In this document: piece after piece, positions 1-64,000 of the stretch
Position numbering within the stretch: the first letter of the stretch is position 1
How the letters are laid out: the number at the start of each line of letters is the position of its first letter
Assembly: GCA_965230975.1 (NCBI GenBank)
Contig: OZ246402.1
Location: 800,859-864,858, forward strand
Source: an uncultured Candidatus Saccharibacteria bacterium
Lineage (GTDB): Bacteria > Patescibacteriota > Dojkabacteria > J137
Length of the DNA stretch: 64,000 nt
Direction: 5' to 3'
The notes under the pieces: generated by a model
What the model saw: the letters and a program-made list of their open reading frames with translations, nothing else
Database searches by the model: none
Told to the model about the DNA's origin: nothing
Made by a program: the position numbers and the translations under genes

Positions 1-13
1 ATCAAAAATTAAT

Positions 14-895
14 ATGCTAACTCAGATTTATATTGACACTGGAAGTATGACATCTGATGCTCTTTTTGAAACGGGAAAATGGAAAAGATCTTATTTAAAC
101 GGAAATGATTTAATTTTAAACAACCAGCAACTTCCAGAAAAAGCTAAAACAAAGTCTGAAATTTTGAACTATATTTCAAACCTATCATTACAAATCAATA
201 ACATTTCAAGGCTTTTAGATGGTGGAGAATTGATATACTCACTTAGCAGCATAAATAGTTATACTTTAAAGCTTTTAGCAGAAGATGATTCTAGCGTAAA
301 AGGGTTTTACGATGAAAGATTTATAAATAATGAAGAAGCATTATTAATTGAAATATCCGCAATTAAGAAATCTAGAAACGAGGCAAGACAAAAAAATATA
401 TCTTTAAACCTTTCAGGTATTAGAAATTATTCTAATCTAATGAAAATAAAGAGAATAATATCTTCGGAAGGGTTAAGAAGATCGCCAAGCTTTAAAATGT
501 TTGCAGAGTTAAGCATAACATCCTTTGCATTTGATATAGATCAAATTGATTCAGATGATGTTGATGGCATAATAATAGATTTAGATGGATTTATAAAAAA
601 CTCTACCTTGAAAACAACTCTATTAGAAAAAGACTATTTATCTACAATAGAGCAACTAAAGAAAGTTAAACAAATAGCAAAAGAAAAAAAACTTACTTTA
701 GGTGTAAGACTAGAATCAGAATTACCCAACAATGTATTTAAAGAAGTTATTTTATTACAACCAACAATCTTAATAGCTTCATTTAAGTTAAATGATAATC
801 ATATTCAGCTTATTAAAGATACTGAAAAGGAGTTTTTTGAAAACATGCTTGTTCCACTGAATAAAAGAGGGAGAAAAATCAAAAAGCTATTTTAA
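14..895 (+). CDS. hypothetical protein (start may lie upstream of the window)
   Basis: 293-codon ORF. There is no in-frame stop between the window edge and the ATG at 14. I recognise no motif. Confidence 0.45.
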   Translation: MLTQIYIDTGSMTSDALFETGKWKRSYLNGNDLILNNQQLPEKAKTKSEILNYISNLSLQINNISRLLDGGELIYSLSSINSYTLKLLAEDDSSVKGFYDERFINNEEALLIEISAIKKSRNEARQKNISLNLSGIRNYSNLMKIKRIISSEGLRRSPSFKMFAELSITSFAFDIDQIDSDDVDGIIIDLDGFIKNSTLKTTLLEKDYLSTIEQLKKVKQIAKEKKLTLGVRLESELPNNVFKEVILLQPTILIASFKLNDNHIQLIKDTEKEFFENMLVPLNKRGRKIKKLF

Positions 896-934
896 GCATT
901 AAATGTTTAGTAAACAGTACTAAAGTTTTATAAG

Positions 935-2176
935 CTATTCATATCTAAGGGCATCTATTGGGTTTAACCTAGCAGCCTTTAAAGCAGGGTACAAACCAAA
1001 CACAATTCCAATAAAACTAGATACTCCAACAGCTAGTAAAATTGAATCTATAGTAATAACACCTTCAAAGCCTAGTGCCTGACTTGCTAAGCTACTTATT
1101 AAAAACCCTATTACTATTCCAAAAACTCCACCAATCACTGTTAATAATAAAGCCTCTGTTAAAAATTGAACTAGAATATCAAAAGTTTTTGCCCCAACTG
1201 CTTTTCTTAAACCAATTTCCCTGGTTCTTTCAGTTACAGATACAAGCATAATGTTCATTATGCCAATTCCACCAACCAACAAAGATATTGCCGCTATACC
1301 AGATAAAAGAGCTGTTAAAACTCCTGTAATTTGACCGGCAACTGAAAGTAAATCTTGTGGAGTAATAATACTAAAGTCTGCAGATTCTGAACTTTCAATT
1401 TGGTGATTCTTTAATAGAATGTCTGTTATTTGCGTTTTAGCTTGTTCAATTTTATCTTCTGAAACAGCTGTTAAAATAAATGAATTGTAGTATTTTGTAT
1501 CAATTAAATCTAGTGCTACATAATCTGGAATAAACACGCTGTAGTTAGGGGTATTTGCAGAGAAATTACTTTCGGGTTCCTCTTCTAAAACTCCAACAAC
1601 GTTAAATTCCGTGCCTCTTATATTTACAGTTTGATTAAGAGGATCTTCTTCTATAAAAAGTTCTTTTGCAACTTTTGACCCTAAAATTGCACTGTAAGAT
1701 TCACGGGTATTATATACGCTACCACTAATAATATTTAAATTTGAAATTAAAAAATATTTTGGAGAAACACCCACCACAGTAGATAAAAGCTCTTTATCGT
1801 TGTATTTAATATTGGCATTAGTAGTTAGCGAACCCGCTACTTCAGATACAAATTCTTTATCAAAAGTAAGAGATTCTAAAGAAGTTAAATCATCTTTTGT
1901 TAAAGATTGAGTTTGGCCAAATTGCCTGGGTGCATTAGATTGCCCACTAGCAAAATTGCTTGCTCTAGAAAATCCACTGCCAGAAACAACGTTTAATCTA
2001 GAAGAACCTAAAGAACTTATTTCACCTTTAATTTCTTGCTGAACACCATTACCTAAAGCAACTAAACCAATCACAGAACCAATACCTATTATTATTCCTA
2101 AAGTTGTTAAAAAACTTCTGGCTTTATTTGCAAAAATAGATATTAAGGATTGTTTTATTAATTTAAAAAATTTCAT
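935..2176 (-). CDS. ABC transporter permease, MacB/FtsX family
   Basis: N-terminal TM helix, a large extracytoplasmic domain, and a C-terminal FtsX-type TM bundle ending ...ARLNPIDALRYE. The start overlaps the stop of the upstream ATPase gene (ATGA). Confidence 0.85.
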   Translation of the reverse strand: MKFFKLIKQSLISIFANKARSFLTTLGIIIGIGSVIGLVALGNGVQQEIKGEISSLGSSRLNVVSGSGFSRASNFASGQSNAPRQFGQTQSLTKDDLTSLESLTFDKEFVSEVAGSLTTNANIKYNDKELLSTVVGVSPKYFLISNLNIISGSVYNTRESYSAILGSKVAKELFIEEDPLNQTVNIRGTEFNVVGVLEEEPESNFSANTPNYSVFIPDYVALDLIDTKYYNSFILTAVSEDKIEQAKTQITDILLKNHQIESSESADFSIITPQDLLSVAGQITGVLTALLSGIAAISLLVGGIGIMNIMLVSVTERTREIGLRKAVGAKTFDILVQFLTEALLLTVIGGVFGIVIGFLISSLASQALGFEGVITIDSILLAVGVSSFIGIVFGLYPALKAARLNPIDALRYE

Positions 2177-2856
2177 AATTTTGTTTCATCACTAATAATT
2201 ACTCCGTCTTTAAGTATAATTTTTCTATTTGCATATTGTGCAATCTCATCTTCATGGGTAATCAATATCACCGTGCGCCCTTCTTCATTAATTTCTATAA
2301 ATAAATCCATAATCTCCTTACTTCTTTTAGAGTCTAAATTGCCGGTAGGCTCATCTGCCAAAACGATAGAAGGGTTCATAATTAACGCCCTAGCAATTGC
2401 TACTCTTTGAATTTGACCACCAGAGAGTTGATTGCTTTTATTTCTTGTTTTCTCTTTTAAACCGACTTTTTCTATAAGCTTTTTAGCTTCTGTAACTGTA
2501 TTCTTTTTAGTACCGTAAATAGTTGGTAATAATACATTATCTATAACAGAAGTTCTTGCAAGCAAATTAAATTGTTGAAAAACAAATCCAATTTCTTGAT
2601 TTCGAATTTTTGCTTGATCAGATCCTTTCAATCGACTGACGTTTTTGCCATTTAGTTTGTAAGTACCTGAAGTAGGTTTATCAAGTAAGCCCAATATGTG
2701 CATTAAGGTGGATTTACCAGATCCAGACGGCCCCATAATGGCTACAAACTCACCTTCGTTGATTTGCAAGTTTAAATCTTTAATAGCAAATGTTGTTTCA
2801 CCACCATTTTTATAAGATTTTGACAAATTATTTATTTCTATTAACGGATTTGGCAT
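2173..2856 (-). CDS. ABC transporter ATP-binding protein (MacB/LolD-like)
   Basis: Walker A GPSGSGKST, signature LSGGQIQR, Walker B VLADEPTGNLD, H-loop LITHE. Confidence 0.9.
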   Translation of the reverse strand: MPNPLIEINNLSKSYKNGGETTFAIKDLNLQINEGEFVAIMGPSGSGKSTLMHILGLLDKPTSGTYKLNGKNVSRLKGSDQAKIRNQEIGFVFQQFNLLARTSVIDNVLLPTIYGTKKNTVTEAKKLIEKVGLKEKTRNKSNQLSGGQIQRVAIARALIMNPSIVLADEPTGNLDSKRSKEIMDLFIEINEEGRTVILITHEDEIAQYANRKIILKDGVIISDETKL

Positions 2857-2998
2857 TAAGTATGATTTTCAAATTTAGACAATTAAATATAATATCATAG
2901 TTTTGTTTAATAAATTTAGCTAATGGACTTAATTTGCAAATTAGGCACTATATATCATTTATAGATTAAAACACCCTTAAAATGTTATAATATAAGGT

Positions 2999-3871
2999 AT
3001 GAATCTAACAAAAGAGCAACAAAATACCTTTATAATGATTACTACTATCTTAATAGTAAGTTTAATTACATTTATTGCAATTTTTAACATTATCTGGGGT
3101 ATTGTGGCACAACCTTTAAACGATGCATTGGGTTCTGTATCCTATTTTCTAAGAACTCAAAATGTAGATTATAACTTTGAAGTTCCAGCAAGTAATAATA
3201 CTCAAGTACAAATAATACAAGAAGATACAAAAGTTTCAGATCAAAATAATACTGCGACTACGGTGCAACAACAATCAGAAAACTATCAAAATGTTACACC
3301 AATTTCAGATGAAGAGGTTAAATCAGAACAACCAAACATAGAAGTTAACTATAACTTTGCTGTGCCAGCTGTTAATACAAACAATGCCGCAATAAACTTT
3401 GAAAGCTATCCAGATGCAATTCTTACAGACGCCATGTTAGCGGGTTATGGATCCGGGTCTGGAACACCTCAAGTAAATTTACAGATTATTATTCCAAAGA
3501 TAGGAGTAAACAGTCCTGTTCTTCAAGGGTTAGGTGCAGATGATTTACTAGAAAGAGGTTTTTGGACGTATCCAGGATCTTATACTTTGGGTGAGGGTGA
3601 AGTTGTAATGTTGTGTCACAGAAGATATTTTGGACCATACGACCCAAGAAGTTGTTGGTTTTTAGATAAAGTTGCAAAAGGTGACGAGATTATAATGAAG
3701 TACGCAGATGTATCTTTAAAATATGAGATTGTAGGGGTTAATGTATTTGATGCAAATGATCCACTAATCTATTCAATTTCTGATACCGATGATTACATTA
3801 AAATAGTAACTTGCACACCTCTATATTCAAATACTCAAAGATTAGTAGTTTTAGCAAAAAGAGCGAATTAA
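2999..3871 (+). CDS. sortase-family transpeptidase, membrane anchored
   Basis: N-terminal TM helix. His in VMLCHRRYFG, catalytic Cys in IKIVTCTP (TLxTC-like), Arg in QRLVVLAKR. Confidence 0.75.
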   Translation: MNLTKEQQNTFIMITTILIVSLITFIAIFNIIWGIVAQPLNDALGSVSYFLRTQNVDYNFEVPASNNTQVQIIQEDTKVSDQNNTATTVQQQSENYQNVTPISDEEVKSEQPNIEVNYNFAVPAVNTNNAAINFESYPDAILTDAMLAGYGSGSGTPQVNLQIIIPKIGVNSPVLQGLGADDLLERGFWTYPGSYTLGEGEVVMLCHRRYFGPYDPRSCWFLDKVAKGDEIIMKYADVSLKYEIVGVNVFDANDPLIYSISDTDDYIKIVTCTPLYSNTQRLVVLAKRAN

Positions 3872-3912
3872 ATTGCCTTTACCCAAGTAGATATTCCTTG
3901 TATTATAATAAA

Positions 3913-4584
3913 GTGAATATTTTTCGACTTAGCAACTTAAACATAAAGCTAATTGCCATTTTAATGGCTTCTTTTGTATTGGGCACATCAATTTTAACTC
4001 TATTCACATCCAACTATTACTTACATGCAGACCAGTTAGAAATACTAAATGGACTTTCATTAAGTAGCAATGTTAAAAGCGATCTTCAATTGCAAACGAT
4101 CAAAGTTTTAAATATAGAATCTACAATTCAAGCAAAAGACAATAGAGGATTTGTTTTAGACCAATATTTTCAAAAATACAACTCTCCTTTATTTGGCTAT
4201 GGCAATGTTTTTGTAAAAGCATGTGACCAGTATCAAGCCCCAGAAGACTGCATAACTGTTGCTGCAATTGCTAAACACGAAACCAATTTGTGTACTTACC
4301 CTCACTCAGCAGATATGTTTAACTGTTGGGGTTTTGGAGGTGGCGGAACAAATAGAATAAAATTCTCATCATTTGAAGAATCTATTTTTAGGGTAACAAA
4401 AGTTTTGGCACAACAATATGGAAGGAAATATATGATTGACCCGGAGTTAATGGAAAAAACCTTTTGTGGAACAGAAGACCCCCTATGTGCTGGCTGGGGT
4501 GACAGAGTAAAAATAATTATGAAAGAAATTAACGATTTCTCAATTAGTTTGAATATGGGAGATTTATTTAGTTTAAGAAGATAA
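3913..4584 (+). CDS. membrane-anchored/secreted hypothetical protein, Cys-rich
   Basis: The ORF track starts at TTG 3811, which overlaps the sortase gene. GTG 3913 gives a basic N-terminus plus a TM helix, and ATG 3964 is also possible. The AIAKHETN segment only weakly resembles lysozyme-like folds. Confidence 0.5.
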   Translation: MNIFRLSNLNIKLIAILMASFVLGTSILTLFTSNYYLHADQLEILNGLSLSSNVKSDLQLQTIKVLNIESTIQAKDNRGFVLDQYFQKYNSPLFGYGNVFVKACDQYQAPEDCITVAAIAKHETNLCTYPHSADMFNCWGFGGGGTNRIKFSSFEESIFRVTKVLAQQYGRKYMIDPELMEKTFCGTEDPLCAGWGDRVKIIMKEINDFSISLNMGDLFSLRR

Positions 4585-4588
4585 TTTT

Positions 4589-6322
4589 ATGGATGGGTCA
4601 CTACTTTCATTAAGAGATGTTTCAATTATACTAATAACTGGCTCAATTGCCGGCTATATAAGTTTAAGATTAAAGCTCCCAACTATAATAGGCTACATTT
4701 TGGCTGGTGTTTTGCTTTCAATAATACTGCCTTTATTAAACATTACTGGTGGTTTAAATTCTAATTTTGTAGGGCAAATTGCCAGTTTTGGGGTAGCCTT
4801 ACTATTGTTTGCTGCTGGTATAGAATTTTCGGTAAATAATATTAAGAGTATTAAAAACCTGGTTATATTTGGAGTATTGGCTCAAACATTGCTAACTATA
4901 GTATTTGGAATTATATTTATGCCGCTTTTTGGGTTAAGCTCTTACGAAAGTTTATTTGTTGGAGTAGTTGCCGCAACCAGTTCAACAGCATTCGTTTTAA
5001 AAATGCTAGAACAAAACGAAGAGATATCATCTACTGCAAGCAATATAATGATTGGATGGTTAATTGTGCAAGATATTCTTGGAATTGCTTTGTTTTTAAT
5101 ATTAAAAAGTTTTGCTCCAGGTAATACTATAAATATTGTTACACTTGCAGACCCAATTATAAAAAGTCTTTTACTTATAGTTTTAACGTTTACTATTGGT
5201 AAAGTAATAGTACCACCAATTTTCAGAGAAATTTCAAAAACAAGATCCCAAGAATTGTTATTAGTTTCTGTAATTGCTTTAAGTATTGGATTTGCTTTAC
5301 TATCAGAGGTTTTAGGGGTAAGTTATACTCTTGGAGCATTCCTTACTGGTTTAGCATTATCGGGTACTTTTTTAAAGCACGAAATTTTTACAGAAATAAA
5401 ACCCTTAAGAGATTTATTTTCAATGGTGTTTTTTGTTTCAATTGGATCATTATTAAATGTAAGCAGCATATTCAATAATATCCCTATTATTCTTGCGATA
5501 GTAGTTATTGTACTTGGCTTTAAAGTAGTAACTATATTCTTAGTAAATATATTCTTTAAAACCCACCCTAAAAACTCTGCAAAAGTAGCACTTGGGATTT
5601 CGCAAATTGGGGAGTTTGCATTCTTAGCAATTACAATTGCACAGCATAACAATTGGATCAATATAAATTTTTACTCTGTAATTTTGGTTTCCACAGTTAT
5701 TAGCATGACCCTAACTCCTATTTTATATAGCAATTACAGCACTTTGTTTAAGATTTCAGAAAAGATATTTAGCTCTTACTTTCCAGGTTTATATAGAAAA
5801 TACTATCTATCTAAGTTAAAGAGCTCTCAAAAAAGTGAGCTTTCAAATCATGTAATAATTGTTGGTTATGGAAAAGTTGGGAAATATGTTGCCGAGGCTT
5901 TGAATATTTCTAAAGAGGATTATGTTGTAATTGAATTAGATGCAAATTTAATAGAAAAGGCTATTAGCGATAATCACAAGGTCATATTAGGAGATGCTAC
6001 AAACATAGATACTTTAAAAGAGGCAAAAATAGAATTTGCAAAAGCTTTGGTATTGGCATTACCTGAAAGTAATCATGAATTGTTACAAAAACTTATTTTA
6101 GATGTTAAAGATTTAAATAAAGAGATAGAAATAATAGTAAGATCTAGTAAAGTTGTAAATGATACAGATAACATATCTAGCGTTATAGAACCCGAATTTG
6201 AAGCAGCAGTTAGAATCATTTCTAAGATGGAGGGTATTATTAGCGAAAATAAATATAGTTTAGTAAGAAAAATAAGAGCAATAAGGCGAAAAGAGATTAA
6301 AGAAATACTTGAGAATAATTGA
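4589..6322 (+). CDS. cation:proton antiporter (CPA2/Kef-type) with C-terminal TrkA-N/RCK domain
   Basis: Roughly a dozen hydrophobic helices followed by the Rossmann motif VIIVGYGKVGKYV. Confidence 0.8.
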   Translation: MDGSLLSLRDVSIILITGSIAGYISLRLKLPTIIGYILAGVLLSIILPLLNITGGLNSNFVGQIASFGVALLLFAAGIEFSVNNIKSIKNLVIFGVLAQTLLTIVFGIIFMPLFGLSSYESLFVGVVAATSSTAFVLKMLEQNEEISSTASNIMIGWLIVQDILGIALFLILKSFAPGNTINIVTLADPIIKSLLLIVLTFTIGKVIVPPIFREISKTRSQELLLVSVIALSIGFALLSEVLGVSYTLGAFLTGLALSGTFLKHEIFTEIKPLRDLFSMVFFVSIGSLLNVSSIFNNIPIILAIVVIVLGFKVVTIFLVNIFFKTHPKNSAKVALGISQIGEFAFLAITIAQHNNWININFYSVILVSTVISMTLTPILYSNYSTLFKISEKIFSSYFPGLYRKYYLSKLKSSQKSELSNHVIIVGYGKVGKYVAEALNISKEDYVVIELDANLIEKAISDNHKVILGDATNIDTLKEAKIEFAKALVLALPESNHELLQKLILDVKDLNKEIEIIVRSSKVVNDTDNISSVIEPEFEAAVRIISKMEGIISENKYSLVRKIRAIRRKEIKEILENN

Positions 6323-6406
6323 TTTTCATCAAAGAAAGTCATATAATTCACCTGCTCTTAAAAATATCCAGATCTCTTTACTAATAACGTATTGAGTCAA
6401 AGTTAC

Positions 6407-6857
6407 GAGTTGGTAGCTCAGTGGTAGAGCAGTCCCGTTTTACGGGATTGGTCGGGTAAGTTGTAAAATGTTTCTGGGTGTACAAAATCATAGATTGTGT
6501 ACTAACCAAAAGCAAATTACTTTTTGCTTTCGGGGGTTGGTAGCTCAGTGGTAGAGCAGTCCCGTTTACGGGATTGGTCGGTCAAGTTCATTTATAAAGT
6601 TATGGGTTGGTAGCTCAGTGGTAGAGCAGTCCCGTTTTACGGGATTGGTCGGGTAAGTTGTAAAATGTTTCTGGGTGTACAAAATCATAGATTGTGTACT
6701 AACCAAAAGCAAATTACTTTTTGCTTTCGGGGGTTGGTAGCTCAGTGGTAGAGCAGTCCCGTTTTACGGGATTGGTCGGGTAAGTTGTAAAATGTTTCTG
6801 GGTGTACAAAATCATAGATTGTGTACTAACCAAAAGCAAATTACTTTTTGCTTTCGG
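6407..6857 (+). repeat. tandem array of four truncated tRNA-Lys-like 5' parts, each followed by a conserved spacer
   Basis: Units start at 6407, 6534, 6604 and 6731. Three are 127 nt (50 nt of tRNA positions 1 to ~52 ending GGTCGGG, then an identical 77-nt spacer). Unit 2 is a 70-nt deletion variant. Confidence 0.9.
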
Positions 6858-6929
6858 GGGTTGGTAGCTCAGTGGTAGAGCAGTGGCCTTTTAAGCCATT
6901 GGTCGGGGGTTCGAATCCCCCCCAACTCA
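6858..6929 (+). tRNA. tRNA-Lys (anticodon UUU), no encoded CCA
   Basis: Hand-folded cloverleaf: acceptor GGGTTGG/CCAACTC, D arm GCTC-AGTGGTA-GAGC, anticodon arm GTGGC-CTTTTAA-GCCAT, T arm GGGGG-TTCGAAT-CCCCC. Confidence 0.9.
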
Positions 6930-6951
6930 CTTTTCTTCATTTCAAAATCTC

Positions 6952-7206
6952 ATGTATTACGTTTATATTCTTTATTCTAAGTCTATAGATAAATATTATA
7001 TAGGTTATACCTCAAACCTTGAACTTAGAATAGCTCAACATAATTCTGGATTTCATAAATCAAAGTTTACAAGAAAAAACTCATCTGACTGGGATTTAGT
7101 TTATCAAGAAAAATTTAATTCTAAATCTAAAGCCATCATTAGGGAAAAGGAGATCAAATCTTTTAAAAGTAGGTCTTACATTCAATCACTAATAAAGAAT
7201 CTGTAG
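6952..7206 (+). CDS. GIY-YIG nuclease family protein (small, URI-domain only)
   Basis: YVYILYS (GIY), KYYIGYT (YIG), conserved Arg in LELRIAQHN, Glu in IREKEIK. The size of 84 aa is typical of stand-alone GIY-YIG proteins. Confidence 0.85.
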   Translation: MYYVYILYSKSIDKYYIGYTSNLELRIAQHNSGFHKSKFTRKNSSDWDLVYQEKFNSKSKAIIREKEIKSFKSRSYIQSLIKNL

Positions 7207-7257
7207 AGAAGTCCCGTTTTACGGGATTGGTCGGGGGTTCGAATCCCCCCCAACTCA
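7203..7257 (+). pseudogene. 3' fragment of a tRNA-Lys-like gene (D-arm 3' strand to discriminator)
   Basis: GTAGAGAAGTCCCGTTTTACGGGATTGGTCGGGGGTTCGAATCCCCCCCAACTCA. It has the same variant anticodon arm as the upstream 5' fragments and lacks the acceptor 5' strand. Confidence 0.85.
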
Positions 7258-7358
7258 CTTATAGTCAATTCTCCTTTAGTAATTTAAAAACAGCTTAGTG
7301 TAACTTCAAATCTACAAAAATAAAGTTTAGAATAGATCTATAACTTTTAGATCTCGTT

Positions 7359-8126
7359 ATGAACGAATATGCTTTAATTACCGGAGCGTCAAGTGGAATT
7401 GGATTAGCGTTAGCTTATGAATTTGCAAGTAAAGGTCATAATTTAGTCCTTGTTGCAAGGACTGAAGATACACTCAAAGAAGTTGCAAAAGCATTAGAAT
7501 CGCAATATGCAATTAAAACAGTAATTATCCCCAAAGATTTAAGTAAACCCGAATCGGCAATCCAATTATTTAAAGATATTGAAAAGCAGAATATATACAT
7601 TAAATACTTAGTTAACAATGCAGGAATTGGAGTTGGAGGCAAATATTTAGAATCTAGTATGGAAGATAATGTAAACTTAGTAAATCTCAATATAATTAAC
7701 TTAATAGAACTTACTCACTTATTTGCCAAGAAAATGCTTGCTACGAATGGCGGGAAAGTATTGAATGTTGCATCAATCGCTGCATTTTTTCCTGGGCCAT
7801 ATTTATCTACATACTATGCATCTAAAGCATTTGTATTAAGCTTTACAGAAGGATTAGCTGCAGAATATTCAAACTCTAACGTTACATTTACTGCACTATG
7901 CCCAGGTTTAACAGAATCTAACTTTGGGAAAAGAGCAGGGGTTGAGAAATCAAGCTTTTGGACACAAAAGAAAATGAGTGCCGAAGAAGTAGCAAAAATT
8001 GGGTACAGCGCTATGCAAGCTGGGAAAACTATAATAATTCCAGGTCTAAGTAATAGAATATTTGTAAGCATTGCTAAAAGAATTCCTAGAGCTTTATTAG
8101 CTCAATTTATTAAAAAACTTTTTTAA
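7359..8126 (+). CDS. short-chain dehydrogenase/reductase (SDR)
   Basis: TGASSGIG cofactor motif, NNAG, catalytic YxxxK (YYASK). Confidence 0.85.
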   Translation: MNEYALITGASSGIGLALAYEFASKGHNLVLVARTEDTLKEVAKALESQYAIKTVIIPKDLSKPESAIQLFKDIEKQNIYIKYLVNNAGIGVGGKYLESSMEDNVNLVNLNIINLIELTHLFAKKMLATNGGKVLNVASIAAFFPGPYLSTYYASKAFVLSFTEGLAAEYSNSNVTFTALCPGLTESNFGKRAGVEKSSFWTQKKMSAEEVAKIGYSAMQAGKTIIIPGLSNRIFVSIAKRIPRALLAQFIKKLF

Positions 8127-8127
8127 T

Positions 8128-9051
8128 ATGAAAAAACTGCTATTAATATCACTTGCAGTAATCTTATTGATAATATTAAGCTTTATTCTAAAGCCTAGTT
8201 CTTCTACCAAAACTCTATTTGGAATTGTTGGATACACACCTGTTGGGTTCCCAAATGCAGGTGTAGAAGAAATGAGCCAATACTTTAAAGATATTAATCA
8301 GTATTCAAACGTTTATGGAATTAATTCAGAGTTAACAGAGGCAGAACAGCTTGCTGCGCTTTTTACCAGAAATATTAGCAAACCACTTATTTTGGTTTTA
8401 GGATACAAAGACGTGAGTTCTACAGAAAAGATAATTAATATATTAAAAGAGAATCCCAATGTTAAGTATTTAGGATTGGGGAATGAAGTTAATTTAATAT
8501 TTAAAGAAGATGAAACTTTGTTTGATTCGTATTTAGCAAATTACCTCAGCTCTTACGACAAGATTAAAGCCATAAACAATCATGTGAAGATATTTCCTGT
8601 ATTTCAATATGAAGCTCTTATTGGCAAAGGAAAGATAATGGGTGGTGAGAATCAAAGTAACATTGAACTTATTAATAGATTTGCTAAAAAGATTGATCTT
8701 ATTGGGCTAACACTTTACCCACATTTTGATTATGCAACTCCACAAGATATTCCAACAAACTACTTTGAAGATATACTCAGGTTTAACTTACCAATTGGTG
8801 TTACAGAAACAAGTTGGCCATCTAGTGTAAATGCATTTTCAGGTGATTTAGCTTATTTAAATACAACAACACAAGAGCAAAAAGATTATGTTGGCTGGAT
8901 AAATATGCAAGATAAAAATAAATTTGAATTTATTAACTGGTTGTTTTTAAACGATATAGATCAAAACAATCAAGCATTTAAAGGTAGTGCATTAAGGGAT
9001 AAAAATGGTATTTCAAAACCATCATTTGACGAGTGGATTAAGTTAAAATAA
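8128..9051 (+). CDS. secreted glycoside hydrolase, clan GH-A (GH5-like) TIM barrel
   Basis: Signal anchor. GLGNEVN is a candidate acid/base Asn-Glu and GVTETSW a candidate nucleophile Glu, at the expected spacing. Confidence 0.55.
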   Translation: MKKLLLISLAVILLIILSFILKPSSSTKTLFGIVGYTPVGFPNAGVEEMSQYFKDINQYSNVYGINSELTEAEQLAALFTRNISKPLILVLGYKDVSSTEKIINILKENPNVKYLGLGNEVNLIFKEDETLFDSYLANYLSSYDKIKAINNHVKIFPVFQYEALIGKGKIMGGENQSNIELINRFAKKIDLIGLTLYPHFDYATPQDIPTNYFEDILRFNLPIGVTETSWPSSVNAFSGDLAYLNTTTQEQKDYVGWINMQDKNKFEFINWLFLNDIDQNNQAFKGSALRDKNGISKPSFDEWIKLK

Positions 9052-9119
9052 ACTATACAAAATATTGAGAAATACCTTCTATAGGCTTATTTTAAGTGAT
9101 ATAATTCGTGGCATGTTTG

Positions 9120-9194
9120 GGGTTTGTAGCTCAGTGGTAGAGCAGTCGCCTCTTAAGCGATTGGTCGAGGGTTCGAATCCCTCCAAGCCCACCA
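9120..9194 (+). tRNA. tRNA-Lys (anticodon CUU), CCA encoded
   Basis: Acceptor GGGTTTG/CAAGCCC, anticodon arm GTCGC-CTCTTAA-GCGAT, T loop TTCGAAT, 3' ACCA. Confidence 0.9.
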
Positions 9195-9275
9195 TAATGT
9201 TCTTTAAAGAGTTTTAAGTTATAAGTTTTGATGGTAAAATCAAAGCGTTCTAAAATCTTAGAACATACACTACAT

Positions 9276-9348
9276 GTGCCCGTAGCTCAGTGGATAGAGC
9301 AACTGCCTTCTAAGCAGTAGGTCATACGTTCGAATCGTATCGGGCATA
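9276..9348 (+). tRNA. tRNA-Arg (anticodon UCU)
   Basis: Acceptor GTGCCCG/CGGGCAT, anticodon arm ACTGC-CTTCTAA-GCAGT, T arm ATACG-TTCGAAT-CGTAT. Confidence 0.85.
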
Positions 9349-9658
9349 TATATACAAACACTACCCAGATATAAACATAGAAGTAAACATTGAGAATAGC
9401 AAAACACAAAAATTTATGACTCAACTTGCTTGGGATTCTGGACTATTACCTACAAATTGGAATCAGTTCATAGAAGAAGCTGATAGACTAATCAGAGAAG
9501 AAAATGAGGTTGATTTTAAATAAATAATCAAAGAATGCTATATTTCAATTCATTAATCCAATTAAATACAAATTATTAGCAAAGTCTAGTTATTTAGTAA
9601 ATTTACAACTAAAAGTATTAAGTGCTATGATCTTTGAATAAATTATTAAACCACTAAT

Positions 9659-10009
9659 ATGGATTTTTTAAGACTTAGAAATTTTCCACAAGAGGAACAA
9701 TTAGAGTTACTAAGAAAACTTAGAATGTTACTAAGAAATTTAGAAAAAGGAACCTCTGATACCAGATTATCTAAAACACAAATTCAGTTTCTACATGGAT
9801 TCACTGGAGATGTAAGAAATTATATACGCTATCAAGGAAATCTTGGATCATTCGCTTTTATTTCATTTAACCGGTTAAATAGTAAGGGTCTTTACACAGA
9901 TCCTGATGGGAACACTAAAATGGAAGAACAAACTGCTGCAGAGATTGTACCAGAAATTTACGAAATAGGCATTCTGTTAGGTCTTTACGATATAGTCACC
10001 GAAGGTTAA
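9659..10009 (+). CDS. hypothetical protein
   Basis: 116-codon ORF in an otherwise empty interval. No recognisable motif. Confidence 0.4.
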   Translation: MDFLRLRNFPQEEQLELLRKLRMLLRNLEKGTSDTRLSKTQIQFLHGFTGDVRNYIRYQGNLGSFAFISFNRLNSKGLYTDPDGNTKMEEQTAAEIVPEIYEIGILLGLYDIVTEG

Positions 10010-10142
10010 ACCTTCTTATAATAACAAACATTGACTAACTAAAATTCAAAGAGTAATCATTTAGTGAGATTTACTAGAATTTTTATGACTTTCTTTTGAA
10101 TGAGGCATATTTTCTTTAAGTTTGAAAAAGAAGTTATAAAAC

Positions 10143-11267
10143 TTAGTTACAAACATTTGTAATAATAGGGTTGCCTCCTTCACATGCATACGGACTCTTA
10201 CTTACTAAAAACCTGGTTTGAGATTTGTTCACACAAGACCCCCAATTTGAATATGAAAAACCAGAGCAAATACGTTTATAAATCTTGTGATTTGTAAGTG
10301 CTATTTGCCCTAAATAGTAATGTTTGTCTTTTAAAGTTTTACTATAATTTGCATTATTTACATCAAATAAGTCCCTAATGTTCATTCCTAAACCTGAGTC
10401 AGTTGTTTTATAAATAAAAGTCAACATCCCAACAACCCTATCATTAGATTTAGCTAAATCTGCATATAGGTCAAAATTTCTAACTAATGAGTTTACAGTT
10501 CCACTATTGTAAGCAAAACCATCTGGAATCAACCAAATCTTCATTCTTTGTGGCAATTTTGCAACCATCTTATTAAAATATTCCATATACTTTGCAAAAG
10601 TTGCTTGAGGATATTGAGTAAAATAGTAATCAAAACCATAGTCTGTTATGTAATCTAAGATCCCAGCATAACTTGTTAATGCTTTTTCTAAAACATCATA
10701 ACCTTCAACAACCATTAGGTTTGTTTTTGGCAAATCAAATCTAATTTTAAGCAAAACCTTTAATAACTGATCTTTGCTAACTCCATTATAAAAAGGTTCG
10801 TCAAAATATATTGCATATATAGAATCCTCATAACCTTTTACACCTTCAAGAAAATCATTCCATCTTTTTTCCCAGTTAGATGCAAGTACTGCACCTTGAC
10901 CATTACCACCAGCTTTCAAGTCTGCAAAAAACACCCACTGAACACCTATTATCGCTTTCTGATAAGTATTGGTAAACGCTTGCATTTTTGCAGTCAAATC
11001 AGGTTTGTTTACCTCATAAATATTACCTTGTGCAGTTTTTATAATCACAGGAGCTGAAAAGTGCCCAATATTATTAGACCTAAGTTTATAACTTTCTTGA
11101 ATATATTCAACACTATCTAAACCCATATAACCAAAATATTTTAAATTTTGATTTGTTGAATATGCAGATGAGCTGTCTGGCGAGAGGTTGCTATTAACAA
11201 AAACTACTGAAAGCACTATTGAGCCTATAGTTAAGAAAACTATTAAAATTAGTAAAGATTTTCGCAT
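10143..11267 (-). CDS. secreted hypothetical protein with Cys-rich C-terminus
   Basis: N-terminal signal anchor MRKSLLILIVFLTIGSIVL. The alternating beta/alpha-like pattern (YFDEPFYNG, MVVEGY, WLIPDGF) hints at a TIM-barrel hydrolase, but I cannot assign a family. Confidence 0.5.
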   Translation of the reverse strand: MRKSLLILIVFLTIGSIVLSVVFVNSNLSPDSSSAYSTNQNLKYFGYMGLDSVEYIQESYKLRSNNIGHFSAPVIIKTAQGNIYEVNKPDLTAKMQAFTNTYQKAIIGVQWVFFADLKAGGNGQGAVLASNWEKRWNDFLEGVKGYEDSIYAIYFDEPFYNGVSKDQLLKVLLKIRFDLPKTNLMVVEGYDVLEKALTSYAGILDYITDYGFDYYFTQYPQATFAKYMEYFNKMVAKLPQRMKIWLIPDGFAYNSGTVNSLVRNFDLYADLAKSNDRVVGMLTFIYKTTDSGLGMNIRDLFDVNNANYSKTLKDKHYYLGQIALTNHKIYKRICSGFSYSNWGSCVNKSQTRFLVSKSPYACEGGNPIITNVCN

Positions 11268-11402
11268 AATTAAAAATGATATTTATCTATTGATTCTATT
11301 TAATATTTATTTAAATTACAACAAAAAATAGATATTAAATTTCAATTTAATATTCGCAACTGTACAAATAAATCGAATGCACCTTTCTGTTAATAGTATC
11401 AA

Positions 11403-11431
11403 TTGACGAACTGATACTATAGGCGTAATAT
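11403..11431 (+). promoter_or_regulatory. sigma70-like promoter candidate TTGACG-17-TAATAT
   Basis: The hexamers are 17 nt apart, and the -10 ends 32 nt upstream of the ATG at 11464. AT-rich DNA makes chance matches likely. Confidence 0.35.
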
Positions 11432-11463
11432 CAATATAACGTATTTTTAATATTTATATTTTT

Positions 11464-12432
11464 ATGGATAAAAACATCCATTCAATAATAGAAAGAATCA
11501 CTGGGGCGGTGTTTCTAATATTCTTAGGTTGCATACTTTTACTAAACTCAACAGGTGCATTGCCATGGAGTATTTGGGGTAATCTGTTTATGACTTTTTT
11601 TAGAATATGGCCAATATTCTTAATATTTGCAGGGTTTCAAATAATATTTTCTAGCAATAAAATTGCCAAAAGCGTTTTTGATATTGCATGGACAATATTA
11701 ATTATTGGAATATTCTCACTATCTATACTTGCATCTATTGGCAAAATAACATTGCCTGAGTGGACAAATAGTATTGGATGGAATTTAAGCTTTACCAATG
11801 CAAATTCTGTAACTCAAACCCAAGAATTAAAGTTTGAAGATTATCAAGACGTTTCAACTTTAGCTTATGAAATAAACGTACAGGCTGGAGAATTCAATTT
11901 AAGCTCAACTGATAGTTCGAATGCATACCTTACAACTAAGGCAGAATACAAAGAAAATATTGGAACTCCCAAAAGTGTCGTAGAACAAACTGGCTCTGAC
12001 ATGCTTATTAAGTTTTATCAAGAATTTGAAGGGATTGCATTTGGTGCTAGCAATTTCAAATACGATTTAACATTAGATTCTAACGATAAACCTACCAAAA
12101 TAGATGCTCAAGTAACAGCTGGTGATTTAAAAGCAGACTTAAGTCTACTAAAATTAACAGACTTAAAATTTTTAATGACGGCAGGTGATGCAAGAATTAA
12201 AGTAGGAGAAGAGGTTAAAGATATCAATGTTAAAGTAACAGCTGGAAAATTAACTTTATTAGTTCCAGAAATTTATAGACTTGAAATTGATGCAAATTCT
12301 ACAGCAGGCGATATTGATGTAGATGGGAAAGAGATAAATAGCGGTTCTACTGTTATAAACTCAACTGGAGAAAAAACATTAAAACTTGATTTAACTCAAA
12401 CTGCAGGTTCTATTGAAATAGAAAGAATTTAA
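11464..12432 (+). CDS. membrane protein with DUF4097/LiaG-like beta-helical repeat domain
   Basis: N-terminal TM helices, then five repeats of an xTAG(D/K/S) strand motif (VTAGDLKADL, MTAGDARIKV, VTAGKLTLLV, STAGDIDVDG, QTAGSIEIE). Confidence 0.55.
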   Translation: MDKNIHSIIERITGAVFLIFLGCILLLNSTGALPWSIWGNLFMTFFRIWPIFLIFAGFQIIFSSNKIAKSVFDIAWTILIIGIFSLSILASIGKITLPEWTNSIGWNLSFTNANSVTQTQELKFEDYQDVSTLAYEINVQAGEFNLSSTDSSNAYLTTKAEYKENIGTPKSVVEQTGSDMLIKFYQEFEGIAFGASNFKYDLTLDSNDKPTKIDAQVTAGDLKADLSLLKLTDLKFLMTAGDARIKVGEEVKDINVKVTAGKLTLLVPEIYRLEIDANSTAGDIDVDGKEINSGSTVINSTGEKTLKLDLTQTAGSIEIERI

Positions 12433-12452
12433 TTATTTATTAATATTATATT

Positions 12453-13133
12453 ATGAAGTCAGATACTTTAACTAAGCTAATAATTGGAGGTTTTTTAATC
12501 TTCTTAGGATTAGGGTTTTTAGGTGACCAAATACCTGGTGTAAATTTTGGCAGAATCTTTGCAATCTTTTGGCCGGTAGTGGTTATGTTAATTGGCTTAT
12601 ACATTATTTTAAAGACAAGAAGTCAGTTTTTTATTGGATCTATTGTAATGTTGTTGGGAGGGCTTTGGTTAGTAGATCAATTTATTGACTTACCATTTTC
12701 TATTTGGAATTTATGGCCTTTAGTTTTAATAGTTATAGGTTTAAGAATAATTTTCCCTGGTAAGGGTGGTAAATTTAACTATATTAACTCAAGTACTGTA
12801 ACAGACGATACTTTTGAATCTACAGCGGTTTTTTGGGGAGATAGTAGAAAAATAAAAAGCGAAAATTTAAAGATGGGTAAGATTACAGCAATTTTTGGAG
12901 GGAGTGAAATTGACTTAAGAGATGCAAATATTGCAAAAGATGGTGCAAATGTCGAGATTGTGGCAATGTTTGGTGGTGTTAGTGTTAAGGTTAACGAAAA
13001 TACTTTGGTAAAAAGTGATGGGTTAGGTGTATTTGGTGGATTTGAAGATAAATCTGCAAAACCAGCTAAGCCAAATGGGACAATAGTTATTAAAGGTTCT
13101 GCAATTTTTGGTGGAGTAGAGGTGAAGAATTAA
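12453..13133 (+). CDS. LiaF-like cell-envelope stress protein (DUF2154-type C-terminal domain)
   Basis: Four TM helices, then AIFGGSEIDLRDA, VAMFGGVSVKV and AIFGGVEVKN repeats. Confidence 0.6.
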   Translation: MKSDTLTKLIIGGFLIFLGLGFLGDQIPGVNFGRIFAIFWPVVVMLIGLYIILKTRSQFFIGSIVMLLGGLWLVDQFIDLPFSIWNLWPLVLIVIGLRIIFPGKGGKFNYINSSTVTDDTFESTAVFWGDSRKIKSENLKMGKITAIFGGSEIDLRDANIAKDGANVEIVAMFGGVSVKVNENTLVKSDGLGVFGGFEDKSAKPAKPNGTIVIKGSAIFGGVEVKN

Positions 13134-13169
13134 TAGATTTATTTGATTCTAGGATTTCTTTAGAAATTT

Positions 13170-13203
13170 ATACCGTCTCGATTTATCGAGACGGTATTTT
13201 TTT
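13170..13203 (+). terminator. rho-independent terminator
   Basis: 12-bp perfect stem ATACCGTCTCGA / TCGAGACGGTAT, loop TTTA, followed by T7. Confidence 0.75.
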
Positions 13204-13221
13204 GAAGAATATGCGAAAAAA

Positions 13222-13509
13222 TTAGGACTCTTTACTATTTGGAATAATAACTAGACCTAATTCTGTTGATCCATCAAATTTAACATCAAAGTCCTCTTGT
13301 GACACAGGTGTGCCTAATAGGTTTGGAGATTGGGCCATTTCTGTTTGTATACCCATTGCGGTTCTCCATCTTAAAAGAAATAAAGTTCTAATAAATTGTA
13401 TTCTTTTCTCATCAGGTAAATTCAATATATCCTGTTTATCTTGAGCACTTAAGCGTGCAAACATTCGCATTGCACTCTCGTCATTAAAAAATGAGGGGAA
13501 ATCTTCCAT
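13222..13509 (-). CDS. hypothetical protein
   Basis: 95-codon ORF between the terminator and a divergent intergenic region. No motif recognised. Confidence 0.4.
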   Translation of the reverse strand: MEDFPSFFNDESAMRMFARLSAQDKQDILNLPDEKRIQFIRTLFLLRWRTAMGIQTEMAQSPNLLGTPVSQEDFDVKFDGSTELGLVIIPNSKES

Positions 13510-13588
13510 AATTCTAAATTAAATATTATATATAATATAGCATATCAGATTTAACCCATATAACTTAAATTATTAGTAATTAGTTCTT

Positions 13589-13675
13589 AACACTACATAA
13601 ACAGTGTCAAAACAGTGCTAAATCTGGTTGATTTTAGGTCGGATTTAGCACTACTTCAGCACTGTTTATGTATCC
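13589..13675 (+). repeat. copy 1 of a ~88-nt imperfect palindromic element
   Basis: Outer arms TACATAAACAGTG / CACTGTTTATGTA and inner arms AGTGCTAAATC / GATTTAGCACT. It lies 66 nt upstream of the GNAT ATG. Confidence 0.8.
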
Positions 13676-13740
13676 ATCTAATTGTAATATTTCAAATAAG
13701 TTCATTTAACAAAATAGCTATAAATTAAATCTTTACTATC

Positions 13741-14475
13741 ATGTATAATTACTATATGGGTAAACTCTCAATAAAAATTGCATTCACAGAGGATGAATAT
13801 CTAGAATTCTACAACATTTATACAGATGCATTTAAAAATGAACCTGACGAAATTTTTAGCAAAGAAGAAGTACTCAAGTGGATAGATGAAACGGAAGACT
13901 ATGCAAATACCAAAATCTTTTTACTTTTAAAAGACAATATAACAGTTGGATTTGCAATATTGATGCATAAAGATGGAATAGGAAACATACCTTGGGCTGG
14001 AATAAAGTCCCAATATCAGGGCCATGGATTATATTCTCAATTTATTAACCTAATGATAGATACTATTTTTAATGAGTTAAACATTAATATTCTTACAAGA
14101 GAGTGTGATAACCCAGAAGTATTAGAAGGCAATGTAAAAAAGTTTGCTATAAAAAGATTGTCTATGTTTAGAGAAAAACTAAATAGTAAATTTTATAATA
14201 ACAACGAGTTTGTATATTTTAGAGAAGACCCTAAATCACCAAACGAAAGAACTTATAAGTACTTGTTTGGATTCACACTATTAAAACCTAATTCAAACTG
14301 GGAAATTACTAATAATAAAGTTAGTAAAAAAGATTTTAAGAAATTAGTTCAATATAGAATTTTCTTTGAAAGAGGTATTTTTGAAATTGAAAAACAATTA
14401 CAAAGTAACCCGGTTGTTAAAGATTTATACCAAGAGATTGATAACTTGAAAGAGGAGTATTTAACTATAGAATAA
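13741..14475 (+). CDS. GNAT-family N-acetyltransferase (putative)
   Basis: VGFAILM beta strand followed by a Q/RxxGxG/A-like motif, QYQGHGLYS. Confidence 0.5.
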   Translation: MYNYYMGKLSIKIAFTEDEYLEFYNIYTDAFKNEPDEIFSKEEVLKWIDETEDYANTKIFLLLKDNITVGFAILMHKDGIGNIPWAGIKSQYQGHGLYSQFINLMIDTIFNELNINILTRECDNPEVLEGNVKKFAIKRLSMFREKLNSKFYNNNEFVYFREDPKSPNERTYKYLFGFTLLKPNSNWEITNNKVSKKDFKKLVQYRIFFERGIFEIEKQLQSNPVVKDLYQEIDNLKEEYLTIE

Positions 14476-14476
14476 A

Positions 14477-15439
14477 TCAAAAGCTTGCTACCTTATTCTT
14501 AATTAATTCTTTTATAGATTCTAATGAATCTATATCATAAACAGAGCAAGTTAATACATCTTTATTAACCATTTTTAATTCTTTTAATTTTTGAGCAACT
14601 ACATCTGGTTTTACTAAATCTGTTTTAGTTAACAACACAACTTCTGGCTTGTTATATAAATCCAAGTCAATATTCTTAAGCTCAGCTCTAATTTTTTTGT
14701 ATTCTTCAACAACGTTTTCGTTTTCACAACTTACTAAGTGCATAACAAACTTTGCACTTCGGGTATGTTTAACAAAACTTGTACCTAAACCTTTACCTTC
14801 AAAGGTGCCTTCAATTAGTCCCGGCAAGTCCATAATGGTGATTCCGTTAAGTCTACCTAGTTGAGGGTTTAAAGTTGTAAAGGCGTAAGATGCAACTTTG
14901 CTTTGTGCGTTTGTAATCGAATTTAACAGTGAGGACTTGCCGGCGTTGGGAAACCCTATTAAAAGCACATCACTATATAGTTCTAATTCTAAATTGGCAT
15001 CTAAAACTTCACCTTCTTTTCCTTCATCAGATCTATGCAAATTTTCAATTCCTTTTGTTCTGTAAAAATGATTACCTAAACCACCAAGGCCACCCTTTAC
15101 TATTAATTCTCTTTGTCCATCTTTAGATATAGAAAATAATAAATTGCCGTGTTTATCATAAATGTTCGAGGTTAAAGGAACCTTCATTATAATATCTTTA
15201 CCGTTTTTTCCTGTAAGATTTTTGTCACCTCCTGGTTGGCCGTTTTCTGCTTTGATTGTAAAGTCTAAGTATATTGAGTTTAAATCATAAGTAATTGCAG
15301 ATCCTTCTACATAAATGGAACCACCATTGCCCCCAATTCCTCCTTCTGGGTTTCGACCTTTGTAAAAGGCAATGGCTCCGTGGCCACCTTTGCCGGCAAT
15401 AAATTTTAATCCTATTTTGTCTTTAAATTTTTTATCCAT
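14477..15439 (-). CDS. obg: GTPase Obg/CgtA (short form)
   Basis: Gly-rich Obg fold (GGHGAIAF, GGNGGSIY, GGLGGLGN), G1 GFPNAGKSS, G3 DLPGLIEG, G4 TKTD. Confidence 0.9.
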   Translation of the reverse strand: MDKKFKDKIGLKFIAGKGGHGAIAFYKGRNPEGGIGGNGGSIYVEGSAITYDLNSIYLDFTIKAENGQPGGDKNLTGKNGKDIIMKVPLTSNIYDKHGNLLFSISKDGQRELIVKGGLGGLGNHFYRTKGIENLHRSDEGKEGEVLDANLELELYSDVLLIGFPNAGKSSLLNSITNAQSKVASYAFTTLNPQLGRLNGITIMDLPGLIEGTFEGKGLGTSFVKHTRSAKFVMHLVSCENENVVEEYKKIRAELKNIDLDLYNKPEVVLLTKTDLVKPDVVAQKLKELKMVNKDVLTCSVYDIDSLESIKELIKNKVASF

Positions 15440-15649
15440 AATTAATCTTATTGAAAATATTTAGTTACCGATTGTTGTATTTCTATAGGGTGCTACTATA
15501 ACATATTTACTTAATAAGTAGGATAGCAGATTTAAACAAAAATAGTAATTCAGTTTACAGTAAACTATAAACTGTTTTAAATTAAATAAAATTATCCTTA
15601 AATTGTGTAAGTGTTAATTTTCCTAGATAATAAGTCTGTTTTTTAAACG

Positions 15650-15738
15650 GTCATTACAGAAACGGTGCTAATACAGTGCTAAAACAAAGCTAAAAACGGT
15701 CAAATTTAGCACTGTTATGACACTGTTTATGTAGTGTT
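15650..15738 (-). repeat. copy 2 of the ~88-nt palindromic element (inverted relative to copy 1)
   Basis: The reverse complement begins AACACTACATAAACAGTGTCATAACAGTGCTAAAT, and by hand alignment about four fifths of positions match copy 1. It lies ~210 nt upstream of the obg ATG. Confidence 0.8.
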
Positions 15739-15820
15739 ATGAGATACAACATTAGCTAAGTTCTTAGTTTAAGTATCAATATTTGTTTGGAGAGATAAAA
15801 CATCTCAAATATGAAGATAT

Positions 15821-15845
15821 AAAACTGCCAGCATTTCGCTGGCAG
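15821..15845 (-). terminator. rho-independent terminator downstream of the heliorhodopsin gene
   Basis: 8-bp GC-rich stem CTGCCAGC / GCTGGCAG with a 5-nt loop. On the minus strand it is followed by TTTTATAT. Confidence 0.6.
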
Positions 15846-15879
15846 TAATTTATCTTCAACAACTAGGATTTAGCAAATA

Positions 15880-16656
15880 TTATTGTGGCCTTAAAGTTCC
15901 GCTAAAGATTTGCCAAGCTAGGGCACTTTTAGCAACCAAACTTAAGATTATGTACATTCTTTCTCCAAAAATATAGCTTTTCCATGGTCCAACTTTTTTG
16001 TATTGCAAGAACATGTTTAAAGCAAATATATTAAAGAAAATGAATATAGAAGCCAAGATTGCGTATACAAAGCTTGGAATATTTGTACTTACAGATTGAA
16101 CTGCTCCGTAAAAATACATTCCAACTGCAACCCAAGGCACTATTCCTGCAAAGCAACCGAAAATGTAAGATGTCCAATTTGTTTTTTCTGTAGTTTGATT
16201 ATGAAGTTCCATCATTAAACCAAATAGGTTCATTGTTGCGTTTAAAGCAAATATTAAAATCAAGCTTGGTAAATCAAACATTCCGCACAATATTGCGATT
16301 GCTACAATCATTACGCTAGAACTTAATGCGTATTCGTACCATCTTAAATAGTTGATTTTCTTTTTTAAGTTTTTAACATACCATTCGTTTATTCCAGGCA
16401 ATATTATTAAAAAGTGAAAGAATGCAGATAAGAATAAGAATACTGCTATAAATTGACCTAGATTTAGTTTTAAAGCCTCTTGTGTCACCGGTAAAACTGT
16501 TCTTGCTTGAATATTAAAGTCTAGATATGTTGTTGTTAGTGGTATTTGAAAGTCTTTACTAACAAGCAACATCGCAATTCCTTGCACCAAGTGCAACACA
16601 AACATTACCGCATTGAATATGCGTAAGTTCTTAAATGTACGAGCTTCTTTATCCAT
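15880..16656 (-). CDS. heR: heliorhodopsin
   Basis: Seven TM helices with long collinear matches to the prototype HeR 48C12 as I recall it: RWYEYALSSSVMIV (counterion Glu), FGCFAGIVPWV, and LSLVAKSALAWQIFSGTL (retinal Lys). Conserved His residues sit in VLHLVQG and AFFHFLI. Confidence 0.9.
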   Translation of the reverse strand: MDKEARTFKNLRIFNAVMFVLHLVQGIAMLLVSKDFQIPLTTTYLDFNIQARTVLPVTQEALKLNLGQFIAVFLFLSAFFHFLIILPGINEWYVKNLKKKINYLRWYEYALSSSVMIVAIAILCGMFDLPSLILIFALNATMNLFGLMMELHNQTTEKTNWTSYIFGCFAGIVPWVAVGMYFYGAVQSVSTNIPSFVYAILASIFIFFNIFALNMFLQYKKVGPWKSYIFGERMYIILSLVAKSALAWQIFSGTLRPQ

Positions 16657-16688
16657 AAATGGAATAAAAATAATAGGTAAGTACTATT

Positions 16689-16717
16689 ATGGTAGATAAA
16701 TGCGGGAGGGAAGTCAA
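16689..16717 (-). promoter_or_regulatory. promoter candidate TTGACT-17-TACCAT for the heliorhodopsin gene
   Basis: Read on the minus strand, the -10 ends 32 nt upstream of the ATG at 16656. If real, heR has its own promoter. Confidence 0.3.
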
Positions 16718-16729
16718 ACTTTAAAAGGC

Positions 16730-17305
16730 TTAACCTTCTTTATTTAATTTATATTGTTCGTAAACTAAATCTTCTTCTTTTGCAGAGAGTAGATTCATCG
16801 ATTTTAATCCAGTAATAATTTCTAAAATTCCTTTTTTGCCTATTCCTATTACAGGAAACTCATCTGTACCATGCAATAACTGGTATTTTACATAACCCAC
16901 TAAATGATATTTCTTTCTTTTTAAAACATTATGATAAATTGTAGATAGATTTAATGTGTCAATACTTACAGAAGGGTATTTCTCACTATTATTTTCACCT
17001 ATCAAGCTAATTATAATTGACTCGGTGTTTTGTATATTTACGGTTTTTAAGACTAAACCCGCTTCTAATCTATCTATATACCCTCTGTTAAACAAATTAA
17101 CTATTAGGTCTTGATATGATTCTCTAAACCCACCTGGAATATCTACAAGACCACCATTTCTAAAGTATCTTAGTCGTTTTAGTAAATCAGCAATCGTATA
17201 AATCCCTTTAGATTTTAAATGATCAATAAAATTATCTGGTAGTTCTAAAACTGCAATATCTAAATTTGTATCTTTATTTTGTAAGTAATCTGGTTGTGAA
17301 CTCAT
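16730..17305 (-). CDS. protein with two RNA polymerase alpha-CTD-like helix-hairpin-helix modules (short paralog)
   Basis: LELPDNFIDHLKSKGIYTIADLL and LNLSTIYHNVLKRKKYHLVGYV...IGIGKKGILEIITGLKSMNL follow the RpoA CTD pattern LxLSVRxxNCLKxxxIxxIGDL...NLGKKSLxEI. Confidence 0.65.
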   Translation of the reverse strand: MSSQPDYLQNKDTNLDIAVLELPDNFIDHLKSKGIYTIADLLKRLRYFRNGGLVDIPGGFRESYQDLIVNLFNRGYIDRLEAGLVLKTVNIQNTESIIISLIGENNSEKYPSVSIDTLNLSTIYHNVLKRKKYHLVGYVKYQLLHGTDEFPVIGIGKKGILEIITGLKSMNLLSAKEEDLVYEQYKLNKEG

Positions 17306-17339
17306 TTTATGGATATTAACTTGGTTGCATACTACTTTT

Positions 17340-18251
17340 CTATACTTCTAAAGGAATATCATATTTAGCTAATATTTGGATAAACTGATCTTGAGTAATA
17401 TACCCTTTCTGAATTAATTGGCTTGCTATCTCTTTAATTGATTTTTTTGAAAATTGGTTTAAAAGTAGTGGAGTTGATATTTCAAGCAACATGAATTTAA
17501 TCTCACCAACTGTGTGGTAACCATTTATGAATAAATTAAAGTGTAAACTTGAATCTAAGGATAGCGCACCCAATGGAATTTCCGGATATTCCTCGCTTGT
17601 ATTGGCTCCTAATAACCTAATTAAATCCAATTGTCCTGCACCTCTATTTAAACACTTAATGTATACTTCGGCTTCTATTCTGCTAAATAAGTTCATTTTA
17701 TAAAGTTTAGCAATACAGTCGCTAAAATCGTAAGGTGTAGAACCATTATCTATTCTTATTCCTCGCTTGACTAAAGACTTTAGAAGGTCCATAAGTTGAC
17801 CGACAGTATTAATATTGCTTTGATTGACAAGGCTTTGTAAGTCCTCATTTAAATCTAGCACACTTACATTGAGGGCTGCTGCATCTTCAGGGGATATTGG
17901 TTGACTTAGTAAGTAGTCTTTAAAGTCTGCTACTGTTAAGGTGGCAATATCGGGCAAAGTTTGTTGTATATCTGAAAGTAGTCTTATAACTTGTGCATGC
18001 TTTGTGGTATCTACTTCACCTTCATTTGCCAATACTTGGATTTTTGCTAATGCTAATGCTTTTATTGCTGGGAATTCCGGATTGATATTTGGGTTATTTG
18101 CTACATAGTTAAGGTAGCTAGCTATTGATATATCTGTAAAGCCGGCATCTAGTAATTGTTTTATTTGTAATTCCAAAACTGTATTACTTGTTGGGGGGAT
18201 TACATCCGGATCCTGTAATCGTGTATAAACTGGGAAATGCTGAAATGCCAT
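17340..18251 (-). CDS. alpha-CTD-like double-module protein (long paralog 2)
   Basis: The C-terminal ~190 aa are collinear with ORF 16730-17305 (RIEAEVYIKCL, LLGANTSEEYPEIPL, LSLDSSLHFNLFINGYHTVGEI). I prefer the ATG at 18251 over GTG 18287 because it aligns with the N-terminus of paralog 1. Confidence 0.6.
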   Translation of the reverse strand: MAFQHFPVYTRLQDPDVIPPTSNTVLELQIKQLLDAGFTDISIASYLNYVANNPNINPEFPAIKALALAKIQVLANEGEVDTTKHAQVIRLLSDIQQTLPDIATLTVADFKDYLLSQPISPEDAAALNVSVLDLNEDLQSLVNQSNINTVGQLMDLLKSLVKRGIRIDNGSTPYDFSDCIAKLYKMNLFSRIEAEVYIKCLNRGAGQLDLIRLLGANTSEEYPEIPLGALSLDSSLHFNLFINGYHTVGEIKFMLLEISTPLLLNQFSKKSIKEIASQLIQKGYITQDQFIQILAKYDIPLEV

Positions 18252-18353
18252 ATCAAGTTGAGTAATATGTATACTCGATATTAACACCTTGTTACTAATT
18301 TAGACAATCAGTTTTGTCATATCTTTTGCGTAACAAAGGTGGATAATTATTAG

Positions 18354-19286
18354 TTAGGCCTCAATTTCAAATCTGGCATATATTTCTTTTTTGTAATCTT
18401 CCTCCGATTTCTCATCATCTTTAAAATATCCTTTAGATATTAAAGCCTCAGTTATTCCTTTTATTCCACTTACCCCTATATTCTTAACATTGAATTCAGG
18501 GCCTCCAAATAAAAGCTCGTGTTTAACTTCTCCTATAAAAATATAACTACCTCTCATTAAAGCATTATATGTTCTTCTAGGAAGATCTAATTCAGATATA
18601 TCTATAGAAGGGAAACTTTCACTATTATTAGCTCCTATCAAGTTATCTACTTGACTCTCATCAGGAAATCTTGCAATAAATCTTAAATACAAACCTGCTT
18701 CTATTCTAGATATATAATTTAATTCAAATAGTTGAACTACTAAATCTATAAAAACTGGGTTATTCATAATACGACTAGCAAACTGGTAATCTTCTCTGAT
18801 TGTTCTTAAGAGCTGTACTAAATCTGAAATATTTTGAACGTTTCTTGATTCTAAAAGTGCTCTTAATTCTCCACTAGGTCTAATCATTTCGATTGAATCT
18901 TGTAAGTTGCCTGGAATTCCTGATTGCATTGTGGATTGATATATAAAATCCAAAAAACTTTCAACTGTTAGTGCTGATAAGTCTTCTGAGTTATCGTAAG
19001 CATATTGTAAAAGTGCGTTTAATTTTAAATAGTTTGATTCTTCAATATCACCTTTCTGTACTAATTGTTTTATTCTAAGTAAAACTACAGAAGTTATTGC
19101 AGAGTAGGTGGATTTATCTATTGATTCTAAGTTTTGTAAGTATGCAAAATATAAACTTATTTGAATATCTTCAAAATCGTTTGCTAAGATTTGAGATATA
19201 AGAGCTAAAAGATTATCTGCATGAATCTTTACATTTTCTGGTAAATCTTCAGAACTTAAGTAATTGTTTAGAGCTGCAAATACCAT
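18354..19286 (-). CDS. alpha-CTD-like double-module protein (long paralog 1)
   Basis: ELDLPRRTYNALMRGSYIFIGEVKHELL...NIGVSGIKGITEALISKGY closely mirrors the RpoA CTD. An upstream degenerate module reads ELRALLESRNVQNISDLVQLL. Confidence 0.65.
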   Translation of the reverse strand: MVFAALNNYLSSEDLPENVKIHADNLLALISQILANDFEDIQISLYFAYLQNLESIDKSTYSAITSVVLLRIKQLVQKGDIEESNYLKLNALLQYAYDNSEDLSALTVESFLDFIYQSTMQSGIPGNLQDSIEMIRPSGELRALLESRNVQNISDLVQLLRTIREDYQFASRIMNNPVFIDLVVQLFELNYISRIEAGLYLRFIARFPDESQVDNLIGANNSESFPSIDISELDLPRRTYNALMRGSYIFIGEVKHELLFGGPEFNVKNIGVSGIKGITEALISKGYFKDDEKSEEDYKKEIYARFEIEA

Positions 19287-19359
19287 ATTTTTAAAATAAT
19301 ATGCGGAATGTTAGCATTAATGGACAGATTTTATCAATTTGCAATGTTTGGAAGGGCAG

Positions 19360-20187
19360 CTAAAGTTGAACCTCTTTATTTTTGTACCTTAAAAGTGAAA
19401 GCGCAACCAAAATTACAATTGCGACAATCATTACAATTATATTTTCTGGCTTTAAACTACTAGTCTTGGTAATTCCATTTAAATCTAAATAATAGAACGG
19501 TGTTAAATACCGTACAAATTCTGGAAAACCTGGAATTCGCGATAACGTATCTACCATAAAAGAGCCTAGAGTTAATGCTAAACCTGCAAACAAGGCAACA
19601 CCTTCTGACTTAACTAACCCAGCAAACATGGCAATTACACTAAATAGTATTTGAACTATAAAGCCTGCGCTAAAAGCAGCAAAAAAGAATTGAGGATAAA
19701 ATGCGTTTTCACTACCCAAAAACTTAGAAGACAAACTAGAAATTAATAGCACAACTAAATTACTTATTCCAAGCAGTACTACAAAAGCTGCAAATTTAGT
19801 TAAGAATATGTTTTGTCTTTTAATCTTTTTTAAAAACAATATAAATACAGAACCATCATTTAACTCTTTAACAATCATTCTGTTTAAAATATAGCCGCCA
19901 ATAATCGAGTTGATTATTATTAATGTAGATAAAAACTTTGTGTTGTAATAGCCTTTAAATTCAACCAACGTTTTAGCATCAGATCCAAATGCCTCTAGTA
20001 GTTCTGGAGGGAATCCTTTTAAGACTTCTGTTAGTTGAGCTGCCTGCTCTTTGATTGTTCCAAACAATGCTATTAACATTACAGCCATAGAGGCGAATAT
20101 TAATCCCCAAAAGATCATTAACTTTAAATGTCTTTTAAATTCAAACATAAAGACCGTTGTGGATTTGTTTAGTTCTGTTTTATTCAT
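19360..20187 (-). CDS. ABC-2 type transporter permease
   Basis: Six hydrophobic helices. Overlaps the upstream ATPase gene by 8 nt. Confidence 0.7.
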   Translation of the reverse strand: MNKTELNKSTTVFMFEFKRHLKLMIFWGLIFASMAVMLIALFGTIKEQAAQLTEVLKGFPPELLEAFGSDAKTLVEFKGYYNTKFLSTLIIINSIIGGYILNRMIVKELNDGSVFILFLKKIKRQNIFLTKFAAFVVLLGISNLVVLLISSLSSKFLGSENAFYPQFFFAAFSAGFIVQILFSVIAMFAGLVKSEGVALFAGLALTLGSFMVDTLSRIPGFPEFVRYLTPFYYLDLNGITKTSSLKPENIIVMIVAIVILVALSLLRYKNKEVQL

Positions 20188-21058
20188 AATATTTCATAAA
20201 AATATCTTCTAGTGTTGGGTGTTCTATATAAAAGTCTGTTATGTCGTTTTCAAATAGAGTAGTTACGTCCTTTTTTACATCGCTTGTTAAGATTATGTAG
20301 TCTCCATTATCGTTTTGGGTTATTCCTTTTTTGAATATGTTTCTTAGTTTTTTAGATTCTTTGCCAAATTCTATTCTTATTTTTTTAGAATCTCCGTTTA
20401 GCACTTTTTTGGTGTCTCCTTCCATTAATATTTTGCCGTCTTTTATTAGTATTATTCTGTCTGTTATTTTTTCTACTTCTGATAGTACATGAGAGCTAAA
20501 GAATATTGTGCTGCCTGTTTTTTTTAGTTCTGTTAGTTCTTTTAGTACTTTGTTTTGCATTATTGGGTCTAGTGAGTTTGTTGGTTCGTCTAGTATTAAT
20601 AGTTTTGGTTTATGTTGTAATGCATTTACTATTGCTACTTTCTTTTTATTACCTAATGATAGTCTTCCAAACTTTTTGTTTAAATCTATTTCAAAGCTTT
20701 GTATTAAATGGTCAAAGTATTGTTTATCAAAGTTTTGGGATAATGATGCTGAGTAGTTTAGTATTTCTTTTACCGTTAAGCTTGTTGGAAATGTTGGTTC
20801 TCCTGGTAAGAATCCTATTTGTTCTATTACTTTTTGTAGATCTTCTAATGTTGTTATTTGCTCTCCAAACAGTTTATAACTCCCACCTGTTAGATTGGCA
20901 AAACCCAATATTGTTCTTATTGTGGTTGTTTTGCCGGCGCCGTTTGGGCCTAAGAATCCTACAATTTCGCCTTTGTTTAGCGTTATGTTTATGTTAAAGG
21001 CTCCTTTGTTGTTTGTGTATGTTTTGGTTAGGTTTGTGGTTTGTAGTATTGGGTCCAT
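20180..21058 (-). CDS. ABC transporter ATP-binding protein (ABC-2/DrrA-like)
   Basis: Walker A GPNGAGKTT, signature LSLGNKKKV, Walker B LILDEPTNSLD, H-loop SSHVL. Confidence 0.9.
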   Translation of the reverse strand: MDPILQTTNLTKTYTNNKGAFNINITLNKGEIVGFLGPNGAGKTTTIRTILGFANLTGGSYKLFGEQITTLEDLQKVIEQIGFLPGEPTFPTSLTVKEILNYSASLSQNFDKQYFDHLIQSFEIDLNKKFGRLSLGNKKKVAIVNALQHKPKLLILDEPTNSLDPIMQNKVLKELTELKKTGSTIFFSSHVLSEVEKITDRIILIKDGKILMEGDTKKVLNGDSKKIRIEFGKESKKLRNIFKKGITQNDNGDYIILTSDVKKDVTTLFENDITDFYIEHPTLEDIFMKYYE

Positions 21059-21159
21059 TTATTTAGTATATTCCTAGTTACTTCTCTTGGCAATTTTTGT
21101 TTTTACGTTTTTAGTTAAGGGTAAATAGATGATATAATACATCGATCTTTTAGCAATAT

Positions 21160-21235
21160 GGTGGTTGTAGCTCAATGGTAGAGCACTCGCCTGTGGAGCG
21201 AGGTGTTGTGGGTTCGAGCCCCACCAACTACCCCA
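21160..21235 (+). tRNA. tRNA-His (anticodon GUG) with encoded G-1 and CCA
   Basis: G-1 followed by acceptor GTGGTTG/CAACTAC, anticodon arm CTCGC-CTGTGGA-GCGAG, T arm GTGGG-TTCGAGC-CCCAC, discriminator C, CCA. Confidence 0.9.
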
Positions 21236-24152
21236 AATTTGATTCTTCCCATTCTTTTTTATACTCGTAGTAATTAGGTGATCTATTCTCAATAAAAGTG
21301 TTCAGAATTTCCTCAATTTTATCGGCTGGCTCTTTAAATTCAATTAACTTTTTAACGGCCTGATCCATATGGTCTGAAGGATTTAGACCCTTTGGATAGT
21401 TAGCTAAATAATCCATCCATTTTATGAATTCTTCTTTACCTGCTTTATTTAATATTTTCAGTAGGATGTCTCCATTCTTGTAAAATGGCCACCAATTCAA
21501 CTGTGATAAATCATTTTGACCTTTAAAGAACTTTCTCTCATTAATAATACACTTAGTCCAAAGTGAGAAGCATTCTGTGAATTTCTCATCAATATTCTCT
21601 TCTATGAAATAATAGATTCTTTCATAGATTTCGTGATTATAAACTTTTGTGAATTTCTCTAAATATTTAATAGCAATTTTAAAATTTTCATTATGATGCG
21701 ACTTATCTGATCCTAGTCTCCAGAAATTCCATGCGATATTTACTTTAATACTCTCAGAGGAATTTTCCATCAAATCAAACAATATGCTTTTGAATGGCTT
21801 ATCATTAAAGGTGTTGACTTTGTACCAATAGTCCTTACCCAAAACTGCTTCAAAAGCTTTGGATTTATAAGCTTTTGCTCTAAATTCCGCATAGAAGATT
21901 ATCAATGGAAGGAAGTGGTCTATAACTACCTCATAAGGTGATTTACTTGATCTGTTATTGTATACATTTGTCAAAGGTAAATTCAATATTATATTTACAA
22001 ATTTCATTGCTTTATCCTCTTCTATACTCCTCATAAAGCCAAAAACGTTAACTATAGACTTCATTAATTCCATAACAGATTGATTATTTTTATCTACTAG
22101 CATATCAAAAGCGATTGATTCTATTTCTTGTGCTAGTTCGAATGAAATAAATCTTTCAACAGGCATAATATTTGGCATTTTTGTATGCCTGTTTTTCGCG
22201 AGTTCAGTTAAAGGTACGCATGCTTGCATTCTTACATAGTAACTTGAATCTTGAGATAAAATCCTTACAAGTTTCGTAACTTCAGCTAAATAAGCCCGCC
22301 CACTTAAATTACAAAAATATAACAATGCCCAAGCACAATAACCCCTAACTGTTGTAATTATTGAAACTTCATTTTCATTTTTAAGCAAATCTAATTCAAC
22401 ACTATCCTCATGAATTGGATCTTTATCTTGAATAAATATTCTTATTAACTTTAAAGACTCATCAAAAAACTTATTTCTTGCCAATTTCTCAGCAAGTTTA
22501 ACTATGTTTTGTCTTGCTAAATTTTCGCTAAAGAATTGTTCAATTTGAGCAATATTATTATCATATTTAGTCAGTATTGGATCTAATACCCTATAAACCT
22601 GTATAAATAAATCCGAATCATCAGGTATGTAATCAATAATACTAGTAATTGAATTTTGTTGATTTGGAGTTAGTGTTACTTCGTTTAATATATTACTTAT
22701 AAGTGTAGTACCCTTATTTATATCTTTTTGAAGTATGGTAACTAACAATCTCGAAAATTTAAATACCTCAAAATGTTCTGTTTCGATCTTAAATTTATCA
22801 GTATTAACATAGTTGGTTAGGGCATCGATGCCTTCGTCAAAACTTATATCCGAACTGATTAATTTACTTATTATCTCAAACGGATTGAAGCCCCAATGAC
22901 CATGTCGTTTCAAATAAGTAGAGTTATTTAACCAGACTTTTAATATCTCATTTGCTTCAGTATTACCTTCAGCAGCAAGGTCTGACACGATTTGCTCAAC
23001 AAACACATTTGCCGGTGCTCCGTTATATCCCTTTATCTTTAACTGTTCTTTAACATAGTCTAATTTTACTGTGCCAGAAAGTTTCTTTGAGTTTCTAAGT
23101 GCCTGAAAAATCAATTCTGTTTTATAAGGGATTCCACTTCTCATCAGAATAAACTTCTTAAGAATATATTTAGTTTCTTTGACATACTTATCTTCTTCTA
23201 GATTCTGAATTAGTAAAGGAATAACAGCTCTATTAAGAAAATCTGGCCTTTTTGTGTTAATCTTTTTCTCATCAACCTCTATCAAATTTTCTTTTATATA
23301 ATTCCAGGTTTCATCATCGAACTTATAAAATTCTTCAAGAGCTGGAGTTAGTGCATACATCACAAAGTGCCTATCAAATAGAGAATGTTCATCATTCAAA
23401 CTTGATATTCCAGCACCCATATGTTCCCATCCTTTAAATCCATCTTTTATACCTATTCTCTTATAGTCTTGTTTATACTGCTTGACTATAATCTTTTTAA
23501 TTTTTAAGAAATTACTTTCAAAATCGAGATTAATATAATTCCTGAGAATAGTGAATACTGTTTTAGGAGTATATAAATCATATTCTCCATCACCAGCTAC
23601 TAAGTTAAAATATTTATCAAGTAAGAAAACAATCTCTGCTAATTCTTCAATCTGATTAATCATTTTAGATGAAGCATTTCCCAATAATTCTGCAACTTGT
23701 ATTTTTTCGTGCTCTAATTTATTTCTATGATCTAAGGATTTATAGCTATGTCCTCTATGTGTTAGTACTATTTTAACTATAGTAATTAAGTCATTATATT
23801 GTAGTAAATTATTATTAAACATCGTATTTAATGTATGAAGAAGACTATTTGATTCAAATTCAAGAAAGCCATCTATATTATTGACGAGAAGTTCAAGGAA
23901 AAACGACTTGCCTATTTGTGGATAATTATCCTCGAGTGTTTTTAAGACCAAAAAATATTCTCGATTTTTAATCAAGAAGTCTATTAAACTGATAAAAATT
24001 TCGTTATTAAAGTTATTCGTAAGTTCTTTTAGGTAGTATCTTAGCATCATAGGATCATGTACGATCTCGTTAAGAGATGCAATATCTTTCTCACTTAGGT
24101 GCTGTTTGTCTAAAGTTTCTTTTATTTTTGATATTTTATAGAGCTGGTTCAT
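21228..24152 (-). CDS. 974-aa all-helical repeat protein (HEAT/ARM-like), unknown function
   Basis: No TM helix or signal peptide. It shows a repetitive amphipathic helix pattern, and VRGYCAWALLYF...YVRMQACVPLTELAKN resembles HEAT repeats. The 3' end overlaps the tRNA-His 3' end antisense by 8 nt. Confidence 0.6.
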   Translation of the reverse strand: MNQLYKISKIKETLDKQHLSEKDIASLNEIVHDPMMLRYYLKELTNNFNNEIFISLIDFLIKNREYFLVLKTLEDNYPQIGKSFFLELLVNNIDGFLEFESNSLLHTLNTMFNNNLLQYNDLITIVKIVLTHRGHSYKSLDHRNKLEHEKIQVAELLGNASSKMINQIEELAEIVFLLDKYFNLVAGDGEYDLYTPKTVFTILRNYINLDFESNFLKIKKIIVKQYKQDYKRIGIKDGFKGWEHMGAGISSLNDEHSLFDRHFVMYALTPALEEFYKFDDETWNYIKENLIEVDEKKINTKRPDFLNRAVIPLLIQNLEEDKYVKETKYILKKFILMRSGIPYKTELIFQALRNSKKLSGTVKLDYVKEQLKIKGYNGAPANVFVEQIVSDLAAEGNTEANEILKVWLNNSTYLKRHGHWGFNPFEIISKLISSDISFDEGIDALTNYVNTDKFKIETEHFEVFKFSRLLVTILQKDINKGTTLISNILNEVTLTPNQQNSITSIIDYIPDDSDLFIQVYRVLDPILTKYDNNIAQIEQFFSENLARQNIVKLAEKLARNKFFDESLKLIRIFIQDKDPIHEDSVELDLLKNENEVSIITTVRGYCAWALLYFCNLSGRAYLAEVTKLVRILSQDSSYYVRMQACVPLTELAKNRHTKMPNIMPVERFISFELAQEIESIAFDMLVDKNNQSVMELMKSIVNVFGFMRSIEEDKAMKFVNIILNLPLTNVYNNRSSKSPYEVVIDHFLPLIIFYAEFRAKAYKSKAFEAVLGKDYWYKVNTFNDKPFKSILFDLMENSSESIKVNIAWNFWRLGSDKSHHNENFKIAIKYLEKFTKVYNHEIYERIYYFIEENIDEKFTECFSLWTKCIINERKFFKGQNDLSQLNWWPFYKNGDILLKILNKAGKEEFIKWMDYLANYPKGLNPSDHMDQAVKKLIEFKEPADKIEEILNTFIENRSPNYYEYKKEWEESNLG

Positions 24153-24759
24153 TTATATTTTCTATATTAGTATTGATTGGATTTTCTATATACTTTTTTA
24201 TTTGAGGATCATTAGCATTACTTGGAAATCTGTCATCTCTTAAAATATTACAAATTCTTCTAAAATCATCAACATTGAATTTATAGTTTTGTGAATATTT
24301 TTCGTTGTAACAATGAATTGTTGACTGAATTTTTCTTGCTATGTCTCGACCATTTGCAAAACGAAAGAAAAGATACCCTCCATTAATACGACTAAGGATA
24401 TGTAACTTGGCTGCATGGTTAAAATCACCCGAAGTAACAATATACAATTCTCCAAGTTTACCAGCATCATGCAACATTGTGAATTCATTGTTAAGCGCCT
24501 CACTTGCCTGATTACAAACTGTCCGAATATCCTTATCCGTATTTCCACTTTTTACAATATCTTCAGCTTTTAATAAAACACCTCCTATTAAACGATCAGA
24601 AGAGTAGAAATCACAAAAAGTATAAAGAATATCAACTCCATTTTCGGAGTTACCGTGATTATCTTCAACAAAATGATAGTTGACTTCATACAATGGGATT
24701 ATAACCTTTAACCTCAGAGTATTTTCGTCTAAATGTTTTATCTCATCTTCAATTGACAT
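24136..24759 (-). CDS. Mrr-cat/PD-(D/E)xK-like restriction-endonuclease-fold protein (putative, atypical active site)
   Basis: The element order matches Mrr_cat: helix ...IIPLYE, GVDILY (Asp), GGVLLKAED (xxK strand), then ELYIVTSGDFNHAAK (compare ITTSxFTxxA). The position usually held by E/Q is Leu. It overlaps the downstream gene by 17 nt. Confidence 0.45.
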   Translation of the reverse strand: MSIEDEIKHLDENTLRLKVIIPLYEVNYHFVEDNHGNSENGVDILYTFCDFYSSDRLIGGVLLKAEDIVKSGNTDKDIRTVCNQASEALNNEFTMLHDAGKLGELYIVTSGDFNHAAKLHILSRINGGYLFFRFANGRDIARKIQSTIHCYNEKYSQNYKFNVDDFRRICNILRDDRFPSNANDPQIKKYIENPINTNIENINEPAL

Positions 24760-24844
24760 TTTCTGGATATTAGAATTTTATAAAGATGTTATCACCTTTA
24801 ATACCAATTGTCTTTAGTTTAAATAAATATATACTCAGTATAAA

Positions 24845-25801
24845 TCATACCCTCACCACCACGCTTCCTCTTTTTCTTCCTGTTTCTACATACTCATGTG
24901 CTTTTGCAATATCTTCAAACTCAAATACCCTATCAATATTCGGCTTTAACTTATTACCTTCAATCAAATCTATCACAGCTTGTAAATCCTCCTTCTTTTC
25001 CGGAGCAGTACCAGTCAAGAATTTCTTACCATCTTCACGATTTTTCTTAGCAAACAACTCTGGAAAAGTAGCAACCGCCTGTAAAAACACACCATTAGAA
25101 TTCAACAAATGCTTATAATCCTTAAACCTCAAATTACCAACAACATCTAAAATAACATCAAACTTTAAAGACAAATCCCTCAAATTAATATTCTTATAAT
25201 CAATAACATCTTTAGCACCTAAAGACTTAACAAAACTTGCATTACTACCGCTACAAACACCAACAACACTAGCACCGTTAGACGCTGCAATTTGAACAGC
25301 ATTAGAACCAACAGCACCAGAAGCACCATTAATCAAAACACTCTGACCAGCCTTAAGATTACCCAAATTCAAAAAAAACAAAGCAGTACATGCACCAAAA
25401 GGAACACCAGCAGCCTCTTCAAAACTTAAATTTGATGGCTTAAGCAAAATAGCACTACTAACATCAATAACAACATACTCGGCATAAATATTAAAAACCC
25501 TAAAACCAATAACTTCATCTCCAACTTTAAAATCTGTAACACTAGACCCAACCTCTTCAACAACACCAGAAAACTCAGAACCTAAAATCTTTTTTCTTGG
25601 TGCAAAAATCCCCAAAGCTAACCTTGCTGGAATACTAAAACCCTTAGGGAATTTTGCACTCCTAATTCTTACATCCCCTGAAGTTACACCAAAAGCTTTA
25701 ACTTTAACTAATACCTGTGTAGGGTTTGGAGTTGTTTTATCAACCTCAGTAATTTTAACAACTTGTGGGCCACCATATTTTGTTACAATCGCTGCTTTCA
25801 T
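24845..25801 (-). CDS. NADPH:quinone oxidoreductase / medium-chain dehydrogenase-reductase family
   Basis: GroES-like N-domain (GEVIGF) and Rossmann motif INGASGAVGSNAVQIA. Confidence 0.8.
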   Translation of the reverse strand: MKAAIVTKYGGPQVVKITEVDKTTPNPTQVLVKVKAFGVTSGDVRIRSAKFPKGFSIPARLALGIFAPRKKILGSEFSGVVEEVGSSVTDFKVGDEVIGFRVFNIYAEYVVIDVSSAILLKPSNLSFEEAAGVPFGACTALFFLNLGNLKAGQSVLINGASGAVGSNAVQIAASNGASVVGVCSGSNASFVKSLGAKDVIDYKNINLRDLSLKFDVILDVVGNLRFKDYKHLLNSNGVFLQAVATFPELFAKKNREDGKKFLTGTAPEKKEDLQAVIDLIEGNKLKPNIDRVFEFEDIAKAHEYVETGRKRGSVVVRV

Positions 25802-26160
25802 AAATTAATCGAATAATAAATCACACCTACATTAAAAAACAAACTAATTACTAGTAAAAACTTATCGTAATAACCTTTATAAGTAGGTATTCCAAACAAA
25901 TTAAACACAAAGAAAAATCCAGAAACAACAATATTTACAACCTTATTAAAATCTATTGGTAAAACTAAATTTAAAAACACCATCAAAATAGGAACAACCA
26001 TCAAACAAGCTATAAACATCATCATAGACTGAGTAAGCTTCTTACCTTCAACCTCACCCATAACAAAATCCCCCTTAAAAATCCTTAAAACATCTCCAAG
26101 CAAGTAAACAAGTGCAGTGCAAATCCAAAGCGCGCTAATTAAGATTATATTATTGTCCAT
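25798..26160 (-). CDS. small integral membrane protein
   Basis: Four hydrophobic helices. ATGA overlap with the downstream oxidoreductase gene. Confidence 0.55.
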   Translation of the reverse strand: MDNNIILISALWICTALVYLLGDVLRIFKGDFVMGEVEGKKLTQSMMMFIACLMVVPILMVFLNLVLPIDFNKVVNIVVSGFFFVFNLFGIPTYKGYYDKFLLVISLFFNVGVIYYSINL

Positions 26161-26329
26161 AATTTATTATTTAACAGATAAGGAAAATTCTACCAGTAAA
26201 ATTGATAAATTGCATAATTATATTTCAAAGTAGTTATTACAACATCACTTTTCTAGACTATTACTCACAGCTCTATATTTAATGTATACAAGGGTATTCA
26301 TTTACCCCAAATAATATTATAATCTACTT

Positions 26330-26737
26330 ATGAAATTTGTAGCCTGCTTTATAATATTTGAAAACAAAATACTAACTGTCAAAAGATCTTCCAATGAAGT
26401 TGAAGGTGGTAAGAATGGCTTAATTGGAGGTGGAATTGAAGATGGAGAGCTAGCTATTGATTCTATGACAAGAGAAATTCGCGAAGAGATAAACTTACAG
26501 GTAAATGGTAACGACTTAATAGATCTTGGAAATCACAAATTGCCATTTAATGGGGTAGAAGTAGAGTTTAATTGCTATAAATTGAACCTAAAAGAGTCAT
26601 TTAATCCTAAACTTGATCCAAACGAAGCAGAAGGTTTTGAATGGGTTACAATTGATGAACTACTATCTAAACCAAATCTTGTAAGTGGATTAGGAGAGCT
26701 AATTGAAATTCTAGGGAAAGATCGAATAGTAAGCTAA
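26330..26737 (+). CDS. NUDIX hydrolase
   Basis: Nudix box GGGIEDGELAIDSMTREIREEINL (Gx5Ex7REUxEExGU pattern). Confidence 0.8.
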   Translation: MKFVACFIIFENKILTVKRSSNEVEGGKNGLIGGGIEDGELAIDSMTREIREEINLQVNGNDLIDLGNHKLPFNGVEVEFNCYKLNLKESFNPKLDPNEAEGFEWVTIDELLSKPNLVSGLGELIEILGKDRIVS

Positions 26738-26853
26738 ACCTCTATAAGATAAATTAATTGACTTGTATTTTCTCCCTCAGATACAAAAGTCATCTTCAGA
26801 AAAGTTTATCCATATCTGCTATTATTAAGTCGTTAACTTATTAAAATTAACCT

Positions 26854-27237
26854 ATGCTAAAAATAAACCCATGGATCAACTTTAACGGCAATGCAGAAGA
26901 AGCATTTGATTTTTATCAATCAATATTTGGAGGCGAAATTCAAAAAGAACTAGATGAAAACAACAACTTAATGTTTATAAGATTACCAATAGGTGCACAA
27001 AATACATTAATTTCAAACAACGTACCCGAAGAATTAGGAAAAGTAAACGAACGGGAAAATAGAAGCAAAATAGATGTAAGCACAGACAACAAAGAAGAAG
27101 CAGAAAGAATATTTAACGGACTATCACAAGGAGGAGAAGTAGAAGTACCAATGAGCGAAGGCATGGGAATGTTCTTTGGAATGCTAAGAGACAAGTATGG
27201 AATAGAGTGGATAGTTGAATATAATTCAAATAACTAG
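26854..27237 (+). CDS. VOC/glyoxalase-superfamily protein (PhnB-like)
   Basis: The N-terminus INPWINFNGNAEEAFDFYQSIFGG and the C-terminal RDKYGIEW are typical of PhnB-like proteins. Confidence 0.65.
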   Translation: MLKINPWINFNGNAEEAFDFYQSIFGGEIQKELDENNNLMFIRLPIGAQNTLISNNVPEELGKVNERENRSKIDVSTDNKEEAERIFNGLSQGGEVEVPMSEGMGMFFGMLRDKYGIEWIVEYNSNN

Positions 27238-27265
27238 AAAAACCCAATCGTATTTAACCTTACAA

Positions 27266-27853
27266 CTACAATTGTTCCCACTCTTCATAATCAATTACAT
27301 GAGCTGTAATACTTCCATTAGAATCAACTTGATATAATAATTGTCCAGCATCAAAATCTAAAAGTATTAATCCTCTTGTATGTGCGAATTGCCTAATAGT
27401 TTTTATATGATTAATAACAATACTTTGCTGATCTTCGGTTAAATCATTATAAGAAATACCATTTTCTATAAAAGGTGCATAAGAAACAAGTAGCTGTTGC
27501 CCTGCATTACGTTCACTAATAAGCCATGGGAGAAATGATGAGGCAGTTTCGGGAGATAAGGCAATTGCATAATTAATCGGCTGTAATTGCAAACTAAAAG
27601 TATCATCTGCAAATTGGGCATTGAAAGCGGTTACAAAATTTTCCATAGGATCTTGCAGCATCATCTCTTGATTTTCTGCATCGGTATCATGAAAACCTGC
27701 TTTTACCATATATTTGCCTGTGCTTGTAGAAAGTACTGTTTTTAAACGCGACTCATCTTCTCTTGCTTGTAATTCCTGTAGATGCTCAAATCCGACTCTT
27801 CTAAAAAAATCCTCGCAATTTATTTGTTGGTCACAATTAAATACTATGTCCAT
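27266..27853 (-). CDS. hypothetical protein
   Basis: 195-codon ORF. LILLDFDAGQLLY...HVIDYEEW only weakly recalls kinase-like folds. Confidence 0.45.
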   Translation of the reverse strand: MDIVFNCDQQINCEDFFRRVGFEHLQELQAREDESRLKTVLSTSTGKYMVKAGFHDTDAENQEMMLQDPMENFVTAFNAQFADDTFSLQLQPINYAIALSPETASSFLPWLISERNAGQQLLVSYAPFIENGISYNDLTEDQQSIVINHIKTIRQFAHTRGLILLDFDAGQLLYQVDSNGSITAHVIDYEEWEQL

Positions 27854-27957
27854 TAAAGGTTTTTAAACACTTAATTATATCATCAATCCATATCTTTTGA
27901 TATTATCAGTTCCGCAAAGTAAAACAATTTGGAAACAGATCTAAATGAATATATTAT

Positions 27958-28581
27958 TTACATTAACTCCCATCTTTCTCTCATCACTTCGCTATACATT
28001 CCCGCTATCTCTCTAGCACTAGGCAATTCTAAAGTCTTTGTCTTATCAAACTTTCTTTGTAACTCTAACTTTCCATTCCCTTCTGCTAAGCTCTCAGCCC
28101 AAGCGTAAAATGCTGTTTGCAATACCTCATCTGTAACAAAAGCAATCTTATCTGCCTCTTTAACAATCTTTTGCTCTATACAAGAATTAATAGTCTCTGG
28201 ATTTTCAAAAAGAATATTCCTCAACTTATGTAATTGATCTGGGCTTAAATCTAAACTTTCAAAGAACTCATTTGCAATATCCCAATTAAATTGTGCATGT
28301 CTTTGTTGAAGAACTTGTGGAGTTTCATCAGCAGTCTTACCAATATCATGAAAAAGAGCACCCAGCAAAATAACTTTTAAATCTGCATCTGTATAATCCT
28401 TAGCAACTTCAACAGCAATGTTCATAACATCTATACTATGATTAATCATAATATCTGCGTTATTAAAACTATATCTTGGGTTTGCATTAAACCTATCTCT
28501 TACAAAAGCTTGAGCACTTTGCTTTACTTGAGCTAAACCTTTACTATCTAAGTAAGCTTGAAGTGATGGATCTGTAAACAT
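27958..28581 (-). CDS. HD-domain phosphohydrolase
   Basis: H...HDIGK motif (GALFHDIGKT) and a downstream D in KEADKIAF. Confidence 0.75.
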   Translation of the reverse strand: MFTDPSLQAYLDSKGLAQVKQSAQAFVRDRFNANPRYSFNNADIMINHSIDVMNIAVEVAKDYTDADLKVILLGALFHDIGKTADETPQVLQQRHAQFNWDIANEFFESLDLSPDQLHKLRNILFENPETINSCIEQKIVKEADKIAFVTDEVLQTAFYAWAESLAEGNGKLELQRKFDKTKTLELPSAREIAGMYSEVMRERWELM

Positions 28582-28648
28582 AAAGCTTAGTGTATTAAAG
28601 TATATAAATATTAGTTAAAATAATAACACAATCTTTACTTGAATAATT

Positions 28649-30640
28649 ATGAGAAATACGGGAATAGAAGGCGCGATAGATTCTGACCCAAGCACAGAAC
28701 TAATTACAAATTTCGAACAACTAGTTAAAGTAGCCCAACTTTACAGATTAGATTACCTAGACTTAAGACACCCTTATATAAAAAGAAGTATAAGTACGTA
28801 TCAGGGTTACCCTAGATATACAGAAACTATACAAGATGAAGATGAGCAGGGTAATGACGTTCAGACAGAAGTTAAAATTAATACTGAGTGGCATACTTCA
28901 ATAGAAGGAATAACAAGTGGTAAACCAAGGCTAATATTAGAAGTGAGATGCGCAACTTTCGGTAGTACTGAAAAAACTAAAACGAATGTTCAAAAATTAG
29001 TTGCTGATAACGCCGCATACAAGCTTAATCCCAAATACCTACTTTTAGAAGTAAGTATTGAGAATATTGATAGGATATTTGAAGAAATTTATAAATTGGT
29101 TTTAGCATTAGAAAAAGCTTTCGACGAACCTTCAATTTCACAGTCTGAACGAATAGACAATGTAAACATTATCATTAAAACAATAGCACAGGGATTAAAT
29201 CAGGTAAGTCAATATCTTAATAACTTTGAAAACAACAAAGAAAGGCAGACATTATTAGCACAAACCATAAACCCTAATATAATTACCGTTTTTAATATTT
29301 ATTATGATGAAAAGGAGAAGGATTATCCTATTATAAAACCAGAATCTATTGCCAAATACTATTTTTTAACAAGAGCTTGTTTAAGCCAGGGTTATACCGA
29401 TATAAGTTATGAACAACAGATTTATCTTAGAGATCAAATATTGACAATAGCCAAAGAAATGTTTTCTGCACTTTTTTACTTAAATCTAGGCGGAGATTAT
29501 AGATCAAAATGGGACCCTAACGGTGAATTTGCTAGTAGAGTTGAAGAAGCTTCAACCTTTGAAGAGATAAAAGAGATATATCAAGAATTTATACCAAAGA
29601 TAGAAGAAGTTATAAAACCTTACATAACAGGTAAGCGAAAAGAAGTAAGTGGATGGGAAGAGGTTGCACTTATTTTGTTTATGCTAGGTGAAGAATTAAC
29701 AATAAAAACACCCAGACTAAGGCTAATTATATCTCTTTTAGAAAAATTTATTCATTTTACACATTCTGGAAATGAGGAGTCTACAATATCTCAAAGATTA
29801 GTAAGATTTAACATGAATGCATTACTACCTTTTCTAATTGCAAGTGAGGGACATTCTGACCCAAAGGAGATTTCATGTCTCTTTCAAACACTAAGCCCTC
29901 TCGAACAAGAAGAAGTATTGCGAATGTTTCCACAAATAGATATAGAAGATTACACTGATTTAGATGTATTAAACATGATTTTGGAATCAGAAGCAGATGA
30001 TTTAAAAGGGGCATTTTGGCGTAATTTAATAAATCCAGATTTAAGAATGAGAGGTGGTACAAACTCTAGTAATATGACCTTTGAGATAGCGAATGTGGGG
30101 GATGGAGAAAATACTTCTTGGAAAATACTTTGCGATTTATATACTAAGTTTTACAGATTTTCTAGATACGACCCAAACAAATCATATAGAGCTTTGAATT
30201 TTAGATACGAAGATTTTAAATACGCTAGCCCTATAATGTGCGAGTTCTTAGAATGGTATCCAAAAGTAAATAAAAAGCTATTTGAAAAACTTTTAGAAAA
30301 ATTAAAAGTTGAAAACGAAGAACCAGATTTTAATGCTAAAAAAGTATTATCATTTTTACAAGATAATGTATTTTCACAAACTTTGATTAATCTAGGTAAA
30401 GATAGATACGAGTTAGTAAAAGTACCTGAAAGTAACTTACAAATATTACTAATAGACCAACCACCAATAAATATTCAAATAGCTGCAGAATTTACAAATC
30501 TAAATGGTGAAGTTAAGTCAAAAGATTCTTTTGTTCCAATTGTTTTTATAAATGGAGTTGAAGTTACAAGTCTTGAATCAATTCTCTCACATTTAGGTAT
30601 TGTTCAAGCAATAAAATACAAATTTCAGCAAGGAGATTAA
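28649..30640 (+). CDS. hypothetical protein, 663 aa, cytoplasmic
   Basis: Long uninterrupted ORF with no TM helix and no recognisable motif. Confidence 0.55.
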   Translation: MRNTGIEGAIDSDPSTELITNFEQLVKVAQLYRLDYLDLRHPYIKRSISTYQGYPRYTETIQDEDEQGNDVQTEVKINTEWHTSIEGITSGKPRLILEVRCATFGSTEKTKTNVQKLVADNAAYKLNPKYLLLEVSIENIDRIFEEIYKLVLALEKAFDEPSISQSERIDNVNIIIKTIAQGLNQVSQYLNNFENNKERQTLLAQTINPNIITVFNIYYDEKEKDYPIIKPESIAKYYFLTRACLSQGYTDISYEQQIYLRDQILTIAKEMFSALFYLNLGGDYRSKWDPNGEFASRVEEASTFEEIKEIYQEFIPKIEEVIKPYITGKRKEVSGWEEVALILFMLGEELTIKTPRLRLIISLLEKFIHFTHSGNEESTISQRLVRFNMNALLPFLIASEGHSDPKEISCLFQTLSPLEQEEVLRMFPQIDIEDYTDLDVLNMILESEADDLKGAFWRNLINPDLRMRGGTNSSNMTFEIANVGDGENTSWKILCDLYTKFYRFSRYDPNKSYRALNFRYEDFKYASPIMCEFLEWYPKVNKKLFEKLLEKLKVENEEPDFNAKKVLSFLQDNVFSQTLINLGKDRYELVKVPESNLQILLIDQPPINIQIAAEFTNLNGEVKSKDSFVPIVFINGVEVTSLESILSHLGIVQAIKYKFQQGD

Positions 30641-30724
30641 ATTAGCTAATTGCATTTCCACCCACACCTTACTATACTAGTATTAACTCCTGGGTTTACT
30701 ATACTATTTGTTAAGCTAAACTAA

Positions 30725-31696
30725 ATGAGCAAGCCAACCGTACTTATAATAGGTGGAACAGGATATATAGGCTACCACGTTTGCAAAGAGCTTGTTGCAC
30801 AAGACTATAGCGTAACGGCAATATCAATAGACGATGTACCTCAAAATTTTTTACCAGAACAAGTAAAAATAGTTAAAGCAAATATAGAAAAGCTAACAGA
30901 TGAACAACTATCAGAACTATTTAAAGACATTGACTACTTTATATTTGCAGCAGGCGCAGACGATAGACTAACACCAAAAGCACCATCTTACCCATTCTTT
31001 TACAAAGCAAACGTAGAATCTGTAGAAAGATTGTTAACAATCGGCAAATCAGCAGGAGTAAAGAAATGCGTAGTACTAAACTCTTACTTTGCATACTTTA
31101 ATAGAACCTGGCCACAAATGCAGCTCGCAAAAAAGCACCCATATATAAGATCTAGAGTAGCGCAACAGGAGATGGCATTCAAAATTGGAGGTGACACAAT
31201 GCCAGTAGCAGTTTTAGAACTACCTTACATAGTAGGAGTAACACCAACCAAAGGATCTTTATGGAAAGGTCTTGTAAAATATGTAAACTCTAAGGGCAAT
31301 ACAAAATACTATACAAAAGGAGGAACAGCAGTAACATCTGTAAGAAATGTAGGGTTAGCAATTGCAAACGCATTAAAATTCACAACACAAAACACACAAT
31401 ATCAGGTTGTAGATATTAATATGACTTGGGAGGAGTGGTTAAAAGCTTTAAGAGTAGATAAAACAAGAGAGATTAAAGTTGTAAGCATACCAACATTTTT
31501 AGTAAAAATCGCATCTGTATTCATGCTAATTAGGTACAAACTAAAAGGTGAAGAACCTGGTTTAAATATTGTAGATTTTATTGACCTGCAAACTAAAAAT
31601 ACCTTCTTACCAATAAAAGAAAGCCAACAAGCTTTGCAGTATAATAAATACGATATAAATCAAGATTTTGAAGATACAGTAAAGCTTTGCGCGTAG
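30725..31696 (+). CDS. NAD-dependent epimerase/dehydratase family (atypical SDR)
   Basis: N-terminal Rossmann motif VLIIGGTGYIGYHV. Confidence 0.7.
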   Translation: MSKPTVLIIGGTGYIGYHVCKELVAQDYSVTAISIDDVPQNFLPEQVKIVKANIEKLTDEQLSELFKDIDYFIFAAGADDRLTPKAPSYPFFYKANVESVERLLTIGKSAGVKKCVVLNSYFAYFNRTWPQMQLAKKHPYIRSRVAQQEMAFKIGGDTMPVAVLELPYIVGVTPTKGSLWKGLVKYVNSKGNTKYYTKGGTAVTSVRNVGLAIANALKFTTQNTQYQVVDINMTWEEWLKALRVDKTREIKVVSIPTFLVKIASVFMLIRYKLKGEEPGLNIVDFIDLQTKNTFLPIKESQQALQYNKYDINQDFEDTVKLCA

Positions 31697-31710
31697 TTTA
31701 TATAAAAGCA

Positions 31711-31735
31711 AAATGCCCACCAAAGGTGGGCATTT
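31711..31735. terminator. bidirectional hairpin terminator between convergent genes
   Basis: AAATGCCCACC-AAA-GGTGGGCATTT. U-rich runs follow it on both strands. Confidence 0.6.
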
Positions 31736-31749
31736 CTTAATTCAATTAC

Positions 31750-33390
31750 TTATCTTAAATTTACTTCATTTGAAATAGCTTCTCCAACGCCACACCATCC
31801 TCCATATACATTTTGATCTTTTGCACAAACCCTAATGTAGGTGTAATCCTTAAATGGAGTAAGATCATATTCTCTTACGCTAGGTGCTACATCAGAATGA
31901 GTATAAGATGCATAAGGGATGCCGTTTGTAGGAATAGGGCTATATGAACCGATAATCTTAAACCCAGATAAATTAGTACCAACTACATTCCAAACTAGTT
32001 TATTTGCTGTGGTATCAACACTTAAGTTAATACTTTTTACAAATGGCTCAGAAGTTTTAGTTAAGTCTACCTGCTCTGAAATAGCTCCGCATTTAGCAAT
32101 ATAACCTCTTTCGTAAGAAATAGCGCAAATTCTTGCCTTACTAATACTAATATTAGAATTTTGTAGAGTGTAGTTTCTTTTAACTGGATCTGAAATAGTT
32201 ACTTGAGAATATGTAGCTGCAGGGAATCCACTATCTGGAATATCTGCATCTGAGAATGTAATTAAAAAACCGTCTTCCGCATATCCATTAGTTACCCAAG
32301 AAAGTTCATTAGATTCTTTATTAAACTTTAAATCAATATCTGAAACCAATGTACCTACATCTTCTAAGTAAAATGTAATTAGATTAGAAAAGGTATAACA
32401 ACTATCTGGAATATCTTTATTTACAAGACATGCAATTGCATTGTATGTACCAGGTCCATCAACTCTTGTAATTTTTCCATATTTATATGCTGTAGCAGTA
32501 GTAAATTCCCCATGAGATACAGTTGGATTATATCTTAAAATATCTGGTGACTTTGACCATATAATTTTTGTTGTATCATAACCAGTTGCATCTCCACTTA
32601 CAGTCCATGTTAAAACCCTATCTGATTCGTATTTCAAAGTAATTATTGGAGTGTTTCCATTAAATTTATTTGGATCACTTTTAATCCATTTAACGGTACT
32701 TACCATTGCATCACAAATAGATACATCTCCAGTACACTTCATTGATAAACCGAAAGAATAACCTCTATTTGAGCCATCTTGTAGTGGAACAAATACAGAA
32801 GGTTTTCCACAAGGTGCAGATATACTTACTCCTTGAAATTCGCAGGTAGTATTTAATAGATTTGCAAAATAATAATAAGTTCCATTTGATTCACCTCTAG
32901 TAAATTTTTGTCCTAGTTCTGTAGTAATACTTACTAAGCTATTATTTGTAACTGCTACCGGAGCTATAGGAACTCCAACACTATCCCACAGTATACTTAA
33001 TATATAGTCTTGGTTTTCGAACTCTACTGTATCATTTTGAGTTGATCCATTTACATATTTTTTGCTAGTATTTTCTGGGGTTTTTAGTTCAAAAGTAGCT
33101 GTATATAAATCAAAATTAGCCTTTGGCCAAGTTTGAATTGGTAATGCAATTATTTCGTTTGCATTATCTATAGAAGTTGGTCCAGAAACTACACCCTGAT
33201 TACTATAATCTACACTTTTAACAGTAATAACACTTGGAGTAGGCACTAAATCTTCAATAGACTTATCTAAGTCATTTGCAAGATTTGAATTATTGTTATT
33301 TAAAAGTTGATACGCAATGAATGCTCCAGCGGCAACTAATAATAATGCAACAACCGACATTATTAATGTTTTCTTATTAAGAAAGCGCAT
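31750..33390 (-). CDS. secreted/anchored beta-rich protein with Fn3/Ig-like repeats
   Basis: I prefer the ATG at 33390 (MRFLNKKTLIMSVVALLLVAAGAF signal anchor) over TTG 33447. The motif (ELS/KLV)W-(VT/NV)-x-G is repeated with Cys pairs. Confidence 0.6.
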   Translation of the reverse strand: MRFLNKKTLIMSVVALLLVAAGAFIAYQLLNNNNSNLANDLDKSIEDLVPTPSVITVKSVDYSNQGVVSGPTSIDNANEIIALPIQTWPKANFDLYTATFELKTPENTSKKYVNGSTQNDTVEFENQDYILSILWDSVGVPIAPVAVTNNSLVSITTELGQKFTRGESNGTYYYFANLLNTTCEFQGVSISAPCGKPSVFVPLQDGSNRGYSFGLSMKCTGDVSICDAMVSTVKWIKSDPNKFNGNTPIITLKYESDRVLTWTVSGDATGYDTTKIIWSKSPDILRYNPTVSHGEFTTATAYKYGKITRVDGPGTYNAIACLVNKDIPDSCYTFSNLITFYLEDVGTLVSDIDLKFNKESNELSWVTNGYAEDGFLITFSDADIPDSGFPAATYSQVTISDPVKRNYTLQNSNISISKARICAISYERGYIAKCGAISEQVDLTKTSEPFVKSINLSVDTTANKLVWNVVGTNLSGFKIIGSYSPIPTNGIPYASYTHSDVAPSVREYDLTPFKDYTYIRVCAKDQNVYGGWCGVGEAISNEVNLR

Positions 33391-33534
33391 AAAATAATAA
33401 TAAAAATGTAATATACCAATATTAGTATTTTGTAGTGTACATTGCAATTTAGGTATAAAAGTTTGGGAATATTTTCTTCTTATGATTAGTTGGCTATAGT
33501 ATAATATTCAAATCTTACTTAACTAAAATCTATT

Positions 33535-34050
33535 ATGCTTCAAAGTAAAATATCTGACGACAATGCACGTAAATTTAACAAGTATTCTAAAGCACCCGAA
33601 ATAATGCCAAGAGATGAAATTATTAACAAAAAATCAGTCTTAAAAACAGACAAAGGCGTAATAGAAATTAAACTATTTGGAGACGAAGCACCTTTAGCTG
33701 TAAGTAACCACATCTTTTTAGTAAAAGATAAATTCTATAACAATATAATCTTTCACAGAAGAGAAGAGGGATTTGTAATTCAAGGTGGAGACCCACTAGG
33801 AAAAGGATACGGAGGACCTGGTTACCAATTTGAAGATGAACCTGTTATGAGAGATTACACACGAGGGATTGTTGCAATGGCAAATGCCGGCCCAGACACA
33901 AACGGAAGTCAATTCTTTATAATGCTAGACAATGTACCATTGCCCCCTCTATACACAATATTTGGCGAGGTAATATCTGGATTAGATGTAGTAGATCAGA
34001 TTCAAATAGGAGACACCATTCTTGAAGCTAAAATTGAAGATTTAGATTAA
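33535..34050 (+). CDS. peptidyl-prolyl cis-trans isomerase, cyclophilin type
   Basis: FHRREEGFVIQGGDP, GIVAMANAGPDTNGSQFFIM. Confidence 0.9.
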   Translation: MLQSKISDDNARKFNKYSKAPEIMPRDEIINKKSVLKTDKGVIEIKLFGDEAPLAVSNHIFLVKDKFYNNIIFHRREEGFVIQGGDPLGKGYGGPGYQFEDEPVMRDYTRGIVAMANAGPDTNGSQFFIMLDNVPLPPLYTIFGEVISGLDVVDQIQIGDTILEAKIEDLD

Positions 34051-34061
34051 ACAATAATTCT

Positions 34062-34529
34062 ATGCTAATTTTTCAAAAAGATGATTGGAACAAATTACAC
34101 ATAGCTAAAATAAATGGATGGACTTTAACCTTAATGGGGGATCAAAACCTATTAGGATGGGTTATGTTATTTCCTTCTAGAAAATTAAAAGGACCTATAA
34201 CTTTATTAACAAATGATGAATTAATTGAATTTAAAAAAGTGGCTTTGTTAACTGAAGAACTATTAAACGATTTGTTTCAACCTGATTGGTTTAATTATTC
34301 TCAGCTCGGAAACCATGATGGAACATTGCATATTCATTTAGTTCCTAGATACAAAAGTAATAGGGTTTTCGATGGATTTACTTTTACTGATGAGAATTGG
34401 GGTAATAGAATAAAATACCTGCCAATTGAAAAATTAGCCCGCAAAGAAACCGTCTTGAAAATAGTTCAAGCTTTTAAAGATAAATTAAAAGAAAGAAATA
34501 TTCAAGATTTGAAAATAGAAATACTTTGA
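34062..34529 (+). CDS. HIT-family-like protein
   Basis: Histidine-triad-like motif GTLHIHLVPRY. Confidence 0.55.
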   Translation: MLIFQKDDWNKLHIAKINGWTLTLMGDQNLLGWVMLFPSRKLKGPITLLTNDELIEFKKVALLTEELLNDLFQPDWFNYSQLGNHDGTLHIHLVPRYKSNRVFDGFTFTDENWGNRIKYLPIEKLARKETVLKIVQAFKDKLKERNIQDLKIEIL

Positions 34530-34561
34530 TTCTATTAAATAACGCTAATTAAGCGTACAAA

Positions 34562-34975
34562 TTAGTTCTCTTCAACATAACTTTTAAAATTATCAAGAAT
34601 TGCTTGCCATCCTTCTCTTTGAAGCTCAATTGAATTTTCTGTTTCTGCATCAAAGGTTACTTCTATATTTGTTTGGTCGCCTGATTGGTTTAATAAAGCA
34701 GTCACATTTCTACCATCTTCCATCGAATACTTTATGGATTTATTATCTATAACCTCTGTGTAAACACCTTCAAAATCAAAACCATTTTTACCATCTACTG
34801 ATTCCATTCTGTAACTAAATTTACCTCCAACTCTTAAATCGTTTTTAGCACTTGGAGTATGCCAATCAATAGACGCATTATTCCAATTAACAATATGCTT
34901 TGGGTTTGTATAGTATTCCCAAACTTTTGTAACCGGCGCATTAATTTTGGTTTGAACTGTAATTTTTTGAAACAT
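34562..34975 (-). CDS. SRPBCC/AHSA1-domain protein
   Basis: INAPVTKVWEYYTNPKHIVNWN and the C-terminal GWQAILDNFKSYVE are typical of Aha1-like SRPBCC proteins. Confidence 0.7.
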   Translation of the reverse strand: MFQKITVQTKINAPVTKVWEYYTNPKHIVNWNNASIDWHTPSAKNDLRVGGKFSYRMESVDGKNGFDFEGVYTEVIDNKSIKYSMEDGRNVTALLNQSGDQTNIEVTFDAETENSIELQREGWQAILDNFKSYVEEN

Positions 34976-35153
34976 AATTTAAATATTAAAGTTATTAGAT
35001 TATTTTTACTTAAAACATGCTATTTAGGCAAGTAAATAATTTGTAAGTAGTTGTTAAATCACCCTATATAAATTTTCTATTATTTATAACTTATATAGGC
35101 ACGGAAATTCTTAATAGAAGCACCAAATCTGTAAATTAATTGTAAATTTTTAA

Positions 35154-35182
35154 TTGAAAACTTGTTCAAAAATCCCTATTAT
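35154..35182 (+). promoter_or_regulatory. promoter candidate TTGAAA-17-TATTAT upstream of the giant gene
   Basis: Hexamers with a 17-nt spacer, ~130 nt upstream of ATG 35313, within a 337-bp AT-rich intergenic region. Confidence 0.25.
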
Positions 35183-35312
35183 AGAAAGAGTGAAAACTAT
35201 ATCTGTATTTATTTATATTATATTTCAGATATATAAAATACCTAGTTAATTTCAATTCAATTAATAGTTGAGAGTAACATTTAAATTAAAACAACTCTTA
35301 AATAGTGAAAAA

Positions 35313-38300
35313 ATGCTATCAGTTAAGCATTCTTTTCTAACTTCATATAAAAATAATAAAAATAGATTCCACGTTATTATTGGTTTGGTTTTAGTTTTAA
35401 GCATTGCAGGATTAGTTTACGCAGCTACATCTACTAATAATATTGCTACCTCTTCTACAAATACAGCTACCACTGTTTCTACATTAAGAAGGGTAGTAAG
35501 AACAAGCGATGGAACATTACATGCATTTGTACAACTAGGTACAGAGACAATGACCTGTGGTGGAACACCAACAAATGGATTACTCTGGACTTATTCAACA
35601 GATAACGGGACAAATTGGACATGTGGTGGTCAGGTTTCTAACAATGTTAGTATTCTATTTCACGCTTCTGCCGTAGTAGATTCCTCAGATAATATTTATA
35701 TAGTATATTCACCTACAAATAGCGGAGCAAACAGCACTTACGATGCATATTATAGAAAACTAACAAAAGGGTCTGGGTCTACATGGACTTTAGAAAACGC
35801 ACAAACAGTATTAGATGCATCTGCATCTACTGGATTTAACTACGCAACCATAGAAATTGAAGGGACCGATAGACTCTGGGTTGCAGCAAGAAGGTTTGAT
35901 GGCACCAACTATCAAATATCAACTTACTATTCAGACGGGCTCACTACAAACCCTACCTGGGAAACATCTGAAAATGTATTAAGTGTAGCCGGTAATAGCG
36001 CCTCTTACCACATACCTGCAATGTTTAGATTCGGAAATAAAATAGGTATTGTTTATAACTCGCAACTGCCTACTGCAGTTATGAGATGGAGGTTTAGAGA
36101 AGATGGAGAATCTTTAACAAAATGGGCTTCTGAGACAATTATTAACACATTAACAGCTACTGGGCCAACATTTTCTGTAATTTCTGATAGTAATGCAAAT
36201 GCATATTTTGCTTTAAGTAGTACTACTAATGTTTTCTTTAACTATTGGAATGGTAGCGTTTGGTCTCAAAACGCAATAGTTAGTACGACTGCGCTTTCAA
36301 ACAGCTATGTATCTTTAACTACAAACGGTTCTAGCGTCAAAGTAATATATGGTGAATCTACAAATTTAGCTGCTGGTATTACAGGTCTAGGTATTTATAA
36401 ACTATCTTACAAAAATGGATATTTACCATTCTCCTCATCTGAATTTGATGTTACTGCTAGCCCTGTGGTTAGCTACCAAACCACATTTGATAAATATTGG
36501 AGTTACAATGGCACAACTTATACAAACGATACAACAGATGTTGCAAACGCAACTAGTGCAGATACACAAATGACATCTGGGATTGGGAGTATCGCATACT
36601 TTGGAAAACTTGAAAAATTTGACTCTATAGCTTGGGATATTTCTACAAGTGGAGTAACTGGTACTATAGTTTGGGAGTACTGGAACGGGAGTTCATGGAC
36701 AGCCTTAACTTTAAGAAACTCTTCTAGTCCTAACTTTACAGCAGATGGTTGGATAAACTTTGTAGACCCTGCAAACTGGGCAACAACTCAAGTTAATGCA
36801 GAAGGCACACCTTATTATTATGTTAGAGCTAGAACTAGTGTTGCATTTACAACTCAACCTGTAGGTGTTCAAATACTACCAATAACAGGCGTTTTTGGTG
36901 CTAACTTTATACAAAACAGTGTTAGTGGTAGTAGCTATGGTATTTGGACAGAAAACACTGCAAGCAGATTTGTTATTAAACAAGGATCTCTTAGCTATCC
37001 AGCAGTTACTGTAAATAATGCAACAAACACAAATGCAGTAAATAACTTGATAGGATACTCAACACTTGCTACAGCTACTCACCCAAGTACAATGAAAAAT
37101 ATATTACAAACATCTGACGGTACATTTCATGCCTTTATACAAGCTGGGAATAATGTTGCCTGTAATGACACGACTTATAATGGAGGGCTAGTATGGACAT
37201 ATTCTACAGATGAAGGAGTAAATTGGGATTGTGGTGCAGAACTTATGAGCGAAATTGTTAATGTATCTTATGCTTCTGCAGTAAAAGATAGTTCTGATAA
37301 TATTTATGTAGTTTATTCTACTTTAAATAATGCAGGTGGAGTTACAAATGACACCTACTATACAAAGCTAACAAAAGGAGTTGGATCAACCTGGAGCGTA
37401 GGCACTCCAGACTTAGTTTTAGATGCAAGTGGAACAACAGCATATACATACTCAACAGTTGAGATAGAAAATAATACAAGATTATGGCTTGCCACAAGGT
37501 ACTTTGACGGGGTTTATTATCAAATCAATACTTATTATTCATCAGACCTTTCGGGTGCTCCAAACTGGAGTGTTTCGAAAGCCCCATTAACAGCTCTTAC
37601 CGCAACTAGCACATATCTGTACCCTGCAATCGTTAGGTTTGGAAGTAATATTGGTGTAGCTTATAATGCTCAAACTAATAATCAAAGGTGGCGAGTTAGA
37701 TCTGATTCTGACCCGTTGAGCTCTTGGGGTACTGAAAACATTGTAAGCACAGAAGCAGTAGCTAGCCCAAGATTCTCAATTATATCTGATGGAAGTGATA
37801 ATGTTTACTATGGGTCCTTGGTAACATGTTCAATTTATACAACCTTTTGGAACGGTAGAACATGGGCTCCAACAACTACAGTAATAAACAACAACTGTAC
37901 TCAGGTAGCATCTGGCACTTACTTTAGCTTGTCTACTGATGGTACAAATTTAAGGTTATTTTATGGAGAGCCATTAAGTACTAGTACTGGAATTCCCCAA
38001 CATAGACTAGTTTATAGAACAGGTGTACCTCCATATAGTGCAAACAGCTTTGATTTAACTGCAACACAGGTAAATACAATGCATTCAACATTTACTAAGT
38101 ATTGGAGTTATGTTTCAAGTGTTTACCTAAACGACACTACAGATGCCGCAAGTGTGACAAGCGCAGATACTCAAATGCTAACAAACGCAGGAGATATTGC
38201 ATTTTTTGGATCCAGTTCAAAATTTGATACTGTTGCATGGGATGTTTCAACATTAGGAACTGTTGGATCCGTAATTTGGGAATATTGGAATGGCAGTGCT

Positions 38301-41300
38301 TGGGTAGAACTAACAGATTTTACATCAGTATCTAACCCATCTTTTTACAATGATGGATATATTAACTTTGTTACGCCAGTAAATTGGGCTACAACACAAG
38401 TTAATGCAGAAGGCACACCTTACTATTATGTTAGGGCTAGAGTAACAAGGTCATTTAGTGTAGCACCAGTAGGCATTCAGTTTACAACAATGCCATTAGT
38501 TTCTTGGGCAACTGCACTCCCGAATACAAATGCTAATAAAGTTGGTGCTATGTGGACTGAAAACTCAGTTTCATCTATGCCTATAAAATTTCAAAATATT
38601 AGCTTGGGTAGCAATTACACTAATTATAACGCTACGCAAACAGATGTTATTCCAACTTTAGGTTATTCAGCTAATGTCACTTCGCTGGGGCCAACAACTA
38701 TGGAAAGCTATGTTAAAACTTCAGATGGAACATACCACTCATTTGTGCAAGCTGGAAACAAGCAATTTTGTAACGATGCATCATCTACAGTAAACAATGT
38801 TGGTTTAATGTGGGTTTATTCTACCAATGGGTCGGATTGGAATTGTGGAGGTCAATTATCCGGTGATGTTACTAATTTTATGTATGCTTCCGCTACAACC
38901 GACTCTGCAGGAAACATTTATGTAGTTTATTCAGTAACCGCAAATGGAGCAAACATCGCATATAGCACTTATTATAGAAAACTAACAAAAGGGGTTGGTG
39001 CAACATGGACAATAGGAAATGCAAGTCAGGTTCTAAATGCTTCTGCAGGTGGTATTGCTTATTCATACTCTGTTATTAAAGCAGAATCAGATTCAAGATT
39101 GTGGTTAGCAACGCGTTACTTTGATGGTACAAACTATCAAATATCTGCTTACTATACTGATACTTTAGTTGATGATCCTACATGGAACCTTTCAACAATG
39201 AGTCTAAGTGTTGCGACTCCAAGCACAACCGATTTCTTTCCATCAATTGTAAAGTTTGGAAACAATATTGGAATAATTTATGCATCCCAATTCCCTGCAT
39301 CTTATCAAATGTGGAGATACAGAAGTAATTCTCAAGACCCTACTGTTTGGTCATCTCAAATGGTAGTTAATACAGAAAACTTATCTGTACCTGCTTATTC
39401 CACAGTGTCTGATAATGCAGGAAATGTTTATACAGTTTCAGTTAATGGTGCTAATGTTGTATTTAACTATTGGAATGGTAACGTTTGGTCACCCTCTGTA
39501 AACTTATCAACAACCGCCTCTACTGCTTATGCAGGTATTATTACAGATGGTTACAACGTTTGGGTTAACTATTTAGATACAACTGGGCTTATCTCATCTG
39601 GACTTGGATTAAGAAAATTTAGCTACAGAAAAGGAATACCTCCTTACACAGCTACAGAGTGGGAGGCTGCTACAAATTTGGTGACTAATCATGGATTTTT
39701 TGATAAATACTGGAGTTACTTTAGCTCTGTTTACTTAAATGACACAACCGATGTTACTTCTGTTGCAACAGCAGATACTCAAATGCTAAGAAATATAGGA
39801 GATATTGCATATTTTGGGAAATTAGAAAAATTTGATGCAGTATCTTGGGTTTTAAGCACAGCAGGTGTTGGGGGGAATGTTGTTTGGGAATACTATAATG
39901 GGAGTGTTTGGGCACCAATAGAGGATTTTGAGCATAACTTGAATCCTAATTTTATTGGTGCAACAACTGGAATTATATCTTTCAGTCCTGCAAGTGATTG
40001 GCAAACGACCACGGTTAACAGCGAACCCACACCTTATTACTATGTTAGAGCAAGGGTAATTGCAAATTACTCAACAACCCCTGTTGCATCACAAATTGTT
40101 ACAATTCCAAACTTAAATAGCTCTGCATTGCTACCTACTTTAGATGGAAACAATATGTCAGGGCTTTGGACAGAAAACTCGGTAGCTCCTATTCGAATAA
40201 GAAAATACGATATTACATTATCTACAGAAACACCTAACACAGCATCTGCATCTGATTTAATGCCTACCTTAAACTCGGCAACTTGGTATTCTTCAACAAA
40301 CCTAACTAATCAATCATCTACTCAAAGAAGTATTGTAAAAACATCTGATGGCACTATCCATTCATTTGTTTACACTGCTAACTCGCCAGCTTGTGGTGGC
40401 AACTCAACAAGCCAGGCAAATTCAGGTGGGTTAGTTTGGATGACCTCAAGTGATGAAGGTGTAACTTGGGATTGTAAATCTACTTTGTGGTCTGACCCGA
40501 CAATGGGGTACTACGCATCTGCAACAGTAGACAGCAACGACAATATTTATGTTGTTTATTCTCAAGCTGCAAATGGTGGGAGTGTTAATTACGATATTTA
40601 TTATAGAATGATTACAAAAACTGGACCTGGGACTTGGAGCATGGAACCTCAACAAATACTACTTGATTCAATTACTGCTAATACTGGGTACACTTATGCA
40701 ACAATAGAGGTAGAAGGTTCTAATAGACTTTGGGTAGCATTTAGAAATTATAATAATCCAAACTATCAAGTCTCTGTATATTATTCTAGCGCACTAACTT
40801 CTGAACCAGTTTGGACACTTTCAAGCTTAGCATTAGAAAGTGCAGGCACATCTACAAGTTACCATTATCCAACCATTGTACGTTATGGAAGTAATATAGG
40901 AGTTATTTATAGCAATGAAATTGGAGGTGTTTCTACCAGATGGAGATCTAGAGCCGACACAGATGGTTTAACAACATGGGGAACAGAAGCAACAATTATG
41001 GCATCTGCTTCAACAGGGCCATTATTTTCTGCAGTTGGTAGTGATGCTGGTGAAATCTATTTAAGTGTTGGCTCTGCTGCAACTGTTTACTTTACATCAT
41101 GGAATGGAAGTTCTTGGTCAAGTAGAGCAACATTATCTTCAACTGCTATTACAAATGGATTTACAAATGTAAGTATGGTTGGAACAACTGCATATGTTTA
41201 CTATACCAATGCAAGTGGTTTGAGTGCCGGATTACCAGGTAATAGAAAATTAGTATATAAAAGAGGTGTTGCCCCATACTTAGATGCAAACTTTGATGTA

Positions 41301-44300
41301 TCAGAAACAAGTATTGTTTCTTACCACTCACTATTTGATAAAGTTTGGAGTTATGTATCTTCAGTTTACGCAAACGAAACTACAGATGCTTCAAATACAA
41401 CAAGTGCAGATACTCAAATGGTAAGCCAAATAGGGGATATTATATATTTAGGTAAAACTTCTAAATTTGATAATATCTCTTGGGACTTATCTACATTGGG
41501 TACAAATGGAATAATAAGATGGGAGTATTATAATGGTGCTTCTTGGAAAGCAATAAATAAATATTTAGGTGTATTAACTCCATCATTCACAGGAGATGGT
41601 GCAATTTCATTTGTTCCGGCTCAAGACTGGGCACAAACAACAATTAACGGAGAGGGAACATCTTATTATTACGTAAGAGGGGTAGTAACAAGAGCATTTA
41701 GCGTTGTACCAATTGGAGTTCAGTTTGCAAGTATTCCATTACTGTCTCAATTTACAAGCATTGCTAAAGCTAACAACATTTACTACTCATGGACAGAAAA
41801 CTCTGCATCTAACTACAGAGTTAGATTTTCAGCATACATATTTAATGTTGCTCCAAACACACCAACCTCATTGGGCGCTAGTGCAGTAGTAGATGGATCT
41901 CCAACAAAAAACAATCAACCCGAATTTATATTTACAACAAGTGATCTTAACTTAGGAGATACTTCAACATATACTATTCAAATTGATAACGATAGCGATT
42001 TTTCATCTCCAGTAGTAGATTACACTTCTGCATTTACATTAAATGGAGTTAGAGGCTTTGCAGTAGGGCAAGCAGTTGGTAGTGGAATTTACACTACAGG
42101 TTCGCAAGGGCAAACATTGACAGACGGAGATTATTACTGGAGAGTTAAAGCAAGTGACTTAGCAGGTTTAGAATCCGGGTTTGCAGTAGCAAACAGCGGA
42201 AGTGTTGCGTTTAAAATAGATACTGCAAACCCGGCAACAAATGCAAGCAGTATTTTAATGTTAAAAACCGCTGGTGGACCTGGAGTTAACTCTAATGGTT
42301 GGACAAATAACGCATCTCCTTATTTTTCTTGGACACCTGGTGTAGATAACGTAGGTGGTTCTGGAATTTTTGGTTATTGTGTTTATTTAGGAACAGATTC
42401 TAATGGTAATCCAGAAACTAGCAAAGGCTTGTTAGGAACATCACCTGCAACTTTGGTAGATTCAACTTGTCAATTTATAACTACAACTACATCAATTGAT
42501 TTTACCAACGCTAACTTAAAAGGTGGAACATGGCTTACAACATCTTCTAGCCCATATTATATAAACATTAAAGCTATAGATATTGTTGGTAATATATATA
42601 CAACTTCAAGTGCGCAATTTCAGTTTAGGTTTGATAACGTTGCACCAACTAACGTAGCTTTCATAAGCACCGCTGGTGGAACATTTAATAATGTAGCAGA
42701 TATGAGCTTTTCGTGGCCAACAGCAGGTTTAAACACATCATCAGATGCAACATCTGGAGTATTGGGTTGGCAATATGCAATTAATATAACAAGTGGTAGT
42801 TGGCAAGGCACAACAGATAGTACAGAACTAGACGAGAGATATATACCAACAAGTGATAGCAATTACAGCTTAACAAATGTTCAAGATGCAGGTTCTATTG
42901 TGACTGGTAGCAATACAATTTACTTTAGAACAATTGACCAGGCGGGGAATTATTCATCTGAGGGCACAGTTAGAACAGGTGTATTGCAGTTTGGTGGAGC
43001 TGCACCAATGTTCCCACCACTTTCTCAAGTAACAGTAACACCATCCGTGGGAGTATCAAATAATTACGAATTATCTTGGCCAGAAGCAATGTCTGGATCT
43101 GGTGGAGATATTTCAAATTATTACTATATGATAAATATAACGCCACCAACGGTTTTAAGTACTATAACAACAAACCCTGCAACATTTATAAACAACAACT
43201 TAAGTTTAGGAGTTACTGCAAGATCTTTACCAAACGTAAATAGAGGAACGAATACCGTATATGTTGTAGCAGTAGACGAAGATGGACATTATTCACCATC
43301 TAATTATATTACCGGAACATTTGAATTGAATTCAACAGAGCCGGACAATCCAACACAACTTACAGCATCAGATGCATCTATAAAATCTGAAAACAGATGG
43401 ATGGTTACATTAACATGGATTAAACCAGCATACGAAGGTGCAGGAAACTTAACATACTTGGTACATAGATCTTTAGATGGAGTAAGCTTTAGCTTGGTAG
43501 GTACAACTACAAGTTTGTCTTATGTAGATAACCCAGATGAAAGTAGACTATATTATTACAAAGTTTATGCAAAAGATGGAGCTAACCAAACATCGTCCGG
43601 TACAAATGCTGTTTCTGAAACGCCAACAGGTCGGTGGACAGTACCTCCTACACTAGACAATGAGCCAGAAGTTACAAATATTACTACTAAGAAAGCAAAA
43701 ATATCTTGGACAACATCAAGAAAAGCAGATTCTAAAGTAGCTTATGGTACAGAAAGTGGAGTTTACTTCCCGGTTGAACCTAGTACATCTGATTTAACCC
43801 CGGCACACGAAATAAATTTAAATGGTTTACAACCAAGTACTCAATACTATTATATTGCAAGATGGACAGACGAAGATGGTAATACAGGTTCGTCAACAGA
43901 ATATAGCTTTGTAACACAACCTGCCCCAAGTGTTAAAGATGTAGTTGCAAGTAACGTTGGTTTAACATCTGCTATATTAAGATACACAACCTTAGGTGCA
44001 AGCAAAGTAAGGATATTTTATGGAACAACAACATCTTTTGGAGGTTTGAAAGAGGTTTCTACTTCTACTAGCGAAACAGTTCAAACTACAGAAATAACAG
44101 GATTGTTAGATGGTACAAAATACTATTATAGAATAGATACTTTAGATGAAGAATCAGCTCAATACGAAGGAACAATTTTAGACTTTACAACACTACCTAG
44201 ACCAAAAATTAATAATGTTAGAGTACAGCAAGTTAGAAATACCGCACAGTCAACTGTTTTAATAAGCTGGCAAACAAATACGGAAGTATCTTCTATAGTT

Positions 44301-44876
44301 ACATACTATCCGGAAAATCAACCAGGACTTTCTACAGATGAAGTAAATGTCACCTTAACAAAAGGGGATCACAGTATGATAATTAGAGGTTTGCTACCTC
44401 AAACAAATTACAATATTATAGTTAAGGGAAGAGACAGAATGGGAAACGAAGCAGTATCTGATGTTCAAAGATTAACAACTGCAACAGATACTAGACCGCC
44501 GGTATTAAGCAACATTAAAATTGAAGGCGCAATTTCAAAGTTATCAAGTAGTTCTGATAATACTCAAGTTGCTCAAATAGTGGTTAGTTGGAATACCGAT
44601 GAGCCAGCTACATCTCAAGTTGAGTTTGGAGAAGGCACAGGTACAACTTATTCTCAAAGAACACAAGAAGATACTAATTTAACAGTAAATCATTTGGTGG
44701 TAATAACAGGTCTTACACCTTCAAAGGTTTACCACTTAAGAATACTAGCTAAAGATAAAGCAGAGAATTTAGGTAGATCTGTAGATACAGTTACAATTAC
44801 GCCAAAAGGAACGGATAATGCATTGGATTTGGTTTTATCTAGTTTGCAACAAACCTTTGGATTTTTAAATAATTAA
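35313..44876 (+). CDS. giant surface protein: signal anchor, four ~536-aa BNR/Asp-box-containing tandem repeats, C-terminal Ig/Fn3-like domain series
   Basis: I prefer the ATG at 35313 over TTG 35268. The repeat landmark TSDGT starts at 35502, 37110, 38718 and 40341. Each repeat has an Asp-box SxDxGxxW (YSTDNGTNW and variants). Four clear Fn3-like units fall after ~43620. Confidence 0.85.
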   Translation: MLSVKHSFLTSYKNNKNRFHVIIGLVLVLSIAGLVYAATSTNNIATSSTNTATTVSTLRRVVRTSDGTLHAFVQLGTETMTCGGTPTNGLLWTYSTDNGTNWTCGGQVSNNVSILFHASAVVDSSDNIYIVYSPTNSGANSTYDAYYRKLTKGSGSTWTLENAQTVLDASASTGFNYATIEIEGTDRLWVAARRFDGTNYQISTYYSDGLTTNPTWETSENVLSVAGNSASYHIPAMFRFGNKIGIVYNSQLPTAVMRWRFREDGESLTKWASETIINTLTATGPTFSVISDSNANAYFALSSTTNVFFNYWNGSVWSQNAIVSTTALSNSYVSLTTNGSSVKVIYGESTNLAAGITGLGIYKLSYKNGYLPFSSSEFDVTASPVVSYQTTFDKYWSYNGTTYTNDTTDVANATSADTQMTSGIGSIAYFGKLEKFDSIAWDISTSGVTGTIVWEYWNGSSWTALTLRNSSSPNFTADGWINFVDPANWATTQVNAEGTPYYYVRARTSVAFTTQPVGVQILPITGVFGANFIQNSVSGSSYGIWTENTASRFVIKQGSLSYPAVTVNNATNTNAVNNLIGYSTLATATHPSTMKNILQTSDGTFHAFIQAGNNVACNDTTYNGGLVWTYSTDEGVNWDCGAELMSEIVNVSYASAVKDSSDNIYVVYSTLNNAGGVTNDTYYTKLTKGVGSTWSVGTPDLVLDASGTTAYTYSTVEIENNTRLWLATRYFDGVYYQINTYYSSDLSGAPNWSVSKAPLTALTATSTYLYPAIVRFGSNIGVAYNAQTNNQRWRVRSDSDPLSSWGTENIVSTEAVASPRFSIISDGSDNVYYGSLVTCSIYTTFWNGRTWAPTTTVINNNCTQVASGTYFSLSTDGTNLRLFYGEPLSTSTGIPQHRLVYRTGVPPYSANSFDLTATQVNTMHSTFTKYWSYVSSVYLNDTTDAASVTSADTQMLTNAGDIAFFGSSSKFDTVAWDVSTLGTVGSVIWEYWNGSAWVELTDFTSVSNPSFYNDGYINFVTPVNWATTQVNAEGTPYYYVRARVTRSFSVAPVGIQFTTMPLVSWATALPNTNANKVGAMWTENSVSSMPIKFQNISLGSNYTNYNATQTDVIPTLGYSANVTSLGPTTMESYVKTSDGTYHSFVQAGNKQFCNDASSTVNNVGLMWVYSTNGSDWNCGGQLSGDVTNFMYASATTDSAGNIYVVYSVTANGANIAYSTYYRKLTKGVGATWTIGNASQVLNASAGGIAYSYSVIKAESDSRLWLATRYFDGTNYQISAYYTDTLVDDPTWNLSTMSLSVATPSTTDFFPSIVKFGNNIGIIYASQFPASYQMWRYRSNSQDPTVWSSQMVVNTENLSVPAYSTVSDNAGNVYTVSVNGANVVFNYWNGNVWSPSVNLSTTASTAYAGIITDGYNVWVNYLDTTGLISSGLGLRKFSYRKGIPPYTATEWEAATNLVTNHGFFDKYWSYFSSVYLNDTTDVTSVATADTQMLRNIGDIAYFGKLEKFDAVSWVLSTAGVGGNVVWEYYNGSVWAPIEDFEHNLNPNFIGATTGIISFSPASDWQTTTVNSEPTPYYYVRARVIANYSTTPVASQIVTIPNLNSSALLPTLDGNNMSGLWTENSVAPIRIRKYDITLSTETPNTASASDLMPTLNSATWYSSTNLTNQSSTQRSIVKTSDGTIHSFVYTANSPACGGNSTSQANSGGLVWMTSSDEGVTWDCKSTLWSDPTMGYYASATVDSNDNIYVVYSQAANGGSVNYDIYYRMITKTGPGTWSMEPQQILLDSITANTGYTYATIEVEGSNRLWVAFRNYNNPNYQVSVYYSSALTSEPVWTLSSLALESAGTSTSYHYPTIVRYGSNIGVIYSNEIGGVSTRWRSRADTDGLTTWGTEATIMASASTGPLFSAVGSDAGEIYLSVGSAATVYFTSWNGSSWSSRATLSSTAITNGFTNVSMVGTTAYVYYTNASGLSAGLPGNRKLVYKRGVAPYLDANFDVSETSIVSYHSLFDKVWSYVSSVYANETTDASNTTSADTQMVSQIGDIIYLGKTSKFDNISWDLSTLGTNGIIRWEYYNGASWKAINKYLGVLTPSFTGDGAISFVPAQDWAQTTINGEGTSYYYVRGVVTRAFSVVPIGVQFASIPLLSQFTSIAKANNIYYSWTENSASNYRVRFSAYIFNVAPNTPTSLGASAVVDGSPTKNNQPEFIFTTSDLNLGDTSTYTIQIDNDSDFSSPVVDYTSAFTLNGVRGFAVGQAVGSGIYTTGSQGQTLTDGDYYWRVKASDLAGLESGFAVANSGSVAFKIDTANPATNASSILMLKTAGGPGVNSNGWTNNASPYFSWTPGVDNVGGSGIFGYCVYLGTDSNGNPETSKGLLGTSPATLVDSTCQFITTTTSIDFTNANLKGGTWLTTSSSPYYINIKAIDIVGNIYTTSSAQFQFRFDNVAPTNVAFISTAGGTFNNVADMSFSWPTAGLNTSSDATSGVLGWQYAINITSGSWQGTTDSTELDERYIPTSDSNYSLTNVQDAGSIVTGSNTIYFRTIDQAGNYSSEGTVRTGVLQFGGAAPMFPPLSQVTVTPSVGVSNNYELSWPEAMSGSGGDISNYYYMINITPPTVLSTITTNPATFINNNLSLGVTARSLPNVNRGTNTVYVVAVDEDGHYSPSNYITGTFELNSTEPDNPTQLTASDASIKSENRWMVTLTWIKPAYEGAGNLTYLVHRSLDGVSFSLVGTTTSLSYVDNPDESRLYYYKVYAKDGANQTSSGTNAVSETPTGRWTVPPTLDNEPEVTNITTKKAKISWTTSRKADSKVAYGTESGVYFPVEPSTSDLTPAHEINLNGLQPSTQYYYIARWTDEDGNTGSSTEYSFVTQPAPSVKDVVASNVGLTSAILRYTTLGASKVRIFYGTTTSFGGLKEVSTSTSETVQTTEITGLLDGTKYYYRIDTLDEESAQYEGTILDFTTLPRPKINNVRVQQVRNTAQSTVLISWQTNTEVSSIVTYYPENQPGLSTDEVNVTLTKGDHSMIIRGLLPQTNYNIIVKGRDRMGNEAVSDVQRLTTATDTRPPVLSNIKIEGAISKLSSSSDNTQVAQIVVSWNTDEPATSQVEFGEGTGTTYSQRTQEDTNLTVNHLVVITGLTPSKVYHLRILAKDKAENLGRSVDTVTITPKGTDNALDLVLSSLQQTFGFLNN

Positions 44877-44877
44877 A

Positions 44878-47838
44878 ATGGGTGACCCAATAATAAAAAT
44901 ACAAAACATTAATAAAGTATTCACAGTTGGTGATCAAGATTTGCATATTTTAAAAGATATATCTGTAGATATTGAGAGAGACGATTTCGCAATCATTTTG
45001 GGGCCATCAGGATGCGGAAAATCCACTTTATTACATACAATTATTGGATTAGAAGAGCCTACATCTGGTAGTTTAATATTTAGTGGGGTAGATATTTACA
45101 AAGGTAAAACTGATGATGATAGAAGTGTTTTTAGAAAAACACATATTGGAATGATTTACCAACAACCAAACTGGGTTAAAGCCCTACATGTTTTAGATAA
45201 TGTAGCGTTACCTTTAGAAATGCTTGGAGAAGATAAAGAATCTGCCAGAAAAAAAGCATTGTCTGCATTAGGATCTGTATCTATGGATGAGTGGGCATAT
45301 CACTTACCAACATCTCTATCTTCTGGTCAACAACAAAGAATTGCACTTGCCCGGGCTTTAATTACAGACCCAGAAGTAATAATTGCAGATGAGCCAACAG
45401 GAAACCTTGACTACGAAGCTGGACAAGCATTAATGAATCTTTTAAAGATTTACAACACTCACTTTAAGAAAACAGTATTAATGGTAACTCACGACTTGGA
45501 ATACCTATCTTTTGCCAAAACTGCCATTAAACTTTTTGATGGTAAATTAGTTGGTGTTTATCAAGATGGAGATAAAGATGAACTGCAACATAATACTAAG
45601 ACTAAAAAACTACCTGAAATGGCACTACCAGATATTGCAGTAAATACTGCAGCTATTGCTAAGGCTCAAGATGAAAAATCACAAGCAAATGGTGTTGGGA
45701 AACTTAACTCAAGTAAAGTTGGACAGGATGACAAGCAAGATTTAGCAGACTTTAATAAAGGTTTCTTTCAAAAGCAATCTTTAGAAAAAGTTGCTACAAG
45801 TGGACCTAAAATTAAGCCAAAAACTCCTTTAGCACAAAAGATTATAAGGATTATAAAAAACATACCTTCTAATATAAAAGGTGCCTTAATACTTAGTAAA
45901 CAGATCTTTGTAATAGTATTACTTTTAACTATTTACTTAATAAAGCTAATCATAGCTACAGTAGTAAAAAGATTAATTCCAGGTTTCATTATAAATGTTA
46001 TTGGAAAGCCATTAATGCAAATAGATCTATTAGTAACAAAATGGATTGATCCAAGCTTTTCAAAAACAATTCCGAAAATTGAATTAATAAGTATTGCAGT
46101 TAAGAACATGCTTGCAAAAAAAACTCGAACTGCAGTTACAATTGGTGGTATGGCTGTAGGTATTGCTGCAATTGTATTTTTGGTTTCACTGGGTTATGGA
46201 TTACAAGATGTAGTAATTAGTAGAGTAGCCCGGTTAGACGAGATGAAACAAGCAGACATATCTCCTCAAACAGGAGGTAATGTAAGTTTAAATGACGAAA
46301 CAATTGCTAACTTTTCTAGAATACCTAACGTATCAATGTTAATGCCGTTAATTTCCGTGGTAGGAAAAATCTCTTACCAAAACTCTGTTACAGATGTTGC
46401 AACATATGGTGTTACATCTGATTATTTAAAACAGTCTGCTGTAAAACCATCTTTCGGAACAATCTTTGAAAGCAATGAAACAGTTGTAAGTGTTAATAAA
46501 AGTGATTTAGTTGATCAAGGCAAGGTTGCAGGACTAAGTACAGAAAATGCAATTGTAAAAGTTGGTGAAAAAATTTCAGATGTTACGTTTAACATAACAA
46601 CTAATGTTTGGGCAACAGTACGCTCTGGCCCTGACTTAAAATCAGAGATTTTAGGTTTTACTAAAAGAGTAGAGGGTAATTTAACAGGCGAAGAGGTTTG
46701 GGGAGTAGAAGACAATTGGGTTAGAACAAAATATTCATTATGGAAAGAACAATCATGCTCAACTATTTATAATTTAGACTGCGCAGATGGGAAGTATTTA
46801 AAAATAAAAGACTCTCTTGGAACTCAAATACAGCAAAGTGGATATGTTTATAATGCTGATTTACAAATTTCTAATCGAAAATTAAAACCAGATAATTCAA
46901 CCGCCAATGTGTTGGGGCTATCAACAGATAGCAATGTCAAAGTTAATGGTCAAGTATTAGGTGTTTCAGATGAGCAATGGGTAGAACTACCATCCGAATC
47001 TTCAACTTCATCTTTGGAGCAAGTTACAACCATAGAGCTTTCACCTCTTGCAAAAAAAGAAGCTGTTGTAAATGTAGCAATGCTTAAAGTACTGGGAATT
47101 GAACCAAGCGAAGCAGTTGGGAAATCTTTTGCAGTATCTTATGTAGTAGTTGGTAATTTATTAAATCAAGATAACGAAAAAGTCGAATCTGCAATTTCAG
47201 ATTACAAGATTATTGGTGTTGTTCCAGAAGATAAAACTCCTTACTTTTATGTACCATTTATTGATTTAAGATCTTTAGGTATTGCTAGTTATTCTCAGTT
47301 AAAATTAGTTGTTAATGACTCTGCAAATTTAGCTGGTGTTAGAAACCAAGTAGAGAGCTTAGGTTATAATACTGTCTCTGTTTCCGATACAGTGGCTCAA
47401 ATAGAATCCTTATTTTCAACATTAAGAACGTTACTCGCATTGGTAGGGTCTGTTGCATTAGCTGTTGCATCTTTAGGAATGTTTAATACATTAACGGTAT
47501 CTTTATTAGAAAGAACTAGAGAGGTAGGGTTTTTAAGAGCTATAGGTATGACATCTTCAGAAGTTCAAGAGCTATTCTTAACAGAGTCCTTAACAATGAT
47601 GTTCTTTGGTGGGTTTGGTGGAATTTTTGCAGGGTTAGTATTTGGGAAACTAGCTAGTTTAATAGTTTCTTTGATAGCCGCCAGAGATAATGCTGGATTC
47701 TTAGATATATCAAGACTGCCTTTATCATTCTTATTAATAGTATCTGCCTTAGCATTATTGGTTGGTATTGCAACTGGAATTTACCCAGCAAGAAGAGCAA
47801 AAAAGATATCTGCACTAAATGCCTTAAGATACGAATAA
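44878..47838 (+). CDS. fused MacB-type ABC exporter (ATPase + FtsX permease) with enlarged extracytoplasmic domain
   Basis: Walker A GPSGCGKST, signature LSSGQQQR, Walker B IADEPTGNLD. This is followed by a TM helix and a ~430-aa external region including an SH3b-like stretch (WATVRSGPDLKSEILGF...WVRTKY). The FtsX C-terminus ends ALNALRYE. The ATG lies 1 nt after the giant gene's stop. Confidence 0.85.
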   Translation: MGDPIIKIQNINKVFTVGDQDLHILKDISVDIERDDFAIILGPSGCGKSTLLHTIIGLEEPTSGSLIFSGVDIYKGKTDDDRSVFRKTHIGMIYQQPNWVKALHVLDNVALPLEMLGEDKESARKKALSALGSVSMDEWAYHLPTSLSSGQQQRIALARALITDPEVIIADEPTGNLDYEAGQALMNLLKIYNTHFKKTVLMVTHDLEYLSFAKTAIKLFDGKLVGVYQDGDKDELQHNTKTKKLPEMALPDIAVNTAAIAKAQDEKSQANGVGKLNSSKVGQDDKQDLADFNKGFFQKQSLEKVATSGPKIKPKTPLAQKIIRIIKNIPSNIKGALILSKQIFVIVLLLTIYLIKLIIATVVKRLIPGFIINVIGKPLMQIDLLVTKWIDPSFSKTIPKIELISIAVKNMLAKKTRTAVTIGGMAVGIAAIVFLVSLGYGLQDVVISRVARLDEMKQADISPQTGGNVSLNDETIANFSRIPNVSMLMPLISVVGKISYQNSVTDVATYGVTSDYLKQSAVKPSFGTIFESNETVVSVNKSDLVDQGKVAGLSTENAIVKVGEKISDVTFNITTNVWATVRSGPDLKSEILGFTKRVEGNLTGEEVWGVEDNWVRTKYSLWKEQSCSTIYNLDCADGKYLKIKDSLGTQIQQSGYVYNADLQISNRKLKPDNSTANVLGLSTDSNVKVNGQVLGVSDEQWVELPSESSTSSLEQVTTIELSPLAKKEAVVNVAMLKVLGIEPSEAVGKSFAVSYVVVGNLLNQDNEKVESAISDYKIIGVVPEDKTPYFYVPFIDLRSLGIASYSQLKLVVNDSANLAGVRNQVESLGYNTVSVSDTVAQIESLFSTLRTLLALVGSVALAVASLGMFNTLTVSLLERTREVGFLRAIGMTSSEVQELFLTESLTMMFFGGFGGIFAGLVFGKLASLIVSLIAARDNAGFLDISRLPLSFLLIVSALALLVGIATGIYPARRAKKISALNALRYE

Positions 47839-47843
47839 TATTT

Positions 47844-48557
47844 TTACTTAAATGAATTTTCTATAGCATTAGAAATTAATGTATTTATCTTTTCTATTTG
47901 GCTAACAGCTACTTTTCTATGCATATAAACTCCTTTAAAATCTTTAACTTCATAAGTATCTATTATTGTTTTTACAGTAGAAGAATAATCTGAAAATATT
48001 AAGTTTACCAAATCAACAGAAAAATTTGAGTTTAAAGAGTTATAAAAGCTAGCAAGTTTTGCCGGGAAAGAGGTTATTTTGCTTAATTGTTCTCTAACCT
48101 TATTTGTATCTCCACTTTTTTTAGCATTTGTATAATCAATAAAAGTTTTAATATAGTCATTCCATATATTTGAAAATTGAATTTTTTGTTCTTCTGTATA
48201 GTATTTTGCAAAATATAAAGAAAGCTTTTGCGTATTGGTATTTAATGATTCTTGAATTGCATCTTTTTCTAAAGTATCAAAATATACAGCATTAATATAG
48301 TTAAATAACAAGTTTGTTTGATCTATACCATCAATAATAAAAGTTTTATCTGTAACATTTGCTACACTTAATTCTTGTTGATAACTAGTTAATAACTCAT
48401 TAACATAAAGCTGTTTTTTAACTTCTGAAACTATTAATATTGTTAAAATAGATACAACTATCAGCGAAATAAATATTAAAACTTGTTTCTTTTTTATATT
48501 TTTGAACCATGCTTGCAATGGATTTTTTAAATCTTTTGAAGATCTTTTTATTGTCAT
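47844..48557 (-). CDS. membrane-anchored hypothetical protein
   Basis: I prefer the ATG at 48557 over TTG 48578. One TM helix (VLIFISLIVVSILTILIV), then a helical domain. Confidence 0.5.
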   Translation of the reverse strand: MTIKRSSKDLKNPLQAWFKNIKKKQVLIFISLIVVSILTILIVSEVKKQLYVNELLTSYQQELSVANVTDKTFIIDGIDQTNLLFNYINAVYFDTLEKDAIQESLNTNTQKLSLYFAKYYTEEQKIQFSNIWNDYIKTFIDYTNAKKSGDTNKVREQLSKITSFPAKLASFYNSLNSNFSVDLVNLIFSDYSSTVKTIIDTYEVKDFKGVYMHRKVAVSQIEKINTLISNAIENSFK

Positions 48558-48623
48558 AATTAATAATAGTAAATACAAAACTAAGTATATTAGTTTTTAC
48601 TATTTATGACAAATTTGATTTGA

Positions 48624-49133
48624 CTACGACTGATTATAAGCTTGTTCCAATTTTGCAATATCAATTTTATGCATTTCTAGCATAGCATTCATAACTCTAT
48701 GCGCTTTTTGTTGATCCGGGTCTTGCAAAAGTTCACCCAATCTTTTTGGGATAATCTGCCAAGATAAGCCAAACTTGTCTTTGCACCAACCACACTGTTC
48801 TGATTCTGGAACAAAAGATAGTTTTTCCCAAAAATAATCTAGCTCTTCTTGGTTTTCGCATTCAATTTGAAAAGAAACTGCCTCTGAAAGTTTAAAAGTT
48901 GGGCCCCCATCTAAAGCCATAAAACTTTGCCCATTAAGTTCAAAGATTGCTGTTAAGACTTTACCAACCATGTTTTCAATTCCAGGAGTATTCATTCCTT
49001 GTTCATATTTTTGAATGCTAATAATCTTAGATTCTTGTAGCTTTACTGGTGAATTATTAAAAGTTTTAACATAGTGGTTTATAGCCTCTTCACAATTATC
49101 TGAAAACCAAATACATGGCGTTATTTTTTGCAT
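48624..49133 (-). CDS. VOC-superfamily protein (PhnB / 3-demethylubiquinone-9 3-methyltransferase-domain type)
   Basis: MQKITPCIWFSDNCEEAINHY... and ...CGWCKDKFGLSWQI are hallmarks of this family. Confidence 0.75.
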   Translation of the reverse strand: MQKITPCIWFSDNCEEAINHYVKTFNNSPVKLQESKIISIQKYEQGMNTPGIENMVGKVLTAIFELNGQSFMALDGGPTFKLSEAVSFQIECENQEELDYFWEKLSFVPESEQCGWCKDKFGLSWQIIPKRLGELLQDPDQQKAHRVMNAMLEMHKIDIAKLEQAYNQS

Positions 49134-49240
49134 TTATATATTTTAATAAGTATTTATTTAAATTTAACTTATGTATACCGTAAACTTCAAGTAAAGAAAT
49201 TGTAAATCTGTGATATATTTATAAAAACACAACCAAATTA

Positions 49241-49825
49241 ATGGACCAATTTAAAGGACAACCCAATTTAGAAATTGTAGCAAATAATATCGAAAAAAAG
49301 ATAAACTTACCTGTTCAAGTTATTATCTTGTGTGGGTTGCAAGGGTCCGGTAAAAGCACCGTAGGTAGAATTTTATCTGCAAGAACAAATTTACAATTAC
49401 TACTTTCAGACAAAATTAGAAAAGAAGTATTTCAAAACCCTAGCTACTCATCACTAGAAAGTACTTACGTTTATAGCAGAATGATAGCAATGGCATTAGA
49501 AAATTTAAATAATGGTTTACCTGTAGTGTTAGATGCCACACATACTAACCAACGAAACAGAGAGACAGAAGAGAGAATATTTAAATTAATGGGTTACCTT
49601 GTAAAAGTTGTTTATATTAAGGCTCCAAGTGATACTATAGTTAAGGAAAGAATTGAAAATAGAACAAATGACTTTAGTGATGCGGATTATGAAATCTATT
49701 TAAGAACTAAAACAAGATTTATTGAGCCAACAAACGCCATTGTTATAAATAACAATGGGGCAATTGCCGATTTACAAGAGCAAGTTGAAAATTTGGTACA
49801 AGAATTAGTGTTTGCAGAATGTTAA
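49241..49825 (+). CDS. P-loop kinase-like ATP-binding protein (AAA_33-like)
   Basis: Walker A CGLQGSGKST. The downstream LDATHTNQRNR is typical of small P-loop kinases. Confidence 0.6.
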   Translation: MDQFKGQPNLEIVANNIEKKINLPVQVIILCGLQGSGKSTVGRILSARTNLQLLLSDKIRKEVFQNPSYSSLESTYVYSRMIAMALENLNNGLPVVLDATHTNQRNRETEERIFKLMGYLVKVVYIKAPSDTIVKERIENRTNDFSDADYEIYLRTKTRFIEPTNAIVINNNGAIADLQEQVENLVQELVFAEC

Positions 49826-49849
49826 AATATTTATAGTTATTTAAAAGAT

Positions 49850-50272
49850 ATGAACCCAGAATATAAAATAGGTCAAGAGATAATAGGCGTTGTAGATAGA
49901 TTTTCACCTATGGGAATTAATGTAATTTTAGATGAATGCAATGAGGGATTGTTATATAACAACGAGGTTTTTAGGCATTTACGGAAAGGAGAACGAATTA
50001 AAGTTTATATAACAGATATTAGAGCAGATGGTAAAATAACACTCTCTTTACAGCAGCAAGGTTATAAAAATTTTATAGATAGCGCTACTAACCAAGTTTT
50101 ACATGCCCTACAACAATCAAATGGGTTTTTACCTTTAACCGATAAAAGTTCCCCCGAAGATATTTACTATAATCTTCAAATGAGCAAAAAAAGATTTAAA
50201 GATGCAGTTGGAGCACTATATAAAGCAAGAAAAATAGATATAACATCAGATGGCATAAAGCTAGTTAAATAA
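49850..50272 (+). CDS. S1 RNA-binding domain protein (CvfB/YitL-like C-terminal portion)
   Basis: S1-like barrel (GVVDRFSPMGINVILD...GERIKVYITDIRADGKITLS) followed by a winged-helix-like tail. Confidence 0.6.
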   Translation: MNPEYKIGQEIIGVVDRFSPMGINVILDECNEGLLYNNEVFRHLRKGERIKVYITDIRADGKITLSLQQQGYKNFIDSATNQVLHALQQSNGFLPLTDKSSPEDIYYNLQMSKKRFKDAVGALYKARKIDITSDGIKLVK

Positions 50273-50336
50273 AGCTGTGGCAATTGAGAAAAAATCACAA
50301 CTTGCTATGTTAAAAAATTCCCTATAATATTATTTT

Positions 50337-51158
50337 ATGACAAATAAAAAAACCATTATTGCTATAGCTTTATTTTCTATAATTACCTTAATTGCTATTA
50401 TACTAATTGTAATAGTTGGTACATTAGCAGATAAAAATAATTATTCTGATAGAAACGATTCGGGATTTAATAACAATGGGTATGGGAATTATCAAAAAAA
50501 TCAGAAATCTAGTTACACAGAGCAAAACCTACCAAAATTCATTAAGGAAAATTATATTGATTTAAATTTAATTGGTTTTGTATCTCAATTTAGGTCAGAT
50601 AACGGACATGACTTTTCCGATGAGACAGCTAAGTGTTCTAGTATGAAGCATTATTTTGAATTTCCACTAGGGAAACGATTAGATGTTAACGGTCCAAATG
50701 GAATTCCTGCAGACCCGACAGCACAAAATGGTGTGCCAATATATGCACCTGTAGATGGCACAATACTGGATATTCAGTCAGAAGTATTCCCATTAGGTAA
50801 ACAGCTTCATATTCAGGTAAAAGATTATACAGATTTTAAGGTAAGATTATTTCATATTTACCCGATTATCACTTTAAAAGTTGGTCAACAAGTTAAAGCA
50901 GGTGATCAAATTGGCTTAATAAATATGGGACAAGGTACAGATATTGCAGTAGAAGCAAATATAAATTCCAATAGAAGATTTTATTCAATTTTTGAGTTAA
51001 TGACCGATCAACTATTTCAAAAATATATACAAAAAGGTGCAAGTTCTAGAGATGAATTTATACTTTCAGAGCAATATCGTAAAGAGAATCCATTAACATG
51101 TAACGGCCAACAATTTACTAATCATTCAGAAACTTGGAAAGAGTGGGTTGCATTTTAA
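50337..51158 (+). CDS. membrane-anchored LytM/M23-like protein, probably catalytically degenerate
   Basis: TM anchor, HxxxD (GHDFSD), PIYAPVDGTI, VKAGDQIG. The HxH position reads GTDIAVE. Confidence 0.45.
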   Translation: MTNKKTIIAIALFSIITLIAIILIVIVGTLADKNNYSDRNDSGFNNNGYGNYQKNQKSSYTEQNLPKFIKENYIDLNLIGFVSQFRSDNGHDFSDETAKCSSMKHYFEFPLGKRLDVNGPNGIPADPTAQNGVPIYAPVDGTILDIQSEVFPLGKQLHIQVKDYTDFKVRLFHIYPIITLKVGQQVKAGDQIGLINMGQGTDIAVEANINSNRRFYSIFELMTDQLFQKYIQKGASSRDEFILSEQYRKENPLTCNGQQFTNHSETWKEWVAF

Positions 51159-51238
51159 GAATTTATAATACCAGTAGTTGTAAGTTTAAATAAATTCACC
51201 TGTCTACTATTTAGGTGTAAATATTCATTTTAACCAAA

Positions 51239-51264
51239 AACACCACCCCGAAAGGGGTGGTGTT
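51239..51264. terminator. bidirectional hairpin terminator between convergent genes
   Basis: ACACCACCCC-GAAA-GGGGTGGTGT, flanked by A5 upstream and T-rich sequence downstream. Confidence 0.7.
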
Positions 51265-51284
51265 TAAAATTTATTTAGTTAGCT

Positions 51285-54200
51285 TTACTTTTGCTTTTTC
51301 TTAAATACTCCCAAGTATATTGCTATTAACAATAAAACTATAAACAAAACAGCACATAGCAATGGAACAAACCAACTATTTGTTTGAGTTTCAGTTGTAG
51401 ATTCTCCTAAAACATTTCCACCCGCATTTTCATTGCTTTGATTTGACTCATCTGTACCATTTTCATTTGATTCTTCTTCTAAAGTGTTGTCAGTTTGGTT
51501 TTGTTCTTCTTGGCTATTGCTACCTTGATTTGAGTTACCTTGCCAACTTGCACCTATACCCAAAACCGCACCATTATTAACAACAATCACAACACCTGCA
51601 GATGCAGTATCTGAATTTGAATCTGTAACATCTAACCTACAATAGTAACTACCTGGAGTTGTTGGGACAGTTGCAGTATTAGTTAAACCTGTTGCAGTTA
51701 AAGTACCACTTCCAGAACAAGCACCAGACCAAACATAGCTAAAGTTTGCATCTCCCGAAAGAACATTACCTTGCAAAGTAACTAATGTTCCTTGAGATAC
51801 GTTTGTTGATGGTGTTGCAAAAATAATTACAGATGGAAGTGTGTTATTTGCACTTACAGTTATACTAGAAGTTGCAGTATCTCCATCAGAATCTGTGACT
51901 AGCACATTACAATTATAAGATGTTGCACTTGGTGTATTTAAAACTACACTTGCTGTGTTACCACTACAAGCACCACTCCATAAATAAGAAACTATTGTAT
52001 TACCAGCCAAAACATTGCCCGAAATATCTGCAATTAAAGTAACTGGTGTACCTACAAGAACAGATGTAGACGGGTTTGCATTAATAGATACAGATGGCAA
52101 AGTGTTATTAATAACTAGTTGCGAATTAGCAGTAGTTGTATTACCTGCTTCATCTGTAATACTACATTCAATATCTAATGTTTTTGTTAGGTTAGGTAAG
52201 TCAACATTTAAATCCCCGGGGCTGAACACAGAAGGGGTACATGTTAATGACAAGTTTTCCGGATTATTTAAAACAAAATCTTCAATAGCTGGTGCAGAAT
52301 CTCCTTCATTTATTGTTAAGGTTTGTAATTCTAAAATTGGGAAAACCTTATCAATATTAGTAACAGTAGCAATTGCACTACCTAAGTTACCTGCCAAATC
52401 TGAAAATGTAAATGTGAATGTTCCATTATCATCGAATGTGAACATGTTAGATGCTCCATTGTTTGTAATTGTAACAGTCTCACTTGTACTTAAAGTTGCT
52501 ACCACACTTGTGTTTGTAGGTGTAGTTATTGAGTAAGAAATACTACCAGTTGGGGCTACTGTATCTAAAGTTACATTCCAAATCTCGCTCCAATTACTTT
52601 CATTTCCCAATTGATCTATTGCTTTTACCTGCCAATACCATGTTCCATCTGGTGCACCAACAGAAAGTATTTGAGGTAAATTTAAAGGATTTTGAGCCGG
52701 GTTAGAACTTGATGTGTTTACCCATACACCAGAATTCAAAACCCCACCAACTTGGCTTGAACTTAAAGATGCTTGAAAAACATATGTAATTGGTCCTGGA
52801 TTATTATCTGTAGAAGAATCCCAATTAAAGTAAAAATTATTGGTATTTAAATACGAGTTATGTGGCAATCCATTTGTAGGTACAGATGGAGCAGTAGTAT
52901 CTAACACAAATTCATATTGAGTTGTATTGCCTGCTACATCAAATACTACAAGAGTATTTGTTCCCTCAATAGCTCCAAAAACTCCGGGTTTTACATTATT
53001 TAAATCACTCCAAGGGTTATTACTTAAATCTTTTACAACTCCATTAATGCTTACCTTATCTATTTTATTTGCATCATAAAGTTTAAAACTAACAATCTTA
53101 AACATATTTCCATTACCAATAGAAAATGGTGTATATGAATTACCCCATGCACTTCCTTTAACATAAAAACTAGGATTAGTTATATCTATAGTAAAGTCAA
53201 AAGTCTTGGTGGTAGATATATTTCCAGCTTTATCTTGAGCATTATATTTAAGTGTGTAGTTGCCTGCTGGTAAAGGTAAATTACCTGCCATAACAGTTGC
53301 TAAATCAATGGTGTGTGTCCCACTTAAACCTGAAATACTTACACTTGTGCTTCTATACAATGTACCATTTTTGTAAATATTACCAACTATCCTATCTAAA
53401 GCCAAATTATCTGTTGAATCAATAACTAAATCCATTGTTTGATTAAATACATTAGAAGAGGGTAGTGGGCTGGTAAGCGTTACTGTTGGCTTTGTATTAT
53501 CTATATAAAACTGTCTTAAAGCTTGGCCCCAAGTAGTATTGGAGTCTAAAAATTGTGCCGAGAATACATATAATCCATCTGGTGTTAATGTTGTATTGTA
53601 CTCACAAGATTCATCTAAAGATGTACCAAGTAAATCTGCACCAGGTGCTTCTTGGCAAACAAAAACTAAGTTACCTGAACTCTCAAACGCATCTTTCCAA
53701 TACCTTAAATAGTAACTACCCATTCCATAATCATCTGTAGCTAAAGCTCTACTTGTTATTGTGCCTTTTACATAAGAATTTTCTAAGGGTGTAGGGCTTA
53801 CAATATTCACAACAGGTGCTTCGTTACCAAACATATTTACATTCATAGCCAAGGTGAAAGGACTCCAATCTGTATCCCGTCTTAAAATACCAACGCCGCT
53901 TGCACCTGAATCTGTATAAAAACCTGCATGTGTTGTATTCCAAAATACTACACCTGGTTCTGTATCTGTACCAGTTGTAGGGCTTAATGTTGCTAAACTA
54001 ACATTTAAAGAATCATATGGACCAGGCATTCCAATTGGCGAGTATCCATGTACACTTGTGTTATATGCCAAAGTTATAATTACGTTATTTGGTAAAGTTA
54101 AATTATCTAAAGAAAAATCATAAGAGATATTAAATGCATATCCATTTGTACATACACCTCTTACTGCATCAAACCATTTACCTCCAAAAGGTACATTTGT

Positions 54201-55190
54201 TGAAGGATCTGTGCAGTTAACAGCGTCATAAGATGGTCTAAAAGGGATATTTGCATTTATAGTCTTGGTTGTAATTAAACTACCTACTTTATTTGTTCCA
54301 CTTGAACTATCTACATTGTAAATGTTTAAAGTAATAGGATGAGTAAAAGAGCTACCAGGTGTAGTTACACAAGCTTCTGTAGAAGTTCTATTAGGAACCC
54401 ATGCAGAGCCACTCCAAGAAAAGTCATTTTCACAAGACCAGTTTGTTAAACTAATTTCTATAGTGCTTAGTTTTCTAAAAGAACCTGCCAAAGTAATTTG
54501 ATCACCAAATTCTTTTGTTGAAGTAGCAGCATAACCCAAGCTTGAAAATGCACCAGGGTAAACTGATGGAATACTATTATAAGTAACTACAAAAACTGTA
54601 AAGTGGTTACCAGCGAAAGTTATTGTATTATTACCAATATTTGCATTAACATCTTTAAAACTAATATTATCTTCTGAATATTTAAGTTCTGCATTATTTC
54701 CAAAAGGATTAGGCAAAGTCATTACATATTCAAATGTGTAATTTTGCATGTTTGTATTAAACTCGTAGCCTTTAGAAAAAATACCTTCTACCATTAATTC
54801 AACTTCTTTAATACTAAAAAAATTATCGCCCTGTGGTAGTTTTGTAAAAGTTATATTTACCTGATTGTTATTATAAAAAGTGTAAAGATAGTTTAATTGA
54901 ATATTACTAAAAGTTTGTGTGCCATTCGAATCAATGGAATATTGAGGCTGAATTGGTTTTGAAGCCTCGTTTAAGCCTTTTCCAGGCTGATCAACTTGTA
55001 CATTTTCTGTACTATCAACCACAGCTGGTTCTTCTTGCTGATTGTATGTTGCTGGGTAAGACGGGATATTCTCATCTGTACCACTATATTCTTCTGCAAA
55101 TAAAGGTGTTACGGGGTAAACTAAAAAGAAGGCTAAATAACTCAGTAAGCAAAAAATCTTGAGCCGGGATTTTTGAGTAATTATTCTCAT
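51285..55190 (-). CDS. 1,301-aa cell-surface protein with Ig/Fn3/PKD-like domains and C-terminal TM anchor
   Basis: Signal peptide and multiple beta-rich modules, including two PKD-like ~88-aa repeats (LPSV-x-I-x-A-x-PST...WSGACSG...TDS-x-x-DTA). An acidic N/Q/E/S linker is followed by a hydrophobic helix and a KKKQK tail. Confidence 0.8.
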   Translation of the reverse strand: MRIITQKSRLKIFCLLSYLAFFLVYPVTPLFAEEYSGTDENIPSYPATYNQQEEPAVVDSTENVQVDQPGKGLNEASKPIQPQYSIDSNGTQTFSNIQLNYLYTFYNNNQVNITFTKLPQGDNFFSIKEVELMVEGIFSKGYEFNTNMQNYTFEYVMTLPNPFGNNAELKYSEDNISFKDVNANIGNNTITFAGNHFTVFVVTYNSIPSVYPGAFSSLGYAATSTKEFGDQITLAGSFRKLSTIEISLTNWSCENDFSWSGSAWVPNRTSTEACVTTPGSSFTHPITLNIYNVDSSSGTNKVGSLITTKTINANIPFRPSYDAVNCTDPSTNVPFGGKWFDAVRGVCTNGYAFNISYDFSLDNLTLPNNVIITLAYNTSVHGYSPIGMPGPYDSLNVSLATLSPTTGTDTEPGVVFWNTTHAGFYTDSGASGVGILRRDTDWSPFTLAMNVNMFGNEAPVVNIVSPTPLENSYVKGTITSRALATDDYGMGSYYLRYWKDAFESSGNLVFVCQEAPGADLLGTSLDESCEYNTTLTPDGLYVFSAQFLDSNTTWGQALRQFYIDNTKPTVTLTSPLPSSNVFNQTMDLVIDSTDNLALDRIVGNIYKNGTLYRSTSVSISGLSGTHTIDLATVMAGNLPLPAGNYTLKYNAQDKAGNISTTKTFDFTIDITNPSFYVKGSAWGNSYTPFSIGNGNMFKIVSFKLYDANKIDKVSINGVVKDLSNNPWSDLNNVKPGVFGAIEGTNTLVVFDVAGNTTQYEFVLDTTAPSVPTNGLPHNSYLNTNNFYFNWDSSTDNNPGPITYVFQASLSSSQVGGVLNSGVWVNTSSSNPAQNPLNLPQILSVGAPDGTWYWQVKAIDQLGNESNWSEIWNVTLDTVAPTGSISYSITTPTNTSVVATLSTSETVTITNNGASNMFTFDDNGTFTFTFSDLAGNLGSAIATVTNIDKVFPILELQTLTINEGDSAPAIEDFVLNNPENLSLTCTPSVFSPGDLNVDLPNLTKTLDIECSITDEAGNTTTANSQLVINNTLPSVSINANPSTSVLVGTPVTLIADISGNVLAGNTIVSYLWSGACSGNTASVVLNTPSATSYNCNVLVTDSDGDTATSSITVSANNTLPSVIIFATPSTNVSQGTLVTLQGNVLSGDANFSYVWSGACSGSGTLTATGLTNTATVPTTPGSYYCRLDVTDSNSDTASAGVVIVVNNGAVLGIGASWQGNSNQGSNSQEEQNQTDNTLEEESNENGTDESNQSNENAGGNVLGESTTETQTNSWFVPLLCAVLFIVLLLIAIYLGVFKKKQK

Positions 55191-55417
55191 AATATAGGAG
55201 ATAAAGAATAAATTTATACAACAGTTTTATATAAAGTATATCACTGTTTTCTTTAAATAAAAGCCCTATAACTCAAATTGTAAAAAAATTTACCAAATAA
55301 GTAATTCCATTTTAATCTGTTTATGGTATCATTCATATAACATAATCCCACAGATGTTTATACAATTTACAAATAATTAAATTTATTTGTTTTTTTATTT
55401 TTATTGACAATTAAATT

Positions 55418-57718
55418 ATGAAACTCTTTAACCGAACTGGAAAGTACAAATTCAATAAAAGACGTGAATTTGGAAGCGAAACCAATATCTCTCCACTACC
55501 TTGGCTTCATGAAAAGCCATCAACTTTTAAGCTAGTATTTAGTAGAGTAGCAATATTCTTAACTGTGTTCTTTTGGGTTTTATACATACTCTCAATTGTC
55601 CTAAGACAAGTTGTAAACTCTGCAGGTAGAGGTTATGACTTTACTTTAGAAGCATTTGCCTATGCAAGTGTGGTAACATTTCTAACATTTTCTGCATTAA
55701 TGTATTTAATATCTAGGCTAGGAGCATTTGAAAGATTCTTAAGCCATGTTAGAGTTCCACACTCAGTACTTGAAAAACATTTTAGTGAAAATAAATCAGA
55801 GATAACAGTATTGGTACCAAGCTATGATGAAGAGCCAAGCGTAATTAGAAAAACATTGCTTTCTGCAGCACTTCAAGAGTACCCCGAAAAGAGAGTAGTA
55901 CTATTACTAGACGACAAGCCTTTTCCAACTGACCCTAAGGTATTAAACAGATTGAATGAAACAAGAGAGATTGCTAAAGATATAAACACATTGTTAAAAG
56001 AACCTTTCAAAAGATTTGAAAAATCTTATTCAGAATTTACTAAAACAATATCTAGTAAAAAAAGTGCTACTAATAAAGATATTCAGTTAATCGAAAAAGA
56101 GTACGAATGGGCTGCACATTTTTTAAATAATTTAGCTGAATCAGAAAAAATTGAAGACCATGTTGATGTATTCTTTAAAGAGCAAGTATTACTTGGATTA
56201 TCTTACGATTTAAGTTTGGTAGCAAAAGCATTAAAAGCATCTAGCAATGATGGAGCAAAAATATCTCTAGAAAGAATTGATCAACTTTATCAAAGACTTT
56301 TATGGATTTTTAAATGTGAAGTTTCATATTTTGAAAGAAAAAAATATGTATCTTTATCACACGAAGCAAATAAAGCTATGAACCTAAACTCTTATATAGG
56401 GTTAATGGGTGGAACATATACAATAGAGGCAACTCCGGATGGGAACATACTTTTACCTTCTTCAGAGAAATCAGAAGGTGAGAAAATTACTATTAAAGAC
56501 TCAGAGTTCTTACTAACCTTGGATGCAGATTCAATATTACTTAGAGACTATTGCTTAAGACTTGTATACTTTTTACAAGAACCAGGCAACGAAAGAGTGG
56601 CAGTAACTCAAACACCCTATTCATCTTTTAGAGGAGCGTTTACGCGAATAGAAAGAATATCTGCTGCAACAACTGACATTCAACATATTTTGCACCAAGG
56701 CATGACTAAATTTAACGCAACCTTTTGGGTTGGTGCAAACGCAGTTATTAGAAAGAAAGCTGTAGAAGATATTGTGGAGAAAGAGTGGATTGGTGGTTTT
56801 GAGATAAAAAGATACATCCAAGATAGAACAGTAATTGAAGATACAGAATCTAGCATTGACTTAGCTAAACATGGTTGGAAGTTAGTTAACTATCCAGAAA
56901 GACTAAGTTACAGTGCTACACCGCCAGATTTTGGGTCACTTGTTATTCAAAGAAGAAGGTGGGCTAATGGCGGATTATTAATATTGCCAAAACTATGGAG
57001 CGTAATAAGTGAAAGAAAAAAAAGAAACGAAAATGTATCTTTAATGGAGATATTAATCAGAATAAACTACATGGCATCTATTGCCTGGTCAAGTTTGGGG
57101 CTACTATTCTTACTTGCATATCCATTTAATGGACAACTTTTAAGTACATTAGTTTTATTAACTGCATTACCGTACTTTATAGCTCAAGCAATAGATTTAA
57201 AATATTGTAGATACAATTATAGAGATATTTTAGGAATTTATGGTTTTAACTTAATATTACTACCCGTTAACTTGGCAGGAGTTTTAAAATCAATAGAACA
57301 AACACTTACCGGAAAGAAAATTCCATTTGCAAGAACACCAAAGATTAAAAACAGAACTGCCACAGGATTACTTTATGTTGCAGCACCATTAGGAATTGTA
57401 TTATTCTCAATTCTTACTTTTTGGAGAAATGTATTTGAACAAAACTGGGGAAACGCTTTATTTGCTGGCTTTAACGCTTTAGCCGCTGTTTGGGCAATTT
57501 CATCTTATATGGGAATTGGAAACTTCTTAACAGACTTTTGGTTAGGTATAACAAATTGGCTTTACGTAGAAGAGAAACCTAAAAAAGCAAAAACGGTTGC
57601 AAAGCCAGAAAAAGAACTAGACTGGAAAGCAGTTTTATACCACGGAGAAAGTGATGGTATTGTGCCATACACTTATTTAAAAAACTTAGTTGTTAATAAT
57701 GTTAAAGAATCAAAATGA
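55418..57718 (+). CDS. processive family-2 glycosyltransferase (cellulose/chitin/PNAG-synthase-like), membrane embedded
   Basis: Motifs VVLLLDDKP (DD), LTLDADS (DxD), VIEDTESSIDL (TED-like) and QRRRWANGG (Q-x-x-R-W), with TM helices on both sides of the catalytic domain. Confidence 0.8.
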   Translation: MKLFNRTGKYKFNKRREFGSETNISPLPWLHEKPSTFKLVFSRVAIFLTVFFWVLYILSIVLRQVVNSAGRGYDFTLEAFAYASVVTFLTFSALMYLISRLGAFERFLSHVRVPHSVLEKHFSENKSEITVLVPSYDEEPSVIRKTLLSAALQEYPEKRVVLLLDDKPFPTDPKVLNRLNETREIAKDINTLLKEPFKRFEKSYSEFTKTISSKKSATNKDIQLIEKEYEWAAHFLNNLAESEKIEDHVDVFFKEQVLLGLSYDLSLVAKALKASSNDGAKISLERIDQLYQRLLWIFKCEVSYFERKKYVSLSHEANKAMNLNSYIGLMGGTYTIEATPDGNILLPSSEKSEGEKITIKDSEFLLTLDADSILLRDYCLRLVYFLQEPGNERVAVTQTPYSSFRGAFTRIERISAATTDIQHILHQGMTKFNATFWVGANAVIRKKAVEDIVEKEWIGGFEIKRYIQDRTVIEDTESSIDLAKHGWKLVNYPERLSYSATPPDFGSLVIQRRRWANGGLLILPKLWSVISERKKRNENVSLMEILIRINYMASIAWSSLGLLFLLAYPFNGQLLSTLVLLTALPYFIAQAIDLKYCRYNYRDILGIYGFNLILLPVNLAGVLKSIEQTLTGKKIPFARTPKIKNRTATGLLYVAAPLGIVLFSILTFWRNVFEQNWGNALFAGFNALAAVWAISSYMGIGNFLTDFWLGITNWLYVEEKPKKAKTVAKPEKELDWKAVLYHGESDGIVPYTYLKNLVVNNVKESK

Positions 57719-59319
57719 GAAAATTAAAAAAAGAAAAACTAACACAAACAACCACTCCTCAAAGAAGATTATCTTTATTTAGAGTTTTAATTGCTGTTTT
57801 AATATCAGGAGCTAGCATTTATTATGTTGCAACTAATTGGATCGATCTTAAAGATAAAGTTATAGAGATAGTTATTGCAAGTTCTACCAGCACTCAGTTT
57901 TATGCACCTTATGTAGATGTCACCGCAACTCCAACATTTGAGTTTGAAAAACTTGGAAATACCACTTCTAAAAATGTAGTTTTATCTTTTATTGTCGCAA
58001 GTAAAGAAGATGCTTGCTTACCAACATGGGGCACAGCATATAATTTAGATCAAGCAAGCGTAGGTTTAGACCTAGACAGAAGAATTGCAAGACTTAGGCA
58101 ATTAGGTGGAGATATCTCTATATCTTTTGGCGGACTGTTAAATAATGAGCTAGCAGTTGGTTGCACAGATTTAGATAAATTAAAGCTTGCTTATAAATCT
58201 GTAATCGAGAAATATAATGTATTCACATTAGATTTAGACATAGAAGGAAATGCATTGAATGATACATCATCTAACATAAGAAGAGCAGAGGCTTTGTATG
58301 CTTTACAACAAGAGTACAAACAAGATAATAAAAACCTAGCTATTTGGTTAACATTGCCGGTCACAACTAATGGGTTAACAGAAGCAGGCACAAATTTTGT
58401 TTCCACTATGCTTAATTACAATGTAGATATTGCAGGAGTTAATGCTATGACTATGAACTTTGGAGATAGTAAAGATAGCGATACATCTATGGCACAAGCT
58501 TCTATCAAGTCGCTAAATGAAACTCATAGACAACTTGGAATATTATATAGACAATCCGGAACAAGTCTAAGTAGCACCTCATTGTGGAAAAAAATAGGAG
58601 CTACACCAATGATTGGGCAAAATGATTTCTCTAAAGAGGTATTTCGTTTATCAGATGCGAAAACTCTAAATGAATATATACTTTCTCAAGGTATTATTAG
58701 AACTTCAATGTGGTCTATTAATAGAGATAGACAGTGTGGAGAAAACTATGCAAATGTTAACCAGGTTTCTGATTCTTGTAGTGGTACAGAGCAAAACGCT
58801 TTAGATTATTCAGTTGCATTAGCAAATGGATTGACTGGTAACTTTATTGTAAACCAAAACAATACTACCAAAGAGAGTTCAGATAAGGAGGTATTAATTT
58901 CAGATGATCCAGAAAATAGTCCTTACAGAATTTGGGGACCAACAGATGTTTATATTGCTGGTACAAAAGTTGTATGGAAACGGAATGTTTACCAGGCAAA
59001 ATGGTGGACTCAAGGTGAAAACCCAGATAACCCTGTACTTCAAGCATGGCAAACTCCATGGCAATTAATTGGGCCTGTGTTACCCGGAGAAAAACCAGTT
59101 GAGCAACCAACTTTGCCAGATGGAACTTATCCGGAATGGGATAGTAAAGCTGAGTACCAAGCTGGTGATAGGATATTATTTAACAAAGTTCCTTTCCAAG
59201 CAAAGTGGTGGACACATGCAGATAATCCAAGTGTTTCTATTGCCAACCCCGCTATTTCGCCATGGGTTCAATTAAACATAACTCAAATTGAAGAGATTTT
59301 AAAAAGCCAAAACAAATAG
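57715..59319 (+). CDS. GH18 glycoside hydrolase (chitinase-like) with two C-terminal CBM5/12-type modules, membrane anchored
   Basis: TM anchor and the GH18 catalytic signature FTLDLDIEG (DxDxE). Duplicated modules read YIAGTKVVWKRNVYQAKWWTQGENP and YQAGDRILFNKVPFQAKWWTHADNP. ATGA overlap with the GT2 gene. Confidence 0.75.
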   Translation: MRKLKKEKLTQTTTPQRRLSLFRVLIAVLISGASIYYVATNWIDLKDKVIEIVIASSTSTQFYAPYVDVTATPTFEFEKLGNTTSKNVVLSFIVASKEDACLPTWGTAYNLDQASVGLDLDRRIARLRQLGGDISISFGGLLNNELAVGCTDLDKLKLAYKSVIEKYNVFTLDLDIEGNALNDTSSNIRRAEALYALQQEYKQDNKNLAIWLTLPVTTNGLTEAGTNFVSTMLNYNVDIAGVNAMTMNFGDSKDSDTSMAQASIKSLNETHRQLGILYRQSGTSLSSTSLWKKIGATPMIGQNDFSKEVFRLSDAKTLNEYILSQGIIRTSMWSINRDRQCGENYANVNQVSDSCSGTEQNALDYSVALANGLTGNFIVNQNNTTKESSDKEVLISDDPENSPYRIWGPTDVYIAGTKVVWKRNVYQAKWWTQGENPDNPVLQAWQTPWQLIGPVLPGEKPVEQPTLPDGTYPEWDSKAEYQAGDRILFNKVPFQAKWWTHADNPSVSIANPAISPWVQLNITQIEEILKSQNK

Positions 59320-59342
59320 ATAATAAAAATTGGCTAGCAAAA

Positions 59343-59367
59343 CAGCCCCTTTCGGGGCTGTTTTTTT
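59343..59367. terminator. rho-independent terminator (usable from both strands)
   Basis: CAGCCCC-TTTC-GGGGCTG followed by T7. A4 upstream provides a U tract for the convergent minus-strand gene. Confidence 0.75.
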
Positions 59368-59381
59368 ATTATAAACGAATT

Positions 59382-59663
59382 TTAAGCTGCTTTTGCAACT
59401 GCAGCTGGCTTTGTAATATGAGCAGAGATTAATTTAGCGATCTCGAACATATTTACAGAATCTCTATCTGCAAAAATCTTTTTTAATTTTGCATCTGTAT
59501 TTACATTTCTTTTGTTAGTTTGGTCTTGTAAACCATTTGCTCTAATGTATTCCCAAAGTTTTTTTACAACTTCTGTTCTAGGCATTGGGCCTTTACCTAC
59601 TACTGCTTCTAAATCTGCAGATAAATTTAATGGTTGCTTTAATCCTTTTGCTGCTTCAGCCAT
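59382..59663 (-). CDS. SWIB/MDM2-domain protein
   Basis: LSADLEAVVGKGPMPRTEVVKKLWEYIRANGLQD...NVNTDAKLKKIF matches the SWIB consensus pattern (P-x-x-R-x-E-V-x-K-x-L-W-x-Y-I-K-x-x-x-L-Q). Confidence 0.8.
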   Translation of the reverse strand: MAEAAKGLKQPLNLSADLEAVVGKGPMPRTEVVKKLWEYIRANGLQDQTNKRNVNTDAKLKKIFADRDSVNMFEIAKLISAHITKPAAVAKAA

Positions 59664-59794
59664 ATTTTGTTTTTAAAAATTAACCTTTAAATTTAGCATA
59701 GAACTATTAATTTTGCCAATGGTTATAAGAATATATTAAGGGTACTAAGATTGTATTGGCTAGGATTTGCAAATTGAGATAATTGATTGAATAG

Positions 59795-60580
59795 TTAATT
59801 AACAATATCTTCTCCTATGCCTGGCATATAACATAATGTATTTTGAGTAATTGGGACCCCACCGCATACACCTTGCATATAAATGCTAGACATTTTATTA
59901 ACAATCTCTTTAGAAAAAATATTTGGACATAATAACCCGTTACTTCCATTCATATGCAAATTATAGTGAATATGAGTGCCAGTTTTTGGATCGCTACTAA
60001 ACTTTGGCATTATTGCAATTACATCTCCTGCTTTAACTTCTTGACCCTCTTCTACTTTTATATATTTTTTATAGTAATCTGCATTTGTTTTGCATCTTAA
60101 TCCATCAAAAGGCTCAATACTGTAATCTAAAGATACAGGAACACCGTTTAAACTGGCAAAACTTACAGATACATCAAACTTATCATGTGTTCCCAAGTCA
60201 AAACATGGTTGAACCCTTGTTATTCGTCCATCTACGGGTGTTATTATTTCAACCTCATATGGAGCATTATTATTTGTAAAGTTTATGTGGGCACCAGAGT
60301 GTGGGCAACTTGTGTTTAATCCCATAAACGGTGTTGTGCTTGCAATGTATTTATAATCTGATTCTTTAACTATAAATAAATCTGTTGGTTTATTTACAAA
60401 TGTTTTTATGCTTGGCAAATCACTTCCAAATATAGTGGTGGAAATATCATAGCTAATATTTTTTGATTTTGAGAGTGCTATTAAAAGTATAGAAAGTGGA
60501 ACCAAAACAAATACAGTTATTATTGCAATGAGGATGTATTTTTTTGTGTTAGGTGTTTTCAAATATTTATTAGTAAACAC
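59795..60580 (-). CDS. membrane-anchored LytM/M23-like protein (HxH retained)
   Basis: GTG start and a TM anchor. ITPVDGRITRV, VKAGDVIA and GTHIHYNLH; a paralog of ORF 50337-51158. Confidence 0.45.
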   Translation of the reverse strand: MFTNKYLKTPNTKKYILIAIITVFVLVPLSILLIALSKSKNISYDISTTIFGSDLPSIKTFVNKPTDLFIVKESDYKYIASTTPFMGLNTSCPHSGAHINFTNNNAPYEVEIITPVDGRITRVQPCFDLGTHDKFDVSVSFASLNGVPVSLDYSIEPFDGLRCKTNADYYKKYIKVEEGQEVKAGDVIAIMPKFSSDPKTGTHIHYNLHMNGSNGLLCPNIFSKEIVNKMSSIYMQGVCGGVPITQNTLCYMPGIGEDIVN

Positions 60581-60707
60581 TTAATTATACATATTTTAAT
60601 AATCTTTTATAGCCCATGCATAATTCCAGACCAAGGAAGTTAAGCAGAAATCATAATTATTTAGTTACTAAAAAATTTACTCTTATAAAGTTTCTAAAAA
60701 AGAACTA

Positions 60708-62744
60708 TTAAGCAGATTTACTATACTGTTGGTACATTTGAGTTTCTTTTGGCTCCCTAACAACAACTCTTTGGTAAGGGTTTGTGACCCAGTTTTCAAT
60801 TAACGTTACTGGAACATCATCTAAAATCACAACATGAGAAAGTGTTTTATTGTAATCTAAACCTTTATTGTACATATCTTTTATTACATCTTTGTAAAAC
60901 TCCTGAATATTGAGAATATTTGCTTTGTTAAGATTTACATTAGTTTCACTAGAGATAGTTAATATTTTGCCTAAGCTTATTACCCCCGATGAGTGAATAC
61001 CTTCTTTACTGTCCATTAATAAGTCTTGCCTTGTGTATAAACCAAAATCTTTTGTATTTGTTAAAACATCTATTTCTAAGTCCTGGCTAATCTTATTAGG
61101 TTGATAAGCTATAAACGATTGTGAACCATTAATAATTGGGTAAAGTTCTCCATTAAAAACAAATGATATAGCAAAATCTTTTGGTAATTTGTCTTTATTT
61201 CTTTCTATCCTGTTTAGAAGTCTTTGGTAAATCTCTTCAAAATCAATTGGTTTAGTTTTATCTTTACTTTCAAGTTTTATCTCTGTCATTGATTGAAGAT
61301 ATAAAGATCTTAAGTACTTAACCTCTTCTTGAGTTGCCTCTGGAGATATTCTTATAGAAGAATCAAAATCTTGTACTAATTCCATTAACTCTATTTTATA
61401 TTGATAACTTATCATTTCTAATACTATTATTTCTACATTCAGTTTAAGGTTTGGATTATTTGCATTAAGTGCTACTACAATATTTTCTATGGTGGTTTGC
61501 TGAGGGTTTGTTAAGTAATTTTTAACATCGTTATAAACCTGAGTATTTGGTGTTAAAGTTTTAATTTCTTGAGTAATCTCTGCTGGAATGCTTAAATACC
61601 TTTCTGCATTTGCAACAGATGCTTTTATTGCTAATGATAATTGTTGTGAACTTTGGTTAGTATCTTGTGTATTACTTAATGCGTTGGCAAGTTCTAAAAG
61701 TTGGCCCTTTTGATTAAGTACCCTTTCTGATTTTTCTTGTTGATTATTAAGTATTGTTTCTAAAGATTGATCTTGTGGCAATACTTCTACAGTTGGCAAG
61801 TTAGGGTTTGTAGCACCAATAACATCAAAATTAATAACATCTAAAAATTCTTGAGTAACATTTGTTTTTGTTAAGAGTTCAACTTCTGAACCAGTAAAAG
61901 TTAGAGCATTTAAACTAACCGAACCTTCTATTTGCATTACATTTTGCAATATGTCGTTTACATTGTATAAAGATTGGGTTATTTGAGTGTAATCTACAGG
62001 CTCAGTTAAATCTTCAAATGATTCTGGTTTTGTTTGTAAAGCTGTATCTTGGTCTAGTTGTTGTGTAATAGAATTAACGTCTATTGGTTGTAAAGAATCT
62101 AAGTCTTGTGTTTCTTGGTTCGACACCAATGGTTGAATTGTAGAGTCTAAGTTTGTAAATAGTTGAGGTTGTACTTCGGTTTGTATTTGAGGTTGAGTTT
62201 CTAAGTCCGGTTCAATTGGAGCATCAGATTTAGATTCAATTACTGGCTCAATTTGTATATTGGTATCAATAGGTGTATCTATTACGCTTTCTGGTAGAGT
62301 ATTCTCGATTTCTGTATATGGTTTGTAAGCGCTTACAGAATCTAATGTGCTATTGGTATCTGGTTGTAATTCTAAATCTATACTTTCAGGGCTTTCTTGT
62401 GGGTTTGTAATTTCTGTATTTGCTAAATCTATTTCTGGCATTGTACTATCAGAATAGGCTTGTGTTTGTTGAAATATGTCTTGCAATGGGTTTTGGTCTA
62501 ATGTTTCTGTTTGTGGTATTTCTACATTATTTACAATATCTATTTCTTCTTGTTTGGAATCTAGTGTTACAAAATCTGGTTTAGTAAAGTCCTGAATTGC
62601 ATCATCTTGCATTTCTATTATATTTATATCTGATGGCATCGCGTTTGCAAAGAAGTCAGATGTTTTAGGTGATACAAAGCTGTTTGGTGAGTTTACACCG
62701 GGAGTATAAGCAAAACTTGGAGCCTCTAGTGTATTTGTATTCAT
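60708..62744 (-). CDS. hypothetical protein with ~300-aa acidic Q/T/P/D/E-rich low-complexity N-terminal half
   Basis: 678-codon ORF. The N-terminal half is compositionally biased and the C-terminal half looks globular. No motif recognised. Confidence 0.55.
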   Translation of the reverse strand: MNTNTLEAPSFAYTPGVNSPNSFVSPKTSDFFANAMPSDINIIEMQDDAIQDFTKPDFVTLDSKQEEIDIVNNVEIPQTETLDQNPLQDIFQQTQAYSDSTMPEIDLANTEITNPQESPESIDLELQPDTNSTLDSVSAYKPYTEIENTLPESVIDTPIDTNIQIEPVIESKSDAPIEPDLETQPQIQTEVQPQLFTNLDSTIQPLVSNQETQDLDSLQPIDVNSITQQLDQDTALQTKPESFEDLTEPVDYTQITQSLYNVNDILQNVMQIEGSVSLNALTFTGSEVELLTKTNVTQEFLDVINFDVIGATNPNLPTVEVLPQDQSLETILNNQQEKSERVLNQKGQLLELANALSNTQDTNQSSQQLSLAIKASVANAERYLSIPAEITQEIKTLTPNTQVYNDVKNYLTNPQQTTIENIVVALNANNPNLKLNVEIIVLEMISYQYKIELMELVQDFDSSIRISPEATQEEVKYLRSLYLQSMTEIKLESKDKTKPIDFEEIYQRLLNRIERNKDKLPKDFAISFVFNGELYPIINGSQSFIAYQPNKISQDLEIDVLTNTKDFGLYTRQDLLMDSKEGIHSSGVISLGKILTISSETNVNLNKANILNIQEFYKDVIKDMYNKGLDYNKTLSHVVILDDVPVTLIENWVTNPYQRVVVREPKETQMYQQYSKSA

Positions 62745-62926
62745 ACATGCTTATTATAACAGTTAAATTGTAATTAGCACTCTTTAACTATTATATATGT
62801 CTTGTACGGTGTACTATACAGATAATTTACCCGCAGAGAAAGCAACGTCAACCATTCCCATTATTTTACATATTCACAATTGTATTATGTATAGTAAAAT
62901 CTTGGCATAATTATTAGATTAAAGAA

Positions 62927-63475
62927 ATGACCGATTTATTAGAACCTAAATTCACTTCTGTACAATTTGGAGAAGAGGAATTACCTTTACTAAGAGTAAT
63001 GGTAGATGAAGCTTCAGATGTTCCATTAACTATTCAAGACCTAGAAACAGCGTATAGTGCTTCATCTGAAATTTTTTACATACTACAATTGTTTCAAGAT
63101 GCTTATCACTTATCAGACGAAGGTTTATGTGAGGACTTTTCTATAACTAACGAAGATGGAACTAGGTCATTCTTTAAATTAGATCAAGAAAATTTAGTTA
63201 ACTACATGCTAGAGAATTCAAATTTGAGGGATAAGGTTTTTGATGTGTTAACAAGAAATATGTCTTATATAGAAAGTTTAATAGAGTTGTTAAGGTTAAT
63301 TGATAGTAATTCATTAAATATTAATTTTGTTATTACAGAAGAGGGTGATAAATTTATTAACAGACTGAAAAGAGAATTACCAATTTTTATACTTGCTCAC
63401 AACAAATTGTCTCAAATTGCTAATCAATTTGCGGAGGCATTAAAATTCAAGTTAAAAATAAGAATCGAGGCTTAA
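62927..63475 (+). CDS. hypothetical acidic protein
   Basis: 182-codon ORF divergent from the 678-aa gene. Confidence 0.45.
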   Translation: MTDLLEPKFTSVQFGEEELPLLRVMVDEASDVPLTIQDLETAYSASSEIFYILQLFQDAYHLSDEGLCEDFSITNEDGTRSFFKLDQENLVNYMLENSNLRDKVFDVLTRNMSYIESLIELLRLIDSNSLNINFVITEEGDKFINRLKRELPIFILAHNKLSQIANQFAEALKFKLKIRIEA

Positions 63476-63548
63476 ACTAAAGCCAGATAATGTTTGTAAA
63501 AGCCTACTAATGTAGTAAAATCCGTTAATAAATTTTAGTAAATTTAAT

Positions 63549-64000
63549 ATGCAAGTTGATCAACGTTTAGAATTTGGAGAATTGGCAAACTCACAAGAAG
63601 AATTTATTGATGGTTTGGTTAAAGCAAAAGTAAATTCCCTTGTAGATGGTCCAGATAGCACTTCTGAGGCAATTAATTCTTCTAAATTTTTAATGGCTTT
63701 ACGAAATGTAGTCAGCTTAAATATTTTGAACCCACATTTAGATAATTTCTTAGTTTTGCTTTTTCAAAATATTCAACAAAATGATTTACTTAAAGATATT
63801 AATTTTGTTAATGAGTTACTTGAGTATTATGTAAGACCAGCTTTCGTAATTGAGATGAATAGATGCAAAGCATTAGGAGATAGCGATTTACAAAACAATT
63901 TAAAAGAGCGATTTGCTATGTTAATTTCAGGTTTACCTATAGATGTTCAAGTGAATAATGCTATTGATGATGAAGAAATAGATTGTGACTTTAAAATTAA
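63549..64000 (+). CDS. hypothetical protein, 3'-truncated by window end
   Basis: I read the frame from the ATG at 63549 to the window edge (150 codons) without a stop. It is absent from the ORF track because no stop is present. Confidence 0.45.
   Translation, partial: MQVDQRLEFGELANSQEEFIDGLVKAKVNSLVDGPDSTSEAINSSKFLMALRNVVSLNILNPHLDNFLVLLFQNIQQNDLLKDINFVNELLEYYVRPAFVIEMNRCKALGDSDLQNNLKERFAMLISGLPIDVQVNNAIDDEEIDCDFKI

Follow-up and report, generated by a model that had tools for sequence, protein, structure and literature searches.

Tandem alpha-CTD-derived paralogs upstream of a heliorhodopsin gene: a rare, diversifying family of putative transcription accessory proteins in Dojkabacteria-like CPR bacteria

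What might a bacterium do with free-standing proteins that resemble the C-terminal domain of RpoA (alpha-CTD), encoded in tandem between an ABC-2 exporter and a heliorhodopsin? The alpha-CTD is a hub between bacterial RNA polymerase (RNAP) and UP elements or the many activators that contact it. A first-pass annotation of the window (the whole 64,000-nt stretch of DNA analyzed here) had described three such ORFs, here called A, B, and C, flanked by an ABC-2 exporter pair and a heliorhodopsin gene (heR). All three ORFs and both flanks are present as it described, on the minus strand. The host is a CPR bacterium with a 1.2-Mb genome and few regulators. The features of the locus are as follows.

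20180-21058, minus strand: ABC ATPase, upstream neighbor of the paralogs
19360-20187, minus strand: ABC-2 permease, upstream neighbor of the paralogs
19308..19337, minus strand: TG-extended, promoter-like TTGATA-18-TAACAT ahead of A (a consensus match alone)
18354..19286, minus strand: paralog A, 310 aa; helical N-terminal domain (N-domain; residues 1-~120), followed by two modules, M1 at residues 125-203 (window 18678-18914) and M2 at residues 224-298 (window 18393-18617)
18252..18353, minus strand: A-B intergenic region with promoter-like TTGTCT-N17/18-TGTTAATAT
17340..18251, minus strand: paralog B, 303 aa from ATG 18251; helical N-domain, M1 (17649-17885), and M2 (17367-17591)
17306..17339, minus strand: B-C spacer, 34 nt, identical in strain L086
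16730..17305, minus strand: paralog C, 191 aa; core only, without the N-domain, M1 (17039-17275) and M2 (16757-16981)
16689..16717, minus strand: heR promoter-like site, TTGACT-17-TACCAT, within the 73-nt C-heR gap
15880..16656, minus strand: heR (Pfam PF18761, E = 1e-99), downstream neighbor of C
15824..15846, minus strand: strong intrinsic-terminator-like hairpin after heR

The mechanically listed GTG at 18287 was rejected as the start of B. Because all family members begin with M[AVT][FL] and GTG 18287 falls within the promoter-like TGTTAATAT, ATG 18251 is taken as the true start.

BLASTP comparisons between the proteins (A-B, 9e-28; A-C, 1e-23; B-C, 3e-15) confirmed paralogy far beyond chance and bore out the annotation's description of three tandem paralogs sharing a two-module core of ~190 aa. 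The ~120-aa helical N-terminal extension that it assigned to the two long paralogs is likewise present in A and B. Its proposal that the C-terminal module is alpha-CTD-like found agreement across Pfam, profile, and fold comparisons. Pfam RNA_pol_A_CTD (PF03118; cut-off, 23.8 bits) matched C at 31 bits and L002b, from a distant family pair (L002), at 25.2 bits; A (19.9 bits), P0004 (19.0 bits), and P0050 (18.4 bits) scored under the cut-off, and B gave no match. Run against the PDB, a profile built from the family M2 modules alone matched ~50 chains of RpoA (best E, 7.8e-7), and a three-paralog profile run against 1.84 billion proteins gave E values of 1e-9 to 1e-14 for canonical alpha-CTD repeats. 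Structure prediction followed by Foldseek, a check proposed in the annotation, recovered an alpha-CTD-like fold in the predicted models (probability, 0.96-0.97; TM, 0.63-0.78, target normalized), and the model of C has a compact core (pTM, 0.82). The alpha-CTD likeness of M1 is undetectable by sequence against the PDB; M1 aligns with M2 profile to profile (hhalign probability, 89.5%; E, 2e-6) and is a degenerate duplicate. In the models, the core is a rigid, alpha-CTD-derived (HhH)2 pair composed of M1, a helical linker, and M2.

The paralogs differ from RpoA itself in several respects. Their matches to the Pfam and NCBIfam rpoA models are confined to the final ~70 positions, at 14 to 28 bits against cut-offs of 227 to 434. 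They lack the RpoA N-terminal dimerization and assembly domain (RNA_pol_L/RNA_pol_A_bac) and have neither an alpha-NTD nor a linkage to RNAP assembly. Their M2 modules are 17 to 23% identical to the E. coli alpha-CTD, the domain has been doubled into the M1-M2 pair, and a novel N-domain is fused to it in A and B. The general (HhH)2 fold is also common to the N-terminal domain of RAD51/RAD51C, NusA AR1/AR2, and the C-terminal domain of TfoX.

Free-standing alpha-CTD-like proteins had been called an undescribed system, and this claim held in part. Although we found no study of such proteins in the literature, sequence databases contain many non-RpoA proteins with one to six canonical alpha-CTDs (e.g., P0007, P0019, P0023, P0028), so the domain is not new outside RpoA; what is new is the divergent A/B/C family itself. 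The family profile recovered these other proteins at E values of 1e-14 to 1e-3, and some of them carry sigma-70 region-4-like HTH or helicase modules (P0006, P0020, P0030). They share free-standing or repeated alpha-CTDs with the A/B/C family but consist of near-consensus repeats strung on linkers and score 47 to 210 bits in Pfam, whereas the window family scores 0 to 31 bits and has its own N-domain, a conserved intermodule linker, and only about five clusters. The canonical repeat proteins form a large and apparently unstudied class.

In a set of 1.84 billion representatives, the A/B/C family amounts to only about 5 clusters of full-length proteins. Word-indexed searches with A, with a 7-sequence family alignment, and with an N-domain alignment returned the query and the L002 pair only, confirming this rarity, and scans of genome, metagenome, and viral collections with A, B, and C found no relatives. 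The family is very rare and lineage restricted; its proteins are cytoplasmic and acidic and come from Dojkabacteria-like CPR bacteria. Tandem pairs or triples recur within it (the window, L004, L005, L086, and L002), and the L002 pair sits between mfd and uvrA. A phage or defense origin was rejected: PADLOC and PHROG profiles did not match A, B, C, P0004, P0005, or P0050, tblastn against 50,697 phage records gave no match, and IMG/VR contained no loci.

For the N-domain, sequence searches found no relatives outside the family. Matches to UvrA and to a tyrosine-recombinase core-binding domain (E, 0.35 to 0.57) were insignificant; for L002b, XerA scored an E of 0.02. Fold matches were to generic helical bundles, in a part of the models where pLDDT is only 64 to 83, and they vanish for C, which lacks the domain. 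The helical bundle is the only likeness to the nonheme-globin-like N-terminal sensor domain of the stressosome protein RsbR and to pXO2-61, RsbU-N, and KaiA-C. A and B share no sequence similarity with RsbR-type proteins, the model confidence for their N-domain is moderate, and they were rejected as stressosome sensors of that type, which combine a globin-like sensor with a C-terminal STAS domain absent here. The N-domain could serve in sensing or oligomerization.

We compared the modules with the DNA-binding 265 determinant of the E. coli alpha-CTD, made up of R265, N268, C269, G296, K298, and S299 (E. coli numbering; index checked). In A, residues R238, N241, N269, and G271 are the equivalents of R265, N268, N294, and G296. 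The R265 equivalent is retained in A, P0004, P0005, P0050, and L002b and lost from B, P0002, C, and every M1. R265, N268, and G296 occur together in A, P0004, and P0005, all three without S299 and only P0004 with K298; both L002 proteins have R265, and L002b alone adds N268 and G296. Conversely, B (R265 to S, N268 to F, G296 to S) and P0002 have lost all three, while C has exchanged R265 for I and kept N268, G296, K297, and K298. All M1 modules lack R265 and G296, with Asn at the N268 position in two (P0004 and P0005).

We favor the reading that A, B, and C are lineage-specific, rapidly diversifying, alpha-CTD-derived transcription accessory or adaptor proteins, to which we assign a probability of roughly 0.5. 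We infer DNA binding, contacts with RNAP or activators, and some regulatory target. A-type copies, with their minor-groove contact residues, could dock on A/T-rich, UP-element-like DNA. B, C, and the M1 modules would probably make protein-protein contacts instead; candidate partners are A-type copies and the usual binding partners of the alpha-CTD. The AR2 domain of NusA, likewise an acidic (HhH)2 domain, binds the alpha-CTD and not DNA, and by analogy it may be a functional counterpart of M1, B, and C; 2jzb was among the matches. Several features count against the adaptor reading: A lacks the K298 and S299 equivalents of the DNA-binding determinant, the proteins are acidic (pI, 4.5 to 4.8 for A and B and 4.1 to 4.5 for the N-domains), and no repeated DNA motif stood out above chance as a candidate binding site in the locus or its intergenic regions. 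The generic fold match of the N-domain, in a part of the model with limited pLDDT, counts against it as well.

How these genes vary bears on their role. Among the strains compared (only four or five), the ABC genes are 91 to 100% identical at the nucleotide level, whereas A falls to ~45 to 55% (about 35% in amino acids), is replaced by alleles of 25 to 33% identity, occurs as three different alleles, and is absent from L086. Against L004, the N-domain of B is 95 to 99% identical in nucleotides and the core ~40 to 60%; the corresponding values for L086 are 69% and 98%, and the two segments have been exchanged independently between strains. The array evolves by tandem duplication, whole-gene loss or replacement, and recombination at the N-domain/core junction. 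DGR-type hypervariation was rejected on the pattern, since whole genes or domains diverge and not short A-biased tracts. The dN/dS ratio is 0.76 for C, 0.13 for the B core, and 0.33 to 0.55 for other segments, compared with 0.03 to 0.08 for neighboring genes, values in which positive selection is inseparable from allele replacement because the divergent segments are saturated. Whole-gene replacement and domain swapping beside flanking genes of >90% identity are unusual among cytoplasmic, regulator-like proteins and point to strong strain-specific selection.

Such mosaicism between near-identical strains would also suit arms-race decoys, which would imitate the alpha-CTD so that factors directed at it (phage- or host-derived modifiers or binders) are intercepted by the decoy or sense it; hypervariability and gene presence or absence would follow from that role, the raised dN/dS ratios fit it, and a tRNA-His gene adjoins the locus with a strain-variable island beyond. 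Known defense and phage families gave no matches, however, an effector domain is absent, and the divergence that would speak for decoys is saturated and drawn from few strains. We regard a decoy role as unlikely, while granting it some weight.

The same variation could instead reflect relaxed constraint on decaying or functionless duplicates, as selfish or neutral orphans. The dN/dS of C and the variable presence of A are compatible with this and count against the adaptor reading; the rarity of the family and the loss of functional residues from B and C fit as well. Decay nevertheless seems to us very improbable. Every strain retains intact reading frames, even at 25 to 35% identity, the predicted folds are confident, and the motif L-x-G-x-N-x-SE-x-x-P is invariant across A, B, and C and mostly retained in the alleles of other strains. 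Together with conserved promoter regions, the intact ORFs and the low B-core dN/dS argue that the paralog genes are maintained.

Transcription signals and gene order bear on the two neighbors. The A-B intergenic region is 87% identical in L086, where, without A, it comes directly after the ABC-2 gene. The 34-nt B-C spacer is too short for a separate promoter, and B and C are therefore probably cotranscribed. The hairpin after heR is the sole terminator-like one from the ABC promoter to the heR end. Neither the locus nor the 440-nt noncoding stretch after heR matched an Rfam structured RNA (folding z-score, -0.98). The paralogs could serve the adjacent exporter as cytoplasmic regulators or accessory subunits, for example in operon control or signal coupling: the order ABC, ABC-2, paralogs is kept on one strand in the window, L004, and L086, and no terminator is predicted between the ABC genes and the paralogs. 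However, the shared order cannot count as independent evidence, given how closely these three strains are related; no ABC transporter lies near the L002 pair, A and B each have their own promoter-like site, and strong purifying selection acts on the ABC genes, in contrast to the freely swapped paralogs. We consider an exporter role unlikely.

The annotation had further raised a light-linked transcriptional module, in which the paralogs would relay a heliorhodopsin signal to transcription. Heliorhodopsins have been proposed to signal by way of protein partners (PMC9529153, PMC8612252). In the window strain and L086, C and heR are neighbors that run in one direction, no terminator separates them, and the stretch from the ABC genes to heR is more alike between these strains (dS, 0.07 to 0.59) than the flanking Obg gene (1.39). 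As in the heR-glutamine synthetase pair (PMC9529153) and the heR neighbors in PMC8612252, a paralog gene immediately precedes heR on its own strand, but the paralogs are another type of protein, and their neighborhood with heR is confined to these two related strains. The heR-neighborhood survey that the annotation had proposed showed no co-occurrence: in 80 heR loci from GTDB species representatives (about 6 kb per side), neither a family member nor any alpha-CTD-like module was found (0/80), including beside the closest heR relatives (79% identity), which belong to Candidatus Dojkabacteria MAGs with unrelated neighbors, and in other CPR bacteria. An exact-sequence look-up of the window heR returned no record.

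Other observations point the same way. No heR lies within 10 kb of the L002 pair, and in L004 the sequence that follows the B ortholog matches neither gene C nor heR. Upstream of heR, the 63 nt that lead up to the start codon, including the promoter-like site, are 100% conserved in L086, with divergence further upstream and only 90.5% identity in the heR coding sequence, in keeping with the annotation's caution that heR may have its own promoter. The dS values of C and heR differ eightfold, so the two do not have one shared history, and a published survey of heR contexts leaves RNA polymerase or alpha-CTD-type neighbors unmentioned. A light-linked module is thus very unlikely. The adjacency looks local and not a general rule, and we treat heR as a neighbor of the paralog system by position only.

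A bolder reading is that the array forms a system of recombining cassettes that encode alpha-CTD mimics. Their interchangeable, strain-specific N-domains, sensor-like in character, and their double-alpha-CTD cores would act on the transcription machinery in trans, as decoys for factors that target the RNAP alpha-CTD or as surrogate alpha-CTD arms, and would be coinherited with heR in this lineage. We hold this to be distinctly unlikely; if true, surrogate arms could rewire promoter or activator use, and CPR bacteria would have a new class of transcription modulators that diversify. A duplicated, free-standing, fast-diversifying derivative of the alpha-CTD in such a small genome with few regulators would represent a new way to modulate transcription or to be targeted through it.

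Three tandem paralogs, A, B, and C, lie directly upstream of the heliorhodopsin gene (heR) in a minus-strand gene run that continues without interruption from an ABC ATPase gene through heR to a predicted terminator. The G+C content of the window is ~31%.

Features of the paralog locus (window coordinates).
21161-21235, plus strand, tRNA-His gene, just upstream of the ABC promoter region
21058-20180, minus strand, ABC ATPase
20187-19360, minus strand, ABC-2 permease
19286-18354, minus strand, paralog A, 310 aa
18251-17340, minus strand, paralog B, 303 aa
17305-16730, minus strand, paralog C, 191 aa
16656-15880, minus strand, heliorhodopsin (Pfam E value, 1e-99)
15846-15824, minus strand, strong hairpin terminator (predicted)

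The start codon of B is ATG at 18251, rather than the mechanically listed GTG at 18287. A 440-nt noncoding stretch (15440-15879) can form a long, imperfect hairpin with arms at 15652-15683 and 15705-15736, matches no Rfam family, and has a folding z-score of -0.98. At 35268-47838, a giant ORF of 3202 aa that includes fn3 and purple-acid-phosphatase-N-like domains lies in DNA of higher G+C content (0.37 versus 0.31 elsewhere). Directly after it comes a 986-aa fusion of an ABC ATPase and a MacB/FtsX-like permease, an arrangement typical of a CPR surface-protein locus.

The first-pass annotation had described the three ORFs as paralogs with a common ~190-aa core of two modules, M1 (N-terminal) and M2 (C-terminal), which was borne out by BLASTP (A-B, 9e-28; A-C, 1e-23; B-C, 3e-15) and by alignment. 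The modules are joined by a conserved helical linker with the motif L-x-G-x-N-x-SE-x-x-P, invariant across A, B, and C. Pfam RNA_pol_A_CTD matched C with 31 bits (cutoff, 23.8) and A with 19.9 but did not match B, and only the last ~70 positions of the NCBIfam rpoA models aligned to the paralogs. Searched against the PDB, a profile of the family's M2 alone matched about 50 RpoA chains (best E value, 7.8e-7), and a three-paralog profile retrieved canonical alpha-CTD repeats at 1e-9 to 1e-14 from 1.84 billion representative proteins. On this sequence evidence, M2 is a bona fide homolog of the C-terminal domain of the RNA polymerase alpha subunit RpoA (alpha-CTD), and structure prediction agreed with an alpha-CTD-like C-terminal module. 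The likeness to RpoA had been called almost residue for residue; the homology stands but the closeness does not, identity to E. coli alpha-CTD being 17 to 23%. M1 was not recognizable as alpha-CTD by sequence. Profile-to-profile comparison aligned it with M2 over 67 columns (probability, 89.5%; E value, 2e-6), and the helix pattern of M2 recurs in M1 in the predicted model; M1 is a degenerate copy.

The paralogs were also aligned to E. coli alpha-CTD, in which we take the relevant residues to be R265, N268, G296, K298, and S299 (index checked against the sequence). R265, N268, and G296 are kept in A, in its allelic counterparts P0004 and P0005, and in the distant L002b, one of a tandem pair in another genome (locus L002), whose other member, P0050, keeps R265 alone. 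A has kept neither K298 nor S299. All of R265, N268, and G296 are lost in B and its counterpart P0002, R265 is lost in C, and the R265 position of every M1 is nonbasic, often acidic. By this residue pattern, no more than one module in each array seems fit for minor-groove binding of the alpha-CTD type, and the remaining modules look like protein-contact modules.

A and B both carry the ~120-aa helical N-terminal extension (N-domain) reported earlier. It is acidic (pI 4.1 to 4.5), and searches of the PDB, Pfam, and 5.8 billion proteins turned up no sequence relatives beyond the family itself. Helical-bundle structure matches were gone from the model of C, which lacks the N-domain, so that they are assignable to the extension; at moderate model confidence, they reflect helical-bundle resemblance and are not evidence of membership.

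When 1.84 billion cluster representatives were searched in full with HMMER, the full-length matches were the three window proteins and two further clusters, P0004 and P0005. P0050 matched with an N-domain and a single alpha-CTD-like module, and the remaining ~78 matches covered M2 only. About a third of these were examined. They include fragments of RpoA as well as non-RpoA proteins of various kinds that have between one and six near-consensus alpha-CTD repeats and, in some cases, a fusion to sigma-70 region-4-like HTH or helicase modules. Examples of the non-RpoA proteins are P0006, P0007, P0019, P0020, P0023, P0028, P0030, P0038, P0039, and P0082, and some members stand alone at 80 to 100 aa. 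Alpha-CTD outside RpoA is therefore common in databases, and a literature search found no paper on such proteins; they apparently form a large class of which we know no study. That free-standing alpha-CTD proteins are not a described system thus holds for the literature but not for the databases: the domain class is already known, and the paralogs are a divergent new variant, not a categorically new system. P0009, P0011, and P0013 are RpoA C-terminal fragments with two tandem alpha-CTDs after the alpha-NTD, suggesting an alpha subunit with a duplicated CTD in some lineages.

Related strains were compared next to the window. L004 (a 3.1-kb ENA contig) carries ABC-2, P0004, and P0002, and its nucleotide identity to the window is 80 to 100% over ABC and ABC-2, ~45 to 55% over all of A, 95 to 99% over the A-B spacer and B N-domain, and ~40 to 60% over the B core. 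The C gene is absent from the 143 nt after the B ortholog (L004 2997-3139). In that stretch a ~34-nt unit, CACTTCTTTTAGGTAAAAGATTCGATAACTCTCT, occurs twice in tandem. It resembles an element that is present after the A stop codon (window 18321-18343, TCCACCTTTGTTACGCAAAAGAT) and also after ABC-2 in L086, and it could mark a junction used in cassette exchange or could be a contig-end artifact. L005 has a third A allele (P0005) and then a B N-domain that is identical in protein sequence to the window's over its first 111 residues (94% nucleotide identity). L086 (a 31.8-kb Logan contig) carries ABC, ABC-2, B, C, and heR and lacks A through a clean ~1-kb indel.

Window versus L086 (nucleotide identity; dS; dN/dS).
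ABC: dS 0.18; dN/dS 0.08
ABC-2: dS 0.30; dN/dS 0.08
B N-domain: 69%
B core: 98%; dS 0.07; dN/dS 0.13
C: 94%; dS 0.07; dN/dS 0.76
heR: 90.5%; dS 0.59; dN/dS 0.03
Obg (flank): 80%; dS 1.39; dN/dS 0.07
GNAT (flank): 68%
LiaF-like genes (flank): 68-78%

Synonymous divergence is mosaic along the locus, and the paralogs contrast sharply with their neighbors in selection. The mosaic of identity and dS makes the locus a recombination hot spot in which whole paralogs and single domains are exchanged, gained, or lost. The hypervariability favors alpha-CTD decoys in an arms race, a reading we consider unlikely. That the paralogs are functionless, decaying duplicates seems very improbable. Searches with PHROG, PADLOC, phage tblastn, and IMG/VR gave no support for a phage or defense origin.

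The LiaF-like genes (11464-13133) encode two adjoining LiaF-TM membrane proteins, one of which has a DUF4097 "toastrack" domain; their identity of only 68 to 78% to the L086 counterparts shows the background divergence between the two genomes. Downstream of heR, Obg and the GNAT gene stand in opposite order in the two strains (window 13741-15879; L086 11551-13384). Past tRNA-His, the genes of L086 are unrelated to those of the window. This strain-variable island (21161-24759; L086 1-7250), with tRNA-His at its border, has in the window two overlapping orphan genes of 974 aa (21228-24152) and 207 aa (24136-24759), neither with a Pfam, PHROG, or PADLOC match, and in L086 five unrelated genes of unknown kind and an AAA_15/AAA_21 ATPase; it may be an integration hot spot or defense island.

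The sole distant relatives, P0050 and its 190-aa sibling L002b, belong to a different 1.14-Mb genome, each with an N-domain and one alpha-CTD-like module. The pair is placed between mfd, encoding the transcription-repair coupling factor, and uvrA (L002 7368-14244). This position may be a coincidence, or it could point to a connection with transcription-coupled or UV-damage repair. Neither heR nor an ABC-2 gene occurs within 10 kb of the pair, and regulation of the ABC-2 exporter by the paralogs, its neighbors in the window, is quite unlikely.

A light-linked module had been hypothesized from the adjacency to heR. We retrieved 80 heR loci of GTDB species representatives, three of them from Dojkabacteria and several from Saccharibacteria, Paceibacteria, and Parcubacteria. 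Within about 6 kb of heR, no locus carried a member of the family at E ≤ 1, and none carried an alpha-CTD-like module of any kind at E ≤ 0.01. The closest heRs, at 79% identity, occur in Candidatus Dojkabacteria MAGs, and the neighbors of the closest (L006) are entirely different. With these relatives and a source contig of 1.19 Mb, the window most likely comes from a Dojkabacteria-like CPR bacterium. HeRs are known in Dojkabacteria (PMC9166423), and a published survey of heR neighborhoods does not mention RNA polymerase or alpha-CTD-type neighbors. As proposed earlier, heR has its own candidate promoter (TTGACT-17-TACCAT); the 63 nt that precede the heR start codon show 100% conservation in L086, with divergence further upstream. 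Since no predicted terminator separates C from heR, transcriptional read-through from C is possible. Two related strains do have the paralogs next to heR, yet such adjacency characterizes neither gene family. With the L002 pair also lacking heR, the light-linked module is unsupported and very doubtful.

We regard as secure that the paralogs form a new, very small family with an N-domain and a double alpha-CTD-derived core, tandem arrays, and rapid modular evolution. As to mechanism, a role in transcription as accessory or adaptor proteins of the alpha-CTD type is the most likely (probability of about 0.5). In that role, A-type copies could dock on A/T-rich DNA, B and C would work via protein contacts, and the N-domain would serve in sensing or oligomerization. 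The observation and structural interpretation of the first-pass annotation thus survive without its light-linked hypothesis. The most interesting feature, absent from that annotation, is cassette-like, domain-level diversification among near-identical strains.

Follow-up and report, generated by a model that had tools for sequence, protein, structure and literature searches.

A candidate immune module of an Mrr-like nuclease-fold protein and a HEAT-like solenoid in a strain-variable slot at tRNA-His

The locus

What is the function of two overlapping genes, one small and one very large, that abut the 3' end of a tRNA-His gene in a Patescibacteria genome? A sequence-only reading of the window, the 64,000-nt stretch of DNA analysed here, had proposed them as a candidate defence or DNA-surveillance module in which a small nuclease-fold effector is coupled to a huge repeat scaffold. 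The features on which the question turns are the following.

24136 to 24759, minus strand: gene A, 207 aa, a predicted Mrr/FokI-type PD-(D/E)xK-fold protein, the proposed effector
21228 to 24152, minus strand: gene B, 974 aa, a predicted cytoplasmic HEAT/ARM-like alpha-solenoid of the 'short form', the proposed sensor/scaffold
24136 to 24152, minus strand: the A-B overlap, 17 nt, from the gene A stop to the gene B start
21161 to 21235, plus strand: tRNA-His(GTG), whose 3' end plus 7 nt is one border of the strain-variable segment
21243 to 24850, strand not applicable: the strain-variable segment, exactly genes A and B with an 85-nt upstream spacer

Both open reading frames, their 17-nt overlap and the 8-nt overlap with the tRNA were re-derived from the window; the TAG stop codon of gene B (21228-21230) lies inside the tRNA-His 3' end. 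The unrelated neighbours were confirmed as well: the pair is flanked by an ABC ATPase with an ABC-2 permease and, at its opposite end, by a Zn-dependent ADH-type oxidoreductase. Genes A and B are arranged as an operon and are probably translationally coupled. Where A and B meet in related loci, the usual arrangement is a 4-nt ATGA overlap or some other short overlap or gap. A promoter and terminator scan gave signals no higher than the shuffled expectation. The host genome of the cassette is small and low in GC (a 1.19-Mb contig with 31% GC).

The pair had also been placed at a change in silent-site composition, which turned out to be only partly correct. The third-position A/T bias does drift across the region and is the sole silent-site measure to do so, but the GC3 values of the pair (0.256 and 0.202) are within the range of the window (0.216 ± 0.034). 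Hence, the composition change is weak evidence.

Strain variability at the tRNA-His slot

The same slot is filled differently in the sister strain L025. Its flanks are about 95% identical to those of the window, and the blastn blocks stop at window positions 21242 and 24851. Between them, 8.4 kb of unrelated genes replace genes A and B, and this cargo includes an OLD/AriA/GajA-like ATPase (PADLOC AriA, 3e-20). The expectation that the 3' end of tRNA-His receives accessory DNA was thus borne out, and the pair, which is missing in L025, does not belong to a universally fixed core context. The locus resembles a tRNA-linked island in that close relatives carry different cargo at the tRNA 3' end. 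It differs from one in the integrase and the distal repeat of the tRNA end that such islands would have. No tRNA-derived (att-like) repeat is present in 21100-25000, and no integrase-like ORF in the 3.6-kb segment, whose entire ORF content is genes A and B. Relatives of the two proteins were absent from the phage, plasmid and IMG/VR contigs searched.

Gene A and its rearranged active site

The product of gene A is a predicted Mrr/FokI-type PD-(D/E)xK nuclease fold. Its predicted secondary structure is alpha-beta-beta-beta-alpha-beta and its core fold resembles solved Mrr/FokI-type nucleases. The Mrr-like order of elements read earlier from the 207-aa ORF agrees with this secondary structure and with the family alignments, and structure prediction gives the nuclease-like fold that such a reading calls for. 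The core spans approximately residues 1-145. The helices C-terminal to it (approximately 150-192) are peculiar to the stand-alone subfamily whose members pair with gene B. Direct profile searches of both proteins of the pair (Pfam, NCBIfam, PADLOC, PHROGs and PDB sequences) yielded nothing usable, and gene A has no direct match to Pfam PF04471 (Mrr_cat). A word-indexed search for homologs of gene A returned gene A alone. Exhaustive HMMER search recovered 86, of which 39 match PF04471 with a best E-value of 2.2e-7. In other homologs the domain is joined to a NACHT/STAND NTPase or a HEAT array, a layout known from Avs-type immune proteins.

The signature of gene A reads E12, E39-x-G41-x-D43, L62-x-K64, Q84 and E104. 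Residues E12, E39, G41, D43, K64 and Q84 are invariant or near-invariant in the family alignments. The conserved helix acid is E12 and not the Glu of IIPLYE, the helix named in the earlier reading. A canonical signature would consist of a helix E, a D and (E/Q)xK. In gene A, E12, D43 and K64 are in place, but position 62 is Leu, as had been pointed out before. Gln is found at this position in half of the family (42 of 86 members) and in none of the 20 gene B partners. As Leu stands for the Q/E of (E/Q)xK in every gene B-associated member, the catalytic competence of gene A is uncertain. The Glu at position 104 is clade-specific and, judging from the sequences, could possibly be a relocated catalytic acid.

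Gene B and the two forms of its family

Gene B is all-alpha save for one beta hairpin, and in the structure model, which was built from six sequences, helical-hairpin repeats stack into a solenoid. It contains neither a transmembrane segment nor a Walker A motif, and no enzymatic motif was recognised in the solenoid. The prediction therefore agrees with the initial description of the 974-aa protein as helical, cytoplasmic and HEAT/ARM-like with no enzymatic motif. Nothing above threshold was obtained for gene B against the Pfam HEAT/ARM profiles; its homolog P0004 has sub-threshold HEAT_2/HEAT matches. Walker A is missing in all six B-family proteins checked, and NACHT/AAA Pfam matches are absent from gene B and its homologs. 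A profile search with the B alignment in a word-indexed database added no new members.

About 85% of the B proteins are of a long form of approximately 1200 aa, which bears its own N-terminal nuclease-like domain with the pattern GxxxQ...E...D...ExK. Short forms are devoid of this domain, and 10 of the 11 assessable ones pair with a nuclease gene; at one further short-form locus the partner is unclassified. On sequence grounds, B-family loci appear almost always to include a nuclease or a nuclease-like domain. The combined length of A and B (207 + 974, or about 1181 aa) is that of a long form, and a frameshifted long-form gene was considered. This was rejected because A is unrelated to the long-form N-terminal domain (BLASTP; hhalign probability 1%). 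A split gene is also at odds with the recurrence of a short form with an A-type partner in at least seven loci.

Conserved pairing, partner swapping and linkage to restriction-modification genes

About 100 loci encode B. They are mostly from CPR bacteria, and the distribution is patchy, with members in many CPR phyla as well as in MAGs of archaea (two) and gammaproteobacteria (three); B was found in 15 of 185,579 species representatives. In approximately 84 of the roughly 93 assessable loci an overlapping gene precedes B, and this partner slot is occupied by five mutually unrelated classes.

Mrr207, the 207-aa gene A family: 24 loci
Cap4-like nuclease: 28 loci
Schlafen/AlbA_2: 22 loci
REase-2, a second REase-like type: 7 loci
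CHAT protease-like: 3 loci

The label 'Cap4-like' is based on the motif, a faint PF14130 match, a weak PADLOC match and an hhalign comparison between these partners and the long-form N-terminal domains, neither of which has a significant match in Pfam or the PDB.

In 24 loci a B-family gene is immediately preceded by one of the A family, and at one locus the two appear to be joined in a single reading frame, with A at the N-terminal end of B. The pairing recurs, at identities of about 30%, in no fewer than 20 non-redundant loci (20 of the 24). This recurrence and the apparent fusion support the functional coupling of the two genes that had been suggested for the window. No conserved third gene was found downstream of A/B-type pairs, and no adaptor domain shared across the effector classes was detectable by phmmer. 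Anti-phage immune systems swap effector genes in the same way as is seen here between at least five enzyme types.

The top Pfam families among the 98 upstream neighbours all belong to restriction-modification (R-M) systems (N6_Mtase 18, Eco57I 18, TaqI_C 13, MmeI_Mtase 12, N6_N4_Mtase 11, ResIII 9 and HSDR_N 5). Co-directional R-M genes are found upstream in 42 of 91 loci, or in about 38 of the 61 (about 60%) in which the upstream sequence exceeds 2.5 kb, and downstream in one locus only. The linked systems are type IIG/MmeI-like, type III and type I; with several types represented, the association is with R-M generally and not with one enzyme. This proximity to known defence genes is non-random and is seen in many unrelated genomes. 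Around the window copy, no R-M genes are present. Taken together, the five interchangeable partner classes and the strong R-M linkage fit the sensor-plus-effector logic originally attributed to the pair.

Comparison with known systems

Neither gene A nor gene B matches any PADLOC 2.0 HMM at E ≤ 1 (the set includes Lamassu, Avs, Upx, Gabija, PARIS and the PDC/HEC candidates). The only PADLOC match among the B homologs is that of the P0007 N-terminus to the CBASS 'Effector endonuclease' model (0.022). A named system corresponding to the nuclease and solenoid pair was not found in the literature searched. One defence system derived from Patescibacteria, 'Dallas', has been described (PMC12366544). 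The A/B family is apparently conserved and unnamed, in line with the earlier statement that the pairing is not a known system.

As outlined in a recent preprint, Lamassu combines a conserved LmuB with diverse LmuA effectors (bioRxiv 10.1101/2025.06.23.660979). The likeness lies in a constant large core with exchangeable effectors (Cap4-type and Mrr-type nucleases, proteases) encoded by operons in defence islands. However, LmuB is an SMC core, whereas gene B is a HEAT-like solenoid with no SMC/ABC ATPase and no Walker A. Furthermore, A and B have no PADLOC Lamassu match, and the effector here is a separate gene with no adaptor detectably common to the classes. Avs proteins are antiviral STAND NTPases, here considered in the forms with N-terminal Mrr-like or Cap4-like nucleases. 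Their central P-loop STAND NTPase is absent from B, and in the window effector and sensor are separate polypeptides. Lacking the STAND NTPase module, B cannot be activated by NTP-driven oligomerisation. Upx is a single NTPase-free PD-(D/E)xK defence protein of about 1200 aa, reported to be a sensor of phage terminase (PMC13099982, PMC13601566); it is similar to the A/B module in that PD-(D/E)xK nuclease domains are joined to a large regulatory or sensing region and an NTPase is missing.

Gene A has the fold and most signature residues of the Mrr/type IV and type IIS nuclease domains (PF04471; FokI, MspJI, LlaBIII). It differs from them in having no DNA-recognition domain of its own, in the Leu replacing the acid or amide of (E/Q)xK, in the clade-specific E104 and in its genomic dependence on a solenoid partner. 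PrrC, an abortive module embedded in an R-M locus, guards the R-M system EcoprrI. A/B-type modules are likewise often embedded in R-M loci on the same strand, but they contain neither an ABC-ATPase nor an anticodon-nuclease domain, they accompany several R-M types, and many copies, that of the window included, stand alone.

Proposed function and alternatives

We consider it likely, with a probability of about 0.68, that A and B constitute a two-gene, horizontally mobile candidate immune (conflict) module, in which B is the constant component and A the exchangeable effector. Gene B is most likely both sensor and scaffold, a HEAT-like solenoid of about 1000 residues that has no NTPase. We infer that A and B are co-translated into a complex that would hold the nuclease inactive. 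The trigger would be an invader-derived ligand bound by the solenoid. A phage protein is the most probable candidate; a feature of the DNA, or the state of an R-M enzyme encoded next to the pair, is less likely. Binding would release or activate the presumed nuclease, which would degrade DNA and stop the infection, possibly at the cell's expense.

A broader proposal, which we advance tentatively and at somewhat short of even odds, is that the family represents an undescribed NTPase-free immune system enriched in CPR/DPANN. Its fixed part, acting as sensor and scaffold, would be the HEAT-like solenoid of about 1000 residues, which would be combined with no fewer than five interchangeable classes of effector (Schlafen, CHAT protease and two or three PD-(D/E)xK types). 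Usually positioned directly behind R-M operons, the module may be a second line of defence, called on once restriction has failed. The window would hold the most reduced version, whose sole nuclease is Mrr-like, its active-site residues rearranged to hxK plus E104.

By analogy with PrrC and EcoprrI, the linkage could also mean that what the solenoid senses is an R-M enzyme or the state of methylation, and that it frees the effector when an anti-restriction protein blocks restriction. The same-strand R-M genes upstream of about 60% of the well-flanked loci, and downstream in just one, are consistent with such a guard, and effectors that do not target DNA (CHAT protease, Schlafen) would suit an abortive back-up. 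However, some 40% of the well-flanked loci, the window among them, have no adjacent R-M genes, the variety of unrelated R-M types speaks against a specific protein-protein guard interface, and defence-island clustering by itself could produce the adjacency. We regard a dedicated guard role as unlikely; if it applied, the copy in the window would count as an orphan, still functional by itself or together with an R-M system from another part of the genome. It is far less probable still that the solenoid is an antitoxin that neutralises a small nuclease toxin and so stabilises the island and the adjoining R-M cassettes with no phage sensing. An overlapping two-gene operon in which the potentially toxic nuclease comes first, strain variability at a tRNA site and interchangeable toxin-like partners are all compatible with addiction. 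But a highly conserved antitoxin of about 1000 aa would be unusual, the nuclease-like domain carried by most B proteins themselves would be senseless in an antitoxin, and the relatives are missing from plasmids and phages, where addiction modules abound.

A housekeeping or DNA-repair role, i.e. a HEAT-like scanner with a partner endonuclease for damaged or modified chromosomal DNA, is the least credible of the alternatives. Its partner genes would have to include a protease and a Schlafen protein, and the genomic context is R-M rather than repair. The absence of the pair from L025 in spite of its near-identical flanks and the sporadic occurrence of B among species representatives largely refute it.

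Significance of the candidate module

Much of microbial diversity falls within CPR/Patescibacteria and DPANN archaea. These lineages are poor in CRISPR-Cas, and few of their defence systems are known (PMC4742961; PMC12366544). If the immune reading is true, this family of about 100 loci would be a lineage-typical immune system, in which a giant NTPase-free solenoid is served by swappable nuclease, protease or Schlafen effectors and is mostly encoded directly downstream of R-M operons. With a single small nuclease-fold protein and a single solenoid, the window copy is the simplest of the set and thus a convenient entry point for biochemistry. The family would add a new sensor architecture to be set beside Avs, Lamassu and Upx, and it would make it possible to test concretely whether accessory modules serve as a back-up to restriction.

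Genomic context of the pair

The two genes abut tRNA-His in the following arrangement:

21161-21235 (+), tRNA-His(GTG)
21228-24152 (-), ORF B, a 974-aa solenoid protein
24136-24759 (-), ORF A, a 207-aa nuclease-fold protein

Re-reading of the DNA returned the same two ORFs and the same 17-nt overlap between them as the original sequence-only reading. The overlap of the large gene with the tRNA is also real, as the 3' end of tRNA-His contains the TAG stop of B (21228-21230) and its final two codons. The flanking genes, described earlier as unrelated to the pair, are an ABC ATPase and ABC-2 permease on one side and a Zn-ADH-type oxidoreductase on the other. The argument from a change in silent-site composition is weak because the GC3 values of A and B (0.202 and 0.256) are ordinary for the window (0.216 ± 0.034), and the only composition measure that drifts across the region is the third-position A/T bias. 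The ABC ATPase gene (20180-21058, minus strand) has an extreme excess of third-position A over T (A3/(A3+T3) = 0.81), compared with 0.29 and 0.26 in the ADH and DUF6326 genes on the opposite side of the pair, and this contrast is probably what was perceived as the change.

The tRNA-His site had been suspected of receiving accessory DNA, and presence/absence polymorphism had been proposed as the way to examine it. L025, a sister-strain contig from another sample (Logan SRR12404957_64901), has the ADH, tRNA-His and ABC genes in common with the window at ~95% nucleotide identity. The homology ends exactly at window positions 24851 and 21242, between which L025 carries 8.4 kb of other genes, so that A and B are strain-variable cargo. 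The nine genes in this slot (L025:10952-19378) include a 563-aa OLD/AriA/GajA-like ABC-ATPase (PADLOC AriA 3e-20, Old 1e-16). Hence, judging from gene content, the slot looks like a cargo hotspot with defence-type genes in both strains. Neither an integrase nor an att repeat is present at the A and B segment of the window. A 476-aa protein in the L025 slot has a weak PDC-S09 match.

Gene turnover is high over the whole 26200-34600 stretch upstream of the ADH gene, and not at the tRNA alone. Compared with L025:1-9600, it is a mosaic of conserved blocks (82-95% identity) with replaced genes between them: a NUDIX gene (26330-26737) stands against a 2',5' RNA-ligase-family gene in L025, and a 663-aa gene (28649-30640) against an M23 peptidase and a 384-aa gene. 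Elsewhere in the window, three tandem genes (16730-19286, minus strand) encode proteins of 191, 315 and 310 aa, the latter two of which look paralogous. The 310-aa protein has a weak match to the RNA polymerase alpha-CTD (PF03118), and the 191-aa protein a faint precomputed one. A 258-aa protein (15880-16656, minus strand) has a precomputed Heliorhodopsin match (PF18761) in this ~1.19 Mb genome. At 35268-47838 (plus strand) a giant ORF of 3202 aa precedes one of 986 aa, and the GC content here is ~0.37 versus ~0.31 in the rest of the window.

Gene A and its active site

Gene A has no direct match in Pfam, NCBIfam, PADLOC, PHROGs or PDB sequences and was ORFan-like in a word-indexed homolog search. 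When 1.84 billion representatives were scanned exhaustively with HMMER, 86 relatives emerged at E<=1e-3; 39 of them match Pfam Mrr_cat (PF04471), and others are fusions to NACHT/nSTAND NTPases or HEAT arrays. The AlphaFold model (39-sequence alignment; pLDDT 88.4, pTM 0.82) contains an alpha-beta-beta-beta-alpha-beta core, and a Foldseek search with it returned Mrr/FokI-type nuclease folds. Gene A is thus predicted to be an Mrr/FokI-type nuclease-fold protein, in agreement with the PD-(D/E)xK assignment made from the sequence.

G36, G41 and D43 are invariant in the family, and E12, E39, K64 and Q84 are nearly so. The leucine reported at the usual E/Q position is genuine (Leu62); this position is Gln in 42 of the 86 members and hydrophobic in 43. 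None of the 20 non-redundant members adjoining a B gene has Gln here. Glu occupies position 104 in 18 of 21 B-associated members, compared with an acidic residue in 14% of the clade with Gln at 62 (QxK). The B-associated subfamily therefore has a systematically altered site (a hydrophobic residue at 62 with K64, and E104) in which the other residues are still conserved, and this pattern suggests a rearranged but functional site.

Gene B and its distribution

Gene B matches nothing in the profile libraries or PDB sequences, also when searched as a 17-sequence profile. Its AF2 model rests on just 6 sequences (pLDDT 81, pTM 0.63) and is all-alpha except for one hairpin, much as had been read from the sequence. 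Gene B is modelled as a HEAT/ARM-like solenoid, and its family is uncharacterised. Most relatives are ~1200 aa long owing to an additional N-terminal domain of ~230 aa. The invariant residues of this domain (G5, G11, Q15, E38, D44, E58-x-K60 and D86-E87) form a PD-(D/E)xK-like signature, and the domain is weakly related to Cap4/DUF4297-like partner genes (hhalign, E 1.8e-4). The window copy of B and those at 11 other loci are short forms, which begin downstream of this domain. In a Microgenomates MAG (L013:4439-8077) and a Euryarchaeota MAG (L023:9224-12717), B is broken into three consecutive ORFs beside an intact upstream A-type partner; the breaks reflect either decay of the gene or frameshifts introduced in assembly.

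Fifteen B loci came from a scan of 185,579 species representatives; a metagenome scan added 85, and 80 of these were kept. The hosts among the 15 are CPR bacteria (Daviesbacteria, Shapirobacteria, Microgenomates, Saccharibacteria, Gottesmanbacteria, Falkowbacteria, Moranbacteria and Parcubacteria), three 'uncultured Gammaproteobacteria' MAGs, one Woesearchaeota MAG and one Euryarchaeota MAG. B relatives are absent from IMG/VR, GenBank phages and PLSDB plasmids. Proteins identical to A and B are present in three other assemblies.

The partner gene

B is directly preceded by a co-directional gene in 84 of the ~93 loci with a readable upstream region, typically with a 4-nt overlap. These partners fall into five mutually unrelated classes: Cap4-like nucleases (28 loci), the A family, Mrr207 (24), Schlafen/AlbA_2 proteins (22; PF04326, down to 6e-19), a second REase-like class (7) and CHAT-like proteins (3; PF12770, 2.5e-4). 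No conserved third gene was found downstream of B. Pairing of B with an upstream gene is conserved, with the partner as a swappable cassette. The best homolog of A (P0008) sits between an MmeI/type-ISP methyltransferase and a 969-aa short-form B, and a second homolog (P0010) is paired with a short-form B in the same way. At one locus (L110:60-2763; contig coverage 7x), an A-type domain continues in frame into a short-form B for the ~95 residues at its start, and a frameshift then places the remainder in the next ORF; the arrangement could be a genuine fusion interrupted by a sequencing error, or else a pseudogene.

Eleven assessable short forms have a partner of known class; this is a nuclease gene in 10 and a member of the A family in 7. 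For this reason, at least one putative PD-(D/E)xK domain is almost always present per locus. The partner at one additional short-form locus, L037, is unclassified; there (L037:800-8155), B is 1279 aa long, differs at its N-terminus and comes straight after a 1151-aa type IIG-like gene. The upstream partners at L032, L040, L101 and L106 are genes of ~210 aa outside the five classes and may represent a sixth effector class.

Interpretation

The best supported reading, to which we assign a probability of about 0.7, is that A and B form an immune module, with the solenoid as constant sensor or scaffold and the upstream gene as effector. The five partner classes in front of a constant solenoid favor the sensor-plus-effector logic proposed in the sequence-only reading. 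The analogy with Avs and Upx (PMC13601566) points to a phage protein, recognised by the solenoid, as the default candidate for the trigger.

The commonest Pfam families among 98 upstream neighbours at non-redundant loci are all restriction-modification (R-M) families (N6_Mtase, 18; Eco57I, 18; TaqI_C, 13; MmeI_Mtase, 12; N6_N4_Mtase, 11; ResIII, 9; HSDR_N, 5; Methylase_S, 4), and Tsp45I, HpaII and DpnII nucleases also occur there. A seeded phmmer search placed R-M genes upstream of B in 42 of 91 loci, or ~38 of the 61 that have >2.5 kb of sequence on that side. Nearly all of these genes are co-directional with B, and R-M genes lie downstream in only one locus. No R-M genes adjoin the window copy. 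The main rival, which we consider rather improbable, is that the module guards R-M systems. A housekeeping role and a toxin-antitoxin pair are both unlikely.

The preferred reading of an immune module has parallels in known systems. The A/B family shows a logic similar to that of Lamassu, with its constant core and diverse effectors, and of Avs and Upx, in which a nuclease is combined with a large sensor, whereas the SMC and STAND ATPases that define Lamassu and Avs are missing from it. Neither protein is recognised by Pfam, NCBIfam, PADLOC or PHROGs, and no named system matching the pair was found in the literature, the Patescibacteria-derived 'Dallas' lying outside the sequence comparison; the pairing had not been recognised as a named system in the sequence-only reading either. 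On the strength of this shared logic, and with no library or literature match, we place A and B among the modular sensor-effector defence operons as their candidate function.

Follow-up and report, generated by a model that had tools for sequence, protein, structure and literature searches.

A single giant gene at positions 35313–44876 of the forward strand of the window (the whole stretch of 64,000 nucleotides analysed here) encodes four tandem composite units followed by a long array of Ig/Fn3-like domains. We lean, with moderate confidence, toward the reading that its product is a non-catalytic, multivalent, Sec-exported surface binding protein of a tiny, uncultured bacterium of the Patescibacteria (Microgenomates-type CPR). 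The four-unit array is ancient. The comparisons below establish the anatomy of the repeats, their divergence, their orthology and the synteny of the locus, and the function is proposed on that background.

The reading frame and its four units

The gene is one open reading frame, translated from the ATG at 35313 into 3,187 residues, which confirms the four-unit protein of about 3,190 residues described in a sequence-only reading of this DNA. Starting instead from the in-frame TTG at 35268 would lengthen the product to 3,202 aa; public assemblies record the ATG form. The segment from 35313 to 35423 (forward strand), encoding MLSVKHSFLTSYKNNKNRFHVIIGLVLVLSIAGLVYA followed by ATST, reads by eye as a putative Sec signal peptide or N-terminal anchor, and a like pattern is present at the N-terminus of the orthologue P0011 (...LVLVLGVVWA followed by ATSS). 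This signal peptide makes the surface or secreted binding role suggested earlier plausible, and together with a pair of Cys residues, invariant in the family, on either side of the Asp-box, it points to an extracytoplasmic protein.

The layout of the four units, all on the forward strand, is as follows. R1 extends from 35478 to 37085 (aa 71–606) and R2 from 37086 to 38693 (aa 607–1142), each with 536 aa; R3 extends from 38694 to 40316 (aa 1143–1683) and R4 from 40317 to 41939 (aa 1684–2224), each with 541 aa. The units align end to end, with amino acid identities of 40–46% and nucleotide identities of 52–56%. The ungapped nucleotide autocorrelation is maximal at a lag of 1608, where it reaches 0.372, compared with 0.293 ± 0.008 for the other in-frame lags, a distance of about 10 SD. 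Tandem Repeats Finder did not detect the array because the longest period of the program is 500. The TSDGT codons begin at 35502, 37110, 38718 and 40341, with spacings of 1608, 1608 and 1623 nt, just as previously reported. However, the near-exact period of 1,608 nt holds for R1 to R2 only, since small indels shift the spacing elsewhere; the successive periods are 1605/1608, 1608–1617 and 1623–1635. The YYYVR sequence, starting at 36813, 38421, 40035 and 41664, is invariant, but the longer motif GTPYYYVRAR, which had been called strictly conserved, is intact in R1 and R2 and altered in R3 (PTPYYYVRAR) and R4 (GTSYYYVRGV).

An assembly artefact is an unlikely source of the array. The units are only about 55% identical in DNA, so that an assembler cannot collapse or expand it. 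Moreover, the exact 3,187-aa protein is found on three contigs, including a 1,193,217-bp NCBI contig and the Logan assembly of SRR12762303, which possibly derive from the same reads.

The propeller and module B

Each unit is predicted to contain a six-bladed propeller of the BNR/sialidase clan. The AlphaFold2 model of R2 (m9f9a588c7386; pLDDT 85.4, pTM 0.84) has 24 strands in residues 1–313, consistent with six blades, and places the propeller at about 37086–38039, a second module, module B, at about 38082–38513 and a closing hairpin with the sequence WTEN at about 38538–38603. In a Foldseek search of the PDB, sialidases and a pseudaminidase come first (E 5e-10 to 1e-7) and lectin propellers next, and GH43, GH32 and PL25 enzymes are also among the best structural matches. 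The earlier description of the region as sialidase-like is thus borne out by the predicted fold. Target-normalised TM scores, in contrast, are higher for the lectin propellers PHL, PLL2 and AAL (0.55–0.61) than for the sialidases (0.31–0.50).

The relationship to BNR proteins can be followed through intermediate sequences. The Pfam model BNR_2 (PF13088) is matched at E ≤ 1 by 12 of 23 propellers of the family, the best at 5e-8, and the matching propellers align with the window units at 29–44% identity, which places the units in the BNR/Asp-box superfamily at the fold level. For the window units themselves, sequence searches of Pfam, NCBIfam and the PDB gave no match; the sialidase 1wcs_A is matched at an E of 0.19 only, and a weak profile match to GH62 has an E of 0.005. 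In Asp-box propellers, the boxes occupy the turn that joins strand 3 to strand 4 of a blade (PMC2716378), and the box of the units has this expected place in blade 1, as we assign its strands. Each repeat had been said to contain one Asp-box. A canonical box is indeed present in R1 (STDNGTNW, 35595–35618), R2 (37203–37226) and R4 (SSDEGVTW, 40446–40469), but the box of R3 (STNGSDW, 38820–38840) has lost one residue and no longer fits S-x-D-x-G-x-x-W. When the sequence is read against the predicted strands, all that survives of a box in the other blades is a remnant with a W at the corresponding turn (GSTW, APNW, LSSW and GRTW).

A resemblance of this kind could mean that the protein is a tandem enzyme, in which four active glycoside hydrolases or lyases (sialidase/GH33-like or of another propeller CAZyme family), with module B serving as a CBM, degrade polysaccharides of host or environmental surfaces. 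Besides the structural best matches, the BNR_2 matches and the GH62 profile match, this proposal is favoured by the M23 peptidoglycan hydrolase domain of some paralogues and by the M. viridifaciens 68-kDa sialidase (2ber/1eut), a GH33 enzyme that shares the architecture of six-bladed Asp-box propeller and beta-sandwich/jelly-roll predicted here. The GH33 enzymes have three to five Asp-boxes, compared with one canonical box per unit and the W-containing remnants here. They differ in their jelly-roll being appended to the propeller rather than apparently inserted in its chain, and in lacking the fourfold tandem arrangement. They also have a FRIP motif and an Arg triad, neither of which is conserved in the giant protein; the Tyr/Glu nucleophile pair and the Asp acid/base likewise did not emerge from conservation across the 23 propellers. 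W, Y, G, P and C make up most of the invariant or near-invariant residues of these diverse propellers, and the sole Arg in this set is the near-invariant R205. R132 and R138 differ between members of the family, and directly before TSDGT, R1 to R4 have R, Q, K and K, respectively. We therefore regard the tandem enzyme as improbable, the absent triad, the missing sequence matches to glycosidases and the higher scores of lectin propellers all weighing against it. Judged by sequence conservation, the units are probably non-catalytic; an active site of a kind not recognised here could be made up of the conserved polar residues D11, H15, D68, N72, R205 and E492.

The second module of each unit, noted previously, is predicted to be a beta-sandwich. 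Module B is a jelly-roll of about 150 aa (model m5e86c096426b, pLDDT 89.7), located at about 36477–36905 in R1, 39690–40127 in R3 and 41325–41759 in R4. In the models it appears to be inserted within the propeller chain, which then returns as the conserved WTEN beta-hairpin. A profile of module B matches residues 522–636 of PDB 9efk_M in hmmsearch with an E of 7.3e-17, and more weakly insertions in the BaseplateJ-like protein 9gtp_1K (E 7.8e-4) and in Afp11 (6rao_I, E 0.06). Foldseek gives the same first match (TMq 0.73, rmsd 2.1 Å, 24% identity), as well as a match to an insertion in the Anabaena CIS baseplate protein 7b5h_AH (E 9e-4, TMq 0.50), and viral proteins in BFVD reach a TMq of 0.74–0.75. 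Module B is present in 2,754 cluster representatives. Chain M of 9efk is orf18 of the Legionella phage LME-1 (PMC12407071), present as six chains, which suggests a hexameric nozzle. Both profile and structure place module B with the 522–636 domain of orf18, and we consider the two homologous on these grounds.

A comparison of the module with discoidin-like CBMs had been suggested. What emerges is a weak resemblance of fold to jelly-rolls of similar size: after 9efk_M, Foldseek ranks CBM32, CBM6 and GH29-C jelly-rolls, and the matches to CBM32/discoidin domains, among them the chitosan-binding DD1/DD2, the AlyQ CBM32 and C. perfringens CBM32s, have E values of 7e-3 to 0.1, TMq of 0.35–0.5 and identities of 8–15%. 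The closest relatives are instead virion domains of phages and contractile injection systems, and none of 41 module B sequences matches a Pfam CBM or F5_F8_type_C (discoidin) model. Like module B, the virion domains are attached to a propeller or lie on an exposed surface. The differences are that module B occurs in four copies in a cellular surface protein, whereas the LME-1 and CIS domains belong to virion proteins, and that the propeller here has six BNR-like blades, whereas that of the phage nozzle has seven, with no sequence relation between the two. The nozzle propeller of T7 gp12 is followed on the outer surface by a jelly-roll, the "fiber dock", which docks the tail fibre (PMC6702177) and is possibly equivalent to module B. 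Since the ligand of the T7 domain is a protein, module B may bind protein rather than glycan.

The age of the duplication

Besides Daviesbacteria and Woesebacteria, two further metagenomic assemblies carry orthologues of the giant protein. P0011 (3,194 aa, 55% identical), the Daviesbacteria-labelled L003 (3,217 aa) and the Woesebacteria-labelled L008 (3,227 aa) have four complete units each, and L004 has three complete units and a truncated first unit. Every window unit is most similar to the unit at the same position in P0011, with identities of 0.55, 0.51, 0.51 and 0.53 for R1 to R4 versus 0.41–0.46 within the window protein. Bootstrap values for this positional orthology are high for R1 and R4 (95 and 83) and low for R2 and R3 (28 and 30), and the larger repeat tree is noisy. 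The divergence of the units, the four-unit orthologues and the same-position closeness to P0011 argue for an ancient duplication and leave homogenisation unsupported. The four units were duplicated before the orthologue-bearing lineages split, the Daviesbacteria- and Woesebacteria-labelled ones among them, and each unit has gone its own way from then on, with purifying selection acting on the structural core.

The sequence-only reading had instead seen ongoing homogenisation in patches of near-identical DNA. The R1/R2 block exists where it was quoted: positions 36789–36826 of R1 (forward strand), encoding QVNAEGTPYYYVR, agree in 37 of 38 nt with 38397–38434 of R2. In comparison with codon shuffles, however, neither its run of eight identical codons (P = 0.30) nor its 13/15 window (P = 0.16) is significant, even before correction for six unit pairs. 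A run of 12 same-codon sites between R1 and R3 has a nominal P of 0.026, uncorrected for the six pairs and the two statistics, and the repeats of L004 group by genome with a bootstrap of 60%. Against these hints, synonymous sites between the units are saturated (pS 0.60–0.68), the same-codon fraction at sites of identical amino acids is 0.45–0.52, as compared with 0.478 expected from codon usage alone, and the window repeats are monophyletic in 0 of 100 and 0 of 200 bootstraps. Thus, the window repeats display neither the within-gene closeness nor the synonymous excess of concerted evolution. Gene conversion or unequal recombination still in progress, or an artefactual array of uncertain copy number, is accordingly very improbable. 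Of the two causes that had been offered for the blocks, gene conversion falls and selection stands: the R1/R2 patch arises because QVNAEGTPYYYVR is conserved as protein and codon usage is AT-biased. The look-alike DNA blocks reflect amino acid conservation and biased codons, not gene conversion.

The tail, the adjoining transporter and the role at the cell surface

The Ig/Fn3-like domains reported after the repeats were recovered with Pfam (fn3, Pur_ac_phosph_N and PhoD_N). They form an array of about 978 aa at 41940–44876 (forward strand) that ends in the conserved peptide ...DNALDLVLSSLQQTFGFLNN. Identity to the orthologues is 47–64% along the full length, and the tail is the most conserved part of the protein, at 60–64% versus 47–53% for the repeats. 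One nucleotide past the stop codon begins a gene (44878–47838, forward strand) for a 986-aa fusion of an ABC ATPase and a MacB/FtsX-type permease (Pfam ABC_tran, MacB_PCD and FtsX); its best NCBIfam match is MacB, below the cutoff of that model. The adjacency is kept in all three orthologous loci checked (L003, L004 and L008). In the 8 kb that follow the two-unit paralogue P0007, no ABC gene is called, which suggests that the ABC linkage tracks the tail. No MFP or TolC gene adjoins the pair, which is flanked by genes of the opposite strand. The transporter may be a partner of the giant protein.

By analogy with the control of extracytoplasmic partners by FtsEX, the protein might be a core component of the envelope, an S-layer-like or wall scaffold that the MacB/FtsX-type transporter assembles or regulates, with host binding secondary. 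The four-unit architecture and the ABC-MacB synteny are stable across Daviesbacteria-labelled, Woesebacteria-labelled and unclassified genomes, and this proposal also agrees with the sustained identity to the orthologues, the highly conserved tail and the tracking of the tail by the transporter gene. Indeed, the stability and fair conservation of the orthologue would be expected of a core envelope component no less than of a host-specific adhesin. On the other hand, a pattern-limited scan of 185,579 species genomes yielded at least 11 confirmed relatives at no fewer than 10 loci, so that the protein is seemingly not universal in the CPR. The family varies from one to at least four full units and has M23 and LamG partners, as is typical of interaction proteins, and the relatives of module B are exposed virion decorations. 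With these points on its two sides, we rate the core envelope role as doubtful.

Giant repeat adhesins and RTX adhesins have near-identical tandem repeats or use type 1 secretion. The giant protein is likewise long, secreted and modular, with tandem units, an Ig/Fn3 stalk and an adjoining ABC gene. Unlike in the giant adhesins, its repeats are 40–46% identical and show no concerted evolution, and Pfam detects no RTX or adhesin repeats in it. Its export signal, as read by eye, is a signal peptide at the N-terminus rather than a C-terminal type 1 signal, and the neighbouring ABC protein is of the fused MacB/FtsX type, not the HlyB type; a type 1 system of HlyB-type ABC, MFP and outer-membrane factor was not found at the locus.

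We therefore return to the multivalent surface binding protein. Elsewhere in the family, the partner domains are an M23 peptidase, LamG and Ig/Fn3 domains with C-terminal TM anchors, which fits a role in interactions at the cell surface. After Sec export directed by the signal peptide, the four ancient composite units of about 536 aa, each made of an Asp-box propeller, a chain-inserted module B and a WTEN hairpin, would precede an Ig/Fn3-like stalk about 980 aa long. The Ig/Fn3 tail and the co-transcribed MacB/FtsX-type transporter may anchor, export or mechanically couple the protein. Four propeller faces and four module B domains would then be displayed in series, with glycan or protein as the proposed ligands, and may attach the bacterium to the surface of a host cell or a particle.

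The four repeat units and their history

The giant gene, which encodes the four-unit surface protein, is an open reading frame on the forward strand at 35268-44876, coding for 3,202 amino acid residues from a TTG codon or 3,187 from the ATG at 35313, the start called in public assemblies. Three contigs encode exactly this 3,187-residue product, among them an NCBI contig of 1,193,217 bp and a Logan assembly of SRR12762303. The gene makes up about 0.8% of the 1.19-Mb genome. By the ORF list, its region holds no second overlapping ORF of at least 150 residues on either strand, and a promoter scan upstream of it gave sites no more numerous than in shuffles. The G+C content of positions 36001-44000, within the gene, is 0.37 versus 0.29-0.33 in the flanks, which probably reflects a composition rich in Gly, Ala, Thr, and Ser.

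The four tandem units, R1 to R4, align over their whole length and span residues 71-606, 607-1142, 1143-1683, and 1684-2224; each is predicted to have a propeller and a jelly-roll domain of about 150 residues, module B. The TSDGT codons start exactly where the sequence-only reading had placed them, at 35502, 37110, 38718, and 40341 on the forward strand. The second landmark of that reading, GTPYYYVRAR, is less uniform than was claimed, as only YYYVR (starts at 36813, 38421, 40035, and 41664, forward strand) is strictly kept in all units. A BNR/Asp-box is present in each repeat, as had been noted, but that of R3 is degenerate. Similarly, the near-exact period of 1,608 nt is seen as a maximum of the ungapped nucleotide autocorrelation at lag 1608 (0.372 versus 0.293 ± 0.008 at other in-frame lags), but small indels cause it to drift after R2. 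Pairwise identity among the units is 40-46% for amino acids and 52-56% for nucleotides. Tandem Repeats Finder returned nothing relevant, its maximum period being 500 and the copies being too diverged, and the unit HMM found no paralogous unit elsewhere in the window. A second probable surface protein is encoded on the reverse strand at 51285-55190 by an ORF of 1,301 residues; it has Big_3_2, PKD-like, and Big_13 Ig-like domains but, with no unit-HMM match, bears no relation to the repeat. At the gathering threshold, Rfam matches nothing in the window except four tRNA genes (6858-6929, 9120-9191, 9276-9348, and 21161-21232).

Patches of near-identical DNA had been taken as a sign of ongoing homogenisation of the repeats. 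The patch shared by R1 and R2 (36789-36826 and 38397-38434) does match at 37 of 38 nucleotides, and it codes for the conserved peptide QVNAEGTPYYYVR. As a run of eight identical codons, it is equalled or exceeded in 30% of shuffles of the same-codon flags, and its window of 13 identical codons in 15 is attained in 16%. Over six unit pairs and two statistics, the lowest nominal P is an unremarkable 0.026. At degenerate amino acids shared between units, the same codon is used in 45-52% of cases, versus 47.8% predicted from codon usage. By the NG86 method, units differ at a pS of 0.60-0.68, which corresponds to a dS of 1.2-1.8, so near saturation that the per-repeat dN/dS comparison that had been suggested is uninformative. 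Finally, the window's units were monophyletic in 0 of 100 and 0 of 200 neighbor-joining bootstraps. Together, these results refute ongoing homogenisation, and a model in which the repeats are homogenised copies or an artefact is highly improbable.

The orthologues place the duplication in the past. P0011, an orthologue identified by exhaustive HMM search, has 3,194 residues, aligns along its full length at 55% identity, and shares both the tail and all four units. Four complete units are also found in a Daviesbacteria MAG (locus L003, 3,217 residues) and a Woesebacteria MAG (locus L008, 3,227 residues), and the locus of an unclassified MAG, L004, has three complete units and a truncated first one. 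The best match of each window unit is the P0011 unit at the same position, with identities of 0.55, 0.51, 0.51, and 0.53, versus 0.41-0.46 to any other window unit. The same-position pairs are recovered in 95, 28, 30, and 83% of neighbor-joining bootstraps. An extended tree of 27 units is noisy and without clean position clades (52% for position 1, 0% for positions 2 and 3, and 13% for position 4), so positional orthology is weakly supported for R2 and R3. The history proposed here therefore rests on best-match identities, the pairings with P0011, and the failure of the window repeats to form one clade, and no full repeat phylogeny is claimed. Within these terms, it is a robust conclusion that the window copy has evolved without concerted evolution and that the four-fold duplication is older than the lineages that carry the orthologues. 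Since the patches of DNA similarity are no evidence of concerted evolution, the number of repeats is expected to hold steady, and the four units have probably diverged in function. The identity among units of one protein is 0.44 in the window versus 0.48-0.61 in the orthologues; the window lineage is the fastest-evolving. At L004 (8966-17782), unlike the window, the repeats cluster by genome (60% bootstrap) and are mutually 56-61% identical, and there may have been a lineage-specific re-duplication or conversion.

A divergent propeller and a virion-type jelly-roll

Searched singly, the window units have no sequence match in Pfam, PHROGs, or NCBIfam, and none was found in the PDB; a PDB match from a four-repeat profile (E 2.1) was rejected as spurious. 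A propeller profile of 23 sequences gave weak PDB matches only, to GH62 (E 0.005) and a sialidase (E 0.19). An AlphaFold2 model of R2, built from an alignment of 21 sequences (pLDDT 85.4, pTM 0.84), has 24 β-strands in residues 1-313, which can be read as six four-stranded blades. These are followed by a second all-β domain at about 335-480, a conserved hairpin at 485-506 with an invariant WTEN, and a disordered linker. A Foldseek search of the PDB with the model ranks sialidases and a pseudaminidase first (E 5e-10 to 1e-7; 2ber, 2w38, and 1eut among them), ahead of the lectin propellers PHL, PLL2, and AAL and of GH43, GH32, and PL25 enzymes. Thus, the earlier guess of a propeller-type structure is largely borne out. 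Pfam BNR_2 is matched by 12 of 23 diverse family propellers scanned singly (best E 5e-8) and by none of the window units; the match in the 12 makes the unit's propeller a divergent member of the Asp-box/sialidase clan. In the model, the canonical Asp-box would lie between assigned strands 3 and 4 of blade 1, the position expected from a survey of Asp-boxes (PMC2716378), and the other blades have only W-containing remnants at the equivalent turn.

The enzyme folds among these matches would suit a four-fold glycosidase. Across the family, W, Y, G, and P make up most of the invariant or nearly invariant residues, joined by two Cys on either side of the Asp-box and by R205, the only Arg. Neither a FRIP motif nor an Arg triad is conserved across the family propellers; the units would therefore not be classed as sialidases from their sequences, and we consider the glycosidase unlikely.

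Module B, modelled alone from an alignment of 41 sequences (pLDDT 89.7), has a different set of relatives. Its profile matches residues 522-636 of 9efk chain M, the orf18 product of phage LME-1, with E 7.3e-17, and, more weakly, the BaseplateJ-like 9gtp_1K (E 7.8e-4) and Afp11, 6rao_I (E 0.06). From a whole-unit match, 9efk_M had been considered a similarity of the propeller only; this was rejected because the module-B profile places the homology at residues 522-636. A hexameric nozzle within a T7-like tail has been reported for LME-1 (PMC12407071), and as chain M is present in six copies, we infer that orf18 is the nozzle. Foldseek agrees, with 9efk_M first (TMq 0.73, rmsd 2.1 Å), followed by 7b5h_AH, a baseplate protein of the Anabaena contractile injection system (CIS). 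Viral models in BFVD reach TMq 0.74-0.75; matches to the CBM32, CBM6, and GH29-C jelly-rolls are far weaker (E 7e-3 to 0.1). In phage T7, gp12 has a jelly-roll “fiber dock” after its propeller, on the outer surface, which binds the tail fibre (PMC6702177); this dock may be the same domain as module B.

No Pfam model in the local copy covers module B. An exhaustive HMM search found it in 2,754 cluster representatives at E ≤ 1e-3, many of which resemble proteins of phage tails or virions and carry 2-19 copies. Up to 19 stretches occur in one protein, and the carriers include P0079 (4,023 residues) and P0004, in which module B accompanies the PHROG “major tail protein with Ig-like domain” and for which PF27730 is listed. 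Its presence in virion proteins and in CPR surface proteins makes it a mobile, surface-exposed jelly-roll common to both, one that may bind either glycan or protein. At L012, a locus of candidate division WWE3 (9848-18895), the unit HMM is matched in the order 3-169, 335-470, 177-298, with module B between the propeller halves, and the ORFs also carry module B in arrays. The altered position and the arrays suggest that module B is mobile and spreads by insertion into other domains.

For the family as a whole, a word-indexed protein search under-reports members (5-9 matches), and the exhaustive HMM search was used instead. The named sources are Patescibacteria (Daviesbacteria, Woesebacteria, and WWE3); a few records under other bin labels are suspected to be mis-binned. 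About 80 proteins have full units, whose number per member ranges from one to at least four; the units occur alongside M23 peptidase, LamG/DUF2341, Ig/Fn3 arrays, and C-terminal TM anchors. In P0014, a unit at residues ~600-1480 is split by an insert of ~700-900 residues of a different short repeat, with unit-HMM matches on both sides.

The tail and the MacB-type neighbour

An N-terminal signal peptide (...LVLVLSIAGLVYA/ATST) was read by eye in the giant protein, and P0011 starts similarly. With the Cys pair, it indicates a predicted extracytoplasmic location. After R4 comes an array of about 978 residues with fn3, Pur_ac_phosph_N, and PhoD_N-type matches and a conserved peptide at its end. 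Between orthologues, this tail is 60-64% identical versus 47-53% for the repeat region. The last ~25 residues (44790-44873, …DNALDLVLSSLQQTFGFLNN) are conserved in P0011 (…DNALNLVIGNLQQAFGFLGGL) and may serve to anchor the protein or to bind a partner.

One nucleotide past the giant-gene stop, on the same strand, begins a gene (44878-47838) for a 986-residue fusion of an ABC ATPase with a MacB_PCD and FtsX permease, with an unusually large extracytoplasmic domain of about 430 residues. Such a gene lies directly 3′ of the giant-gene orthologue in L003, L004, and L008. Because the genes flanking the pair are on the opposite strand, the pair is a self-contained unit. This synteny would be expected of a scaffold of the core envelope that works together with MacB/FtsX, a role that seems rather unlikely. 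Downstream of the two-unit paralogue P0007 (locus L002), no ABC gene is called within 8 kb.

Function and significance

On balance, we lean towards a giant protein that binds multivalently, without catalysis, at the surface of a CPR bacterium living as an episymbiont. This reading best fits the ancient, independent units, the BNR-type propeller with its virion-type jelly-roll, the conserved Ig/Fn3 stalk, the MacB synteny, and the extracytoplasmic location.

Giant modular surface proteins, Asp-box propellers, and jelly-roll binding modules are of known kinds. New, or at least undescribed in the literature searched, are the composite unit of about 536 residues, the constant set of four such units in an orthologue conserved among Microgenomates, module B's homology to a phage-nozzle domain with weaker CIS-baseplate matches, and the pairing with a MacB-type transporter. 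The unit, a BNR-like propeller plus module B, is defined and thus expressible and testable. A widespread, uncharacterised jelly-roll is now tied to solved phage-nozzle and, more weakly, CIS-baseplate structures, and the gene of a MacB-type transporter is identified as the giant gene's conserved neighbour.

For Saccharibacteria, host recognition and attachment are described as largely unexplained (PMC11623550). The same gap exists for ultrasmall CPR/Patescibacteria, and here a giant gene of fixed architecture is found in genomes labelled Daviesbacteria and Woesebacteria. It is tempting to go further, to a quite doubtful proposal: that the two genes, for the giant protein and for the fused MacB/FtsX-type ABC transporter, together encode a device by which Microgenomates episymbionts attach and which is dedicated to that task. 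The propeller units, with their nozzle/baseplate-type module B, would recognise the host surface, and the Ig/Fn3 tail would couple them to a MacB-type mechanotransmission ATPase that would anchor, extend, or actuate the adhesin. If this were true, phage host-recognition or docking modules would have been exapted for bacterium-bacterium parasitism, and type VII ABC transporters would have a new job.

Follow-up and report, generated by a model that had tools for sequence, protein, structure and literature searches.

A Conserved Gene Pair Encoding a Cellulose Synthase-Like Glycosyltransferase and a Membrane-Anchored GH18 Chitinase-Type Protein, with a Proposed Role in Making a Chitin-Like Surface Polymer

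Organization of the Locus

We studied a 64,000-nucleotide stretch (the window) of contig OZ246402.1 from an uncultured Candidatus Saccharibacteria bacterium. The ORF list of the window contains two same-strand (+) genes, 55418-57718 (766 aa) and 57715-59319 (534 aa), which a preliminary description of this DNA had proposed to be an overlapping operon; the ORFs and their overlap were confirmed. The features of the locus are:

55418..57718, + strand: gene of a membrane-embedded, processive-type GT2 synthase with cellulose-synthase-like architecture, 766 aa
57715..59319, + strand: gene of a membrane-anchored GH18 chitinase-type protein with two C-terminal CBM5/12 modules, 534 aa
57715..57718, + strand: ATGA stop/start overlap, the junction reading aaaATGAga
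55191..55417, + strand: upstream intergenic region, common to the operon and a divergent gene (gene layout)
59339..59364, strand (.): intrinsic terminator (G+C-rich stem of 11 bp, T-run; terminator scan)

The overlap of the GT2 stop codon with the GH18 start codon implies that translation of the two genes is probably coupled. The divergent neighbor encodes a 1301-aa Big/PKD surface protein, and the region between them is the presumed site of the operon promoter; a promoter scan there returned one weak sigma-70-like site (55337-55366, 9/12) that was not above shuffles. The terminator is bidirectional and common to the GH18 gene and a convergent SWIB gene. The GT2-GH18 pair is an isolated bicistronic operon closed by this terminator. 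Pfam scans of the neighbors found no deacetylase or export partner within ~8 kb either side of the pair, in agreement with the preliminary description, and no chitin-uptake or catabolic gene among the window neighbors.

The GT2 Synthase

The 766-aa protein matched the Pfam family Glyco_trans_2_3 (1.3e-34). Conservation of its motifs was judged in a family alignment of 31 sequences.

55523..55744, + strand: two N-terminal TM helices (aa 36-109; AF2 secondary structure)
55901..55915, + strand: LLLDD (aa 162-166); invariant in the family alignment, aligns to the BcsA DDG region
55934..56311, + strand: four-helix insertion of ~125 aa (aa 173-298) in the GT-A domain between DD and KAMNLN
56372..56389, + strand: KAMNLN (aa 319-324); K319, A320, M321, N322 and N324 invariant, L323 nearly so
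56519..56530, + strand: LDAD (aa 368-371), DxD metal/UDP-binding motif; invariant, aligns to BcsA DAD
56834..56848, + strand: IEDTE (aa 473-477); invariant, aligns to BcsA TEDAET
56948..56962, + strand: QRRRW (aa 511-515), acceptor-binding Q-x-x-R-W motif; invariant in the 31-sequence alignment, aligns to BcsA QRGRW
57317..57358, + strand: KIPFARTPKIKNRT (aa 634-647), conserved flexible loop (alignment and AF2 model)

All of the processive GT2 motifs claimed earlier (DD, LDAD, EDTE and QRRRW) were located and were invariant in the 31 sequences, D369 and D371 among their residues. From the alignments, D165 and D166 are the predicted UDP-binding aspartates and E474-D475 the likely counterpart of the catalytic-base "TED", the equivalent triplet being I-E-D. 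We take KAMNLN to resemble the "KAGN(L/M)N" motif of BcsA/CesA. The loop at aa 634-647, in which K634, I635, F637-K642, R646 and T647 were invariant and pLDDT was low at 635-645, presumably resembles the FxVTxK motif of the BcsA gating loop.

Based on its K/R-rich N-terminus, the GT2 probably has an N-in topology with a cytoplasmic GT domain. This domain lies between the N- and C-terminal TM helices, a fold common to the BcsA/CesA/HAS/CHS superfamily, and in the model the C-terminal TM bundle would form a translocation channel. The four-helix insertion is family-specific: it was modeled by AF2 as confident helices, was skipped by the BcsA alignments, and was kept in relatives at 35-50 % identity, aligning as a single stretch. 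Structure and homology together indicate that the GT2 is a BcsA-like processive-type membrane beta-glycosyltransferase.

The GH18-CBM Partner

The features of the second protein are:

57763..57840, + strand: juxtamembrane motif RRLSxxRV, then a single TM helix (aa 17-42; conservation and model helix 21-40)
57892..58824, + strand: GH18 catalytic (beta/alpha)8 domain (aa 60-370; PDB homology and fold)
58228..58248, + strand: LDLDIEG (aa 172-178), DxDxE motif with D173, D175 and E177; invariant in 31/31 sequences
58924..59064, + strand: CBM5/12 module 1 (aa ~404-450; YQAKWWTQGENP; PF02839, PDB chitinase CBM matches at 406-469)
59134..59265, + strand: CBM5/12 module 2 (aa 474-517; FQAKWWTHADNP; best PF02839 stretch 474-517, PDB 6z40 at 470-521)

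A K/R-rich N-terminus (7 of the first 20 residues are K or R) precedes one hydrophobic helix (24-42), and all four Cys of the protein are invariant in the family, which suggests that the protein is extracytoplasmic. The helix is probably a signal-anchor, and the RRLSxxRV/TM segment, in which L19, S20 and R23 were nearly invariant in the family alignment, is a candidate site of contact with the synthase.

Pfam PF00704 (GH18) gave no match to the window protein at E<=0.01. Its assignment to GH18 is based on PDB homology (9buf, 1.8e-49; Pyrococcus ChiA, 2dsk, 7e-24), on fold, and on the PF00704 matches on record for many orthologues. Foldseek searches gave TM scores of 0.90, to 9buf, and 0.81-0.84, and all 50 matches listed were GH18 chitinases. 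The domain belongs to the minimal subfamily without the chitinase insertion domain (PF-ChiA / "Clade I"). It has the DxDxE, SxGG and Cys pattern of the minimal chitinases Pyrococcus furiosus ChiA AD2 and Streptomyces venezuelae Chitinase 1 (9buf), the latter at 34 % identity. Those two enzymes are secreted, catabolic and carry CBM2 or other modules, whereas the cassette GH18 is anchored in the membrane, shows the conserved RRLSxxRV motif beside its TM helix and is firmly tied to a synthase gene. Clade I enzymes, the closest solved clade, are active on 4MU-chitooligosaccharides with mixed endo/exo activity. The window GH18 has F249 where 28 of the 31 relatives have the catalytic-site Tyr (M-x-Y), a substitution that may lower its hydrolytic rate.

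PF02839 matched the protein over two stretches (42.2 bits versus a cut-off of 26.2), and the aromatic motifs YQAKWW and FQAKWW include W430, W431, W498 and W499, which are invariant in the family. The earlier reading of a TM-anchored GH18 enzyme with two CBM5/12-like repeats was upheld: the partner is of the chitinase type and its modules are chitin-binding.

Conservation and Distribution of the Gene Pair

The GH18-CBM gene was directly downstream of the GT2 gene in 79 of 80 genome loci, which range from 30 to 72 % GC and span four phyla, and the pair recurred at 42 % identity (locus L085). Of the 75 related loci scored for this junction, at least 45 have a stop/start overlap of 1 or 4 nt, and in most others the two genes are within 20 nt of each other. 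No third conserved gene was found beside the pair across the 80 loci. Comparison with a sister strain gave dN/dS values of 0.064 and 0.036 for the two genes, both of which are under purifying selection. Based on the synteny, the conserved overlap and the selection on both genes, the GT2 and GH18-CBM proteins are one functional unit, paired far beyond chance, and the earlier claim of a coupled synthase and hydrolase was borne out. In a mirror-tree comparison the two genes correlated only moderately (Spearman 0.64, Pearson 0.32), the distances being saturated and the ORF calls noisy. One natural single-chain fusion, GT2-TM-GH18-CBMx2, was found (P0247). This fusion is a singleton on a 6-kb metagenome contig, and a frameshift across the overlapping stop/start could be an artefactual source of it.

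Carriers of the cassette include many CPR classes, Microbacteriaceae, Ktedonobacteria, one Arthrobacter plasmid and mobilizable Lactococcus (dairy) plasmids. Within CPR the cassette is old and broadly distributed, and both genes seem to have been transferred together, by horizontal exchange, to Microbacteriaceae, Ktedonobacteria and the Lactococcus/Arthrobacter plasmids. Public data hold thousands of cassette sequences, and we found no published description of a GT2-GH18 cassette in the literature; this two-gene synthase-chitinase cassette is strictly conserved yet uncharacterized. The system had been called unusual for bacteria. That is not so of the genes, but it fits the proposed product, as to our knowledge bacteria are not known to produce a chitin-like surface polymer of this kind.

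Relationship to Known Polysaccharide Systems

Profile searches with the GT2 matched BcsA only, its nearest relatives in sequence and fold were BcsA, CesA and CslF6, and its best NCBIfam match was CelA. The GT2 was rejected as a BcsA equivalog: it missed the BcsA-type curated cut-offs widely (TIGR03030, 85.9 versus 699.1 bits; PRK11498, 39.5 versus 992 bits), Pfam found no PilZ domain in it, and no BcsB gene is adjacent. No BcsB- or BcsZ-type domain was present among the neighbors scanned, and the only conserved neighbor is the GH18-CBM gene. Also rejected were assignments as a PgaC/IcaA PNAG synthase (TIGR03937, 53.9 versus 422.3 bits), as NodC (TIGR04242, 21.7 versus 550 bits) and as a chitin synthase, judged by the Pfam Chitin_synth_1/2 gathering score together with CHS-type fold and motifs.

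The Bcs system, the best profile and fold match, likewise pairs a processive GT2 embedded in the membrane (motifs D, DxD, (T)ED and QxxRW) with an extracytoplasmic carbohydrate binder anchored by a TM segment and with its cognate hydrolase. However, the cassette GT2 is only 15-19 % identical to it and has the 125-aa helical insertion in its GT-A domain, and the cassette is without PilZ and BcsB. The Bcs hydrolase is a GH8, whereas in the cassette a GH18, with GlcNAc-specific chemistry, is joined to the binder in one protein, and a polymer built from glucose is an unlikely product of the cassette. PNAG systems (PgaCD/PgaB, IcaAD/IcaB; Streptomyces MatAB) also combine a GT2 for a GlcNAc homopolymer with product-specific processing enzymes, and CE4 fusions among relatives of the cassette GT2 resemble the logic of MatB and PgaB. 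Unlike the CE4/GH153 or dispersin-type enzymes of those systems, the cassette partner is a beta-1,4-specific chitinase-type GH18 with CBM5/12, which argues for a beta-1,4 over a beta-1,6 linkage. Eukaryotic-type CHS and NodC share with the cassette GT2 the GT2 family, the identical QRRRW pentapeptide and the proposed reaction from UDP-GlcNAc to beta-1,4-GlcNAc; division-1 CHS is present in some Proteobacteria (PMC5122149).

The cassette has the operon organization and synteny of a synthase-dependent EPS system, and its hydrolase is presumably specific for the product. The c-di-GMP receptor and outer-membrane export component of such systems (Bcs, Pga, Pel, Alg) are absent from the window and the conserved pair; no outer-membrane porin is expected, because all carriers belong to monoderm-type lineages.

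More distant GT2 relatives, at 35-47 % identity, included CE4 deacetylase fusions in six clusters and LCP ligase fusions in two, as well as fusions to Acyl_transf_3, DMFase-like amidase and EAL domains. The gene of one relative is flanked by a GH75 chitosanase-family gene on one side and a DMFase-like amidase on the other. The EAL fusions and a neighboring GGDEF gene were seen in relatives only, not in the window or the conserved pair, and at loci L083 and L086-L088 the relatives stand alone, without a GlcNAc-related neighbor. The CE4, GH75 and GH18 partners of the relatives speak for polymers of N-acetyl- or amino-sugars and against glucans.

Proposed Product and Alternative Explanations

Substrate-assisted catalysis by GH18 enzymes depends on a 2-acetamido group in subsite -1. 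As the hydrolase needs such a sugar, the partner fold is of the chitinase type and the partners of the relatives are CE4, GH75, LCP and EAL, a GlcNAc polymer made and trimmed by the cassette is the best inference. Against this reading, the GT2 is nearest to glucan synthases and not to any known GlcNAc polymerase, at an identity (15-19 %) from which donor specificity is unreadable.

The GT2 could instead make cellulose or another beta-glucan, with the GH18 not acting on that product but cutting GlcNAc-containing peptidoglycan for passage through the thick monoderm wall, and the CBM5/12 modules binding the glucan, an explanation that we consider unlikely. It would account for the BcsA, CesA and CslF6 relatives and the CelA match, and for the KAxNLN, F(F/W)xG and FxxTxK-like motifs, which resemble those of cellulose synthases. 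CBM5/12 modules are able to bind cellulose too, and another minimal GH18 of this kind, E. coli ChiA, carries the annotation chitinase/lysozyme. However, a glucan fits poorly with the widely missed cellulose-synthase cut-offs (85.9 versus 699 bits), the lack of PilZ and of BcsB- or BcsZ-type domains among the neighbors scanned, the amino-sugar partners of the relatives, and the GH18 fold matches, which among the 50 listed were chitinases only. Moreover, BcsA-like synthases can make N-acetylhexosamine polymers, as in Listeria PssC.

It is distinctly improbable, in our view, that the pair generates soluble chito-oligosaccharides, the tethered chitinase cutting the GlcNAc chain of the synthase at once into short oligomers that are released as signals or as molecules of cell-cell or host interaction, with no structural polymer. 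The obligatory coupling of a hydrolase with an intact DxDxE motif to the synthase, the mixed endo/exo activity of Clade I enzymes and the precedent of NodC and chitooligosaccharide signaling (discussed in PMC5122149) are consistent with such a role, but the full BcsA-like TM bundle is typical of long-chain translocating synthases, two CBM5/12 modules favor an insoluble or crystalline polymer, the fusion of relatives to LCP ligases implies a polymer attached to the wall, and the cassette is common to free-living and epibiotic carriers. CPR metagenomic studies have read GH18 as a capacity for chitin degradation (PMC5581439, PMC9868632), and on pCIS6 ISS1 has replaced the GT2 and the "chitinase" persists alone, both of which would suit an ordinary catabolic or antifungal chitinase beside an unrelated exopolysaccharide GT2 by chance. 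This is highly improbable, as it is contradicted by synteny in 79 of 80 loci over four phyla and a 40-point GC range, by the conserved translational coupling, by an enzyme that is membrane-anchored with a conserved juxtamembrane motif rather than secreted, and by the lack of any further conserved gene in the 80 loci or of chitin-uptake or catabolic genes by Pfam among the window neighbors.

We rather favor, with somewhat better than even confidence, a reading of the locus as a synthase-dependent polysaccharide system that is complete with two proteins, belongs to monoderm-type bacteria, and makes and trims a chitin-like surface polymer. That proposal of the preliminary description remains the best reading, is backed by the CE4, GH75 and GH18 partners of the relatives, and concerns a product deduced from its enzymes. 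The synthase would polymerize UDP-GlcNAc into a beta-1,4-linked chitin-like chain and extrude it. The GH18-CBM partner, held by its one TM helix, would sit beside the synthase, possibly in physical contact, with its two CBM5/12 modules holding or guiding the nascent chain at the outer face and its GH18 domain trimming, releasing or remodeling it. The partner would merge the roles that BcsB and BcsZ have in the cellulose system, and the cell would end up with a chitin-like polymer on its surface or associated with its wall.

A broader scenario, which we offer tentatively as somewhat short of an even chance, is that CPR and several other monoderm lineages build a genuine chitin-like envelope or sheath polymer with a cellulose-synthase-derived GT2 that gained GlcNAc specificity independently of eukaryotic chitin synthases, with GH18-CBM5/12 as an obligatory BcsB+BcsZ co-subunit, and that horizontal transfer carried the module between epibionts and the Actinobacteria that host them and also brought it onto dairy Lactococcus plasmids. 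In that case, the GH18 enzymes regularly counted as "chitin-degrading" in CPR genomes would serve mainly in biosynthesis and not in catabolism. Cultivable carriers (Leifsonia, Lactococcus lactis UC063) make the cassette directly testable; the Lactococcus orthologue of the GT2 has QRGRW in place of QRRRW.

Organization and Conservation of the Cassette

Both overlapping open reading frames of the preliminary description were recovered with identical coordinates, and the GT2 stop codon overlaps the GH18 start codon in ATGA (junction sequence aaaATGAga). The elements of the cassette are as follows.

55418-57718, + strand: GT2 gene, 766 aa (ORF call)
57715-59319, + strand: GH18-CBM gene, 534 aa (ORF call)
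59339-59364, both strands: strong bidirectional terminator with an 11-bp stem, 3' of the GH18 stop

The upstream neighbor, encoding a 1301-aa Big/PKD surface protein, is divergent and the downstream neighbor, a SWIB gene, is convergent. Based on these orientations and the terminator after the GH18 stop, the cassette is an isolated bicistronic operon. Its local G+C (0.31-0.34) is the same as that of the remainder of the window, and a promoter scan returned zero sites exceeding shuffle expectation.

Relatives were scanned in one genome per GTDB species, which gave at least 545 stretches encoding relatives, of which the best 80 loci were kept. In 79 of these 80 best loci the GH18-CBM gene was immediately downstream of the GT2 gene, the single exception being a locus cut by a contig end. 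The 80 loci cover 0.30-0.72 G+C. Their carriers among the CPR were Saccharibacteria, Dojkabacteria, WWE3, Levyi-, Collier-, Woese- and Moranbacteria, and Parcubacteria, and further carriers were cultured Microbacteriaceae (Leifsonia, Humibacter, Cryobacterium, and Mycetocola) and Ktedonobacteria. At least 45 of 75 loci had a stop/start overlap of 1 nt (TGATG) or 4 nt (ATGA), and in the remainder the two were mostly no more than 20 nt apart. All-against-all clustering of 2147 neighboring ORFs identified no third conserved gene (deacetylase, exporter, or regulator) across the 80 loci, barring local synteny in Leifsonia. Compared with a sister strain, dN/dS was 0.064 for GT2 and 0.036 for GH18. 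The GT2-GH18 pairing is meaningful on several independent grounds, these being the synteny, the overlaps, the low dN/dS and the recurrence of the pair on plasmids. Every carrier lineage is of monoderm type, which fits a system without need for an outer-membrane exporter.

The GT2 Synthase

Pfam matched GT2 to Glyco_trans_2_3 (1.3e-34); the GT-A domain falls into two parts, residues ~120-166 and ~360-590. The motifs LLLDD (162-166), KAMNLN (319-324), LDAD (368-371), IEDTE (473-477), and QRRRW (511-515) were invariant in a 31-sequence family alignment, barring the first L of LLLDD and the nearly invariant L323; mean column identity was 70% and 237 of 766 columns were invariant. In the AlphaFold model (pLDDT 76, pTM 0.78), two TM helices at the N-terminus precede a cytoplasmic GT-A domain, which is followed by interface helices and a C-terminal TM bundle. 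A four-helix insertion between DD and KAMNLN (residues 173-298) is modeled with confidence, and a PilZ domain is absent.

PDB sequence searches with GT2, both single-sequence and profile, matched bacterial cellulose synthases only (Rhodobacter BcsA, 3e-12; E. coli BcsA, 2e-6). Foldseek ordered the structural matches of the model as BcsA, plant CesA, hyaluronan synthases, and cyclic-glucan synthase. The NCBIfam order was CelA (85.9 bits), PgaC/IcaA (53.9), BcsA PRK11498 (39.5), MdoH, and NodC (21.7). GT2 is thus nearest the cellulose synthases in both sequence and fold, yet all the listed NCBIfam scores, including those for CelA, BcsA, PgaC/IcaA and NodC, are far under the curated cut-offs (328-1131 bits). 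Together, these searches and the model place GT2 as a new, deep branch of cellulose-synthase-like processive GT2s. Membership in the chitin synthases was rejected, as the Pfam match was sub-threshold and spanned only 45 residues, and the PDB, NCBIfam and Foldseek results pointed elsewhere. That match, together with the acceptor motif QRGRW in the Lactococcus orthologue, means that the earlier argument from QRRRW as a chitin-synthase type of motif fails. The donor sugar of GT2 is not readable from sequence or model; substrate-bound structures are too distant in identity.

The GH18-CBM Partner

Pfam identified two CBM5/12 modules in the partner and the GH18 model had no match. Its assignment to GH18 comes instead from phmmer matches in the PDB, superposition of the predicted structure and structural matches. 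The phmmer matches were to 9buf, the catalytic domain of Streptomyces venezuelae Chitinase 1 (1.8e-49), and to the Pyrococcus furiosus ChiA domain (7e-24). The AF2 model (pLDDT 79) superposed on these with TM scores of 0.90 and 0.81-0.84, respectively, and all 50 of the 50 structural matches listed were GH18 chitinases. D173, D175, E177, the SFGG motif, and all four cysteines were invariant in the family. These data agree with the preliminary description of a GH18 enzyme having an intact DxDxE signature and two CBM5/12 repeats. The preprint on 9buf assigned it to a minimal "Clade I", which lacks the chitinase insertion domain, and reported endo- and exo-chitinase activity of Clade I/II domains on 4MU-chitooligosaccharides.

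The N-terminus of the partner is K/R-rich, with a nearly invariant RRLSxxRV motif followed by a single TM helix, based on which the catalytic and binding domains should be outward-facing yet tethered. The window protein has F249 where 28 of 31 relatives carry an active-site Tyr; residues 245-250 (window 58447-58464) read MTMNFG versus the family MTM(D/N)YG, with Phe in three of the 31 aligned sequences, the window protein included. In other GH18 enzymes, a Y-to-F change lowers hydrolysis and can favor transglycosylation.

Plasmid Copies

Searches of plasmids by tblastn identified GT2 on 13 mobilizable dairy plasmids of Lactococcus lactis/cremoris (54% identity) and on one Arthrobacter plasmid (56% identity). 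On pUC063A of L. lactis UC063 (locus L090, 6990-9253) the full-length GT2 ORF is intact and aligns from query residue 14; its RefSeq/PGAP annotation (WP_201013556.1) starts ~115 codons 3' of MTVRKRQFG..., which is probably the true start. The "hypothetical protein" downstream (WP_058221428.1) is the partner with both CBMs (44% identity across 516 residues). In pCIS6 of L. cremoris UC509.9 (L092, 5136-7524), ISS1 is in the place of GT2, leaving an orphan GH18-CBM "chitinase" that adjoins prtP/prsA. In Lactococcus, 24 plasmids carried the partner and only 13 carried GT2, and GT2-less plasmids such as pCIS6 are natural variants usable as controls. The system on Arthrobacter pNicSoilB8 (L091, 5131-13506) is rearranged, with GT2 between a divergent GH18-CBM5/12 gene upstream and, downstream, a second, shorter GH18 gene encoded on the opposite strand. 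At ~3 kb downstream of GT2 is a gene for a GGDEF diguanylate cyclase, and transposase genes are in the same stretch.

Wider Relatives and Evolution

An exhaustive HMMER search with GT2 against 1.84 billion cluster representatives gave 498 clusters at E<=1e-30, among which full-length relatives were 35-57% identical. Long relatives were fused to a CE4 deacetylase (six clusters), EAL (four), a LytR-CpsA-Psr (LCP) wall ligase (two), Acyl_transf_3 (one), or a DMFase-like amidase (one, the Nitrospiraceae cluster P0291). Wall attachment is suggested by the fusions to LCP, and in some lineages the partners with EAL or GGDEF point to regulation of the biofilm type. One relative, P0247, was fused to the entire TM-GH18-CBMx2 partner; it is a singleton, and a frameshift could have produced the fusion. 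A relative at 42% identity again had an overlapping GH18 gene, with three CBMs, and some relatives stand alone. At locus L089 (2221-7560), a relative at 35% identity lies between genes for a GH75 chitosanase-family protein and an amidase with the same DMFase-like (DMFA2_C) domain as in P0291, and BcsS also flanks it; L089 may encode a system for a chitosan-like polymer, including a novel deacetylase. The C-terminal extension of P0241 (Microbacterium, 1183 aa), considered as a possible GH18 domain, proved to be a P/Q-rich low-complexity tail.

The floor of GT2 identity between any two phyla is ~0.65, equal to that between CPR classes. In the NJ tree, Actinobacteria and Ktedonobacteria each formed one clade, both beside Saccharibacteria and inside the wider CPR radiation. 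This suggests transfer of the cassette from CPR-like donors to Actinobacteria and Ktedonobacteria, a direction that is not proven since the tree was midpoint-rooted without support values. The mirror-tree test of co-evolution between GT2 and GH18 gave only a moderate correlation (Pearson 0.32, Spearman 0.64) and was of little information, with distances saturated and high-GC ORF calls noisy. A cassette on a 4.27-Mb chromosome labeled "Streptomyces sp. L7" (L067, NZ_CP194644.1) nests inside the Leifsonia clade; as that genome size is atypical for Streptomyces, the record is probably mislabeled.

Proposed Function of the Cassette

In GH18 catalysis the nucleophile is the 2-acetamido group of the substrate itself, so the synthase product must hold beta-linked GlcNAc if the hydrolase acts on it. 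The chitinase-type fold and CBM5/12 modules would favor a beta-1,4 linkage. CE4, GH18 and GH75 enzymes all act on GlcNAc or GlcN polymers, and their predicted partnerships across the wider GT2 superfamily independently support a GlcNAc product. We propose that the cytoplasmic GT-A domain polymerizes UDP-GlcNAc and that the TM bundle translocates the chain. Translational coupling would place the partner in stoichiometric proximity to the synthase, where it could dock through its conserved juxtamembrane/TM segment. The CBMs would then capture the emerging chain and the GH18 domain would trim or release it, the partner combining the roles of BcsB and BcsZ, to yield a chitin-like surface or wall-proximal polymer. 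We consider this mechanism as a whole moderately probable. The chitin-like polymer of the preliminary description is thus still plausible, on the conserved pair and the GH18/CE4/GH75 partners, even though its motif argument was wrong.

Alternatively, GT2 may make a glucan while the GH18 acts on peptidoglycan. The nearest characterized relatives of GT2 do make glucans, and CBM5 modules can bind cellulose; set against the case for a GlcNAc product, we regard this as rather unlikely. That the cassette is a generator of chito-oligosaccharides, and not of a polymer, appears distinctly unlikely. The 79/80 synteny, the lack of any other conserved gene and the stop/start overlaps led us to reject chance adjacency and a purely catabolic role of the chitinase, and a catabolic chitinase beside GT2 by coincidence is highly improbable, being contradicted by the synteny data.

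To our knowledge, bacterial chitin is not known beyond Nod-factor oligomers. If a chitin-like polymer is indeed widespread in bacteria, it would add a new component to the envelope or matrix and mean that chitin synthesis had a further, independent origin, which would be notable for the biology of bacterial envelopes and of the CPR. The cassette is among the more strongly conserved large membrane proteins common to CPR classes. Its ~65% identity between phyla and its 237 invariant GT2 columns, in ~1-Mb genomes, imply an important envelope function, possibly with relevance to epibiotic attachment. Intact copies in cultivable Leifsonia and on mobilizable L. lactis plasmids (pUC063A) make the proposed GlcNAc-polymer function directly testable, L. 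lactis being a genetically tractable, food-grade carrier. The minimal two-protein design is also attractive for engineered chitin or chito-oligomer production.

No published description of the cassette was found in the full-text literature on chitin synthase in the relevant lineages, CPR GH18 or pUC063A, and databases give its proteins generic names ("glycosyltransferase family 2 protein", "chitinase", "hypothetical protein"). What Goncalves et al. (PMC5122149) describe as "bacterial chitin synthases" are division-1 CHS in Proteobacteria, a different family in a different operon. Neither chitinase nor chitin is mentioned in the Lactococcus pan-plasmidome paper, where the passages on glycosyltransferases deal with eps clusters. 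Papers on the CPR (PMC5581439, PMC9868632) count GH18 as chitin degradation; GH18 counts in CPR/Patescibacteria metagenomes may instead mean biosynthetic trimming, not carbon-cycling chitin degradation. Compared with synthase-dependent polysaccharide systems, the cassette differs in its new synthase subfamily, which has a helical insertion and lacks PilZ, its new partner type (GH18-CBM5/12), its minimal two-gene design, and its unusual phyletic spread.

Surroundings of the Cassette

The window from 49.4 to 63.5 kb is ~99% identical to the sister-strain locus (L095, Logan SRR32414321), with the exception of one tract at 53000-57300 with 85-91% identity. The tract spans the divergent promoter region and reaches on one side over the 5' half of the surface-protein gene, on the other over about three quarters of GT2; dS was 0.50 for GT2 and 0.045 for the adjacent GH18. 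It looks like a homologous-recombination import centered on the promoter and 5' end. The Big_3_2/PKD surface protein (51285-55190, - strand) has a C-terminal TM anchor and a promoter region in common with the cassette; neighbor clustering of the loci showed that this adjacency is not conserved in other lineages. Two TM-anchored M23-like peptidase paralogues (50337-51158, + strand; 59795-60580, - strand) bracket the surface protein, cassette and SWIB genes, scoring 29.6 and 26.0 bits, at or near the Pfam cut-off of 28.7. Four tRNA genes are within 6858-21232.

At 35268-47838, a giant ORF of 3202 aa carries fn3 / purple-acid-phosphatase-N-like Ig domains close to the C-terminus. After it comes a 986-aa protein in which an ABC ATPase, a MacB periplasmic core and an FtsX permease domain are fused; the two may represent a surface adhesin with a dedicated exporter. 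A sortase gene (2999-3871) and many large surface proteins are also present, consistent with a monoderm, CPR-type envelope.
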